From NCBI GenBank assembly GCA_963704755.1, contig OY969938.1:3120001-3152000 (forward strand): 32,000 bases of DNA, given 5' to 3'. Shown here in pieces: positions 1 through 32,000 of this stretch. The notes beneath the pieces are model-generated. The model had not been told where the DNA came from. It made no database searches and was given only the letters and a program-made list of their open reading frames with translations. How positions within the stretch are numbered: the stretch's first letter is position 1; every line of letters begins with the position of its first letter. The stretch is from an uncultured Chloroflexia bacterium (GTDB lineage: Bacteria > Chloroflexota > Anaerolineae > Anaerolineales > Anaerolineaceae). Made by a program: the position numbers and the translations under genes.

Positions 1-1309
1 GCAGAATGGGATAGGTCATGCCGCCCTGGGGGAACACCAGCACTTCTGCCTTTTGCGGAAAGCGCTGGCGGGCCATATCCAGCGAGGCTTGCAGGCTCTC
101 CTTGAAGGTCACGAAGGGCAGGCGTTCGTGGATTTCGGTCGGGATGGTTGGGGCAAAAAGCAGCAATTGACCGCGCCGCATGGCCTGCAAGGCAAAGTAC
201 AGGAAGAATTTATCCTCCTCACCCATACCGCTCAATTTCAACTTAGGTACCAGCGGCAATAAAATCGGGCTGAGAATTTTCAAGGCCGAACGCCCAACCG
301 GCAGTTTCTTGTTCGCCAGGCCAAAGACGCCGACGCCTTCTTCGGCCCGGATGGTGGTGATCATCACCCCGCCCGGGCGCATGGCCCGGATAGTATTGGC
401 CAGGGCCTTGACCCCCTGGCGCAGGTCCTGGTCCATGGGGAACGAGCCGGTGATCAGCACATCCACCATACGCGGGATGCGCACACCGTAGATCTCGGCC
501 GAGACGGCCGCCCCGGTCCGGTGCGCCTCGATGGGATGGCCGGTCACGATCCGTACCACCTGCAGTGAGCTGTTGAGCACTGCATTGATGATGAAGACGG
601 GTGGTTTCAGCATCCCGGCCGCTTCTTCCAGGTCCAGGCGCATCGGGTTTTTCTCGATGGGCTGGCCGACCATGTTAAAAGTATCCGGCCGGCAGTTGAG
701 CGCGTGGTTGTGGGCAATCGTGGCCCGCCCGGCGACTCCGGGTACCAGGTTCTTATAGCCCCCGCCAAAGCTGGCGATAATGTGCGGCTCGATACAGCCG
801 ACGGAGATAATCAGATCCGCCTGGCTGGTGGTTTTATTGATTAATACCGGCGTCCCGCGCGAGGTAGTCCCCAGGTTGGCCAGCCGCTCGGGTGAATCGC
901 AGTCGTGGCTCTCCCAGCTCACCTGCGCCATCCACTCTGGGCCGATCCGCTCGGCGACTTCCTGCTCTTCCATGGCGCGGTGAACGCCCAGGGCCGGGAT
1001 CACCGTGACCTGCCGGGGGTTCACCCCGGCGCGCTGCAGCTCGGCGAAGACGGCTGGCAGGATTTTGGCCACCGGGGTCGGCCGGCTGCCGTCGTCGATG
1101 ACCAGCATGATTTTCATGCCCGGCCTGGCCAGTTCCGCCAGGCGCGGCGAGCCGATCGGGTCGGCCAGGCTGCGGGCAGCCTCTTCGCCGGCATCCGCCA
1201 CCCCCTGGAGCATAGAAGGGCCTAACACACCCGACAGGTTCCAATCCGGTGGCAGGCTAAACTCCAGGCTTTCATTTCCCCACGGTAATGAAATCACTTG
1301 CTCGGGCAT
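1..1309 (-). CDS. LarA-family (nickel-dependent lactate racemase-like, DUF2088) protein; the 3' end runs off the window
   Basis: It is absent from the ORF track because there is no stop inside the window. My own minus-strand translation starts at the ATG (complement of 1307-1309), with GGAG a few nt upstream. It reads MPEQVISLPWGNESLEFSLPPDWN..DPIGSPRLAELARPGMKIMLVIDDGSRPTP..VGCIEPHIIASFGGGYKNLVPGVAG..VLVFPQGGMTYPIL and stays open to base 1. It resembles LarA blocks such as SSDHTRPVP and GFIESHFFAGFSGGRKSVLPG. Confidence 0.7.
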   Translation of the reverse strand, partial: MPEQVISLPWGNESLEFSLPPDWNLSGVLGPSMLQGVADAGEEAARSLADPIGSPRLAELARPGMKIMLVIDDGSRPTPVAKILPAVFAELQRAGVNPRQVTVIPALGVHRAMEEQEVAERIGPEWMAQVSWESHDCDSPERLANLGTTSRGTPVLINKTTSQADLIISVGCIEPHIIASFGGGYKNLVPGVAGRATIAHNHALNCRPDTFNMVGQPIEKNPMRLDLEEAAGMLKPPVFIINAVLNSSLQVVRIVTGHPIEAHRTGAAVSAEIYGVRIPRMVDVLITGSFPMDQDLRQGVKALANTIRAMRPGGVMITTIRAEEGVGVFGLANKKLPVGRSALKILSPILLPLVPKLKLSGMGEEDKFFLYFALQAMRRGQLLLFAPTIPTEIHERLPFVTFKESLQASLDMARQRFPQKAEVLVFPQGGMTYPIL

Positions 1310-1566
1310 GGCAACTCCTTCTGACAATTGGATTTAGGATTTATCCGAAAGTTATGAGTATGTTTTAATTGAACGGCTTTGCCGCACAATTGAAAATAAA
1401 CTCGCCATATTATTCGGACAATTTTTTAGGGTAATTTGGGGTAGGAGACAATGGAAGCGGGCTGGATCATCCCCGTGCCTTATTATAGCCTGAACAGCCC
1501 TGTAAACGCGGATAGCGCTTATGGCTCAGTTAAAAAGTCGCGGTTCCGGCAAAGATTTGCGCCCCT

Positions 1567-3897
1567 TCACTCGTCTTTGCGTAAAAATGCAATCGCCAGG
1601 CCTTTTTCGTCACTCATCACAATTTCCATGTGATGATTTGGGCGATAATCCGCAATCCTTACCAGGCGTAAACTCGAGAGCAGTTCCTTGGGGACGTCGA
1701 TCCACTCTTCCAGCCGGTTGGGCGAGTTATAGAACAGGTCCCGCTGGAAAATCGTCTTCTCGTCGCCCATGTAAATCGCCAGGGGGTAGATCTGCGATTC
1801 GAGTAGGTCCTGGAAGAAATGTGTGCCCAACGAGGGCTCGGGCGGCAGGCCAAAGCCCTGGCCGGCCATTTCCACCAGTGAGCGGGCGTGGTAGATATCT
1901 CCGTAATCGATCGGTACGCCTAAATCGGAATTGGAGCTACCCCAACGACCGGGGCCAATACAGACAAAATCTTCTTTTTCGAGAGCCGCGTTCAGCCGGC
2001 CGATCGCGCGGGCCAGGTCGTTGCGCAGGCTCATGGTAGGCAGCTTGAAATAATCCTCGGGAGAGACAAATAAAACATACTTCACCGACTTGACGTAGCC
2101 CTCAGGAACCAGGAAATTGGTCTGGAAAATGACATCCTTCGGGTCCAAATCGGCCGGCAAGGCGGCCTCCGAGGTCACCTGGAGCTGGCTCTGTGGCCGG
2201 CACTGTAAAATCGTGATGCAGATATCCGGTTTGCCGTCTTTTTTGGCGAAAACCGAGATAGTAAATTCCAGGTCCACTGGCGCGCCATAGGACTGCTCCA
2301 AATGGCTGAGGATGTCGCGCATGCGCTCGGCAAAGGGAGAACGGCGCAGCATCTCATCAAAGGTTAGCACCAGGCGGCTGTTATCGTTGCCAAAGTAGCG
2401 GCTGCGCAGGGTGGAAAAATAACCGTCTTCCTCCACCTGCACCAGGTAACGCAGCGGTTCATAATCTGCGCCTAACACTTCACTGACCGGCAGGGTCTTG
2501 AACTGGTTATCCTCCAGGTCGATCAGGTCCACAAACTGCTGTGAATAGCGGCGGATCGTGCGCGGGTCGGTCGAGGGGCGCAGCATCGGGTGGCTGAGGG
2601 CAATCAGGCGAGGATAATCGTTGCCGACCCGGTCCACGGCGCGGGTTCCCATTCCCCACACCAGGCGCACAAAGCCCTCTTCGCGGCGGATCTGCGGGGC
2701 CCAACGGTACAGGTTGCGGCTGAAAGCCACGCCGGCGCCATGCGGCATAAAATAGCGCCCGAAGCGCTCGCCCTGCACGGCCTGGATGAGCACTGCCATG
2801 CGCTCATCGTAATCCAGCAAACCGCGGCTGCGCCGGTACAGCAGCGCGTTGGGGTTGAGCGTGGAGGCGTAAATGCGCGCTACCGCCCGGGTGAGGGCTT
2901 TGAAATTATCCCGCGAACTGCCCTGGTTGGGCAGGAAAACGCTTTCGTATTTACCGGCAAAGGCTGTGCCGAAATTGTCCTCCAGCAGGCTGGACGAGCG
3001 CACGATCAACGGCTGGCGGCCGACCCCGCCCATTAAGGCTTCCAGGCGCTGGGCGATATCCGGGCGGAACTCACCATCCATGAAGTCCTTGACGATGGCC
3101 GGGTAATCGGTGCGCATGTCGGTCTCATTTTTGTATTTCTGGTCGTTCCAGTGGAACAGGTTGTTGATCGACATGAACGCGTAGAATACGTCCGAACCGA
3201 TGAAGAAGGATTTGGGCGTAATCAGGCAGGAATCATCGGCCAGGTTGGAGACCTGGCTGAGAATACGGTGCGCCAGCAGCATCCCGGCTGCCTTGCCGCC
3301 GATCTTGCCCGGGCCGATCTTGTGGCGGCGGATCTGCATCAAGTCGGTGATGGTGAACCAGCGTTTGGCCACGTTGATGTAGCGCAACTGGTCGCTGATG
3401 AGTGTACGCAGCAGCACCACCTTGGTCTCCTGCAGGCGGGCATCGTACTGCGCGCGCTCCTTTTCCGGCAGGCGCTCGATGGTCATGGCCTGTTCGAAGA
3501 CCAGGTCCAGCGGGGCCGTTTCGGGGTTGAGCGAAAGCATCAGCCCAACCACGTCGATGCCGCGTTCGCTGAGGACTTCGGTGATAATCTTCTCCAGCAG
3601 CTCCAGGGTAAGTTGTTGGCTGAAACGCAGGTCGGTCAACTGGTCGCGGATGCGCGAAACCCGCAGCTCCCACACCTCCGCCGGCTCCTCACCGACCGGG
3701 TTGCGCACCCCTTCGCGCTCTTGCGATAAAATGGCCAGGCGGCGGACCTCGCTCTCGAAGTCAGCGGCCGTGATCAACTCCCGCGCGAACAGTTCCCGGC
3801 GCATTTGCTGGCGGATGCGCCCGCTCAAAATGGGGTACTGCGCCAGCGCCAGGTAAATGCCGACCAGTTTATCGGTGTGGGTAGGGATAAAGGCCAT
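1567..3897 (-). CDS. PEP/pyruvate-binding (PPDK_N ATP-grasp) domain protein of the PEP synthase / pyruvate phosphate dikinase superfamily, with uncharacterised N- and C-terminal regions
   Basis: 776-aa ORF. The blocks GPGKIGGKAAGMLLA, LIVRSSSLLEDNFGTAFAGKYESVFL and VDLEFTI..ILQCRPQ match the nucleotide-binding domain signature of PpsA/PPDK. I saw no swivel-His motif. Codon third positions are GC-rich. Confidence 0.8.
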   Translation of the reverse strand: MAFIPTHTDKLVGIYLALAQYPILSGRIRQQMRRELFARELITAADFESEVRRLAILSQEREGVRNPVGEEPAEVWELRVSRIRDQLTDLRFSQQLTLELLEKIITEVLSERGIDVVGLMLSLNPETAPLDLVFEQAMTIERLPEKERAQYDARLQETKVVLLRTLISDQLRYINVAKRWFTITDLMQIRRHKIGPGKIGGKAAGMLLAHRILSQVSNLADDSCLITPKSFFIGSDVFYAFMSINNLFHWNDQKYKNETDMRTDYPAIVKDFMDGEFRPDIAQRLEALMGGVGRQPLIVRSSSLLEDNFGTAFAGKYESVFLPNQGSSRDNFKALTRAVARIYASTLNPNALLYRRSRGLLDYDERMAVLIQAVQGERFGRYFMPHGAGVAFSRNLYRWAPQIRREEGFVRLVWGMGTRAVDRVGNDYPRLIALSHPMLRPSTDPRTIRRYSQQFVDLIDLEDNQFKTLPVSEVLGADYEPLRYLVQVEEDGYFSTLRSRYFGNDNSRLVLTFDEMLRRSPFAERMRDILSHLEQSYGAPVDLEFTISVFAKKDGKPDICITILQCRPQSQLQVTSEAALPADLDPKDVIFQTNFLVPEGYVKSVKYVLFVSPEDYFKLPTMSLRNDLARAIGRLNAALEKEDFVCIGPGRWGSSNSDLGVPIDYGDIYHARSLVEMAGQGFGLPPEPSLGTHFFQDLLESQIYPLAIYMGDEKTIFQRDLFYNSPNRLEEWIDVPKELLSSLRLVRIADYRPNHHMEIVMSDEKGLAIAFLRKDE

Positions 3898-3903
3898 AGG
3901 TGA

Positions 3904-3909
3904 ATTTTA
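3904..3909 (-). promoter_or_regulatory. -10-like box TAAAAT placed 6 nt upstream of the ATG (possible leaderless start)
   Basis: The minus strand reads ggTAAAATtcacctATG. There is no Shine-Dalgarno sequence and no good -35. Confidence 0.25.
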
Positions 3910-3935
3910 CCATCGGGGCGGGGGGAGGAGAGGAA

Positions 3936-4009
3936 GTGTCAGGGACAAGTGTGGCGGAAAGTGAAACAGTGCTTCAGTGATTCGGTGGTTCAGTGGTTCA
4001 GTGAAGCAG
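3936..4009 (+). repeat. Solitary half-array of the CAGTGATTCGGTG / GTGTCAGG short-word repeat family
   Basis: The sequence is gtgtcagggacaagtgtggcggaaagtgaaacagtgcttcagtgattcggtggttcagtggttcagtgaagcag. It uses the same words as the arms at 9110-9423 and 11232-11442. I saw no inverted partner nearby. Confidence 0.6.
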
Positions 4010-4036
4010 TTTTCCCCATTGGGTTGAGCGGTTATT

Positions 4037-4963
4037 TCAATTTTTATCTTGCCAACCGGCCCCGGCTTTCCAATACAGATTAAATTTTGCTCCCGAAACC
4101 AACGATTTAAATGGTGGCATCAGAAATCTTACCAATCTTTGGATTACATAACTAAAGTCTTTTTCCGGCCCTGATTCAATTCTATTTCTTACGATTATGG
4201 TCCGTTCCCATTCCCTTTTGTTTTCATTGGCAAATTCAGCCGTCAATGCATTCGGGAAACCATCAGGGTAATCAGTTTGTCTCTTTCGAAAAGTAGCTTG
4301 AATTGCTTGCTGAAGGAGCAGGCCATCAAAGTCAAAGTGTTCGGAGAGCAACCATATGTCATAGAAATCCTTAAACCTGCTGTTTGCTTCGCCTTTCCAA
4401 ACAATCGTGTGCGCTTTTTCGGCAACCACAGTTACAGGCGGATACCCAAACAATGTGGGCGGAGGCAAATTTTCCAAATAACAGGGATAATCTATAGGAA
4501 TGGCGCCTGGTGTGATCGTATCCGTGAAGCCGATATCGACCTGGATGGGGATCTTTGACCTTCCCAGAAAGCCGATTAAATTTACCCTTATGCCATCATA
4601 TTCGGCGTTCACTTGAGTCAGATCAATGGACAAAGTTGTTGGATTAAATAACAATCCATCTTCCGGATAGTTTTGTAAACAAATTTCGCGAAAAATTTTT
4701 TCGATGTTCTCCACCGTGTTTTGTGTGTACCCACGGAAATCAATATCCTTTGTCAGGCGGCGTGAAGGGAGATCCCACGCATTAAGGATAAGACCACCTT
4801 TTAATATGAATATTTTGGCGTACTGGGTTAAAGATAAGCGAAACAAGAATCGTTCCATAGCATAATATTGGAGTACCGTTTGAAAATCAAGATCGCGCTG
4901 CCTGGCAATATTTTTCAACCGGTCATGTACAGATACAACCACATTTTGGACGTCTTTTTTCAT
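4037..4963 (-). CDS. abiEii: AbiEii/AbiGii-family nucleotidyltransferase toxin (type IV toxin-antitoxin / abortive infection)
   Basis: 308-aa ORF. The N-terminus VHDRLKNIARQRDLDFQTVLQYYAMERFLFRLS and the NTase-like block LKGGLILNAW..RLTKDIDF are typical of DUF1814/AbiEii. It overlaps the upstream antitoxin gene by 4 nt (ATGA) and has an AT-rich composition unlike its neighbours. Confidence 0.8.
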   Translation of the reverse strand: MKKDVQNVVVSVHDRLKNIARQRDLDFQTVLQYYAMERFLFRLSLTQYAKIFILKGGLILNAWDLPSRRLTKDIDFRGYTQNTVENIEKIFREICLQNYPEDGLLFNPTTLSIDLTQVNAEYDGIRVNLIGFLGRSKIPIQVDIGFTDTITPGAIPIDYPCYLENLPPPTLFGYPPVTVVAEKAHTIVWKGEANSRFKDFYDIWLLSEHFDFDGLLLQQAIQATFRKRQTDYPDGFPNALTAEFANENKREWERTIIVRNRIESGPEKDFSYVIQRLVRFLMPPFKSLVSGAKFNLYWKAGAGWQDKN

Positions 4964-5583
4964 GAAACGATGGTCCTGATATACGGCTTTATAACCTCTT
5001 CCACCCGATCAATACGTGCATATTCAAAAATTTTGTCCATCCGTGGTTTCGGCTGGCGGACATAATCTTTCAAGGCCTCGATAGCTGTATCCAGGCCAAT
5101 GCGATTACGGAATTTAAAGCAATCTGCAATTGTTTTTTCGCGGTCGTAGATCCGAACAGGAATCTCATCGACGAGATATTCCTCAATCCCAGCGATATAT
5201 GCTTCCTTTGACAACCAATAAATATCCAGCGTGGGGTATTCGAGAGGAGGCGTTTGGACATTCCCGGGCAGTGAAATATAAACTTTGTCCGGTACCTGGG
5301 TGGTCAAGTTATGAAAATATAGAGCCGAAAGGGAACAAATGACCGCCTTTGGAACAAGCAGACTTACTTGTACAACATCCAGATTTCCCAAAGGTTCACC
5401 GCTCGCCAGCCGGTACAATCCTCTTTGCTCTTTTTCCAATATCCCTTTTGCATACATTTGATATATAGCAAATTTCGGGATCCCAAGTTTTATTGCCCGA
5501 TCTAGTTTCAAAATCCCGTGTTCGTCTTTGAAAATTTTTATAAAGGGTTCATACTTGTCAATTCTTGAATCCGTTTCGTTCAT
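4960..5583 (-). CDS. abiEi: AbiEi-family antitoxin / transcriptional regulator
   Basis: 207-aa ORF directly upstream of abiEii and overlapping it. It has an N-terminal winged-helix-like block, LDRAIKLGIPKFAIYQMYAKGILEKEQRGLYRL. Size and position match AbiEi. Confidence 0.7.
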   Translation of the reverse strand: MNETDSRIDKYEPFIKIFKDEHGILKLDRAIKLGIPKFAIYQMYAKGILEKEQRGLYRLASGEPLGNLDVVQVSLLVPKAVICSLSALYFHNLTTQVPDKVYISLPGNVQTPPLEYPTLDIYWLSKEAYIAGIEEYLVDEIPVRIYDREKTIADCFKFRNRIGLDTAIEALKDYVRQPKPRMDKIFEYARIDRVEEVIKPYIRTIVS

Positions 5584-5590
5584 AAAAACA

Positions 5591-5644
5591 ATTATACAAC
5601 TAATCCTAGGTACATTTTATAAAATACCTAGGATTAGTTATATA
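5591..5644 (-). promoter_or_regulatory. Putative abiE promoter (TATAAT 7 nt from the ATG) overlapping a 20-bp-arm inverted repeat (candidate AbiEi operator)
   Basis: Plus-strand attata at 5591-5596 is TATAAT on the minus strand, followed by tgttttt and then the ATG. The inverted repeat is tatacaactaatcctaggta (5593-5612), a 12-nt spacer, then tacctaggattagttatata (5625-5644). There is one mismatch, and the inner 14 bp are perfect. Confidence 0.5.
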
Positions 5645-5787
5645 AGTTGTAATCAACTATAAGCTAAAGACAATCTATGCGAATGTTCCCGTCTCACTTT
5701 TTTTTGAATCGAATGTTCTAATGATTTTTAAATTATGCCATTCCATTAAAGGCGATGGGCGGTCTCATCGATGTAGTTTCCTGTATT

Positions 5788-6642
5788 CTACAGATATGAA
5801 TCGCCCGCATGCAAAGTAATCACCGTAATCTCCGGCCGGCAGTTGAAGCGGATCGGCGGCGGGATGGTGCCGACGCCGCGGGTAGTGTATTGAATCATGT
5901 TCTCTACCTGGTAAGCCCCTACCGGGTATTTCCGGCCAAAGCGCGGCAGGATCAGCGGGCCGACCAGGGGTAAAGACACCTGCCCGCCGTGGGAGTGGCC
6001 GGAAAGCTGCAAGTCGAACCGGCCGGTGGCTGCGCTGACGTCGGCGTAGTCGGGTTCGTGGGCCAGCAATATGGCGGCCCCGTCGTCAGGCAGTTGGGCG
6101 AGCACGCTGGGCAGGCGGTCTTTGTGCTCAAAAAAGTCATCCACCCCGGCAATATGCAGGCGGGCGCCGTCACGCTGCAAGGTGAACACGGTGTTGCTCA
6201 AATCGATCAGGCCGCTTTGGGCAATAATTCTGCGGACGTGAGCCGAGCCATCCCAATGGTCGTGATTGCCCAGAATAGCCACGCCGGCGTCCGCCGGAGC
6301 AAGGCCGCTGAGCGGTGCCGTCAGGTCGCTGTCCGGCACAGTCACGTTGCGGGTAATGAAATCGCCGGTGATGGCCACCAGGTCCGGCTGCTGCGCGTTG
6401 ACAAGATCCACGATGCGGGCCAACTGTTCGGCGGTCATGCCCGTGCCCATGTGAATGTCGCTAAAGTGGACCAGCTTGTAGCCCTCGAAGGCCGGGGACA
6501 AATGCGGCAGGGTAAAATCCACCGGGTTGACGTCCAGCCAGTCGGGTTCGATTTCGCCCACGTAAGTGAACCCGCCCACCCCCAAAGCCAGCGCCCCCAA
6601 CGAAGCCAGGCCAATCTGCAGGAATTTTCGTCGTGAAATCAT
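5788..6642 (-). CDS. Calcineurin-like metallophosphoesterase with a twin-arginine (Tat) signal peptide
   Basis: Motifs FSDIHMG, GDFITR, GNHDHW and GHSHGGQ are present. The N-terminus MISRRKFLQIGLASLGALA is Tat-like. I prefer the ATG at 6642 over the track start at 6675, because the extension would cover a TATAAT box (6649-6654). Confidence 0.8.
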   Translation of the reverse strand: MISRRKFLQIGLASLGALALGVGGFTYVGEIEPDWLDVNPVDFTLPHLSPAFEGYKLVHFSDIHMGTGMTAEQLARIVDLVNAQQPDLVAITGDFITRNVTVPDSDLTAPLSGLAPADAGVAILGNHDHWDGSAHVRRIIAQSGLIDLSNTVFTLQRDGARLHIAGVDDFFEHKDRLPSVLAQLPDDGAAILLAHEPDYADVSAATGRFDLQLSGHSHGGQVSLPLVGPLILPRFGRKYPVGAYQVENMIQYTTRGVGTIPPPIRFNCRPEITVITLHAGDSYL

Positions 6643-6734
6643 GAGGGAATTATAGTACAGGGAGCAAGGGGGCATTATCCTGGTCTTTCCCTTGTTTACG
6701 GCGGGTAGTTAGAAACTGGACGGACCAAATAGAC

Positions 6735-6770
6735 AATTGCCTATTTTAATAATTATTAAAATAGGCAATT
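6735..6770. repeat. Perfect 36-bp AT-rich palindrome in the divergent spacer
   Basis: The sequence aattgcctattttaataattattaaaataggcaatt equals its own reverse complement. It lies about 95 bp upstream of the phosphoesterase ATG and about 100 bp upstream of the small plus-strand ORFs. Confidence 0.9.
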
Positions 6771-6916
6771 CTATTAAATGACAGGTATCCTCTTCGGACA
6801 CTTTTATTGTCAATTATAAACTTAGCTAGGGTTACTAAATTGCTCTATAATGGATTAATGATAGGGGAAATTATGACAAATAAGCCCCCGAAACAAAACG
6901 TTCGAGGAGGGTTAAA

Positions 6917-7225
6917 ATGAACGATCCGGGTTTGGACAATGTTTATAAGCGGCTAGAGGATAAAAAGATCGATGCTCTAACAATCGAGGACCTTCGTACA
7001 TTAGGCGCTTATCTTACTGCAGTTAAAAAATTCGAGGCCGCTACGTTGGTGAAATCTTATGCGGAAAAGCTGGCTAAAGCGGTCAATGAAGTCGAGGATT
7101 TGCGTCAGCAGGCTTTTCGTACTGGATTGATAGGCTTATTCGCTGCAGCAGAAAAAGCTGCGTCACATGACGTGGAGCAAGACGCCATTGATCGGGCACT
7201 TGATAAAGTAACATATGTTCCATGA
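6917..7225 (+). CDS. Hypothetical 102-aa all-helical protein (orphan, AT-rich islet)
   Basis: A strong SD (GAGGAGG) precedes the ATG. I recognised no family. A 15-codon ORF (6873-6920) ends in an ATGA overlap with its start. Confidence 0.5.
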   Translation: MNDPGLDNVYKRLEDKKIDALTIEDLRTLGAYLTAVKKFEAATLVKSYAEKLAKAVNEVEDLRQQAFRTGLIGLFAAAEKAASHDVEQDAIDRALDKVTYVP

Positions 7226-7475
7226 CCATTTTTGGTAATAATTTGCCGAGAAAACCGTTCTGTACACCTTCAACTCAAGTATGTCGGACCAACTCCTACT
7301 AGCACTTATAAAGCCCAATACCCTACCATAAGAAAATAAACCTTTTCATACAAAAATGACGGCTTTATGAAATCTTAGAGCGTTCAATGGCATGACAATT
7401 TTGATACTGCCAGCTGATACATTACATGAGCGAAGTACCAGAAGAGAGATGTTATGGTTTTAGGTTAGGAAAAGT

Positions 7476-7622
7476 ATGAATAGGACACTTCGTTCGATCA
7501 AAAGACACGGAAGGCGTGAGGCAATGAGGCCAATTGTAAATGGTCTCCCAAAAATTGGGTGTCTGGAGTTTATTTTGATTGCCGCACTTATCTTTTTAAT
7601 TCTCCTTCAATTTTCCAAATGA
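7476..7622 (+). CDS. Possible 48-aa small membrane peptide (basic N-terminus, one hydrophobic helix)
   Basis: It is below the 60-aa track cutoff. The start context is AGGAAAAGT-ATG. The product is MNRTLRSIKRHGRREAMRPIVNGLPKIGCLEFILIAALIFLILLQFSK. There is no homology evidence. Confidence 0.25.
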   Translation: MNRTLRSIKRHGRREAMRPIVNGLPKIGCLEFILIAALIFLILLQFSK

Positions 7623-7864
7623 TTTAAAGCTCATGTATTGCATATTTTGCGGCTGTAAAGCATTGTTTTTCGTCTTGGCCACTAATTGGTGAGAGAAATC
7701 CACACCATTGATTTATATTTTTATATGGAAGGTTGTAATAGAATTCTCGATTTATAATAAATTCTGATAGTGTAAAAAGCACTTCAATTCTATGTAAAAG
7801 CCATTTGTGTAATATTGGGCAATGTCTTCTGAAATCTTTTAATTCTTACCCCTCTAATATCCCT

Positions 7865-9112
7865 ATGCTCATCCATTCTGCCTCCCAACTCCTTACCTTG
7901 TCCGGCGGCCCGCAGCGCGGACGCGACCTGGGCCGCCTCAACATCATCGAAGACGGCGCAGTGCTGGTGCGCGGCGAGACGATCCAGGCGGTCGGCCCAA
8001 GCCGCGACCTGCTGGCGGCTTACCCGGACGAGGAGCGCTTCGACGCGGCCGGCCGGGTGGTGATGCCCGGGCTGATCGACCCGCACACTCACCTGATCTG
8101 GGCCGGCGACCGCGCCAAAGAGTTCGAAATGCGCCTGGAGGGCAAAACCTACCAGGAGATTTCCACCGCAGGCGGCGGGATCCGCGCGACGGTCGCGGCC
8201 ACCCGCGCCGCCGGCGTGGAAGAATTGAAAGCCCAGGCCCGCCCGCGCCTGCAATCCATGCTGGCCCACGGCACCACCACAGCCGAGGCCAAGAGCGGCT
8301 ACGCCTTGCAGCATCCCGGCGAGCTGACCCAGCTCCAGGCCATCCTGGAGCTGGACGACGAGGGTCCGCTCGAGCTGGCGCCGACCTACCTGGGCGCGCA
8401 CGACATCGCCCCCGAATATAAAGATAACCCGGACGCCTATGCCGACCTGTTGTGCAGCCGCTACCTGCCCGAAGTGCGGGTCTGGTGGCAAGCTCATGCC
8501 CACGGCCGGCCGCTGCCCTTCGTGGACGTGTTCTGCGAGTCGATCGCCTTCAACCTGGCCCAGTCCCGCCGGATTCTGGAAACGGCTCAAAGTTTGGGCT
8601 TCCCGCTCAAAATCCACGCCGACGAGTTCGATAACCTGGGCGGAGCCGCCCTGGCGGCGGCCCTGGGCGCGGCCTCGGCCGATCACCTGGTCAAGACCTC
8701 GGCCGAGGACATCCGCGCCCTGGCCGCCGGTGATACGGTGGCCGTCTCACTGCCCTGCACGCCTTTTGGCCTGGCCCAGGCCCACTTCACCCCCGCCCGC
8801 GAGATCCTGGCCGCCGGCGGCCTGCTGGCCATCGCCACCGACCTCAACCCCGGCACAGCCTGGTGCGAGAGCATGCAGTTCGCCATAGCCCTGGCCTGCC
8901 GCTACCTCAAGCTGACCCCGGCCGAGGCCATCGCCGCCGCCACGATCAACGCCGCCGCCGCCATCCGCCGCGCCGGCCGCATCGGTTCGCTGGAGCCCGG
9001 CAAACAGGCCGACCTGTTGGTCCTCTCGGTCAGCGACTATCGTCACCTGGGGTACCGGTTCGGAGGGAATGTCGTCCGAAATGTAATCAAAAAGGGGAAG
9101 GTGAGGGAGTAA
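7865..9112 (+). CDS. hutI: Imidazolonepropionase
   Basis: The blocks PGLIDPHTHLIWAGDRAKEFEMRLEGKTYQEI, GGGI, KIHADE, ADHL and ATDLNPG fit the HutI amidohydrolase pattern. I prefer the ATG at 7865, where GC content rises, over the track start at 7805. Confidence 0.9.
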   Translation: MLIHSASQLLTLSGGPQRGRDLGRLNIIEDGAVLVRGETIQAVGPSRDLLAAYPDEERFDAAGRVVMPGLIDPHTHLIWAGDRAKEFEMRLEGKTYQEISTAGGGIRATVAATRAAGVEELKAQARPRLQSMLAHGTTTAEAKSGYALQHPGELTQLQAILELDDEGPLELAPTYLGAHDIAPEYKDNPDAYADLLCSRYLPEVRVWWQAHAHGRPLPFVDVFCESIAFNLAQSRRILETAQSLGFPLKIHADEFDNLGGAALAAALGAASADHLVKTSAEDIRALAAGDTVAVSLPCTPFGLAQAHFTPAREILAAGGLLAIATDLNPGTAWCESMQFAIALACRYLKLTPAEAIAAATINAAAAIRRAGRIGSLEPGKQADLLVLSVSDYRHLGYRFGGNVVRNVIKKGKVRE

Positions 9113-9423
9113 TTCAGTAATTCGGTGATTCAGTAATTCAGTGATTCGGTGTTTCGGTGTTTCGATGTTTCAGTGTCGAGTGTCAAGTGTCAGGTGTCAG
9201 ACGGTGTTTCGGTTATACAGTGATTCGGTGTTTCAGTATCAGGTCTCAAGTGGCCTGGCACAACGCCGGTGTTACGGAGTCAAGTTTCACGTGTAAAACG
9301 GTGTTTCGGTTATACGGTGATTCGGTGTTTCAGTATCAGGTCTCAAGTGGCCTGGCACAACGGCGATGTTACGGTGTCAAGTGTCACGTGTGAAACGGTG
9401 TTTCGGTCATTCAGTGATTCGGT
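9110..9423 (+). repeat. Left arm: tandem degenerate octamers (TRWTTCRR) and heptamers (TGTCRAG), then longer combinations of the same words
   Basis: Eight octamers run from 9110 to 9173 (taattcag taattcgg tgattcag taattcag tgattcgg tgtttcgg tgtttcga tgtttcag). Heptamers follow at 9174-9201 (tgtcgag tgtcaag tgtcagg tgtcaga). The rest reuses the same words. The array begins on the hutI stop codon. Confidence 0.9.
9201..9423 (+). repeat. 97-bp tandem repeat, about 2.3 copies
   Basis: Units start at 9201, 9298 and 9395. Copies 1 and 2 differ at 6 of 97 positions by my alignment. Confidence 0.9.
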
Positions 9424-9576
9424 TCCGCCTGCCTGTAGATAACGATTTAGATTTGACGTATTGTCGTGGTGAAATAAGCGCCAGGGGGTAATGGCGTGTT
9501 ATTATATTGCAGCTAATTCAATCCTTGCGGTTACATGTGTTACCGGTCAAACGCCGGTAAGTCGTTCGGCATTGAA

Positions 9577-9887
9577 GCACTGAATTACTCTACCACCCAA
9601 ACATTGCCTCCACCTGACTCCTTCCCCCGAGTCACCGAAACACCGTCCCATACCTGACACTTGACACTCGACACCTAAAAATCGAAACACCATAACACTG
9701 AATTACTAAAGCACCCCTGACACTTGACACTGAGTCACAGAATCACTGAATCACCGAAACACCGTACGACACTTGACCCTTGACACTCAACATCGAATCA
9801 CCGTAACACTGAATCACTGCAACACTGCAACACCCCCCTGACACTGAGTCACCGAATCACTGAAATACTGAAATACTGAATCACCGA
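9577..9887 (-). repeat. Right arm: the same word family as 9110-9423 in reverse complement
   Basis: The words are caccgaaacaccg, cctgacacttgacactcgacac, gaatcactgaatcaccgaaacaccg and ctgaaatactgaaatactgaatcaccga. The outer end pairs with 9118-9151. It ends at the SD/ATG of the HD gene. Confidence 0.85.
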
Positions 9888-9895
9888 GGTACCTC

Positions 9896-10531
9896 ATGCC
9901 CACCCTTAAATCGGTAAAACCCTATTACCCCTCCAGCGACCACGTCCACGGGTTCGACCACATCCAGCGCGTGTACGTGATGGCCGAGCGCCTGGCCGCG
10001 GCCGAAGGCGCCGACCTGGAAATCGTGCGGGCCGCGGCGCTGCTGCACGACGTGGAAGGCAGCCGCCCGGAGGGCGACGAACGCGCCAATCATCACAAGC
10101 AGTCGGCCGAGATCGCCGGCGACATCCTGCGCGAGGAAGGCTGGCCGCAAGAGCGCATCGCCGCGGTGCAGCACTGCATCCGCGCCCATCGCTACCGCGA
10201 CAACCGCGAACCGCCGGCCACCATCGAGGCCAAAGTGCTGTTCGACGCCGACAAACTGGACGTGCTGGGCGCCATCGGAGTGGTGCGCGTGCTGGGCTAC
10301 GCCCAACAGGCCGGCCAGCCGGTCTACAGCCCGCCTTCCGAAAAGTTTCTGAACACCGGCATCGAAGAGCCCGGCGAGCCGCACAGCGCCTATCACGAGC
10401 ACCTCTTCAAGCTGCGTAAGGTCAAGGAGCGCCTGTTCACCACCGAGGCGCGCAAGATCGCCGAAAGCCGGCACGCCTATCTGGACGAATTCTTCACCCG
10501 CCTGCTGGCCGAAATGAAAGGCCAGGCGTAA
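9896..10531 (+). CDS. HD-domain metal-dependent phosphohydrolase
   Basis: 211-aa ORF with the H..HD..D pattern (HGFDHIQRV, AALLHDV, HCIRAH, FDADKLD). GAGG lies 6 nt upstream of the ATG. Confidence 0.85.
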   Translation: MPTLKSVKPYYPSSDHVHGFDHIQRVYVMAERLAAAEGADLEIVRAAALLHDVEGSRPEGDERANHHKQSAEIAGDILREEGWPQERIAAVQHCIRAHRYRDNREPPATIEAKVLFDADKLDVLGAIGVVRVLGYAQQAGQPVYSPPSEKFLNTGIEEPGEPHSAYHEHLFKLRKVKERLFTTEARKIAESRHAYLDEFFTRLLAEMKGQA

Positions 10532-10575
10532 ATTGCCCGCTCGAGTGAATTTGCATAACTGTATAGCAAAACCAT

Positions 10576-10604
10576 TTGAACCCAACCGCGAAAACCGCTA
10601 AAAT
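10576..10604 (+). promoter_or_regulatory. Sigma-70-type promoter TTGAAC-N17-TAAAAT ending 6 nt before the ATG (leaderless-type arrangement)
   Basis: ttgaac lies at 10576-10581, followed by a 17-nt spacer and taaaat at 10599-10604. Then caacct precedes the ATG at 10611. No SD is present. Confidence 0.45.
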
Positions 10605-10610
10605 CAACCT

Positions 10611-11234
10611 ATGACCATTCCCAGCGGGCCAATCCTGGTTGTCGAAGATAACGCCAACGTGCGCGAGTTGATCGACGTAACCCTGCGTTTCAAGGGCTAC
10701 CCGGTCGTCACGGCCACCAACGGGCAGGAGGCCCTGGACCTGATCGCCCAGGAAAAGCCGGCCTTGATCATCACCGACATCCTCATGCCCAAAATGGACG
10801 GCTATTCGCTGGCCCACGCTCTGCGCAAAGACCCGGCCACCCGCCAGATCCCGCTGATTTTTATCTCGGCTACCTACCTGACCCCCGAGGACAAGAACTT
10901 TGCCCTCAGCCTGGGCGCGGTGCGTTTTGTCGAAAAGCCGATTGATACGGCCGATTTTCTGCTGACCGTGGCCGAGGTGTTGACCGAGGGCATTGGCGGG
11001 CAATTCCGCCCGCTGGACGATTTGAACTTTTACGAAGGCTACCGCACCCGCCTGGAAAACAAACTGCATCACAAGCAGGTCCAGGTGACTCGCACCGAGC
11101 GCCTGTTGAGCGCCCTGCCCGAGGCGCAGAAACCGGCTTTCGAGACCCTGCTCGCGCGGGTCATCGCCGAGCGCGACGAGATCCAGACCGAGTTGGACCA
11201 GCTCATCGTGATCCTCAATGAACTGAGACAGTAA
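10611..11234 (+). CDS. Stand-alone response-regulator receiver protein with a helical C-terminal tail
   Basis: It carries REC motifs (ILVVEDN, IITDILMPKMDG, PLIFISA, K in VEKP). I recognised no DNA-binding output domain. Confidence 0.85.
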   Translation: MTIPSGPILVVEDNANVRELIDVTLRFKGYPVVTATNGQEALDLIAQEKPALIITDILMPKMDGYSLAHALRKDPATRQIPLIFISATYLTPEDKNFALSLGAVRFVEKPIDTADFLLTVAEVLTEGIGGQFRPLDDLNFYEGYRTRLENKLHHKQVQVTRTERLLSALPEAQKPAFETLLARVIAERDEIQTELDQLIVILNELRQ

Positions 11235-11442
11235 TCCAGTGTTTCAGTGATTCGGTGAGGCAGTGTCAGGTGTCAAGTTTTGGGGGCGAGCAGTGGTTCA
11301 GTGATACAGTTTTTCAGTGATCCGGTTCCTCGTGTCGCGTGTCAAGTGTCAGGGAACGGGTGGTGATACGGTTTTTTAGTGTCATGGTTCGAGTGTCTGA
11401 TGGGGGACAAGGGATTTTAGTGTTCCGGTAACTCGGTGACAG
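11232..11442 (+). repeat. Left arm of the second inverted short-word array
   Basis: The words are cagtgtttcagtgattcggtgaggcagtgtcaggtgtcaag, cagtggttcagtgatacag and cgtgtcaagtgtcaggg. The arm starts on the stop codon of the receiver gene. Confidence 0.8.
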
Positions 11443-11719
11443 GCTTAAAGTAGCATGTCTTTCTGATAAAAGGGTTGTCATTGCGAACCCTGGCCGTTTT
11501 TTGCCCAAGGGGCATGCTGCGCACCAGGGTATGGCAATCTCAACGCCGGTGTTGCAATGCTTCAGTGCTTCAGTCGCCTTTCATATCCAGGAAATTCACT
11601 ATTTGGCCGGCTACGCCTCTCAACTCCCCTCGCCCCTTTAGGGATTGGAACGGAGCCTATTCCTCCCCTGTATCCTTAGCTACCCCCCGGCTTAGAAAGC
11701 CGGGCTACATCTATAAGGC

Positions 11720-11874
11720 GTAGGTTGGGTGCGGGCTAAAAAATGGCGCTGGTCGAGAGGTATGACGTGCATCGGCACAGGTGTTGCCCACACCCAACGT
11801 CCCGGCGAAAGATGTTGGGTTGAGCTTGGCCTCGGTTGATGGGAGTATTGGTAAAACCGCTCAACCCAACCTAC
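11720..11874. repeat. Cluster of GTAGGTTGGGT / ACCCAACCTAC-type inverted repeats
   Basis: gttgggttgagc (11814-11825) pairs perfectly with gctcaacccaac (11859-11870). gtaggttgggtg (11720-11731) pairs with cacccaac (11791-11798) and with acccaacctac (11864-11874). Confidence 0.7.
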
Positions 11875-11889
11875 ATGGGGCATCTAATT

Positions 11890-12003
11890 TTGTCATTGCG
11901 AGAAGGCGTTTTTTGCCGACGAAGCAATCTCAGCCTGAGCAGGCTGTCACAATGGCCAGCGTAGAGATTGCCACGGCCCAACAAACGGGCCTCGCAGTGA
12001 CAA
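11890..12003. repeat. Three-tier nested hairpin element
   Basis: Outer tier: ttgtcattgcgag (11890-11902) with ctcgcagtgacaa (11991-12003), one mismatch. Middle tier: gcaatctc (11924-11931) with gagattgc (11964-11971). Inner tier: the palindrome agcctgagcaggct (11932-11945). Confidence 0.75.
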
Positions 12004-12038
12004 CCCTTTTCTTGAGAAAGCCATGTACTCTCGCTCCC

Positions 12039-12186
12039 CGACACTTGACAAATAGCGCTTGGCACTGTTCCACCGAATCACTGAATTACTGAAACACTGA
12101 ACCACTGCCGCCCCACCCCTGACACTTGACACATGACACAAAGAACTGAAAAACCGAATCACCGAAAAACGGAAACACCGAGTCAC
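12039..12186 (-). repeat. Right arm of the second inverted short-word array (reverse-complement words)
   Basis: The words are cgacacttgaca, ccaccgaatcactgaattactgaaacactgaaccactg, cctgacacttgacacatgacac and aaccgaatcaccgaaaaacggaaacaccgagtcac. The arm abuts the histidine kinase stop. Confidence 0.8.
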
Positions 12187-12191
12187 TCCCC

Positions 12192-13427
12192 TCACCCACT
12201 CTGGTTAATAGGTAACACCGCATAAATCGCCGTGCCCTGGCCGGCAGGGCTCTCGGCGTAGATCTCGCCGCCGTGAGCCTGCACCAGGCTCTTGGAAATG
12301 GCCAATCCCAGCCCCGAGCCGCTCGAATTGGCCGACTTGTAAAACCGGTCGAAAATATGCGGCAGGTCCTCGCCAGGGATGCCGCTGCCCGTATCGGTCA
12401 CACTGAACTTGATCTCCTCCGGGTTGGAGGGGTTCAAAGCACACCCCACGCAGATTTTCCCGCCGGGCGGGGTGTAACGCAGGGCGTTATTCACCAGGTT
12501 GCCCAACACCTCGTGAATGCGCACCGGGTCGCATTCCAGCGCCGGCAGGCCGGCAGCCGTATTCGCAACCAGGCTGACCTCCCTGGTGTTGGCCTGCACC
12601 TTGAACGAATCGACCACCTCGACCACGATCCCGGCCGGGTCGGCCTGCTCGAGCTGGAGCTTCAGCGAGCCGCTCTCCGCCAGAGAGAGCGTACGCAGGT
12701 CGTCGATGATGCGCGAAAGGGTGTGCGTCTCGTCCAGAACCGCTTGCAGCATGTGCGGGTCAGCCGCATAGATCCCATCCAGCATACCTTCCAGGTCCCC
12801 CTGGATCACCGTCAGCGGGGTGCGCAGCTCATGGGTGACGTCGGCCAGCATCTGGCGGCGCTGCTGGTTGTTGATATCCAGGCGATTGGCCAGTGAATTG
12901 ATCGCCCGGGCCAGGGCGCGGTCCTCCGGCTGGCCTCTTTCGTTGATGCGCACCGAGTAATCCCCACCGGCCAGTTTGCTGATGGCGTCCATCGTATCAT
13001 CTACCTGGGTGGCGGTAGAGCGCAGGTTGCGGCCCGATTGGAGCACGGCAAATAATCCACCCAGCAACAAAATCGCCAGGCCGGCTTTGATCAGGGGTGG
13101 AGGACCGCTGGCAGCCCGGCCAAGGAAAGCCGATGAGGAAATCCAAGACAGCAGGAGCGCCGTCATTCCGCTGGCCAGCAGCAGCAAGAAAAATAGAAAA
13201 CAGCCCACCCGGCGATAGATATGCCCGCGCATCCTCCGCCACTTACGCGGATCGGGCCGGTAGGCCGGCGGCCAGGGCTCCCCCTCCGGCCACCAGGGAG
13301 GCGATGAGTGCACCCAGGAAGAAGAATGGTGAAAATTAGGCTGGTGGCGCTCAGGATCGTGTCCGTGCGCACGCCTGTTTTCCGTCCAGCGGTTATGGGA
13401 TTTGCGTGGATCGAAGCCTGGCTTCAT
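12192..13427 (-). CDS. Sensor histidine kinase (two closely spaced TM helices, HAMP-like linker, HisKA, HATPase_c) with a His/Trp/Pro-rich N-terminal tail
   Basis: The H-box is ADVTHELRTPLTVIQG, the N-box is LGNLVNNALRYTP, and the G-boxes are DTGSGIP and GSGLGLAIS. The ATG lies 5 nt after the RR stop. Confidence 0.85.
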   Translation of the reverse strand: MKPGFDPRKSHNRWTENRRAHGHDPERHQPNFHHSSSWVHSSPPWWPEGEPWPPAYRPDPRKWRRMRGHIYRRVGCFLFFLLLLASGMTALLLSWISSSAFLGRAASGPPPLIKAGLAILLLGGLFAVLQSGRNLRSTATQVDDTMDAISKLAGGDYSVRINERGQPEDRALARAINSLANRLDINNQQRRQMLADVTHELRTPLTVIQGDLEGMLDGIYAADPHMLQAVLDETHTLSRIIDDLRTLSLAESGSLKLQLEQADPAGIVVEVVDSFKVQANTREVSLVANTAAGLPALECDPVRIHEVLGNLVNNALRYTPPGGKICVGCALNPSNPEEIKFSVTDTGSGIPGEDLPHIFDRFYKSANSSGSGLGLAISKSLVQAHGGEIYAESPAGQGTAIYAVLPINQSG

Positions 13428-13432
13428 CCGGG

Positions 13433-14113
13433 CTACTTATCCATAAACTTATAGCCCACGCCGTAAACCTTGATAATGTAGAAAGGTTCGCGTGGGTCTG
13501 GCTCGATCTTGCGACGAATATTCTTGATGTGGGCATCGATTGCCCGCTCGTAAGAGTTGATCGCAATGCCATGCACGGCTTCCAGGAGCTGCCCGCGGGT
13601 GAAGATGCGCCCGGGCTGGCGGGCCATCACGGCCAGCAGTTGAAATTCGGTCGGGGTCAGGTTGATCACCCGTTCGTTCATGGTCGCCCGCATGCGGGGG
13701 ATGTCCAGTCGCAGGCCGCCTTCCTCGATCACGTCGGACCCGGGCAGGTTGCTTTCCACCCGGCGCAGGACGGTGCGCACCCGCGCCACCAGCTCGCGCG
13801 GGCTGAAGGGCTTGGTGATGTAATCGTCGGCGCCCAGCTCTAACCCGACCAGCTTATCCGTCTCTTCGGAACGTGCGGTCAGCATAATAATGGGCGTGTT
13901 GGAGGTCTTGCGCATCTCGCGAGTCACGTCCAGGCCGTCCATTTTCGGCAGGCCCAGGTCCAAAACCACCAGGTCCGGGTGGGCCGAGCGGAAAGTGGTC
14001 AGCGCCGACGCGCCATCGAAAGCCCCCAGCACCTTGAACCCGGCGTGCTCCAGGTAATCGCGCGCAATCTGGACTATTTTTGATTCATCATCCACAACAA
14101 GGATCGTTTTCAT
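13433..14113 (-). CDS. OmpR/PhoB-family DNA-binding response regulator
   Basis: The REC domain shows ILVVDDE, VVLDLGLPKMDG and IIMLTA. The winged-helix output shows LTPTEFQLLAVMARQPGRIFTR and VYGVGYKF. Confidence 0.9.
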   Translation of the reverse strand: MKTILVVDDESKIVQIARDYLEHAGFKVLGAFDGASALTTFRSAHPDLVVLDLGLPKMDGLDVTREMRKTSNTPIIMLTARSEETDKLVGLELGADDYITKPFSPRELVARVRTVLRRVESNLPGSDVIEEGGLRLDIPRMRATMNERVINLTPTEFQLLAVMARQPGRIFTRGQLLEAVHGIAINSYERAIDAHIKNIRRKIEPDPREPFYIIKVYGVGYKFMDK

Positions 14114-14122
14114 TTTAGAAAA

Positions 14123-14131
14123 AGTATAGCA
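14123..14131 (-). promoter_or_regulatory. Extended -10 (TGcTATACT) 9 nt upstream of the RR ATG
   Basis: The minus strand reads aaTGcTATACTttttctaaaATG. There is no clear -35. Confidence 0.35.
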
Positions 14132-14143
14132 TTATTGGCGGTT

Positions 14144-14241
14144 GGCTGTTAGCTAAAAGCTGTTAGCGGTTAGCTATTAGCTGTTGGCTTTTAGCTTTTA
14201 GCTTTTAGCCTTTAGCTTTTAGCCTTTAGCAGTTAGCCGCT
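14144..14241 (+). repeat. 14 head-to-tail degenerate heptamers (AGCNNTT / TTAGC core)
   Basis: ggctgtt agctaaa agctgtt agcggtt agctatt agctgtt ggctttt agctttt agctttt agccttt agctttt agccttt agcagtt agccgct. Confidence 0.9.
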
Positions 14242-14336
14242 GATCAGTCGTATATTTATACGAAACAGGTTTGTAACCTCCAAGGGCTGAATGCAGGTAG
14301 TTTACCAAGAATTCGATTCTCCCCGGTAGGCAATTT

Positions 14337-14356
14337 GGGCGCACTGTCGTGCGCCC
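14337..14356. other. GC-rich stem-loop in the unique core (8-bp stem, 4-nt loop)
   Basis: The sequence is gggcgcac tgtc gtgcgccc. No U-tract follows on either strand, so it is not a canonical intrinsic terminator. Confidence 0.6.
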
Positions 14357-14398
14357 ATCTAAGGTGTTTCACTTCATCGCAGTCGCTGATCGCCAGGA

Positions 14399-14470
14399 GC
14401 TACCAGCTAACAGCTAACTGCTAAAAGCTAATCGCTAACCGCTAATGGCTAACCGCTAAAGGCTAACCGC
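14399..14470 (-). repeat. About 10 head-to-tail heptamers GCTAANN, the reverse-complement word of the 14144-14241 array
   Basis: gctacca gctaaca gctaact gctaaaa gctaatc gctaacc gctaatg gctaacc gctaaag gctaacc. The array ends on the stop codon of the 14470-14934 gene. Confidence 0.9.
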
Positions 14471-14934
14471 TATTTGCCCGCACCCTCTTCGGGGGCCTTG
14501 CCTTGCGGTTCCTCGTGCATCTTGCGATGCCACTGCTCGACGATCGGGGGGACCTGGTCGTGCTCAGGATCAAAGCCATACGGGCCGAAGCCACGCGGGC
14601 CATAACCCTGGTGATGCATGCCCATGCCGCCGTAGTAACCTCTGTGCCAGGCGCCGGGGAAGAACAGGCGCCGGATCCCGCCAATGATCAGGAACAGGAA
14701 AAAGAGGCCGATCAAGAAGCCAAAGGGGAAGAACCCAAAGCCCCAACCCCACGGGTGGAAGAGATAGCCCGGGTGGACGTACGGGGCAGTCATCCCAGGC
14801 GTAGTGATGGTAACGTTGCCGTTAGCGGCCAAACCGTTCGCCACTCCCTGGTTATAAACTACCACGCCCAGGCCGGCCAGCAAACCGACCACAATCAGCG
14901 TAAATAAGATACTAAGAAAAATTCTACCTTTCAT
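14470..14934 (-). CDS. Hypothetical membrane protein with a Gly/Phe/Trp-rich segment and a His/Met/Gly/Tyr-rich tail
   Basis: 154-aa ORF with GAGGAG SD upstream. It has an N-terminal TM helix, then HPWGWGFGFFPFGFLIGLFFLFLII, then WHRGYYGGMGMHHQGYGPRGFGPYGF. I recognised no family. Confidence 0.6.
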   Translation of the reverse strand: MKGRIFLSILFTLIVVGLLAGLGVVVYNQGVANGLAANGNVTITTPGMTAPYVHPGYLFHPWGWGFGFFPFGFLIGLFFLFLIIGGIRRLFFPGAWHRGYYGGMGMHHQGYGPRGFGPYGFDPEHDQVPPIVEQWHRKMHEEPQGKAPEEGAGK

Positions 14935-15077
14935 CGTTACTCCTCATTATTGATTTCCCGCACCGGAGATTTTCTCCGGCCCAGGATGTCCGTCAATCCA
15001 TAATTGATCATGCTGTTATTATCCATAAGGATTGTGTACCAATTATGAAGAGAAGATGGAAGGATTGTGGAGGGAGG

Positions 15078-15110
15078 CAGTTCAGTGTTACGGTGTTGCA
15101 GTGATTTAGT
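15078..15110 (+). repeat. Solitary short half-array of the CAGTG-word family
   Basis: cagttcagtgttacggtgttgcagtgatttagt lies directly after the permease stop. Confidence 0.5.
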
Positions 15111-16949
15111 CTATAACCCCCAGAATAGCTTCAACCCGGTCAGCAGCAGGATAAAACTAAAAATGGTCAGCAGCCAGCCGGGGCGCAGGTAATCGCTGAA
15201 GCGATAGTTGGCCGGGGCAATCATCAAAATGTTGACCGGGTGCGCCAGGGGCGTAAAAAACGAGGCCGAACAGCCAATGGCCGTCGCCACCGCCACCGCG
15301 TGCGGACTGACGCCCATGCTGATGGCTGCGCTGATGGTCACCGGCCCGGAGACCAGCGCCGCGACCTGCCCGCCGATAATTTGGGTCAATAACGCCGTCA
15401 GCAAATAGGCCCCGCCGGCCACACCCAACGGCCCAAAGTTGCTCACCAGGGCGATCATCCCCTTCCCCAGCGAATCCGCCAGGCCGGTCTGCACCATGGC
15501 TGTACTGACTGCATACATTCCCCCGATCAAGAAAACCGCCTGCCATTCGATCGATTGGTAGGCCTCCTCCATGGTCATCACCTTCAGCAGCAAGGTCAGC
15601 ACGGCCCCGCCCAGCACGCACAGATATACCGGCAGCCCGGCGATCGAAGCCGCCACGGCCAGTACGGTGATGGCCACCACCAGAAAGGCCTGCCGCCCAT
15701 TGACCGGCTGGTCGCTGCGGTCGGTCTGGATCATGATCAGGTCAGATGAATCCCGCAGCGAGCGGATCTTTTCGGCCGTACCGATCACCAGCAGGGAATC
15801 ACCCAACTGCAAGGGGATATCGCCTACGTCCGTTCGGTAGCTGCGGTGCAGCCGTTTCAACGCCACCACGTTCAGGCGAAAAATCTGCCGGAAGGAAATT
15901 TCCTTGAGAGTTTTTCCCACAAATTGGGAATGGGGGCTCAAAATGGCCTCCGCAAAGGTGATCCCATGCGGGCTAAGGTGGCCGTTCTCTTTGGCCGGGG
16001 TCACCTTCAAGCCCAGGTCTTTCAACCCGTCGATCTTTTCTTCCCGCCCCACCAGCAGCAGTTCATCCCCATCCAGGATCACCTGCGTGGCAGCCGGTAA
16101 GATGTAATGCTCCTTGCCGCGCTGCAACACCGCCACAGTCACACCCCAGCGCTGGCCGATCTCGGTTTCGGAGAGGGTTTTGCCGATCAGGGGCGAATCT
16201 TTTTTCAAGGTCGCGCTCCACAGGCGCTCGGGGAGCTGGTACAGCTCTTCCAGTTCGGTGCCGGTGTATGAGCTGAACAACTGGCTCGAAGCCGGCTCGC
16301 GGTCGGGCAGCAGGCGGTGGCCGAACAATCCCAGAAATAAAATACCGCCAATGGCGATCAGCCCGCCGGTGGGCAGAAAATCCAGAAAGTTCAGCGGTAA
16401 CTGAGCCGGGTTGGCGTTTCGCAGCAGGTCGCTCATGATGATGTTGGCGGAAGTGAAATAAGTGGCCGTCCCGCCCAACAGGCTGCCGTAGGCCACCGGG
16501 ATGAGCAGCTTGCTCGGGCGGATCCCGGCCCGCCGGCTGGCGATCATGGCGCTGGGCAGCACCAGCGCCCCGGCCGCCAGGTTATTCATGAACAACGACA
16601 GGAATGCGGTCACCGCGGCGAACAGGGTGATCAGCCGGGCTTCCTTCTTTTCACCTAAACGCAAAATGACCCCAGCCAGCCAATTGGTCACCCCGCTTTT
16701 ATCCAGCCCGCGGGTGATGATAAACAGGCCAACCAGGATAATGACAACCGGTTCGCTGAACCCGGCGATCGCTTTGATCGCATCCGGTGGTGAGGCCGCC
16801 GGCCCGAGCAGCCCCAGGCCAAACATCTGTCCCAGGCCCAGCAAAGACGCCATCAAAATGGCAGCCAGATCCAGCCGTAAACGGTTCGCAAATACGAAAA
16901 TTAACGGGACGAGAACTACAGCAACGAGGACAATTTGCGCGGGTTGCAT
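15111..16949 (-). CDS. SLC13/DASS-type anion permease with two central TrkA-C (RCK_C) domains
   Basis: 612 aa. Hydrophobic N- and C-terminal halves flank two soluble repeats (LIGKTLSETEIGQRWGVTVAVLQRG.., FVGKTLKEISFRQIFRLNVVALKR..). Confidence 0.8.
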   Translation of the reverse strand: MQPAQIVLVAVVLVPLIFVFANRLRLDLAAILMASLLGLGQMFGLGLLGPAASPPDAIKAIAGFSEPVVIILVGLFIITRGLDKSGVTNWLAGVILRLGEKKEARLITLFAAVTAFLSLFMNNLAAGALVLPSAMIASRRAGIRPSKLLIPVAYGSLLGGTATYFTSANIIMSDLLRNANPAQLPLNFLDFLPTGGLIAIGGILFLGLFGHRLLPDREPASSQLFSSYTGTELEELYQLPERLWSATLKKDSPLIGKTLSETEIGQRWGVTVAVLQRGKEHYILPAATQVILDGDELLLVGREEKIDGLKDLGLKVTPAKENGHLSPHGITFAEAILSPHSQFVGKTLKEISFRQIFRLNVVALKRLHRSYRTDVGDIPLQLGDSLLVIGTAEKIRSLRDSSDLIMIQTDRSDQPVNGRQAFLVVAITVLAVAASIAGLPVYLCVLGGAVLTLLLKVMTMEEAYQSIEWQAVFLIGGMYAVSTAMVQTGLADSLGKGMIALVSNFGPLGVAGGAYLLTALLTQIIGGQVAALVSGPVTISAAISMGVSPHAVAVATAIGCSASFFTPLAHPVNILMIAPANYRFSDYLRPGWLLTIFSFILLLTGLKLFWGL

Positions 16950-16958
16950 GATTGGGGT

Positions 16959-17945
16959 TTATCGCGCCAGAATGCGGGCCATGTCATAGTATTCCATCGG
17001 AAGCTGTTTCTTTTGAGTGTTCACCTCGGTCAAGGGCACAGTGGCGATATCGCGCCCGTCCAGGCCGACCATTACCCCGCTCTCACCGACCAGCAAGAAC
17101 TCCACCGTGCGGGTGCCAAAACGCGAAGCCAATAACCGGTCCGCCGCAGTGGGCTTACCGCCGCGTTGAATGTGCCCTAAGATGGTCACGCGGGTGCTGA
17201 ACCCCACATCCATGTTGTTGATCCGCTCAGAAAGCTCGCTGGTGCTCGGCCGGGCGCCTTCGGCGACCACCACAATGCAGTGGGTCTTGCCGCGCCGGTA
17301 GGCATATTCGATCGTGCTGGCCACATCCTCGATCGGGGTCTCGACCTCAGGGATCAACACCATTTCGGCTCCGGTGACGATTCCGGCATGCACGGCCAGG
17401 TAGCCCAATTCGCGCCCCATAGTCTCTACCAGGAAGGCCCGGTTGTGCGATGAAGCCGTATCACGCAGCTTATCGATCGCGTCCACGATCGTGTTCAGCG
17501 CTGTATCCACGCCAATACACATATCGGTGCCGTACACGTCGTTGTCGATGCTGGCCGGGGCGCCGATGACTTTGATGCCGCGCTCCGCCAAAATTTGCGC
17601 GCCTTTCAGGCTGCCATCCCCGCCGGCCACGACGACCGCGTCGACCTGGGCGTCGTTGATGTGGCGGATGGCCTCGCGCTGGCCGCCGGCTTCACGGAAC
17701 TCCGGGCAGCGGGCGGTCTGTAAAATCGTCCCGCCGCGCTGCAAGATCCCGCCCACGTCGCGTGCGCCCAGGGGACGAAAATTCCCATGAATCAATCCTT
17801 CGTACCCATTTACTGCGCCGATTACCTGTATGCCGTTGGCCAACCCGGTGCGTACCACCGCCCGGACGAACGGATTCATCCCGGGGGCATCGCCACCCGA
17901 GGTCAAGACACAAATCGTCTTAATTGCACTTTGGTTTGCTACCAT
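16959..17945 (-). CDS. pfkA: ATP-dependent 6-phosphofructokinase
   Basis: Motifs LTSGGDAPGMN, VVAGGDGS (the GGDGS form is typical of ATP-dependent enzymes), MGRELGYLA and LGHIQRGG are present. Its stop lies 9 nt before the permease start. Confidence 0.9.
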   Translation of the reverse strand: MVANQSAIKTICVLTSGGDAPGMNPFVRAVVRTGLANGIQVIGAVNGYEGLIHGNFRPLGARDVGGILQRGGTILQTARCPEFREAGGQREAIRHINDAQVDAVVVAGGDGSLKGAQILAERGIKVIGAPASIDNDVYGTDMCIGVDTALNTIVDAIDKLRDTASSHNRAFLVETMGRELGYLAVHAGIVTGAEMVLIPEVETPIEDVASTIEYAYRRGKTHCIVVVAEGARPSTSELSERINNMDVGFSTRVTILGHIQRGGKPTAADRLLASRFGTRTVEFLLVGESGVMVGLDGRDIATVPLTEVNTQKKQLPMEYYDMARILAR

Positions 17946-18190
17946 CGATCTGTAACCCGTCTCAATAAAAAATATGATTTCTTTGTAACTACCCCGGGAC
18001 CGAGCCCGTTAAGCTGAACAAAAACATTACTTTAAAGAAAACAACAACAATCAAGCACATTATAAAACAATTCACCGCGTATCTCCTTTAATAAGGAGTT
18101 AATGAATGAATTTTCGGGGATTTCTGTGTTGTCGTAGGGGAATAAAACCACGGAGGCACAGAGGACACGGAGAAGATTCGGAAGAATCTG

Positions 18191-18425
18191 GCTCTTAGCC
18201 CCTCTCCCGTTTCTAGGAGAGGGGTTGGGGTAAGGATAGATTTCGGCCAACCATTCCCCGCCGGGGGGTAACGGATTAACGCCTTCTCCCTCCCAGGGAG
18301 AAAGTTGGGTCAAGGGTAGATGCCGGCCAATCAGAATTCCAGGGACCATTCCGGCGCTCTTAGCCCCTCTCCCGTTTCTGGGAGAGGGGTTGGGGTGAGG
18401 GAAAATCCTCGCCCAACCAGAATTC
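18191..18425 (+). repeat. Three tandem copies of a 60-70-bp hairpin repeat (CCCCTCTCCC-loop-GGAGAGGGG + TTGGGGTGAGGG + CGGCCAACCAGAATTC)
   Basis: Copies lie at 18191-18257, 18281-18340 (diverged) and 18356-18425. Further copies lie at 23915-23970 and 31825-31890. Confidence 0.85.
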
Positions 18426-18428
18426 AGG

Positions 18429-21400
18429 CTACTGTAATATGATTTTTTCGACGTTCACGTTGCCCTCGCCGACCATCAGCGTCAGGGCTTGCAGCAGTTC
18501 GGGCCGGATGCCAGTGGTTTCGTTGGGGAATTCCAGCAAATAGCGCTTGCCACCCTCGAAGACCTGCAGGGCAAACTTGTCCCGCCCGGGAGATGAGCGC
18601 AGCATCCCATGAACTCGCTTGACCCGCAGCACATCCTTTTTCTTGTCCCCACACGAACGTAAAATCACCTTAACCATGCGGATCTGGTCGCTATCCTCAT
18701 TGGCCCCGGTCGCAAGCGGCTCGACCAGGTAACGCATTTCCTCCACCACCGGGACAGGGTCGAGGACGGCTGTGGAAATCTTCGCCGCTTCGGCGGATAA
18801 AGCCTTCTCACGCGCCAGTACATCCACGGCAATGGGGGCAGCAGCTTCCCGTTCCGCCGGAACGGCCGCCGCACCAGAATCGGATATTTCGGTTACCGGC
18901 ATGGCCGTTGCCGGTAGATCGGCCGCATAGCTCGCCTTACCATCAGCGGAAGGTTCGGCTATTTTCGCCTGGCTATCCGCGGCAGCCGATTGGTTCCAAT
19001 CAACCGGATCGGGCGGGGGTGGTAGAAAATCCCAATCGTCGTCCAACGGGTTTCCCATCAGCGGGCCTTCCGGTTCGGGGGGCGGCGGAGCAGCCGGTGT
19101 TTCGTTCGCCTGCCCATAATCGAATGTGTTGCCGTTCTCTTCCTCCGGTAAATAGGAAAGGTAAGGGTCAATTTCTTCCCCGCCCGAGCCGACTTCCATA
19201 AACACTTCGCTCAAGCGGTCCACCAGGATCTTGGGGTCGCCGCTGGTGCTATCCACCTTGCCTTCGGCCAGCAGTACCCGGTCCGGTGTGACCAGGGTGC
19301 CGTATTTTTCCCAGGCGCGCGGGAAAATAACCAGCTCGATCTGGCCCTGGATGTCTTCCAGGGTCACAAATCCCATCGGATCACCTTTTTTGGTCTGATG
19401 GTTGCGGAAGCGGGTCACCATCCCCGCCACGGTGACCTTATCACCGGGGTTGGCAGTGCCGAGCTGGCCCGAAAAATACGAGACCTTGCGCTGCAAAGTG
19501 GGCAGATAAGGCGTCAGCGGGTGGTCCGAAACGTACAGGCCGATCAACTCGCGCTCCCATTCCAACTGCTCGCGCTGGTCGAGCAAGGAGGTGGCCGGCA
19601 GAATGATATCCTCTTCCACCCCTTCGATCGTGCCAAAGAAACTCAATTGACCGCTGTTCAGTGCCTTAAAATGGCTGCTGCTAACCGAGATAATCTGGTC
19701 AAGGGCTTCCAGCAGGGCTTTGCGCGGGCCAAAACTGTCTAGCGCACCCACCCGTACCAGGCTTTCCAGGGCTCGTTTGCCAACTTTTTGCAGGTCCACC
19801 CGCCGGGCAAAATCGTTCAGGTCCTTGAACGGCTTGTCCTGGCGCGCCTCGAGCAGAATATCCACCGGCGCCTGCCCCACGTTTTTTACCGCGCCCATGC
19901 CAAAGCGGATGGCGGCGTCTTTCTCCGGCCGGTCCTCGATGGTGAAATCGTAACCCGAATGGTTCACGTCCGGCGGCAGTACCTCGATGCCCATGCTGCG
20001 GCAGTCCGCCGCGTAAAAGGCAACTTTCTCGCTCTCGTTCTTCGAAGCCGAGAGCAGGGCGGTCATGTACTCGTGCGGGTAATGTGTCTTCAGATAAGCG
20101 GTCTGGATCGCGACGATGCCATAGTTGGCCGCGTGGCTCTTGTTGAAACCGTAGCGAGCGAACTCTTCCCAATCGGCGAAGATGGCCTCGGCGGTCTCTT
20201 TCGGCATGCCGCGCTCGCTGGCCCCCTTGATGAATTTCAGGCGGTGCTTGGCCAGCTTCTCTTTTTGTTTCTTGGCGATGGCCTTGCGCAGCTCGTCCGA
20301 TTCGGACAGGGTATACCCGGCCATGTCCACCGCGGCGCGCATAATCTGTTCCTGGTAAATAGGAATGCCGTAGGTCTCCTCAAAGATCGGGCGCATTTTC
20401 TCGTCTTTGAACTCAACCTCTTCCTCATTATGCATCCGCCGGATGTAAGAAGGAATGAACTCTAACGGACCCGGGCGGTACAGCGCCACCATCGCGATGG
20501 CGTTGTCCACGTTTTGCGGCTTCATCTGCACCAGGTAGCGGGTCATGCCGGTGCCTTCAAATTGGAACACGCCGGCCGTGTGGCCTTTGCCCAGGAACTC
20601 GTAGGTCTCCGCGTCATCGGTGGGAATGTTATCCAGGTCGAAGTGTTTGCCGGTGCGTTCCTCGATCAAATTGCAGGCGCGCTGCATGATCGTTAAAGTC
20701 GAAAGACCCAGGAAGTCCACCTTGAGCAGCCCCAGCGATTCGACGATCGACATTTCGAACTGGGTGACCATCTTGACCGGCAACTCTTCCGAGTTGCTGG
20801 TGGGGCGGTGCAAGGGGACGTAATCGATGATCGGCCGGTCGGCGATGATCACCCCGGCAGCGTGGGTGCCGGCGTTGCGTACCGAGCCTTCCATATTAGC
20901 GGCCGTATCGATCAGCTCCTTCAGGTAGGGAGCTTCCTCGTAGATTTTCTTGAAGTCGGGCACCTGGTCCAGGGCCTCGGATATGGAGACCGCTTTGCCC
21001 GGGACGTTGGGGATCAGCTTGCTGACCCGGTCCACCTCGTTGAGCGGAATATCCATCACCCGGCCCACGTCGCGGATAGCGGCCCGCGCGCCCAGGGTGC
21101 CAAAAGTGATGATCTGAGCGACCCGGTCCTCGCCGTATTTGTGCGCGCAGTATTCCATCATGCGCGGGCGCTGGTCGTCCTGAAAGTCCAGGTCGATATC
21201 CGGCATGGAAATACGCCCGGGGTTCAGGAAGCGCTCGAAGATCAGGCCGTGGCCCAACGGCTCCACGGTGGTAATTCCCAGGGTAAAGGCCACCATCGAT
21301 CCGGCGGCCGAACCGCGCGCGTTATACCAGATGCCTACCGAGCGGGCGTAACAGCACAGGTCCCACACGATCAGGAAGTAGGCGTCGAAACCCATTTCGT

Positions 21401-22388
21401 GGATGACGCCCAATTCGTATTCCAGGCGCTGGCGCACTTCCGGTTCGCTCACCCGCTCGCCGTACCGGCGCTTCAAGCCTTCTTCGCATAACTGGCGCAG
21501 ATAAGTCTGGGCAGTGTGGCCTTCCGGCACCTCGAACAGGGGCAGGTGGTAGCCTTTGCTGGAAAGATCCACGTTGGTCCGGTCGGCAATCAACAGCGTG
21601 TTGCTGAGCGCCTCGGGCACCTCGGCGAAGAGGGTGGCCATTTCTTCCGGCGGGCGCAGGTAATACGTCTTGTCCGTCATGCGGAAGCGGTTCGGGTCGC
21701 TCAGCAGCGAACCGGTCTGGATGGCCAGTAGAATGTCCTGGTAACGGGCATCGCCCGGCTCGATATAATGCACGTCGTTGGTGGCCACATAGCGGGCCTG
21801 GTAACGCGTACCGATATCCAGCAGGGTCTTGTTGATGTTCTCCAGCTCTTTGATATCGTGCTGCTGGAGCTCCAGGAAGAAGTTGTCCTGGCCGAAGACG
21901 TCGTAATACCAGTCCAACTGTTGGCGGGCAGCTTCCGGGCCTTTCTGCATAATCAGGCGCGGCACTTCGGCGGCCATGCAGCCCGAGGTAGCAATCAGCC
22001 CTTCGGAATGGGCCGCCAGAAAATCGTGATCGATACGGGGATAATAGTAAAAGCCTTCCAGTTGGGCCGCACTGGCGATCTTCAGTAGGTTTTTATAGCC
22101 GGTATTGTTTTCGGCCAGCAGCAGCAGGTGCGAGGAGGATTTATCCAGGCGTGAATCGCGGTCCTGCATGGTGCGCGCGGCCATATAGGTTTCGATGCCG
22201 ATGATCGGCTTGATGCCGGCCGCCACCGCCGCGTTATAAAATTCGATCACCCCGAACATGGTCCCGTGGTCGGTGATGGCCACCGAGGACATGCCCATAT
22301 CCTTAACGCGCTGGACCAGCTTCTTGATATTCGAGAAGCCGTCCAGGAGAGAATATTGGGTGTGGACGTGAAGGTGCGCAAAAGACAT
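18429..22388 (-). CDS. dnaE: DNA polymerase III alpha subunit with a roughly 255-aa C-terminal extension
   Basis: It has the PHP domain (FAHLHVHTQYSLLDG), polymerase core blocks (GLLKVDFLGLSTLT, AGTHAAGVII, YQEQIM) and an OB fold (VTVAGMVTRFRNHQTKKGDPMGFVTLED). A low-complexity linker and a terminal module follow. Confidence 0.95.
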   Translation of the reverse strand: MSFAHLHVHTQYSLLDGFSNIKKLVQRVKDMGMSSVAITDHGTMFGVIEFYNAAVAAGIKPIIGIETYMAARTMQDRDSRLDKSSSHLLLLAENNTGYKNLLKIASAAQLEGFYYYPRIDHDFLAAHSEGLIATSGCMAAEVPRLIMQKGPEAARQQLDWYYDVFGQDNFFLELQQHDIKELENINKTLLDIGTRYQARYVATNDVHYIEPGDARYQDILLAIQTGSLLSDPNRFRMTDKTYYLRPPEEMATLFAEVPEALSNTLLIADRTNVDLSSKGYHLPLFEVPEGHTAQTYLRQLCEEGLKRRYGERVSEPEVRQRLEYELGVIHEMGFDAYFLIVWDLCCYARSVGIWYNARGSAAGSMVAFTLGITTVEPLGHGLIFERFLNPGRISMPDIDLDFQDDQRPRMMEYCAHKYGEDRVAQIITFGTLGARAAIRDVGRVMDIPLNEVDRVSKLIPNVPGKAVSISEALDQVPDFKKIYEEAPYLKELIDTAANMEGSVRNAGTHAAGVIIADRPIIDYVPLHRPTSNSEELPVKMVTQFEMSIVESLGLLKVDFLGLSTLTIMQRACNLIEERTGKHFDLDNIPTDDAETYEFLGKGHTAGVFQFEGTGMTRYLVQMKPQNVDNAIAMVALYRPGPLEFIPSYIRRMHNEEEVEFKDEKMRPIFEETYGIPIYQEQIMRAAVDMAGYTLSESDELRKAIAKKQKEKLAKHRLKFIKGASERGMPKETAEAIFADWEEFARYGFNKSHAANYGIVAIQTAYLKTHYPHEYMTALLSASKNESEKVAFYAADCRSMGIEVLPPDVNHSGYDFTIEDRPEKDAAIRFGMGAVKNVGQAPVDILLEARQDKPFKDLNDFARRVDLQKVGKRALESLVRVGALDSFGPRKALLEALDQIISVSSSHFKALNSGQLSFFGTIEGVEEDIILPATSLLDQREQLEWERELIGLYVSDHPLTPYLPTLQRKVSYFSGQLGTANPGDKVTVAGMVTRFRNHQTKKGDPMGFVTLEDIQGQIELVIFPRAWEKYGTLVTPDRVLLAEGKVDSTSGDPKILVDRLSEVFMEVGSGGEEIDPYLSYLPEEENGNTFDYGQANETPAAPPPPEPEGPLMGNPLDDDWDFLPPPPDPVDWNQSAAADSQAKIAEPSADGKASYAADLPATAMPVTEISDSGAAAVPAEREAAAPIAVDVLAREKALSAEAAKISTAVLDPVPVVEEMRYLVEPLATGANEDSDQIRMVKVILRSCGDKKKDVLRVKRVHGMLRSSPGRDKFALQVFEGGKRYLLEFPNETTGIRPELLQALTLMVGEGNVNVEKIILQ

Positions 22389-22535
22389 CGATAGCTACTC
22401 AATCGCTCTGATTAGTGATTCGGATCGGGCCGGCCTGGCCCGGACAACCAACGGAATGCTCATTCGACGAGCGCGCAGCCAGGTTGCGCACACCTCAAAT
22501 AAGCACCCCGGATTCTTTTAGGGATGTACCCAGTC

Positions 22536-22544
22536 ATTATAGCA
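22536..22544 (-). promoter_or_regulatory. Extended -10 (TGcTATAAT) about 150 nt upstream of dnaE
   Basis: The minus strand reads gcaTGcTATAATgactgg. The -35 is poor. Confidence 0.3.
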
Positions 22545-22633
22545 TGCGCACATTCCCTGGCGCGGGTTGGCGCAAAACAATTTTTATTTTTTAATGTTTT
22601 TAATCTTACAGGAGGCTTTGAAACGATTTTATT

Positions 22634-23065
22634 TTATGGAACGTCTTCGAGCGCAACTGCCCAATCGATTGACCTCGCCATGGCCCCATCCGCGGTGATC
22701 AAAGGAATATCCAGCCGCCGAGCCAGGGCCGCGTAGCAAGCATCATATGCCGTCAGGTTCCATTCAGCAGCCAGCGTCAGCGCATCTTCCATCAAATCGG
22801 CTGTAGGGGTGGCTTTCAATGCCAACATGCTTAAATCTGCCACATCCGCTTTCGAATCTTCGAGTGACCGGCCAAAGCGGCGAACATATTTCAACAAGAT
22901 GTTGGTGCACTCGATGTAAAAAAGATCGGGAACAAAAAGCTCGACTGGGGGCTGTTCGCCGAGTTTGGCAAAAAGCGCATTAGCTGCTTCCGAACCCGGT
23001 TCGTTGACAAACAGTTTGATCCCCACACTCGCATCGACGACGAAGCGCTGGCCCTCCGCACTCAT
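22634..23065 (-). CDS. vapC: PIN-domain ribonuclease toxin (VapC family)
   Basis: 143 aa. The acidic PIN residues sit in the contexts FVVDASVGIK and YDACYAALARRLDIPLITADG. It overlaps the upstream antitoxin gene by 4 nt. Confidence 0.85.
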   Translation of the reverse strand: MSAEGQRFVVDASVGIKLFVNEPGSEAANALFAKLGEQPPVELFVPDLFYIECTNILLKYVRRFGRSLEDSKADVADLSMLALKATPTADLMEDALTLAAEWNLTAYDACYAALARRLDIPLITADGAMARSIDWAVALEDVP

Positions 23066-23304
23066 CGATCGCGATCCTCGTGTAAAAGATCAAGGCTGGT
23101 GGGTGATTCTTGGGGGGGCGTAAAGCTTCGCCGTCGGATGGAATTTAGCACCGCAGTTTGTTGCAAACGAAGCTCCTCTTCTTCCAAGGCCTGAGCCAGC
23201 ATTTCCACTACCTGGGCGCTCAAAGAGCGATTGCGCATTCTGGCAAGCTGTTTTAATTGCCGATAGAGGTCATCAGGAATGCTGCGGACGTGTAAAGTGT
23301 TCAT
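23062..23304 (-). CDS. vapB: FitA/VapB-like ribbon-helix-helix antitoxin
   Basis: The product begins MNTLHVRSIPDDLYRQLKQLARMRNRSLSAQVVEMLAQAL. I prefer the ATG at 23304 (GGAGAG 10 nt upstream) over the TTG at 23322. Confidence 0.75.
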   Translation of the reverse strand: MNTLHVRSIPDDLYRQLKQLARMRNRSLSAQVVEMLAQALEEEELRLQQTAVLNSIRRRSFTPPQESPTSLDLLHEDRDR

Positions 23305-23327
23305 GCTGTTTTTTCTCTCCAAAAGAT

Positions 23328-23357
23328 ATTATAACGATTGTGGTTGCACAACGCAAC
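23328..23357 (-). promoter_or_regulatory. Putative vapBC promoter TTGCGT-N17-TATAAT with an overlapping GTTGC-N5-GCAAC inverted repeat
   Basis: Plus-strand attata at 23328-23333 is TATAAT on the minus strand. acgcaa at 23351-23356 is TTGCGT on the minus strand. gttgc (23343-23347) pairs with gcaac (23353-23357). Confidence 0.35.
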
Positions 23358-23397
23358 ATACTGTTTGTAAATATATAGGAAGATGAATGGAGAGTTC

Positions 23398-23663
23398 CTA
23401 TCGCGTTCCCGCAAAAAAATAAGACGCATTATCCATTACCAACACTACCCGTCCGGTCGGATACCCCTTCACCAGCAATTCTTCAAGAAAGCGATTGAAG
23501 GTCGCACTATTCTTGATTTGAGCTGTGGTCCAGGTGATTGTATTCTCCAACCACTTGTAACCACCAATTTGCCATTCTCCCAACAATCAAGCCAGCCATA
23601 GATGGTCGGTTTGCTGACCGCTTGCATTTCGGCAACTTGTTCCGGTTTATGTCCAATATGAAC
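23398..23663 (-). pseudogene. Internally deleted, frame-broken IS630-family transposase remnant
   Basis: One minus frame gives an HTH-like piece, HKPEQVAEMQAVSKPTIYGWLDCWENGKL. A different frame gives a DDE-region piece, FNRFLEELLVKGYPTGRVVLVMDNASY, followed by premature stops. I identified no terminal inverted repeats. Confidence 0.5.
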
Positions 23664-23760
23664 TCATTTCCAATTAATAACACCTGTTTTTTGATCCATG
23701 GACTTATTCTGGCTGATTTAGAGATTGATTATGGAAGGAAAGCAGTTTTAATGCTCTCCT

Positions 23761-23900
23761 TCATTTTCTGGGCAACCCGACCAGTTGCACATACACCCCC
23801 TGCCCCCAGGCGCGGATGGCGTCCCAATCGCGGAGGTCGCCGGTGAGGCTCTTGACCATTTTGACGATCTGGCGGTCCAAGAAGGTGATTGCCACAAAGC
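23761..23900 (-). pseudogene. Orphan 3' fragment of an unidentified gene, truncated upstream by a hairpin repeat
   Basis: The frame has GC3-rich codons and reads ..FVAITFLDRQIVKMVKSLTGDLRDWDAIRAWGQGVYVQLVGLPRK*. There is no credible start, and upstream sequence is the repeat at 23915-23970. Confidence 0.3.
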
Positions 23901-23914
23901 GAGCAGAACATAGC

Positions 23915-23970
23915 GCCTTCCCCCTGGGAGGGGGAAGGTCGGGATGAGGGTAGATTCCGGCCAACCAGAG
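23915..23970 (+). repeat. Copy of the hairpin repeat family seen at 18191-18425
   Basis: gccttccccctgggagggggaaggtcgggatgagggtagattccggccaaccagag. Confidence 0.75.
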
Positions 23971-24002
23971 GGACACAGTTCAATCCCCTCATGCAATCCA
24001 TA

Positions 24003-24031
24003 TTGTAAATATCGCTCTTATTTGTCATAAT
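24003..24031 (+). promoter_or_regulatory. Putative promoter TTGTAA-N17-CATAAT upstream of the HD-GYP gene
   Basis: ttgtaa lies at 24003-24008, followed by a 17-nt spacer and cataat at 24026-24031. It is about 155 nt upstream of the proposed start. Confidence 0.3.
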
Positions 24032-24185
24032 TAGATCAAGCTGGCACTGCGTTCCCGAAAAATTCGGCGTATTCACAGCCATTTTATTCTTTTTTAACCG
24101 GACTTTTTAGCTTTCTGTATCAAAAGCTTTTTCCCACCGGTTTTGCGAGGCCGCCAAAGCGGACCTTGCCCGGAGCAAAACAACA

Positions 24186-27100
24186 TTGAGCCATTCTCGT
24201 TCTTCTTCCAGAGCGCCTTTGCGATTCTCCCGCGCAGTTGGCCTGGCTATCTTGGCCTTCCTGGCCTACCTGGCGATTACTTTCTTCATCCCCGAGGGCA
24301 GGCCGAAAGTCGTACTGACCGATATCATCTACCCGCTCATCGATCTGGCCGCCGCGGCCGGGTTGTGGCTGGCCGCCCGCCAGTCGTTTCCCCACTCCCG
24401 GCGGCTGGGAATGGCCTGGAGCATTATGGCCGCCGGCCAGCTCGCCATGACGATCGGAGACGTGCTTTGGAGCATCCTCGAAGCCGGATTGAACCTTCAG
24501 CCCTTCCCGTCCATTGCCGATGGGGCTTATGTCCTTTTTTACCCGCTGTTCCTGATCGGGATCTTCCTGTTACCCGTCCGCAAACAGACCCGGCTGAATT
24601 GGCTGGAAACTCTTCTGGATGTCTCCTTGATGGTCCTGGCCTTCGTGCTGGTCATGTGGAATTACGCCGGTGCGCCGCTCATCCTGTTGGATCGCCAGTC
24701 CGAGCCTCTCGTCCAGGTGCTGACCGTGTTCTATCCGCTGGGCAGCCTGGCCTTGCTCTGGGCGCTGCTGGAGCTGATCTTCCGCCAGTCCTTCTCGCGT
24801 AAATATGGCCCGCTGCTGCTCCTGGCCGCCGGGATGGTGCTGATGCTCCTGGCGGACGGTTTCTTTAGCTACCAATCTCTGATCGAGGCCTATGAGAGCG
24901 GCAATTGGGTCGACTTAGCCTACGTTAGTTCGTTCCTGCTCACCGGCCTGGCCGGTTACCTCCAGGCGCAGAACGCCCAGGCCGCCACCCGGCCCGCTGA
25001 AATCCTCCCCAATGAGGCCGGCGCCGATTCGAAAGTAATCGATTGGCTGGCTTTCTTTCCCGATATCTGGATCGTCCTGGCCTTCTTGCTATCGGTGTTC
25101 AACACTCAACACACCCTGCCGACCGGCAACGCCACTTTCATCACCCTCATCGGTGTGATGATCATCCTGGTCCTGATCCGCCACCTGATCTCACATCTCG
25201 AGGTCAGCCAGTTGAACCGCCAACTCAACCGCACCCTGCAGCATGTCCGCGGCCAGGCCGAGACACTGGAAAGCACCAACCAGCTTCTGGAAGCAATCAT
25301 CAAATATTCACCGCTGCCCATTACCGTACTGGATGAGAAACGTAAAATCAAGCTGTGGAGCCCGGCTGCCGAACGCCTGTTCGGCTGGTCGGAAGCAGAA
25401 ATCCTGGGGAAGGACCTGCCCTTTGTGCCCGAAGGAAAACGCGCCGAAGTCAACCACGAGCTCGACGAAGAATTTCACGGGGTCGCGCGAAAAGACCTGG
25501 AGATCCAAAAAGTCACCAAAGACGGCAGCCCAATCGATATCAACCTTTCGACTGCGCCCCTGTACAACTCACAGGGCCAGATCAACGGGTCGATGGCCAT
25601 CCTGGCCGATATCACCGCGCGCAAAAAAGACGAACGCGAGCTGCTCGAGCGCGAACGGCAGTTCGACCAGCTCATCCGCCAGATGCCCTACCCGGTAGCC
25701 ATTGCAACCCCCGACGGCAAGCTGCTTTCGGTCAACCAGGCGCTGCGCGACTTGTTGCAGGTGGATGCCTTTCAAATATTTATCGAAAATTTCAACATCA
25801 GCGGCAACCCGGAGGATATCCCGCAGGGGATCGGCCAGGCCATCCAGCAGGCCATGCAAGGGATCGTGAGCACCGTTCCCGATGTGCAGGTCAATCACAA
25901 CGGTGAACTGATCGCAGCAAACCAGGCTGAAGATCCATCGCCAACCTTCATGGACCTGACAATTTTCCCGGTTTTTGGGGACCGCGGTGAGATCTGGCGC
26001 ATCGCGGCCATTATGAAAGATTACTCCGAACGCAAGAAGGCCGAGCGCCTGCTCAAACAGCGCCTGGACGAGCTCGAAATCCTGCACAGCGTGGCCCAGG
26101 CCGGCACCGAAGCGACCAGCCTGTCCGAATTATTCGAAAAAGTATCCAGGGTGATCGCCAATGAGCTCGACCCGGATAATTTCGGTATCGCGTTGATCCG
26201 GGATGGAAACGAGCTGCTGTCGTTCGATGCCTCGACCCACACCCGCTCCGGCCAGCCGGTCCCGGTGGTTCCGCTCAACCACGGTATCTCCGGTGCGGTC
26301 GCCCGCAGCGGTCTGCCCAGGCGCAGCGGTGACGTCCACAGCGACCCGGACTACATCGAGGTCGAGCCGGCCGTGCAATCGGAGCTGTGTGTGCCCATTA
26401 TGAACCGTGACCGGATTCTGGGTGTCATCAATATCGAAGACGCCCAGCCGGATGCCTACGATGAAACCGACGAGCGTTTGATGATGGCCCTGGCCGGCGA
26501 ATTGGGCACCGCCATCGAAAAAGTACGTTTTTTGGAAGCCGCGCAGGCTCGCCGGCGCGAATTGGAGATCCTCGGCCACATTTCTACGGCGCTGCGCGAC
26601 GAACAATCCGCGCGGGCCATGTTTCCCCTGGTGCTGGACCGCCTGGCCGAGGTGCTCGATACCCACGGAGCAGCCATCGCTACCATCGATTTTCTGCGTG
26701 GGACGGCGATGATCGAATTGGGCAATGGGGAATGGGCCCGGCTTTCCGGGGTGCACATGTCGATCCATTCCGGGTTGTGCAAGCTGGTCATTTCTGAATA
26801 CAGAACCTACGTTACCGGCCAGTCCGCGGATGACGCCGGGCTGAGACAGTCCAGCCCCTTCAATGGATTGGACCAACTGGCCTGCGCGCCTTTGATCGCC
26901 GACGACCAGGTCATCGGTTTGCTGACCATTGGACGCGGGACGCCTTTTTCAGCAGCGGATATACGCCTGCTGGAGGCAATCGCCGATATGTTCGCCGGCT
27001 CTCTGCATCGCGCCACTTTGCACGAGGCCACCGAGGACCATCTCAGGCGCCTGACGACTTTACAGGTGATCGATAAAGCCATTCTGGCCACAGTCGATCT

Positions 27101-28130
27101 GCGCATGATGTTGAGTTTCCTGCTGGAACAGATCACTACCCACCTGGAAATCGACGCGGCCGACGTTTTGATCTACCACCCGGTCACTCAGACCCTCGAA
27201 TCGGCCGCCAACCAGGGCCTGGTTTCGCCGGTCTTCCGCAACGCCTCCTTCCGCCTGGGCGACGATTCGATCCCCGGCCGGGCCGCCCTGGAACAAAAGA
27301 TGATCCTGATCTCCGACCTGGGCCAGATTGAGGACAGTTTGACCACCCGCCTGCGCAAGAGCGGAGAAAATTTTACCGGCTACGTGGCCTTGCCCCTGGT
27401 TTCGAAAGGCGAAATCAAAGGCGTCTTACAGGTATTCAAGCGCACCCGCCTGGATCCCCGGCCCGCCTGGGTCGAGTTTTTGCACTCGCTGGCCGACCTG
27501 GCCATCATCGCCATCGACAACGCCCAGATGTACGACCAGCAGCAAAAAGCTAACCTGCGCCTGAGCCTGGCCTATGACGAGACCATCGAGGGTTGGTCCC
27601 GGGCGCTCGATTATCGCGACCGTAAGGCCGAAGGCCATTCGCAGCGGGTAACCGACCTGGCCCTGGTCTTGTGCAAGAAAATGGGCATTCCCGACGAAGA
27701 ACTGCCCAATATCCGCCGCGGGACACAACTGCACGATATCGGCAAGATGGCCCTGCCCGACAGCATTTTGCTCAAACCCGGCCCGCTTAGCGATGACGAG
27801 TGGACCATCATGCGCCAGCACCCGCGCTTTGCCTACGAGCTGTTGGCGCCGATCGAATATCTGCGTAAATCTTTGGATATCCCTTACTGCCATCACGAAA
27901 ATTGGGACGGCAGCGGCTACCCGCGCGGCCTGAAAGGAGAAGCCATTCCTCTGCCGGTGCGCATCTTTAGCGTGGTCAATGTGTGGGATTCGCTCTGCCA
28001 TGACCGCCCCTTCCGGCTGGCCTGGCCGGCGGATAAAGCCCTGGCCTACATCCAGCAGCAGGCCGGCAAATTGTTCGACCCGGAAGTGGTGCAGGTGTTC
28101 CTTAGCACCATTCATCAAGGTGAAAAATAG
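24186..28130 (+). CDS. Multidomain signalling protein: polytopic membrane N-terminus, 2 PAS, about 3 GAF, C-terminal HD-GYP (c-di-GMP phosphodiesterase family)
   Basis: The HD-GYP signature is HSQRV, QLHDIGKMALP and HHENWDGSGYPRGL. PAS-like blocks end in ADITARKKDE and KDYSERKKAE. The GAF-like repeats show ELCVPIMNRDRILGVINIED, ACAPLIADDQVIGLLTIGR and YVALPLVSKGEIKGVLQVF. The start is uncertain: a TTG at 24186 with GGAG 10 nt upstream. Confidence 0.85.
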   Translation: MSHSRSSSRAPLRFSRAVGLAILAFLAYLAITFFIPEGRPKVVLTDIIYPLIDLAAAAGLWLAARQSFPHSRRLGMAWSIMAAGQLAMTIGDVLWSILEAGLNLQPFPSIADGAYVLFYPLFLIGIFLLPVRKQTRLNWLETLLDVSLMVLAFVLVMWNYAGAPLILLDRQSEPLVQVLTVFYPLGSLALLWALLELIFRQSFSRKYGPLLLLAAGMVLMLLADGFFSYQSLIEAYESGNWVDLAYVSSFLLTGLAGYLQAQNAQAATRPAEILPNEAGADSKVIDWLAFFPDIWIVLAFLLSVFNTQHTLPTGNATFITLIGVMIILVLIRHLISHLEVSQLNRQLNRTLQHVRGQAETLESTNQLLEAIIKYSPLPITVLDEKRKIKLWSPAAERLFGWSEAEILGKDLPFVPEGKRAEVNHELDEEFHGVARKDLEIQKVTKDGSPIDINLSTAPLYNSQGQINGSMAILADITARKKDERELLERERQFDQLIRQMPYPVAIATPDGKLLSVNQALRDLLQVDAFQIFIENFNISGNPEDIPQGIGQAIQQAMQGIVSTVPDVQVNHNGELIAANQAEDPSPTFMDLTIFPVFGDRGEIWRIAAIMKDYSERKKAERLLKQRLDELEILHSVAQAGTEATSLSELFEKVSRVIANELDPDNFGIALIRDGNELLSFDASTHTRSGQPVPVVPLNHGISGAVARSGLPRRSGDVHSDPDYIEVEPAVQSELCVPIMNRDRILGVINIEDAQPDAYDETDERLMMALAGELGTAIEKVRFLEAAQARRRELEILGHISTALRDEQSARAMFPLVLDRLAEVLDTHGAAIATIDFLRGTAMIELGNGEWARLSGVHMSIHSGLCKLVISEYRTYVTGQSADDAGLRQSSPFNGLDQLACAPLIADDQVIGLLTIGRGTPFSAADIRLLEAIADMFAGSLHRATLHEATEDHLRRLTTLQVIDKAILATVDLRMMLSFLLEQITTHLEIDAADVLIYHPVTQTLESAANQGLVSPVFRNASFRLGDDSIPGRAALEQKMILISDLGQIEDSLTTRLRKSGENFTGYVALPLVSKGEIKGVLQVFKRTRLDPRPAWVEFLHSLADLAIIAIDNAQMYDQQQKANLRLSLAYDETIEGWSRALDYRDRKAEGHSQRVTDLALVLCKKMGIPDEELPNIRRGTQLHDIGKMALPDSILLKPGPLSDDEWTIMRQHPRFAYELLAPIEYLRKSLDIPYCHHENWDGSGYPRGLKGEAIPLPVRIFSVVNVWDSLCHDRPFRLAWPADKALAYIQQQAGKLFDPEVVQVFLSTIHQGEK

Positions 28131-28164
28131 CAAGCCCGTTATGAATAAGTATTCCGGATTTGAG

Positions 28165-28213
28165 GTGTTTTATTGTTTTTCGCGTGGGAAGCATGCGAAA
28201 AACAATAAGACAC
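28165..28213 (+). other. 19-bp-stem hairpin between the HD-GYP gene and the dehydrogenase gene (possible terminator or regulatory stem)
   Basis: gtgttttattgtttttcgc (28165-28183) is followed by an 11-nt loop and gcgaaaaacaataagacac (28195-28213). There is one mismatch. It is followed by ccctcactttt, not a clean U-tract. Confidence 0.35.
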
Positions 28214-28280
28214 CCCTCACTTTTGCGCAAGCTGAACAGTAACGAAACCTGAATAAAAAGAAAGAAGGTAAATAAACCTC

Positions 28281-29399
28281 ATGAAAGCCATTGCATTGCA
28301 CCCGGGAACGACTGACCTTCACCTGGTGGAGGTCGCCGAGCCGGAAATTCAAGCACCCGATGAGATCAAAGTACAGGTGCTGCAAGTTGGCATCTGTGGA
28401 ACCGACCGCGAAGAAGCCCAGGGCGGCCGGGCCGACCCGCCGGCCGGGCGCAGCGAACTGGTCATCGGCCACGAAATGTTCAGCCGGGTGGTCGCGGTCG
28501 GCCCGGCCGTGACCCGCGTCAAACCGGGCGACCTGGCTGTGTTTACCGTCCGGCGCGGCTGCGGCAAGTGCCGGCCCTGCCTGATGAACCGCTCCGACAT
28601 GTGCCAGACCGGCGAGTACCTGGAGCGCGGCATCAAAGGCATGGACGGCTACCAGACCGAATACGTGGTGGACCACGAACCATACGTGGTCTATATCCCT
28701 GAGACGCTGGCTCAGATCGGCGTGCTGTGCGAGCCCCTCTCGGTGGCGGAAAAGGCCATCGACGAATCCGTCCGCCTGCAGCAGGCCCGCCTGCCGGGCG
28801 GTCCTACCGATGCCGCCGCCTGGCTGAACGGCTGGCGCTGCCTTGTGGCCGGCCTGGGCCCGATCGGCCTGCTGGCCGCAATGGTGCTGCGCCTGCGCGG
28901 AGCGCAGGTGTACGGCCTGGATATCATCGATGCGGATTCCTCACGGGCCGCCTGGTTGAAGTACATCGGCGGCAGCTACCTGGACGGCCGCCAGATCAAA
29001 GCCGACCAGGTGGACGATCAGGTCGGCGAAATGGACTTATTATTTGAAAGTACCGGGGTAGCTGCGTTAGAATTTAATTTGTTAGACGCCCTGGGGAAGA
29101 ACGGCCTGTACGTCATCACCGGCATCCCCGGCGGCGACCGCCCGCTGGAAGTTCCCGGCGCCGAGCTGATTCGCCAGCTCGTCCTGGATAACCAGCTCAT
29201 GCTGGGCAGCGTGAACGCCTCGCGCGACCATTTTCAAATGGCTGTGGATGACCTGGCCGCCGCGCAAAAGCAGTGGGGCGGCGACCACATCGAAAAACTC
29301 ATCAGCCAGCGCTTCTCGTACCGCGATTTTCAGGCCGCGCTGACCCAACACCCGCAAGATGAAATCAAGGCAGTCATCGAATGGGGAAAGGAGAAATGA
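28281..29399 (+). CDS. Zinc-dependent glucose 1-dehydrogenase (MDR superfamily, archaeal-type GDH-like)
   Basis: The blocks GICGTDREE, VIGHE, RRGCGKCRPCL, CQTGEYLERGIKGMDGY, LVAGLGPIG and SVNASRDHFQMAV parallel the Sulfolobus/Thermoplasma GDH layout as I recall it. Confidence 0.75.
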   Translation: MKAIALHPGTTDLHLVEVAEPEIQAPDEIKVQVLQVGICGTDREEAQGGRADPPAGRSELVIGHEMFSRVVAVGPAVTRVKPGDLAVFTVRRGCGKCRPCLMNRSDMCQTGEYLERGIKGMDGYQTEYVVDHEPYVVYIPETLAQIGVLCEPLSVAEKAIDESVRLQQARLPGGPTDAAAWLNGWRCLVAGLGPIGLLAAMVLRLRGAQVYGLDIIDADSSRAAWLKYIGGSYLDGRQIKADQVDDQVGEMDLLFESTGVAALEFNLLDALGKNGLYVITGIPGGDRPLEVPGAELIRQLVLDNQLMLGSVNASRDHFQMAVDDLAAAQKQWGGDHIEKLISQRFSYRDFQAALTQHPQDEIKAVIEWGKEK

Positions 29400-29401
29400 T
29401 T

Positions 29402-31819
29402 ATGGCCAATGCTTCAAATCCACCCGGCGCGCCGGGCATCCCCCCGCGTTGGACTTCCAGTTCGAAGAGCGGGGTAGGCACTTCCCTGAACCGGGCCAGC
29501 CGGGTCTGGTTCACCTTGAGCCACGGAATTTTCAATGAAATCTACTATCCCAGGCTGGACCAGGCCTGTATCCGCGACATGGGCCTGATCGTCACCGACG
29601 GCGCCGATTTCTTTTCAGAAGAGAAACGTAACGCCAGTCATAAAGTGGAATACCTGTCGCCCAACGTCCCGGCCTACAAGCTGACCAACACCTGCCTGGA
29701 CGGGCGTTATCGCATCGAGAAGGAAGTCATCGTCGACCCGCAGCGTGACGTGATTCTGCAGAACACCCGCTTCGTGCCCCTCAGCGGCAGCCTGGCGGAT
29801 TATCACGTATATGTGCTTCTGGCGCCGCACCTGGGCAACCAGGGCGAGGATAATACGGCCTGGGCCGGCGAGTATAAAGGCATCCCCATGCTGATGGCCG
29901 AACGAGATGGCATCGCCCTGGCGCTGGCCTGTTCGGCCCCCTGGCTGAAGCGCTCGGCCGGATACGTGGGTACCTCGGATGGCTGGCAGGACCTTTTCCA
30001 GCACCGCCAGATGACCTGGGAGTACACCCGGGCCGAAAACGGCAATGTGGCCCTGACCGGCGAGATTGACCTTTCTGCCGCCCAGGGATCGTTTTTATTG
30101 GCCCTGGGTTTTGGCCAGAACACGTTCGAAGCCGCCCAACGTGCCCAGGCCGCCATTTACATGGGCTTCAAAGCCAGCCAGAAGGAATACGTACGCGAAT
30201 GGCAGGCCTGGCAGAAATCGCTGATCAACCTGACCTCCCAGCCTGCCGCTGCCCAATCCAATACCGGCGGTCTGGACTATTACCACATCAGCACCGCGGT
30301 AATGCGCATCCACGAAGCCAAGAGCTTTCCCGGCGGGCTGATTGCCAGCCTGTCGATCCCCTGGGGTTTCGCCAAAGGCGACGATGACCTGGGCGGCTAT
30401 CACCTGGTCTGGCCGCGTGACCTGGCCGAAATGGCCGGCGGTCTGCTGGCCGCCGGCGCTCACGAAGACGCCCTGCGGGTAATTAATTACCTGCAGACCA
30501 CCCAGGAACCGGATGGACACTGGCCCCAAAACATGTGGCTGGACGGCCGGCCTTATTGGGGTGGCATTCAAATGGACGAGACCGCCTTCCCACTCATCCT
30601 GCTGGACCAGGCCTGGCGCGAAAAATGCCTCAACGATGCCGAGATGCGCAACTACTGGCCTATGACGCGCAAAGCGGCCAGTTTCATCGCGGTCAATGGG
30701 CCGGTTACCCAGCAAGACCGCTGGGAAGAGGACCCGGGCTATTCCCCCTTTACCCTGGCCGTTGAGATCACCGGCCTGCTGGTAGCCGCCGACCAGGCCG
30801 AGCTCAACAACGAGCCGGACGTCGCCAAATTCCTGCGGGAAACGGCCGATGCCTGGAACGCCGGCATCGAACGCTGGATCTACGTCAGCGGGACCGACCT
30901 GGCCAAACAGGTGGGCGTGGAGGGCTATTACGTGCGGGTGGCTCCACCCGAAACGGCCGACGCGGCTTCTCCCTCCGGGGGTTACGTGCCGATCAAGAAC
31001 CGGCCGCCCAGCGAGAGCAGCGAGCCGGCCGCTGAAATCATCAGCCCGGACGCCCTGGCGCTGGTCCGCTTTGGACTGCGCGCGCCGGACGACCCGCGCA
31101 TCCAGGATACAGTCAAGGTGATCGACGCGCTCTTGAAAGTTGATACCCCCAACGGCCCGGCCTGGCACCGCTACAACGACGACGGCTACGGCGAGCACGA
31201 GGACGGCAGCGCCTTCGACGGCACCGGCATCGGCCGGGCCTGGCCGCTGTTGACCGGCGAGCGCGCTCACTACGAGCTGGCCGCCGGCCACCGGCAGCAG
31301 TCCGAAGATCTGCTGCATGCCATGGAGGCTTTCTCGAACGAAGGCGGCATGTTCCCCGAACAAATCTGGGACAGCGACGACATTCCCGACCGGGAGCTGT
31401 TCTGCGGTTCGGCCTCCGGGTCGGCCATGCCGTTGGGTTGGGCGCATGCCGAATACCTCAAGCTGCTGCGCTCGCTGCACGACGGCAAGGTATATGATAT
31501 GCCCCCTCAGACCGTCCAGCGCTACCTGAAAGACAAGACCGGCTCGGCAGTGACCCTGTGGTGCTATAACCACAAGGTACGCAGCCTCCACACCGGCCAG
31601 GCTTTGCGGGTGGAGACTATCTCCCCGGCCCAGGTGGTCTGGTCCACCAACGGCTGGCAGACTACCCAGAAAACCTATACCGTCGACAGTGGATTGGGGC
31701 TGAATTTTCTGGACATTCCCTGCCAGGGCTTACCCCCCGGCGGGCAAATTGACTTTACCTTCTACTGGCTGTCCGACAAGCGCTGGGAAGGTAAGAACTT
31801 TAGCGTGGTGGTGGCTTAA
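29402..31819 (+). CDS. GH15 glycoside hydrolase (glucoamylase / glucodextranase / trehalase family) with an N-terminal beta-sandwich domain and an extra C-terminal module
   Basis: The N-domain shows PPRWTSSSK..FTLSHGIFNEIYYPRLDQ. The catalytic domain shows YHLVWPRDLA, DRWEEDPGYSPFTLA and WPLLTGERAHYEL. I prefer the ATG at 29402 (GGAG 7 nt upstream). The start region overlaps the end of the dehydrogenase gene. Confidence 0.9.
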   Translation: MANASNPPGAPGIPPRWTSSSKSGVGTSLNRASRVWFTLSHGIFNEIYYPRLDQACIRDMGLIVTDGADFFSEEKRNASHKVEYLSPNVPAYKLTNTCLDGRYRIEKEVIVDPQRDVILQNTRFVPLSGSLADYHVYVLLAPHLGNQGEDNTAWAGEYKGIPMLMAERDGIALALACSAPWLKRSAGYVGTSDGWQDLFQHRQMTWEYTRAENGNVALTGEIDLSAAQGSFLLALGFGQNTFEAAQRAQAAIYMGFKASQKEYVREWQAWQKSLINLTSQPAAAQSNTGGLDYYHISTAVMRIHEAKSFPGGLIASLSIPWGFAKGDDDLGGYHLVWPRDLAEMAGGLLAAGAHEDALRVINYLQTTQEPDGHWPQNMWLDGRPYWGGIQMDETAFPLILLDQAWREKCLNDAEMRNYWPMTRKAASFIAVNGPVTQQDRWEEDPGYSPFTLAVEITGLLVAADQAELNNEPDVAKFLRETADAWNAGIERWIYVSGTDLAKQVGVEGYYVRVAPPETADAASPSGGYVPIKNRPPSESSEPAAEIISPDALALVRFGLRAPDDPRIQDTVKVIDALLKVDTPNGPAWHRYNDDGYGEHEDGSAFDGTGIGRAWPLLTGERAHYELAAGHRQQSEDLLHAMEAFSNEGGMFPEQIWDSDDIPDRELFCGSASGSAMPLGWAHAEYLKLLRSLHDGKVYDMPPQTVQRYLKDKTGSAVTLWCYNHKVRSLHTGQALRVETISPAQVVWSTNGWQTTQKTYTVDSGLGLNFLDIPCQGLPPGGQIDFTFYWLSDKRWEGKNFSVVVA

Positions 31820-31824
31820 ATATT

Positions 31825-31890
31825 TTCTCCCCTTCTCCCGCTTCTAGGAGAAGGGGCCGGGGGATGAGGGCCTGCGCCGGCTTACCAGCC
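31825..31890 (+). repeat. Copy of the hairpin repeat family, immediately 3' of the GH15 gene
   Basis: ttctccccttctcccgcttctaggagaaggggccgggggatgagggcctgcgccggcttaccagcc. A more degenerate relative follows at about 31915-31980. Confidence 0.7.
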
Positions 31891-32000
31891 CGCATGTCTT
31901 CAGGCCAGTGTCCTTGCCCCCTTTCCCCGCTTCCCCCCAAATCAAAACCCGATTTGGAGGGAAGGGCCAAATTCCTCCCCTAAAATCCGCTCTTTGGATT

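Follow-up and report, generated by a model that had tools for sequence, protein, structure and literature searches.

The window analysed here, i.e. the whole stretch of 32 kb, comes from a host that a homologue search with the HD protein placed among the Anaerolineae. It carries on the + strand hutI, encoding an imidazolonepropionase-type amidohydrolase (7805-9112; Pfam Amidohydro_1/3 and HUTI_composite_bact, with a C-terminus alignable with relatives), and an HD-domain phosphohydrolase gene (9896-10531; Pfam HD, homologues and synteny). The hutI ORF can start no earlier than the TTG at 7805, and its true start may lie further downstream. The 780-bp spacer between both genes is filled by what we call element 1, composed of a G/T-rich left arm (G>C; 9108-9423), delimited by TRF, repeat search, word count and GC skew, a unique core or loop of 153 bp (9424-9576) and a C/A-rich right arm (C>G; 9577-9887) made of reverse complements of the left-arm words. 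The TAA stop of hutI (9110-9112) falls within the first octamer AGTAATTC, and the right arm stops just short of the GAGG (9886-9889) and ATG (9896) of the HD gene.

Anatomy and folding of the hutI-HD spacer

Word orientation in element 1 was absolute: 19 GT-type and no CA-type words in the left arm, none and 19 in the right arm, and neither type in the core. The arm-core-arm palindrome reported in a preliminary description of this DNA was thereby confirmed. GC skew followed the same partition (+0.24 to +0.31 in the left arm, -0.38 to -0.50 in the right arm). In the left arm, TRF delineated period-8 arrays of YRGTRWTT octamers (9108-9176), a period-7 array of GTGTCRR heptamers (9172-9199) and a 97-bp higher-order unit present 2.5 times (9182-9423, 91 % matches), the units being 91-92 % identical to one another. 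The right arm comprised arrays of period 7, 8 and 16 (9655-9887) and two copies of a 119-bp unit (9632-9864), and it holds CACTGAAT and TACTGAAA closely upstream of the HD start codon. Each arm consists of 2-3 tandem copies of an 80-120-nt module, i.e. an octamer run, a heptamer run and ACGGTGTTTCGG.

Repeat search recovered 56 inverted pairs, the best spanning 110 nt at 79 % (9139-9248 / 9718-9827) and the second 77 nt at 86 % (9137-9213 / 9634-9710). Because the arms are tandem modules and are not simply nested, the best partner of the outermost left module is the innermost right one. The outer ends, described earlier as pairing nearly in register, do pair at 79 % (9109-9168 / 9841-9892). 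A CRISPR array was discarded as a candidate, given that 24-40-nt repeats with unique spacers would be expected and that the words here are 7-8 nt long and run head to tail without spacers. ORFs located in the arms (51-78 aa) had no Pfam match. The core (9424-9576) contains a small GC hairpin (9478-9497) followed by T-rich sequence; no ORF, Rfam match or S23p remnant was found in it, and no significant copy of it elsewhere in the 32-kb window.

The + strand of element 1 folded at -345.6 kcal/mol against -228 +/- 8 for shuffled sequences (z -14.5), and the - strand at -334.7 kcal/mol (z -13.7), so that the control proposed earlier, i.e. folding against shuffled sequences, came out clearly in favour of a structure. 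On either strand the fold comprised about 200 long-range pairs and brought the hutI stop (9110-9112) beside the Shine-Dalgarno sequence and start of the HD gene (9886-9898), in agreement with the hairpin first suggested. G.U pairs displayed no bias or enrichment toward the transcribed strand. With both strands folding equally and G.U pairs unbiased, the sequence bears no sign that a particular RNA has been selected, and the palindrome exists at the level of DNA.

Recurrence in the window and absence from relatives

Two further elements, already signalled in the preliminary description, were retrieved at 11229-12186 and 14133-14472. Element 2 uses the octamer and heptamer words of element 1, with nine GT-type and no CA-type words in its left arm (11229-11440), which begins at the stop of a response-regulator gene (10611-11234), and no GT-type and seven CA-type words in its right arm (12040-12186), which adjoins the stop of a convergent histidine-kinase gene (12192-13427, - strand). 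Its core (11441-12039), delimited by repeat search and folding, contains REP-like GTCATTGCGA...GCAATCTC hairpins and ORFs without Pfam match, and the inverted symmetry of the arms runs into its non-array sequence (11449-11486 / 11992-12029, 85 %). Element 3, located between two minus-strand genes, displays GTTAGCT/TTTAGCT heptamers in its left arm (14133-14237), a core (14238-14397) and AGCTAAC in its right arm (14398-14472). Both folded significantly (z -9.7 for 11220-12200 and z -9.7 for 14115-14480). The three cores bear no relation to one another. Arms are 79-86 % alike within one locus and about 71 % alike between loci.

Two arrays stand alone, i.e. a G/T-type module of heptamers then octamers without partner arm (3930-4005; TRF and word count) and a short G/T-type octamer run (15075-15108) that adjoins the stop of a CitMHS transporter gene. 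Over the 32 kb, non-coding DNA contained 4-5 words per kb and coding DNA 0.24-0.32, and arrays of period 7 and 8 occurred at five spacers, with a 15-20-fold intergenic enrichment; the words are mostly intergenic and, in element 1, strictly paired in inverted orientation. The words of the elements are YRGTRWTT, GTGTCRR and GTTAGCT, and HIP1 has a single occurrence in the window. Searches against Rfam (gathering threshold and E<=1) and for tRNAs returned nothing relevant, and no rRNA was found in the window.

The orthologous spacer, whose comparison had been recommended, was informative. In Bellilinea caldifistulae and three metagenomic relatives, whose HD protein is 76-78 % identical, hutI and the HD gene are separated by 21-28 bp, and the C-terminal length of hutI is unchanged. 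Spacers being this short in all four relatives, the 780 bp were inserted between two closely spaced genes and are specific to this lineage. The ancestral spacer already terminates in CACCGGAG, which resembles a CA-type word, and in the relatives NTGACAC heptamers lie immediately upstream of TACAAT boxes.

A discrete insert of this kind might be a non-autonomous DNA transposon (MITE or foldback), its inverted repeats being arrays of subterminal sites for a transposase encoded elsewhere. The greater likeness of arms within a locus (79-86 % against about 71 % between loci) and the extension of inverted symmetry into non-array sequence in element 2 would fit, as would the precedent of the Foldback (FB) transposons of eukaryotes. 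Like the window elements, these possess long inverted arms composed of short repeats in tandem, the arms vary in length and the loops are unrelated or missing; they are transposase-dependent and make target-site duplications. However, no target-site duplication was detected at 9108/9887 (flanks GGGAGTAA and GAGGTACCTC), the three elements of the 32 kb share nothing in their cores and are not similar over their whole length, and their arm lengths and words differ. No transposase was found in the window or beside the examined cassettes (see below), save unrelated IS elements, and we know of no transposase activity for PF05635, the family encoded in those cassettes. MITEs and REP/BIME/REPIN likewise form dispersed intergenic hairpin repeats in mosaic combinations. 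However, MITE copies are alike throughout and come with target-site duplications, whereas the window cores are unrelated, and REPs are single imperfect palindromes of 20-40 nt tied to RAYT transposases, whereas the window arms are built of tandem words. We regard a transposon as quite unlikely.

Stem-loop cassettes carrying S23p genes

PF05635 (S23p) designates the '23S rRNA intervening-sequence' or 'four helix bundle' protein, which is related to DGR Avd. Its association with such arrays was overlooked in the preliminary description and was the most informative clue of the present analysis. In metagenome loci chosen on no other ground than their CRGTGWTT arrays, five PF05635 ORFs were precisely bracketed by a G-rich arm on one side and a C-rich arm on the other (two in L281, one each in L206, L231 and L260), against none in 879 kb of control loci. 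A plasmid set of 16 S23p loci was assembled by tblastn on protein similarity only. Ten of them had significant inverted arms (z 4.8-18.6) of period 7 or 8 and three had weak ones, complementary arms being absent at the last three (L289, L297, L301); GC skew was positive upstream and negative downstream in every detectable case. One of these loci, from Azospirillum (L295), is a true 23S rRNA helix-45 intervening sequence (IVS), with arms of tandem GAGGACGGA-type words, G-rich first, and the words of element 3 also flank the S23p gene of a Pseudanabaena plasmid (L301). A protein search added four proteobacterial rfbB|S23p|rfbA(|S23p|rfbC) cassettes, with arms of GTGATTNN / CCATCACY words, i.e. 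GTGATT-type words like those of the window. Cassettes with an S23p gene and hairpins without one coexist: L260 combines, within 6 kb, one S23p cassette with two hairpins that use the same words and lack a gene, and the hairpin at L260:3780-3905 lies between convergent genes.

The upstream stop codon is embedded in the first octamer in the window, in L281 and in L264, and the C-rich arm terminates a few nt ahead of the next start. Among array-type arm pairs, about 35 were G-first and one C-first (L175); the latter is built of a different 10-mer and possibly belongs to eukaryotic DNA. Three other apparent C-first pairs were set aside, L260 being on re-reading two neighbouring G-first hairpins, and L246 and L249 not being tandem-word arrays. 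To our knowledge, cyanobacteria have no Rho, and they keep the rule, which weakened Rho avoidance as a cause of the G-first order.

Architecture, words and arm order are thus common to the window elements and to S23p cassettes, the G-first order of elements 1-3 being that of ten plasmid, five metagenome and four proteobacterial cassettes. In length, the window arms exceed the arms of S23p cassettes by a factor of 3-10, and a permissive search (hmmsearch --max, E<=10, six-frame spacer translations) revealed no S23p gene or remnant beyond noise in the window, so that the link is drawn from the architecture, the order of the arms and the likeness of the words.

As a 50-kb stretch of Nostoc punctiforme pNPUN02 yielded few further arrays, gene-less hairpins are not abundant everywhere, and octamer arrays in metagenomes were mostly single. 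A genome-collection scan with the 15-mer TTCAGTGATTCGGTG gave 119 matches, all single chance ones and none with arrays. A degenerate four-octamer pattern was also tried on viral contigs, where it retrieved mostly AT-rich simple repeats of giant viruses.

These data bear on whether the palindrome is a mutational by-product, with slippage expanding the words and template switching or foldback creating the inverted copy, the outcome being functionless and merely tolerated. Degenerate arrays with a recent higher-order duplication (the 97-bp units), three unrelated cores, the missing strand-specific G.U signal and the prevalence of single octamer arrays in metagenomes are all compatible with it, and the ancestral CACCGGAG end could have seeded growth in place. 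Slippage alone, however, predicts locus-specific words and random arm order, and what we observed was the same octamer and heptamer words at four or more distinct spacers within 32 kb, and also in other phyla, a nearly invariant arm order (~35 to 1), boundaries repeatedly located at stop and start codons, and an architecture specifically tied to PF05635 genes. We judge this account unlikely, and side with the preliminary description in seeing a dedicated element.

The words could alternatively be protein-binding regulatory sites, the C/A-type words (including TTGACA-like heptamers) tuning transcription or translation of the downstream gene from its 5' leader or promoter, with the G/T-type copy as pairing partner or decoy. 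On the coding strand, a C/A-type array does precede all four adjacent starts of the window (HD, PPDK_N, OmpR-type regulator and ORF 14470-14934), the right arm of element 1 contains a -35/-10-like site (9654-9682), and the relatives' NTGACAC heptamers are placed just upstream of TACAAT boxes. Precedents are also available. The TAACTGA repeats of Beggiatoaceae, Cyanobacteria and Bacteroidetes, whose patchy distribution suggests horizontal spread, form direct arrays of 2-6 copies (one inverted among 170 sets), strongly forward to starts (PMC4679880); as in the right arm, heptamers that share an ACTGA core are repeated in tandem ahead of a start. In Nostoc, deletion of heptamer repeats alters reporter expression (bioRxiv 10.1101/2022.06.06.494920). 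However, the hallmark of the window elements is paired inverted arrays, their word differs from TAACTGA, and the rule that C/A-type words precede starts, true in the window, failed in 120 metagenome loci, where orientation showed no bias relative to starts (25 vs 20) or stops (30 vs 29) on the basis of crude gene calls. Neither arm of element 2 adjoins a start codon, and words vary so widely between cassettes that a single conserved binding protein is unlikely. Regulation through such sites appears very unlikely to us.

Known stem-loops and the predicted fate of the insert

The preliminary description likened the arrays to the STRR of cyanobacteria, aptly so, and stated that the layout had no description. 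The latter does not stand, as STRR-heptamer hairpins between operon genes (hupS-hupL and others) were published for filamentous cyanobacteria, with a proposed effect on transcript stability or coupling (PMC2670836), and tandem heptamers were described in the Coxiella IVS (PMC4990558). STRR and the window arrays are both tandem 7-nt words, intergenic and dispersed, inverted sets of which form hairpins within an operon. STRR differ in being cyanobacterial, whereas the window belongs to Anaerolineae (Chloroflexota) and mixes 8-mers with 7-mers and other words in much larger elements with a unique core of 150-600 bp. Element 1 therefore extends a known kind and is not a new one. In the literature, no link to S23p was found in the description of STRR.

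In the 23S rRNA IVS of Coxiella, tandem GACAGAT heptamers occupy the 5' arm of the stem and RNase III cuts at the first repeat; IVS stems are also cut by RNase III in Leptospira and Salmonella, and IVS are regarded as selfish, their mobility being unknown (PMC4990558). As in element 1, complementary ends form a long stem, and the IVS loop holds a PF05635 gene or nothing. However, IVS reside in helix 9, 25 or 45 whereas the window elements lie between protein-coding genes, and their arms measure about 30 nt against about 310 nt, with higher-order repeats and without S23p, in element 1. RNase III cleavage, demonstrated for IVS, is inferred for the window elements.

Our favoured reading, to which we lean by a modest margin of confidence, is that element 1 is an ORF-less, arm-expanded member of the class of stem-loop insertions (S23p-type) to which IVS and STRR hairpins belong. 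Members of this class would have two arms of tandem 7-8-nt words that are reverse-complementary to each other, the G-rich arm preceding the C-rich one on either strand, with a PF05635 gene carried in the loop in other bacteria. The window would harbour three gene-less members, whose arms may have grown by tandem duplication of the 80-120-nt module, and the 780-bp one would have replaced the 21-28-bp hutI-HD intercistronic spacer. Within the hutI-HD transcript, the insert probably forms its hairpin and is then probably cut by RNase III. Upon co-transcription, the arms would pair as an imperfect duplex of about 200 bp that connects the hutI stop with the HD ribosome-binding site, and cleavage, as in rRNA IVS stems, would take the insert out of the message, leaving a structured 3' end on hutI and a separate HD mRNA. 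We propose that the insert is tolerated inside the operon because the cut removes it from the message. For element 2, situated between convergent genes, removal from an operon transcript is not directly applicable.

Such a stem could also serve as a large bidirectional terminator or 3'-end stabiliser, the HD gene then depending on a promoter situated in the core or right arm. In four of six adjacent cases, a G/T-type arm begins at a stop codon, element 2 and L260:3780-3905 lie between convergent genes, the core has a small GC hairpin then T-rich sequence on both strands, and a stabilising or terminating role was proposed for STRR hairpins (PMC2670836). The long stem has no U-tract, however, leaving only a weak candidate in the core (9478-9497); 200 pairs and a loop of 150-600 nt far exceed what termination needs, promoter-like and terminator-like matches (7 vs 2.7 and 10 vs 6.5) barely surpass shuffled expectation, and the same architecture also occurs within rRNA and tightly packed operons, in which a terminator would do harm. 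A terminator thus seems highly improbable.

Beyond the arm-expanded stem-loop at this locus, we tentatively raise the possibility, in which our confidence is limited, that STRR-like arrays, 23S rRNA IVS and PF05635 genes make up one widespread, previously unrecognised stem-loop class. It would invade tight operons (nrdA/B, cas10/cmr3, cas6/cas4, rfbB/A/C, hutI/HD) and rRNA in at least five phyla, always with the G-rich arm first, and be self-neutralised at the RNA level; S23p might be the factor making, moving or maintaining the arms, and the window elements giant gene-less derivatives. Element 1 itself resembles an oversized, gene-less representative of such operon-invading stem-loops, a class that is widespread and little studied. 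Three puzzles have stood apart for three decades, i.e. the origin and function of STRR-like repeats, the nature and spread of rRNA IVS and the role of thousands of S23p genes, and the present locus led to evidence for one architecture and one strict arm order across them. For annotation, such elements explain the spacers of hundreds of bp found in otherwise tight operons of some genomes, and warn that these are inserts and not regulatory regions conserved by descent. Self-removal at the RNA level, if true, would be a compact natural device for cargo insertion into operons without polarity.

The RNase III-type processing suggested in the preliminary description agrees with the closest experimentally studied analogue, the Coxiella IVS (PMC4990558).

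Anatomy and insertion of the hutI-HD palindrome

The hutI gene (imidazolonepropionase type, 7805-9112) and the HD-domain gene (9896-10531) are separated by 783 nt, filled by element 1, i.e. a left arm (9108-9423), a 153-bp core (9424-9576) and a right arm (9577-9887). The inverted vocabulary of the preliminary description was confirmed by counting YRGTRWTT octamers and GTGTCRR heptamers (G/T-type words) and their reverse complements (C/A-type): 19 forward and 0 reverse in the left arm, 0 forward and 19 reverse in the right arm, and 0 either way in the core. Over the whole window, non-coding DNA contains these words at 15-20 times the density of coding DNA.

Tandem Repeats Finder delineated period-8 arrays (9108-9176), a period-7 array (9172-9199) and 2.5 copies of a 97-bp higher-order unit (9182-9423) in the left arm, and arrays of period 7, 8 and 16 with two copies of a 119-bp unit (9632-9864) in the right arm. 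An 80-120-nt module, composed of an octamer run, a heptamer run and ACGGTGTTTCGG, is present in 2-3 tandem copies per arm, and the array period of 8 places stop codons in all three frames of both strands. Of 56 inverted pairs listed by the repeat search, the two best are complementary at 79 % over 110 nt and at 86 % over 77 nt; between the outer ends (9109-9168 with 9841-9892), which pair nearly in register as described, complementarity is 79 %. The arms are not simply nested, since the outermost left module has its best partner in the innermost module on the right, the only refinement to an initial observation that holds in every particular.

Predicted RNA folding yielded -345.6 kcal/mol on the + strand (dinucleotide shuffles -228 +/- 8, z -14.5) and -334.7 on the - strand (z -13.7), with about 200 long-range pairs on either strand. 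As anticipated for a hairpin joining the hutI stop to the HD start, the predicted stem base brings TAA (9110-9112) next to GAGG (9886-9889) and ATG (9896).

The nearest relatives of the HD protein (76-78 % identical) belong to Anaerolineae, e.g. Bellilinea caldifistulae. In Bellilinea and three metagenomic relatives, hutI has an equally long C-terminus and the orthologous spacer measures only 21-28 bp, versus about 780 bp here, which identifies the latter as an insertion specific to this lineage between two otherwise closely spaced genes. The insert starts at the hutI stop codon, because TAA belongs to the first octamer AGTAATTC, and its far end lies about 10 nt upstream of the HD ATG. The ancestral spacer terminates in CACCGGAG, a sequence similar to the last C/A-type word, so that the insert may have grown in place from such a seed. 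An upstream stop codon (TAA or TGA) within the first octamer RGTRATTC was seen in the window (9110-9112) and in the metagenome loci L281 (1347-1349) and L264 (12355-12357).

Further copies in the window

The reported recurrence of the layout was borne out in element 2 (arms 11229-11440 and 12040-12186, same words as element 1), located between convergent genes, and in element 3 (14133-14237 and 14398-14472, GTTAGCT/AGCTAAC heptamers), located between two minus-strand genes, each with a fold z of -9.7. Single G/T-type modules occur at 3930-4005 and 15075-15108. The inverted symmetry of element 2 runs past the arrays into unique sequence (11449-11486 and 11992-12029, 85 %). A discrete insert whose arms are more alike within a locus (79-86 % complementary) than between loci (about 71 % alike) is compatible with a MITE or foldback transposon; however, no target-site duplication was visible at the insert boundaries, the cores of elements 1-3 have no common sequence and, unrelated IS elements aside, neither the window nor the surroundings of the cassettes examined contain a transposase.

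The core of element 2 (11470-11545 and 11890-12030) holds REP-like hairpin repeats of the type GTCATTGCGA...GCAATCTC, similar to repeats forming long 84-94-bp tandem arrays in B. caldifistulae (L120, 1073-1758 and 8040-8635); they are a second repeat family of these Anaerolineae, unrelated to the tandem-word arms. Directly upstream of hutI, a low-GC island (4000-7800, GC 0.42-0.44 versus about 0.60 elsewhere) carrying an AbiEii toxin gene (4037-4963), a weak AbiEi-like antitoxin gene (4960-5583) and a metallophosphoesterase gene was probably acquired horizontally.

Tandem-word arms around S23p genes

Metagenome contigs were scanned for three consecutive CRGTGWTT octamers, which retrieved 120 loci of many GC backgrounds, mostly single arrays, with paired arms in a minority. 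L281 displays the order rfbB, G/T arm, 116-aa ORF, C/A arm, rfbA, the first arm starting at the rfbB stop codon and the second stopping 3 nt before the rfbA ATG; the ORF encodes a PF05635 23S_rRNA_IVP protein (E 1e-34), i.e. S23p. When all retrieved loci were searched with profiles, five PF05635 ORFs were identified, each flanked by one G-rich and one C-rich arm (two in L281, one each in L206, L231 and L260); control loci (879 kb) and viral loci (395 kb) contained none. Within 6 kb, L260 contains an S23p cassette together with two hairpins that are built from the same words but lack a gene, and the arms of L264 enclose a DinB_2 gene. On a 2.1-kb metagenome contig (L253, 726-2038), telomere-like arms (TTTAGGG-type left, CCCTAAA-type right) flank four copies of a roughly 200-nt repeat, each terminating in a CACCGAAA-type array.

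A plasmid collection was searched by tblastn with the L281 protein (32 records, mostly Nostocales), and 16 S23p loci, selected blind to repeats, were examined. Significant complementary flanks were found in ten (alignment z 4.8-18.6 versus shuffles, period 7 or 8) and weak ones in another three; complementary arms were absent in the remaining three. In every detectable case G exceeds C in the upstream arm and C exceeds G in the downstream arm, with words varying by case (GTAGGGA, AGTCAGGA, GGGCAGGA, GGTTTAAG, GAGGAGATAA, AAGGGAA, GGTGACAG). Cassettes lie within operons (nrdA/nrdB, cas10/cmr3, cas6/cas4 twice, and a parA/parB-like pair), and that of Azospirillum lipoferum is a true 23S rRNA intervening sequence (IVS) with arms of tandem GAGGACGGA-type words. 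A Pseudanabaena plasmid carries, adjoining its S23p gene, a gene-less GTTAGCT/AGCTAAA hairpin built from the words of element 3.

The CRISPR-cas operons with inserted PF05635 genes and tandem-word arms are on plasmids of Picosynechococcus (L292), Anabaena sp. 90 (L294) and Pseudanabaena (L301), one insertion being at cas10/cmr3 and two, independent, at cas6/cas4. On Nostoc edaphicum plasmid pNe_5 (L286), the cassette with (GTAGGGA)n/(TCCCTAC)n arms is antisense between the ribonucleotide reductase alpha and beta genes; S23p orientation is thus independent of the host operon.

In a second test, S23p homologues were retrieved by protein search, the nearest named ones being from Burkholderiales and other Proteobacteria. 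Their contigs share a conserved rfbB-S23p-rfbA(-S23p-rfbC) arrangement, and all four rfb cassettes have G-first arms (G-rich upstream, C-rich downstream) of GTGATTNN/CCATCACY words, the same family as the window octamers. The cassette at rfbB/rfbA, sometimes with a second at rfbA/rfbC, is kept across beta- and gammaproteobacterial contigs (L281, L303, L304, L305/L306), which points to long-term retention or site-specific homing. In gene calls, the reading frame of S23p or rfbA is extended over the G-rich arm.

Of the array-type arm pairs examined at all loci, about 35 follow the G-first order and one has the C-rich arm first. This order is identical on both strands of a palindrome, and is therefore a property of the element and not of flanking-gene direction. 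This single C-first case (L175, 295-1485) has arms of about 400 nt made of CACTGCAACA 10-mers and complements, on a contig of GC 0.48 that may be eukaryotic. Pure slippage followed by foldback would fit arrays that are degenerate and recently duplicated, but leaves unexplained the words common to loci and phyla, the arm order and the S23p association.

Known hairpins and possible processing

The nearest experimentally studied relatives are rRNA IVS. The ends of these inserts are complementary and form a stem that RNase III cleaves, and S23p is present in the loop of some; the Coxiella IVS, whose 5' arm contains tandem GACAGAT heptamers, is cut at the first repeat (PMC4990558). In filamentous cyanobacteria, hairpins of short tandemly repeated repetitive (STRR) heptamers lie between genes of the same operon, hupS-hupL and others (PMC2670836), and scattered heptamer satellites are known from Chloroflexus (PMC6749651). 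Hairpins of tandem words in operons (STRR) and stems of the IVS kind are thus on record; the host phylum, the element size and the modular octamer-plus-heptamer arms are new. The chief novelty would be the general association of S23p genes with tandem-word arms and strict G-first order, which was not found in the searchable literature, a corpus excluding older subscription papers where it may have been noted.

Given these precedents, the window elements are most likely gene-less, arm-expanded members of the IVS/STRR-hairpin class. The anatomy and the insertion are established, as are the architecture, words and arm order common to these elements and the S23p cassettes. We infer that hutI and HD would lie on one transcript, in which paired arms would let RNase III excise the insert; any role of S23p is equally putative. 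Such removal would account for 780 bp being tolerated in a tight gene pair, and for similar elements within rRNA and essential operons. Against this assignment stand the lack of any S23p trace in the window, the unrelated cores, the absence of G.U enrichment on the transcribed strand and the position of element 2 between convergent genes. A terminator or stabiliser fits the location after stop codons, but the size is unsuited and a U-tract is absent.

Regulatory binding sites comparable to the TAACTGA repeats (PMC4679880) are a further reading, consistent with the window, in which every adjacent start is preceded by a C/A-type array, and with the NTGACAC heptamers found upstream of TACAAT boxes in relatives; across the 120 metagenome loci, however, orientation is unbiased. 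In two such relatives' loci (L124, 11733-11790; L123, 3189-3300), these heptamers, which contain TTGACA, stand just 5' of the box. The TACAAT box of L124 is only 7 nt upstream of the ATG, a spacing suggestive of an mRNA with no leader or hardly any, and the heptamer word of the window arms may derive from a -35-like sequence.

Follow-up and report, generated by a model that had tools for sequence, protein, structure and literature searches.

An unusually large convergent inverted pair of TTAGC heptamer arrays between a membrane-protein gene and a two-component regulator operon

A gene for a small membrane protein is separated from a two-component regulator operon by a spacer with two heptamer simple-sequence-repeat arrays of the word TTAGC, which form a convergent inverted pair of unusual size; this identification is made with high confidence. 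The pair occupies the entire 356-bp spacer from the stop codon to the regulator promoter, within a stretch of 32,000 nucleotides of a Chloroflexota (Anaerolineae-like) chromosome that was analysed as a whole (the window). To our knowledge, bacterial heptamer arrays have been without an agreed function for over 30 years. The locus led to a near-absolute order rule for inverted pairs (73 vs 8) and to TTAGC as a word far commoner across phyla and phage operons than words of the same composition. Explanations are thereby narrowed, in that the word and its orientation relative to the spacer centre are kept, and perfect pairing of the arms is not.

The inverted arrays and their flanking genes

The arrays, genes and promoter elements of the locus are as follows.
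12192-13427: histidine kinase gene (HAMP, HisKA and HATPase_c), following the regulator gene in the same downstream transcription unit
13433-14113, minus strand: OmpR-type response regulator gene (Pfam Response_reg and Trans_reg_C)
14123-14131, minus strand: extended -10, TGCTATACT, 9 nt ahead of the regulator ATG
14123-14152, minus strand: promoter-like site from a promoter scan, with CTAACA as -35, an 18-nt spacer and TGcTATACT as extended -10
14133-14237: promoter-proximal arm, GCTAANN on the minus strand and NNTTAGC on the plus strand, about 15 heptamers by eye
14385-14398, plus strand: GCTGATC and GCCAGGA, degenerate inner units that keep the phase of the GCTAANN array
14398-14472: stop-proximal arm, NNTTAGC on the minus strand (sense for both neighbouring genes) and GCTAANN on the plus strand, about 11 heptamers
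14470-14472, minus strand: TAG stop codon of the 154-aa ORF, identical with the TAG of the first array unit (AAATAGCGGTTAGC on the minus strand)
14470-14934, minus strand: membrane-protein ORF of 154 aa, from the ORF list and its translation

A sequence-only reading of this DNA had described AGCNNTT heptamers facing GCTAANN heptamers here, and both arrays are present, with about 15 and about 11 units. The left array (14133-14237) gave TRF periods of 7, 14 and 21, with up to 10.4 copies of AGCTTTT at 84% matches, while the right array (14398-14472) gave a period of 7 with 10.7 copies of AGCTAAC, its word being the reverse complement of the left-array word. The outer half of the promoter-proximal arm has a 21-nt super-period (TRF score 98), and its inner half is a homogeneous run of TTTTAGC/CTTTAGC. 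The array unit is TTAGCNN, most commonly AGCT followed by a linker of three bases, which is NTT in the first arm and AAN in the second. The phase of the two degenerate units was counted from GCTACCA at 14399 and GCTAACA at 14406. The inverted arms proper (14158-14242 and 14380-14464) span 85 nt and are 74% complementary. These are head-to-tail 7-nt units in runs longer than chance, as in LSSR/STRR repeats, whose units measure 5-11 nt, and a single word fills two nearby arrays, one per strand, as in convergent inverted pairs; the unit NNTTAGC contains no G run and is not a G-quadruplex motif. The three-unit pattern TTAGCNNTTAGCNNTTAGC, with at most 1 mismatch, matched 18 times in the window, every time at the 14133-14472 locus, and 0 times across 100 dinucleotide-preserving shuffles, which together with the folding scores given below supports a non-random inverted array. 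The G+T content is 0.67 in the first arm and 0.36 in the second, so that the G+T-rich arm leads.

The arrays lie between the ORFs at 14470-14934 and 13433-14113, and the remaining arrays of the window are likewise all intergenic. Among these are two further inverted structures, 9100-9423 facing 9632-9887 and 11229-11321 facing 12071-12181, which lie within 5 kb and use the unrelated words CAGTGATT and GTGTCAA. Here too the G+T-rich arm comes first (0.64/0.30 and 0.68/0.26 for the first and second arms). The sequence-only reading had seen the same architecture with an unrelated word at 9110 and 11232 and had proposed something general behind inverted arrays, staked on the existence of others. 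Both sister structures are real, their cores have no sequence in common with the core of the TTAGC structure, and no core sequence is common to the three structures of the window. Further inverted arrays do exist: the same architecture occurs in many genomes and has been published for another heptamer (PMC4692102).

The placement of the spacer exactly between a stop codon and a promoter-like extended -10 was also borne out, and this -10, with its 9-nt distance from the ATG, is conserved in a distant ortholog. The promoter-proximal arm stops 20 nt before the regulator ATG, with its TTAGC strand antisense. The -35-like CTAACA is itself an array unit, and the array extends to position -14 of the regulator promoter. 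With 9 nt between the end of the extended -10 and the ATG, the mRNA is predicted to be leaderless or nearly so; in the window, three other genes have TAnnnT 6-7 nt ahead of their ATG. The regulator operon probably starts at its own leaderless promoter on the edge of the array.

A near-identical strain copy (L001) has identical arrays and one indel in the core, and no copy-number variation between strains was seen in this one comparison. The 154-aa protein has only 11 homologs. In the distant ortholog (L123), gene order and the arrangement of TGCTATACT, 9 nt and ATG are kept; its orthologous spacer contains no heptamer arrays and is strongly structured (z -7.2), with unrelated repeats. In L122, other genes intervene in the orthologous region. 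In the closest sampled relative (PFK 78% identity), synteny is lost and no such arrays occur in 15 kb, and any function of the arrays is therefore dispensable.

TTAGC pairs in other genomes and in temperate phages

Inverted TTAGC pairs were found in about ten phyla as well as in the structural operons of temperate phages. Across three collections, the order in which a TTAGC array precedes a GCTAA array was found 73 times and the opposite order 8 times (35 vs 4 in genomes, 21 sites vs 1 contig in viruses, and 17 vs 2 in metagenomes). Control words of the same composition were more than 5 times rarer than TTAGC. The order holds relative to the spacer centre and not to gene direction, with tandem, convergent and divergent neighbours alike; the pairs adjoin genes of all kinds, also lying between convergent genes. 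For other words the G-rich arm comes first in about 19 cases vs 6, and LSSR-rich genomes contain many different words. The arms of TTAGC pairs usually adjoin stop codons and finish 0-20 nt before SD + ATG. Their lengths peak at 4-5 units, with a median spacer of 31 nt, and period 7 predominates among tandem repeats at these loci. TTAGC is mostly followed by T, giving AGCT every 7 bp and stop codons in all six frames. In each of two phage contigs, IMGVR_UViG_3300021255_003533 and 3300028833_000521, an element with TTAGC arms and a conserved core is present in 7 to 12 or more copies; the element separates nearly all co-directional gene pairs, and integrase, terminase, portal, head and tail proteins are among those predicted from these contigs.

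Linker positions are no more complementary between the two arms than between unrelated elements (0.27 vs 0.30 at position 2), and the copy numbers of the two arms are uncorrelated (rho 0.08), so that no selection for a good hairpin can be seen. The hairpin was weaker on the sense strand in 36 of 53 cases (sign test p 0.013, Wilcoxon p 0.16), in a set whose copies are not independent. The conservation of word and orientation is not explained by a pure hairpin model, and neither is the preference for TTAGC over words of the same composition.

Inverted heptamer arrays are not a new mechanism. Among the closest described systems are the GGGAATC and GGGGAYT heptamer repeats of Xanthomonas and Nostoc, which form tandem, mostly intergenic arrays (Rehm 2015, PMC4692102). 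Each Xanthomonas genome has 70-75 inverted pairs, always convergent with one array per strand; GGGAATC pairs lie within 50 bp of gene ends under the same strand rule, and the nearest ORF stands at the 5' side of an array irrespective of its direction (PMC4692102). About four units are preferred, and the arrays are transcribed, but no function was found (PMC4692102). TTAGC elements match these pairs in being intergenic heptamer arrays, in forming convergent pairs, in their preferred arm length and in their placement at gene ends; in the window, the arm with TTAGC on the sense strand has the stop codon within its first unit. They differ in that TTAGC lacks G tracts, for which reason the quadruplex rationale of PMC4692102 cannot apply; the 4-5-unit arm length of TTAGC pairs is not explicable by G-quadruplexes. 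They also occur in many phyla and in temperate phages and are not the signature of one genus. The locus in the window is itself atypical, with 11-15 units per arm and a 160-nt core where 4-5 units are usual.

Cyanobacterial LSSR/STRR heptamers and the TAACTGA repeats of Beggiatoaceae, Cyanobacteria and Bacteroidetes share head-to-tail 7-nt units, a sporadic phylogeny and an intergenic position (MacGregor 2015, PMC4679880). They additionally resemble TTAGC arrays in an A-rich, stop-containing orientation just upstream of start codons and in a presumed slippage origin. However, the TAACTGA sets are nearly all direct, with 169 direct sets vs 1 inverted (PMC4679880). A count of inverted TAACTGA pairs in viral contigs gave 0 in both orders and was uninformative. 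The proposed role of the TAACTGA repeats is in translation initiation, whereas here the inverted pair is the defining feature and the downstream gene is probably leaderless. Deletion of heptamer arrays near Nostoc promoters changed activity 1.5- to 2.9-fold (bioRxiv 10.1101/2022.06.06.494920). No printed instance of TTAGC arrays was found in the literature searched. The recurrence across phyla and phages, the order rule and the more than 5-fold rarity of control words appear new.

Folding and termination

Both strands of the spacer fold far better than shuffled controls, a comparison that the sequence-only reading had proposed: the minus strand at -145.1 kcal/mol against a shuffle mean of -103.1 (z -8.33) and the plus strand at -156.7 kcal/mol against -108.6 (z -8.49), with no shuffle folding as well as the native spacer on either strand. 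In the predicted fold, the arms form an imperfect stem of about 100 nt around the core, which contains a GC-rich stem-loop. It is very unlikely that this long stem or the GC stem-loop halts transcription of the upstream gene as an intrinsic, possibly bidirectional, terminator. The very stable structure directly after a stop codon and the presence of a downstream operon with a promoter of its own would suit one, and a stable GC-rich stem-loop right downstream of a gene is the likeness to known intrinsic terminators. However, the run of U directly 3' of the stem-loop is missing: the sequence there is AAAUUGCC on the minus strand and AUCUAAGG on the plus strand, and neither strand has a U tract after the GC stem-loop or after the long stem. 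Because no U tract follows, the structure is not an intrinsic terminator. A terminator scan gave only chance-level matches inside the arrays (2 vs 1.6 expected) and nothing at 14336-14357. The arms are U-rich 5' and A-rich 3', the reverse of a bidirectional terminator. The same type of element separates nearly all co-directional gene pairs in the two temperate-phage contigs; it therefore cannot be a strong terminator there and tolerates read-through. In L136, L145 and L147 it stands beside separate canonical terminators. The earlier suggestion of a terminator in the usual sense therefore does not hold on two grounds, the missing U tract and the position between co-directional phage genes, while a putative role of the spacer as an insulator is plausible.

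No known RNA family accounts for the structure. The whole window gave 0 matches to Rfam 15 at the gathering threshold, and a permissive Rfam search of 14050-14550 returned only spurious plant miRNA hits (27.8 bits vs a gathering threshold of 100). For annotation, this means a spacer with no terminator and no known RNA.

REP elements, which have a role in mRNA stabilisation, are functionally the closest parallel to a 3' hairpin that does not terminate. REP/BIME elements and REPINs are likewise short intergenic or intercistronic inverted doublets forming long imperfect hairpins (Bertels and Rainey 2011, PMC3116915); like the TTAGC pairs, REP/BIME elements lack U tracts, do not terminate, stand directly after stop codons and are present many times in a genome. 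A REP unit is nevertheless a single palindrome of about 20-40 nt that carries a conserved tetranucleotide at its 5' side and is mobilised by RAYT transposases, whereas each TTAGC arm repeats a 7-nt word in tandem, and we know of no family of copies of this core within the genome. The window contains no transposase gene.

The core

The two arms are separated by a core of about 160 nt (14238-14397), longer than the 140 bp or so first given for it. Its features are listed below.
14238-14245 (plus strand) and 14384-14391: direct repeat CGCTGATC, the left copy immediately after the last TTAGC unit
14246-14383: inner core of 138 nt, flanked by the two copies of the direct repeat and containing several small local hairpins
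14248-14263: small palindrome TCGTATA-TT-TATACGA, with a helix 14248-14253 / 14258-14263 in both folds
14336-14357: GC stem-loop GGGCGCAC-TGTC-GTGCGCCC of 9 pairs and a 4-nt loop, with a helix 14336-14344 / 14349-14357 in both folds

The palindrome, the strong GC stem-loop (a helix in both folds), the 8-bp direct repeat and a CAGTCG repeat flanking the core (14245-14250 and 14380-14385) had all been read from the sequence and are all present. The direct repeat extends to 10 identical bases out of 11 (14235-14245 vs 14381-14391). It is quasi-palindromic and in phase with the array, its right copy being GCTGATC, the first degenerate inner unit. The copies pair at the base of the stem, 14232-14237 with 14385-14390 and 14239-14242 with 14380-14383. 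A blastn search of the inner core (14246-14383) against the 32-kb window found only the self hit, a 33-mer of the core had 0 matches in metagenome contigs, and small ORFs within the core amounted to nothing credible, merely ORFs of 22-41 aa without signals. By inspection, the 138-nt core has no terminal inverted repeats. For the spacer as a whole, the arrays themselves might be taken as inverted ends.

A possible though somewhat doubtful history for the core, in line with the target-site duplication considered in the sequence-only reading, is a small insertion, in which about 138 bp entered the first unit of the GCTAANN array, with duplication of 8-11 bp (AGYCGCTGATC). The ancestor would have been a compact palindrome whose TTAGC array ran straight into its GCTAA array, as in most family members, and the expected empty site would read ...TTAGCCGCTGATCGCCAGG... 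Several features fit such an event. The direct repeat is exact over 8 bases and 10 of 11 when extended; its right copy, GCTGATC, is in array phase and its left copy abuts the last TTAGC unit; and removal of the core with one repeat copy would leave a spacer of about 14 nt, where the family median is 31 nt. The chance of such a repeat at both junctions is about 0.002 by a rough, post hoc estimate. In addition, the core at 11322-12070 carries three copies of another small repeat, from which it follows that cores of this genome accumulate insertions. Against this, the repeat is quasi-palindromic and its copies pair with each other at the stem base, the core lacks terminal inverted repeats, no second copy of the core exists in the 32-kb window and the core 33-mer is missing from metagenome contigs. 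Edge direct repeats were found in 0 of 11 other long-spacer elements.

Origin and possible function of the arrays

Our preferred reading, held tentatively, is that the arrays grew by slippage in a tolerated order, that they provide a non-terminating 3' hairpin, and that they abut and partly form a leaderless promoter. Replication slippage is the accepted origin of such repeats, and heptamers, the commonest long simple-sequence repeat in bacteria, have been attributed to polymerase slippage (Mrazek 2007, cited in PMC4679880). The arrays would lengthen and shorten by replication slippage and the two arms would evolve independently, with only one relative order retained, namely that in which the TTAGC-reading strand begins at a gene boundary and heads to the spacer centre. 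Transcripts of the upstream gene would extend into the spacer, where the arms could pair, at 5 of 7 positions per unit, into the imperfect stem of about 100 nt around the core with its GC stem-loop. Without a U tract, this would be a REP-like, non-terminating 3' structure, which would block 3' exonucleases, provide a double-stranded processing site and part the upstream message from that of the regulator operon. Since the last array units supply the -35-like hexamer, slippage could also tune the regulator promoter.

The arrays may instead be functionless, with slippage-made DNA filling the spacer and the orientation rule reflecting merely which arrangements are harmless; we regard this as possible but rather unlikely. 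It is consistent with the linker positions without complementarity, the uncorrelated arm lengths and the absence of arrays from the closest sampled relative and from the L123 orthologous spacer. Such repeats are described as sporadic among lineages (Mrazek 2007, cited in PMC4679880), and the dedicated Xanthomonas study found no function (PMC4692102). The order bias, at 73 vs 8, is however very strong, TTAGC is favoured more than 5-fold over words of the same composition, and the arms peak at 4-5 units and tightly abut stop and start signals in compact phage operons. These features point to more than neutrality, at least in the short-armed family. The L123 orthologous spacer, moreover, is also strongly structured.

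These same features raise the question of a distinct family. A fixed word, a fixed order and arms of 4-5 units are unlikely to come from slippage alone. It is nevertheless unlikely, in our estimate, that inverted TTAGC-heptad arrays constitute a distinct, undescribed cross-phylum family of polar intergenic elements of bacteria and temperate phages. Were this so, their features would come from a conserved cellular machine that recognises them or from a DNA process related to breaks, and a broader explanation would apply to the four-unit preference credited to G-quadruplexes in Xanthomonas.

Recognition by a protein has precedents in two systems. The RHH repressor omega of the inc18 plasmid pSM19035 binds non-palindromic 7-bp heptads at promoters, in direct or inverted order, cooperatively and with one dimer per heptad, while HutP binds, on RNA, UAG triplets 4 nt apart. 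The heptads could thus be iterated DNA or RNA sites for an oligomeric protein regulating the adjacent promoter or message, an explanation that we consider improbable. In its favour, word and orientation are conserved and arm complementarity is not, the word is strongly favoured over controls, the arms peak at 4-5 units, the array overlaps the -35 region at this locus, and NNUUAGC in RNA presents UAG with 4-nt spacers. This last is a resemblance of pattern only, no HutP or hut genes are present in the window, and the spread of TTAGC over about ten phyla argues against the HutP family. Omega operators resemble the arrays as runs of 7-bp heptads in direct or inverted order, but they are plasmid-specific, with the heptad WATCACW, and TTAGC arrays also stand inside operons and between convergent genes; we know of no omega-like protein here. 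More generally, the same genome uses the same architecture with the unrelated words CAGTGATT and GTGTCAA within 5 kb. LSSR-rich genomes contain many words as well, and one binding protein per word is implausible. The pairs are spread over about ten phyla and phages, with neighbouring genes of every kind, and also lie between convergent genes, where promoters are not expected; no candidate protein has been identified.

Most improbable of the explanations weighed is a DNA polarity tied to double-strand breaks, with the arrays oriented like Chi-like sites facing a central break, or like short repeats attached to both 3' ends of a break that has healed. The G/T-rich strand of each arm does have its 3' end toward the centre, the order is set relative to the spacer centre under all neighbour directions, and other words follow it at about 19 vs 6, the same rule being given in PMC4692102. 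This argument is one of geometry, however, and many words obey the rule, whereas Chi is one sequence per species. Hairpin extrusion and cleavage are also unlikely here, with a 160-bp spacer. We know of no enzyme or Chi sequence for these lineages.

Four further candidates were dropped. CRISPR arrays would have unique spacers between repeats, which are absent. For integron attC sites, GTTAGCC does not match GTTRRRY and the order is opposite. Response-regulator binding sites of the OmpR type repeat every 10-11 bp, and the element stands beside unrelated genes. Replication origins or iterons were set aside on account of the two phage contigs with 7 to 12 or more copies each. These two contigs, with an element at almost all gene junctions, offer a tractable experimental system.

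Structure of the TTAGC array locus

The spacer between the gene for a 154-aa protein and the regulator operon can be assigned with high confidence to the convergent inverted pairs of heptamer simple-sequence arrays. This kind of element is known; its word here is new and its size extreme.

Features of the locus and its neighbours
13433-14113, - strand: OmpR-type response regulator gene
14123-14131, - strand: TGCTATACT motif
14133-14237: left array, about 15 head-to-tail heptamers NNTTAGC
14248-14263: small palindrome
14336-14357: GC stem-loop
14398-14472: right array, about 11 heptamers GCTAANN, the reverse complement of the left word
14470-14934, - strand: upstream 154-aa ORF

The sequence-only reading had placed the palindrome, the GC stem-loop, two short direct repeats and the TGCTATACT motif correctly, while the core that it put at 140 nt is actually about 160 nt. 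All 18 matches to a three-unit pattern (at most one mismatch) lie at this locus, against 0 in 100 dinucleotide-preserving shuffles. Depending on register, complementarity between the arms is 74-85%, and comparison with shuffled controls, as that reading had proposed, bears out the folding of the 367-nt spacer: -145.1 kcal/mol on the - strand (shuffle mean -103, z -8.3) and -156.7 kcal/mol on the + strand (shuffle mean -109, z -8.5). In the + strand fold the arms pair over nearly their whole length, from 14136/14472 to 14242/14380. An Rfam search gave no match for the spacer, and array copy number is unchanged in L001, a near-identical strain copy.

The GGGAATC arrays of Xanthomonas form the same convergent inverted heptamer pair, with 70-75 two-array cases per genome, one array per strand; four units are preferred, and the arrays are transcribed, with no function found (Rehm et al. 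2015, PMC4692102). TAACTGA heptamers occur immediately 5' of start codons (MacGregor 2015, PMC4679880), and deletion of heptamer arrays in Nostoc had 1.5- to 2.9-fold promoter effects (preprint 10.1101/2022.06.06.494920). None of the papers searched shows TTAGC arrays. Thus the "general mechanism" proposed from sequence corresponds to a phenomenon already published, for which an explanation is missing there. Heptamers, as cited in PMC4679880, are the commonest long simple-sequence repeat, sporadic and ascribed to polymerase slippage (Mrazek 2007); the chief alternative to the role considered below is a slippage product with no function.

Distribution, order and word

One genome per species was scanned for four TTAGCNN units, giving at least 120 matches; those listed include Cyanobacteriota, Acidobacteriota, Bacteroidota, Desulfobacterota, Clostridia, Planctomycetota, Gemmatimonadota, Chloroflexota, Proteobacteria and candidate phyla. 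Pairs were classed as TTAGC first (a TTAGC array, then a GCTAA array) or GCTAA first (the opposite order).

Order of paired arrays in three collections
genome_contigs, adjacent pairs among the matches listed: TTAGC first 35, GCTAA first 4
viral_contigs, both orders explicitly tested: TTAGC first 21 sites in about 14 lineages, GCTAA first 1 contig
metagenome_contigs, seeded with six-unit arrays: TTAGC first 17, GCTAA first 2

Over the three collections, with the genome share taken among the matches listed, TTAGC came first in 73 cases and GCTAA in 8. This order holds alike between tandem, convergent and divergent genes. Unpaired arrays follow it more weakly, at about 2:1 (37 vs 18 beside stops, 14 vs 7 beside starts), and for other words in the same loci the G-rich arm comes first in about 19 cases vs 6. 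The word TTAGC itself is favoured, since control words of the same composition give few pairs in viral contigs (TTACG 1 vs 2; ATTGC 3 vs 0). Among the first 72 pairs, arms are mostly of 4-5 units with a median spacer of 31 nt, and the window locus, with 11-15 units and a 161-nt core, is the largest; comparable large cases occur in metagenomes (loci L170 and L272, for example). In L041, a gammaproteobacterial genome bin, two near-identical TTAGC-armed elements (4005-4152 and 7461-7608) lie 3.4 kb apart and share the same 96-nt core, a dispersed or flanking repeat.

Linker complementarity between arms, expected under selection for hairpin quality, was not found: linker position-2 identity is 0.27 in paired units vs 0.30 between unrelated elements, independent of register. 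Arm copy numbers are likewise uncorrelated (rho 0.08), so the arms are independent arrays of one word, and it is word and orientation that are maintained. Four candidate reasons may be offered for the order rule, the TTAGC preference and the arm length of 4-5 units: an element in the opposite order is shaped like a bidirectional terminator; -10-like TAGCTT hexamers would face inwards, not outwards; leaders poor in G are tolerated ahead of start codons; or the DNA has a break-related or Chi-like polarity.

Phage elements and the putative role

Two IMG/VR contigs carry the element repeatedly.

Phage contigs with TTAGC-armed elements
IMGVR_UViG_3300021255_003533 (loci L133, L145, L147): at least 12 copies
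IMGVR_UViG_3300028833_000521 (loci L136, L144): at least 7 copies

Protein matches to terminase, portal, major head, protease, tail and integrase families identify both as temperate tailed phages. The element runs from a stop codon through (TTAGCNN)4, a core that is conserved and asymmetric and contains a GCGCGCC hairpin, and (GCTAANN)4-5 to a Shine-Dalgarno sequence and an ATG. The conserved core reads TTAAGTTACTT, GCGCGCC-N4-GGCGCGC and CAAA, and is present in both orientations in IMGVR_UViG_3300028833_000521; a GCCGC-TTCG-GCGGC hairpin recurs next to some copies. Because the element stands at nearly every junction of co-directional genes in both contigs, it cannot be a strong terminator, and separate canonical terminators adjoin some copies. 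At the TTAGC locus, the sequence and a terminator scan show no U tract 3' of any stem. A terminator, as suggested earlier, is therefore very unlikely. In 36 of 53 copies the sense transcript forms a slightly weaker fold than the antisense one, but the copies are non-independent and the difference is not significant by the Wilcoxon test.

The likeliest role of the spacer would be that of a REP-like hairpin in the 3' part of the upstream transcript, one that does not terminate transcription; it would also abut, and in part make up, the regulator's putative leaderless promoter.

Core and edge repeats

An 8-bp direct repeat (14238-14245 and 14384-14391) marks the core edges. Its left copy immediately follows the last TTAGC unit, its right copy (GCTGATC, 14385-14391) keeps the phase of the GCTAANN array, and if one copy and the 138-nt core were removed, about 14 nt of spacer would remain, as is typical of the TTAGC-pair family. 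This would fit insertion of the core into a once-compact palindrome, an explanation that is nevertheless rather unlikely: the repeat is quasi-palindromic, with both copies paired at the stem base in the fold, inverted ends are absent from the core, no second core copy was found in the window, nor a 33-mer of the core in metagenome_contigs, and edge repeats occur in 0 of 11 other long-spacer elements.

Neighbouring genes and promoter

Both genes flanking the arrays lie on the - strand. The 154-aa ORF, which ends on the TAG within the first array unit, has by inspection hydrophobic stretches compatible with membrane segments; no family match was found, and only 11 homologs occur among 5.8 billion proteins. 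The regulator gene is followed by a histidine kinase gene. It has no Shine-Dalgarno sequence, and a promoter scan places the end of an extended -10 (TGcTATACT) 9 nt 5' of its ATG and a -35-like CTAACA, itself an array unit, 18 nt upstream of the -10. In L123, the locus of a distant ortholog, the regulator gene is preceded by the same TGCTATACT, 9 nt and ATG, and three other window genes have TAnnnT 6-7 nt 5' of ATG. Together these point to a predicted leaderless promoter at the array edge. The orthologous L123 spacer (6391-6802, 406 nt), which separates a small protein gene from that of the regulator, lacks heptamers, yet its fold is strongly structured (z -7.2), with one long hairpin on GTCATCCTGAGC...GCTCAGGATG and another on GGGTGGAGGGGCGT...ACGCCCCTCCACCC; structure in the spacer upstream of this promoter is thus recurrent. 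No such arrays were found in 15 kb of the closest sampled relative. The source PFK is closest to Anaerolineae proteins (70-78% identity).

A -10-like TAnnnT only 6-9 nt before ATG, with no Shine-Dalgarno sequence, is seen at four genes (3898-3915, 5584-5600, 10595-10610 and 14114-14131), which suggests that leaderless mRNAs are common in the source organism. A good AGGAG does, however, precede the ATG of the 154-aa gene by 5 nt.

Other arrays in the window

Two further structures share the architecture of the TTAGC locus, each spanning its full spacer from stop codon to next gene.

Further inverted-array structures
9100-9423 facing 9632-9887: second structure
11229-11321 facing 12071-12181: third structure, 11229-12191 overall

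Their words are unrelated 7- and 8-mers (CAGTGATT, GGTGTTTC, GTGTCAA and complements). Each of the three structures has a first arm rich in G+T and a second arm that is not (0.67/0.36 at the TTAGC locus, 0.64/0.30 and 0.68/0.26), and in each the arrays abut signals of the neighbouring genes, be it a stop codon, a start codon or a promoter. The three cores, which the sequence-only reading thought worth comparing, have no sequence in common.

Within the left arm of the 9100 structure, a 97-nt unit is repeated 2.5 times (9182-9423, 91% matches). Each copy has a parS-like stretch (GTTTCACGTG at about 9284-9293, TCACGTGTGAAAC at about 9384-9396), resembling the parS consensus, TGTTNCACGTGAAACA, but with one extra base. 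A small element, TTGTCATTGCGA...CGTTTTTTGCC...GCAATCTCA, occurs in three copies, two direct and one inverted (11468-11549, 11890-11932 and 11956-12010), all inside the core of the 11229-12191 structure; small repeats appear to accumulate in the cores of these inverted-array structures. An octamer array at 15075-15108, directly after the stop of a CitMHS-type transporter gene, reads AAATCACT GCAACACC GTAACACT on the sense strand and, being C/A-rich, is an exception to the rule of a G/T-rich strand after the stop. An unpaired G/T-rich array (CAGTGGTT and relatives, 3930-4010) sits in the 139-nt spacer of two - strand genes (1567-3897 and 4037-4963). ORFs 4037-4963 and 4960-5583 have no NCBIfam family match. 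The blocks at 4000-6000 and 6500-8000 have 41-44% G+C vs about 59% in the rest of the window and may be foreign DNA.
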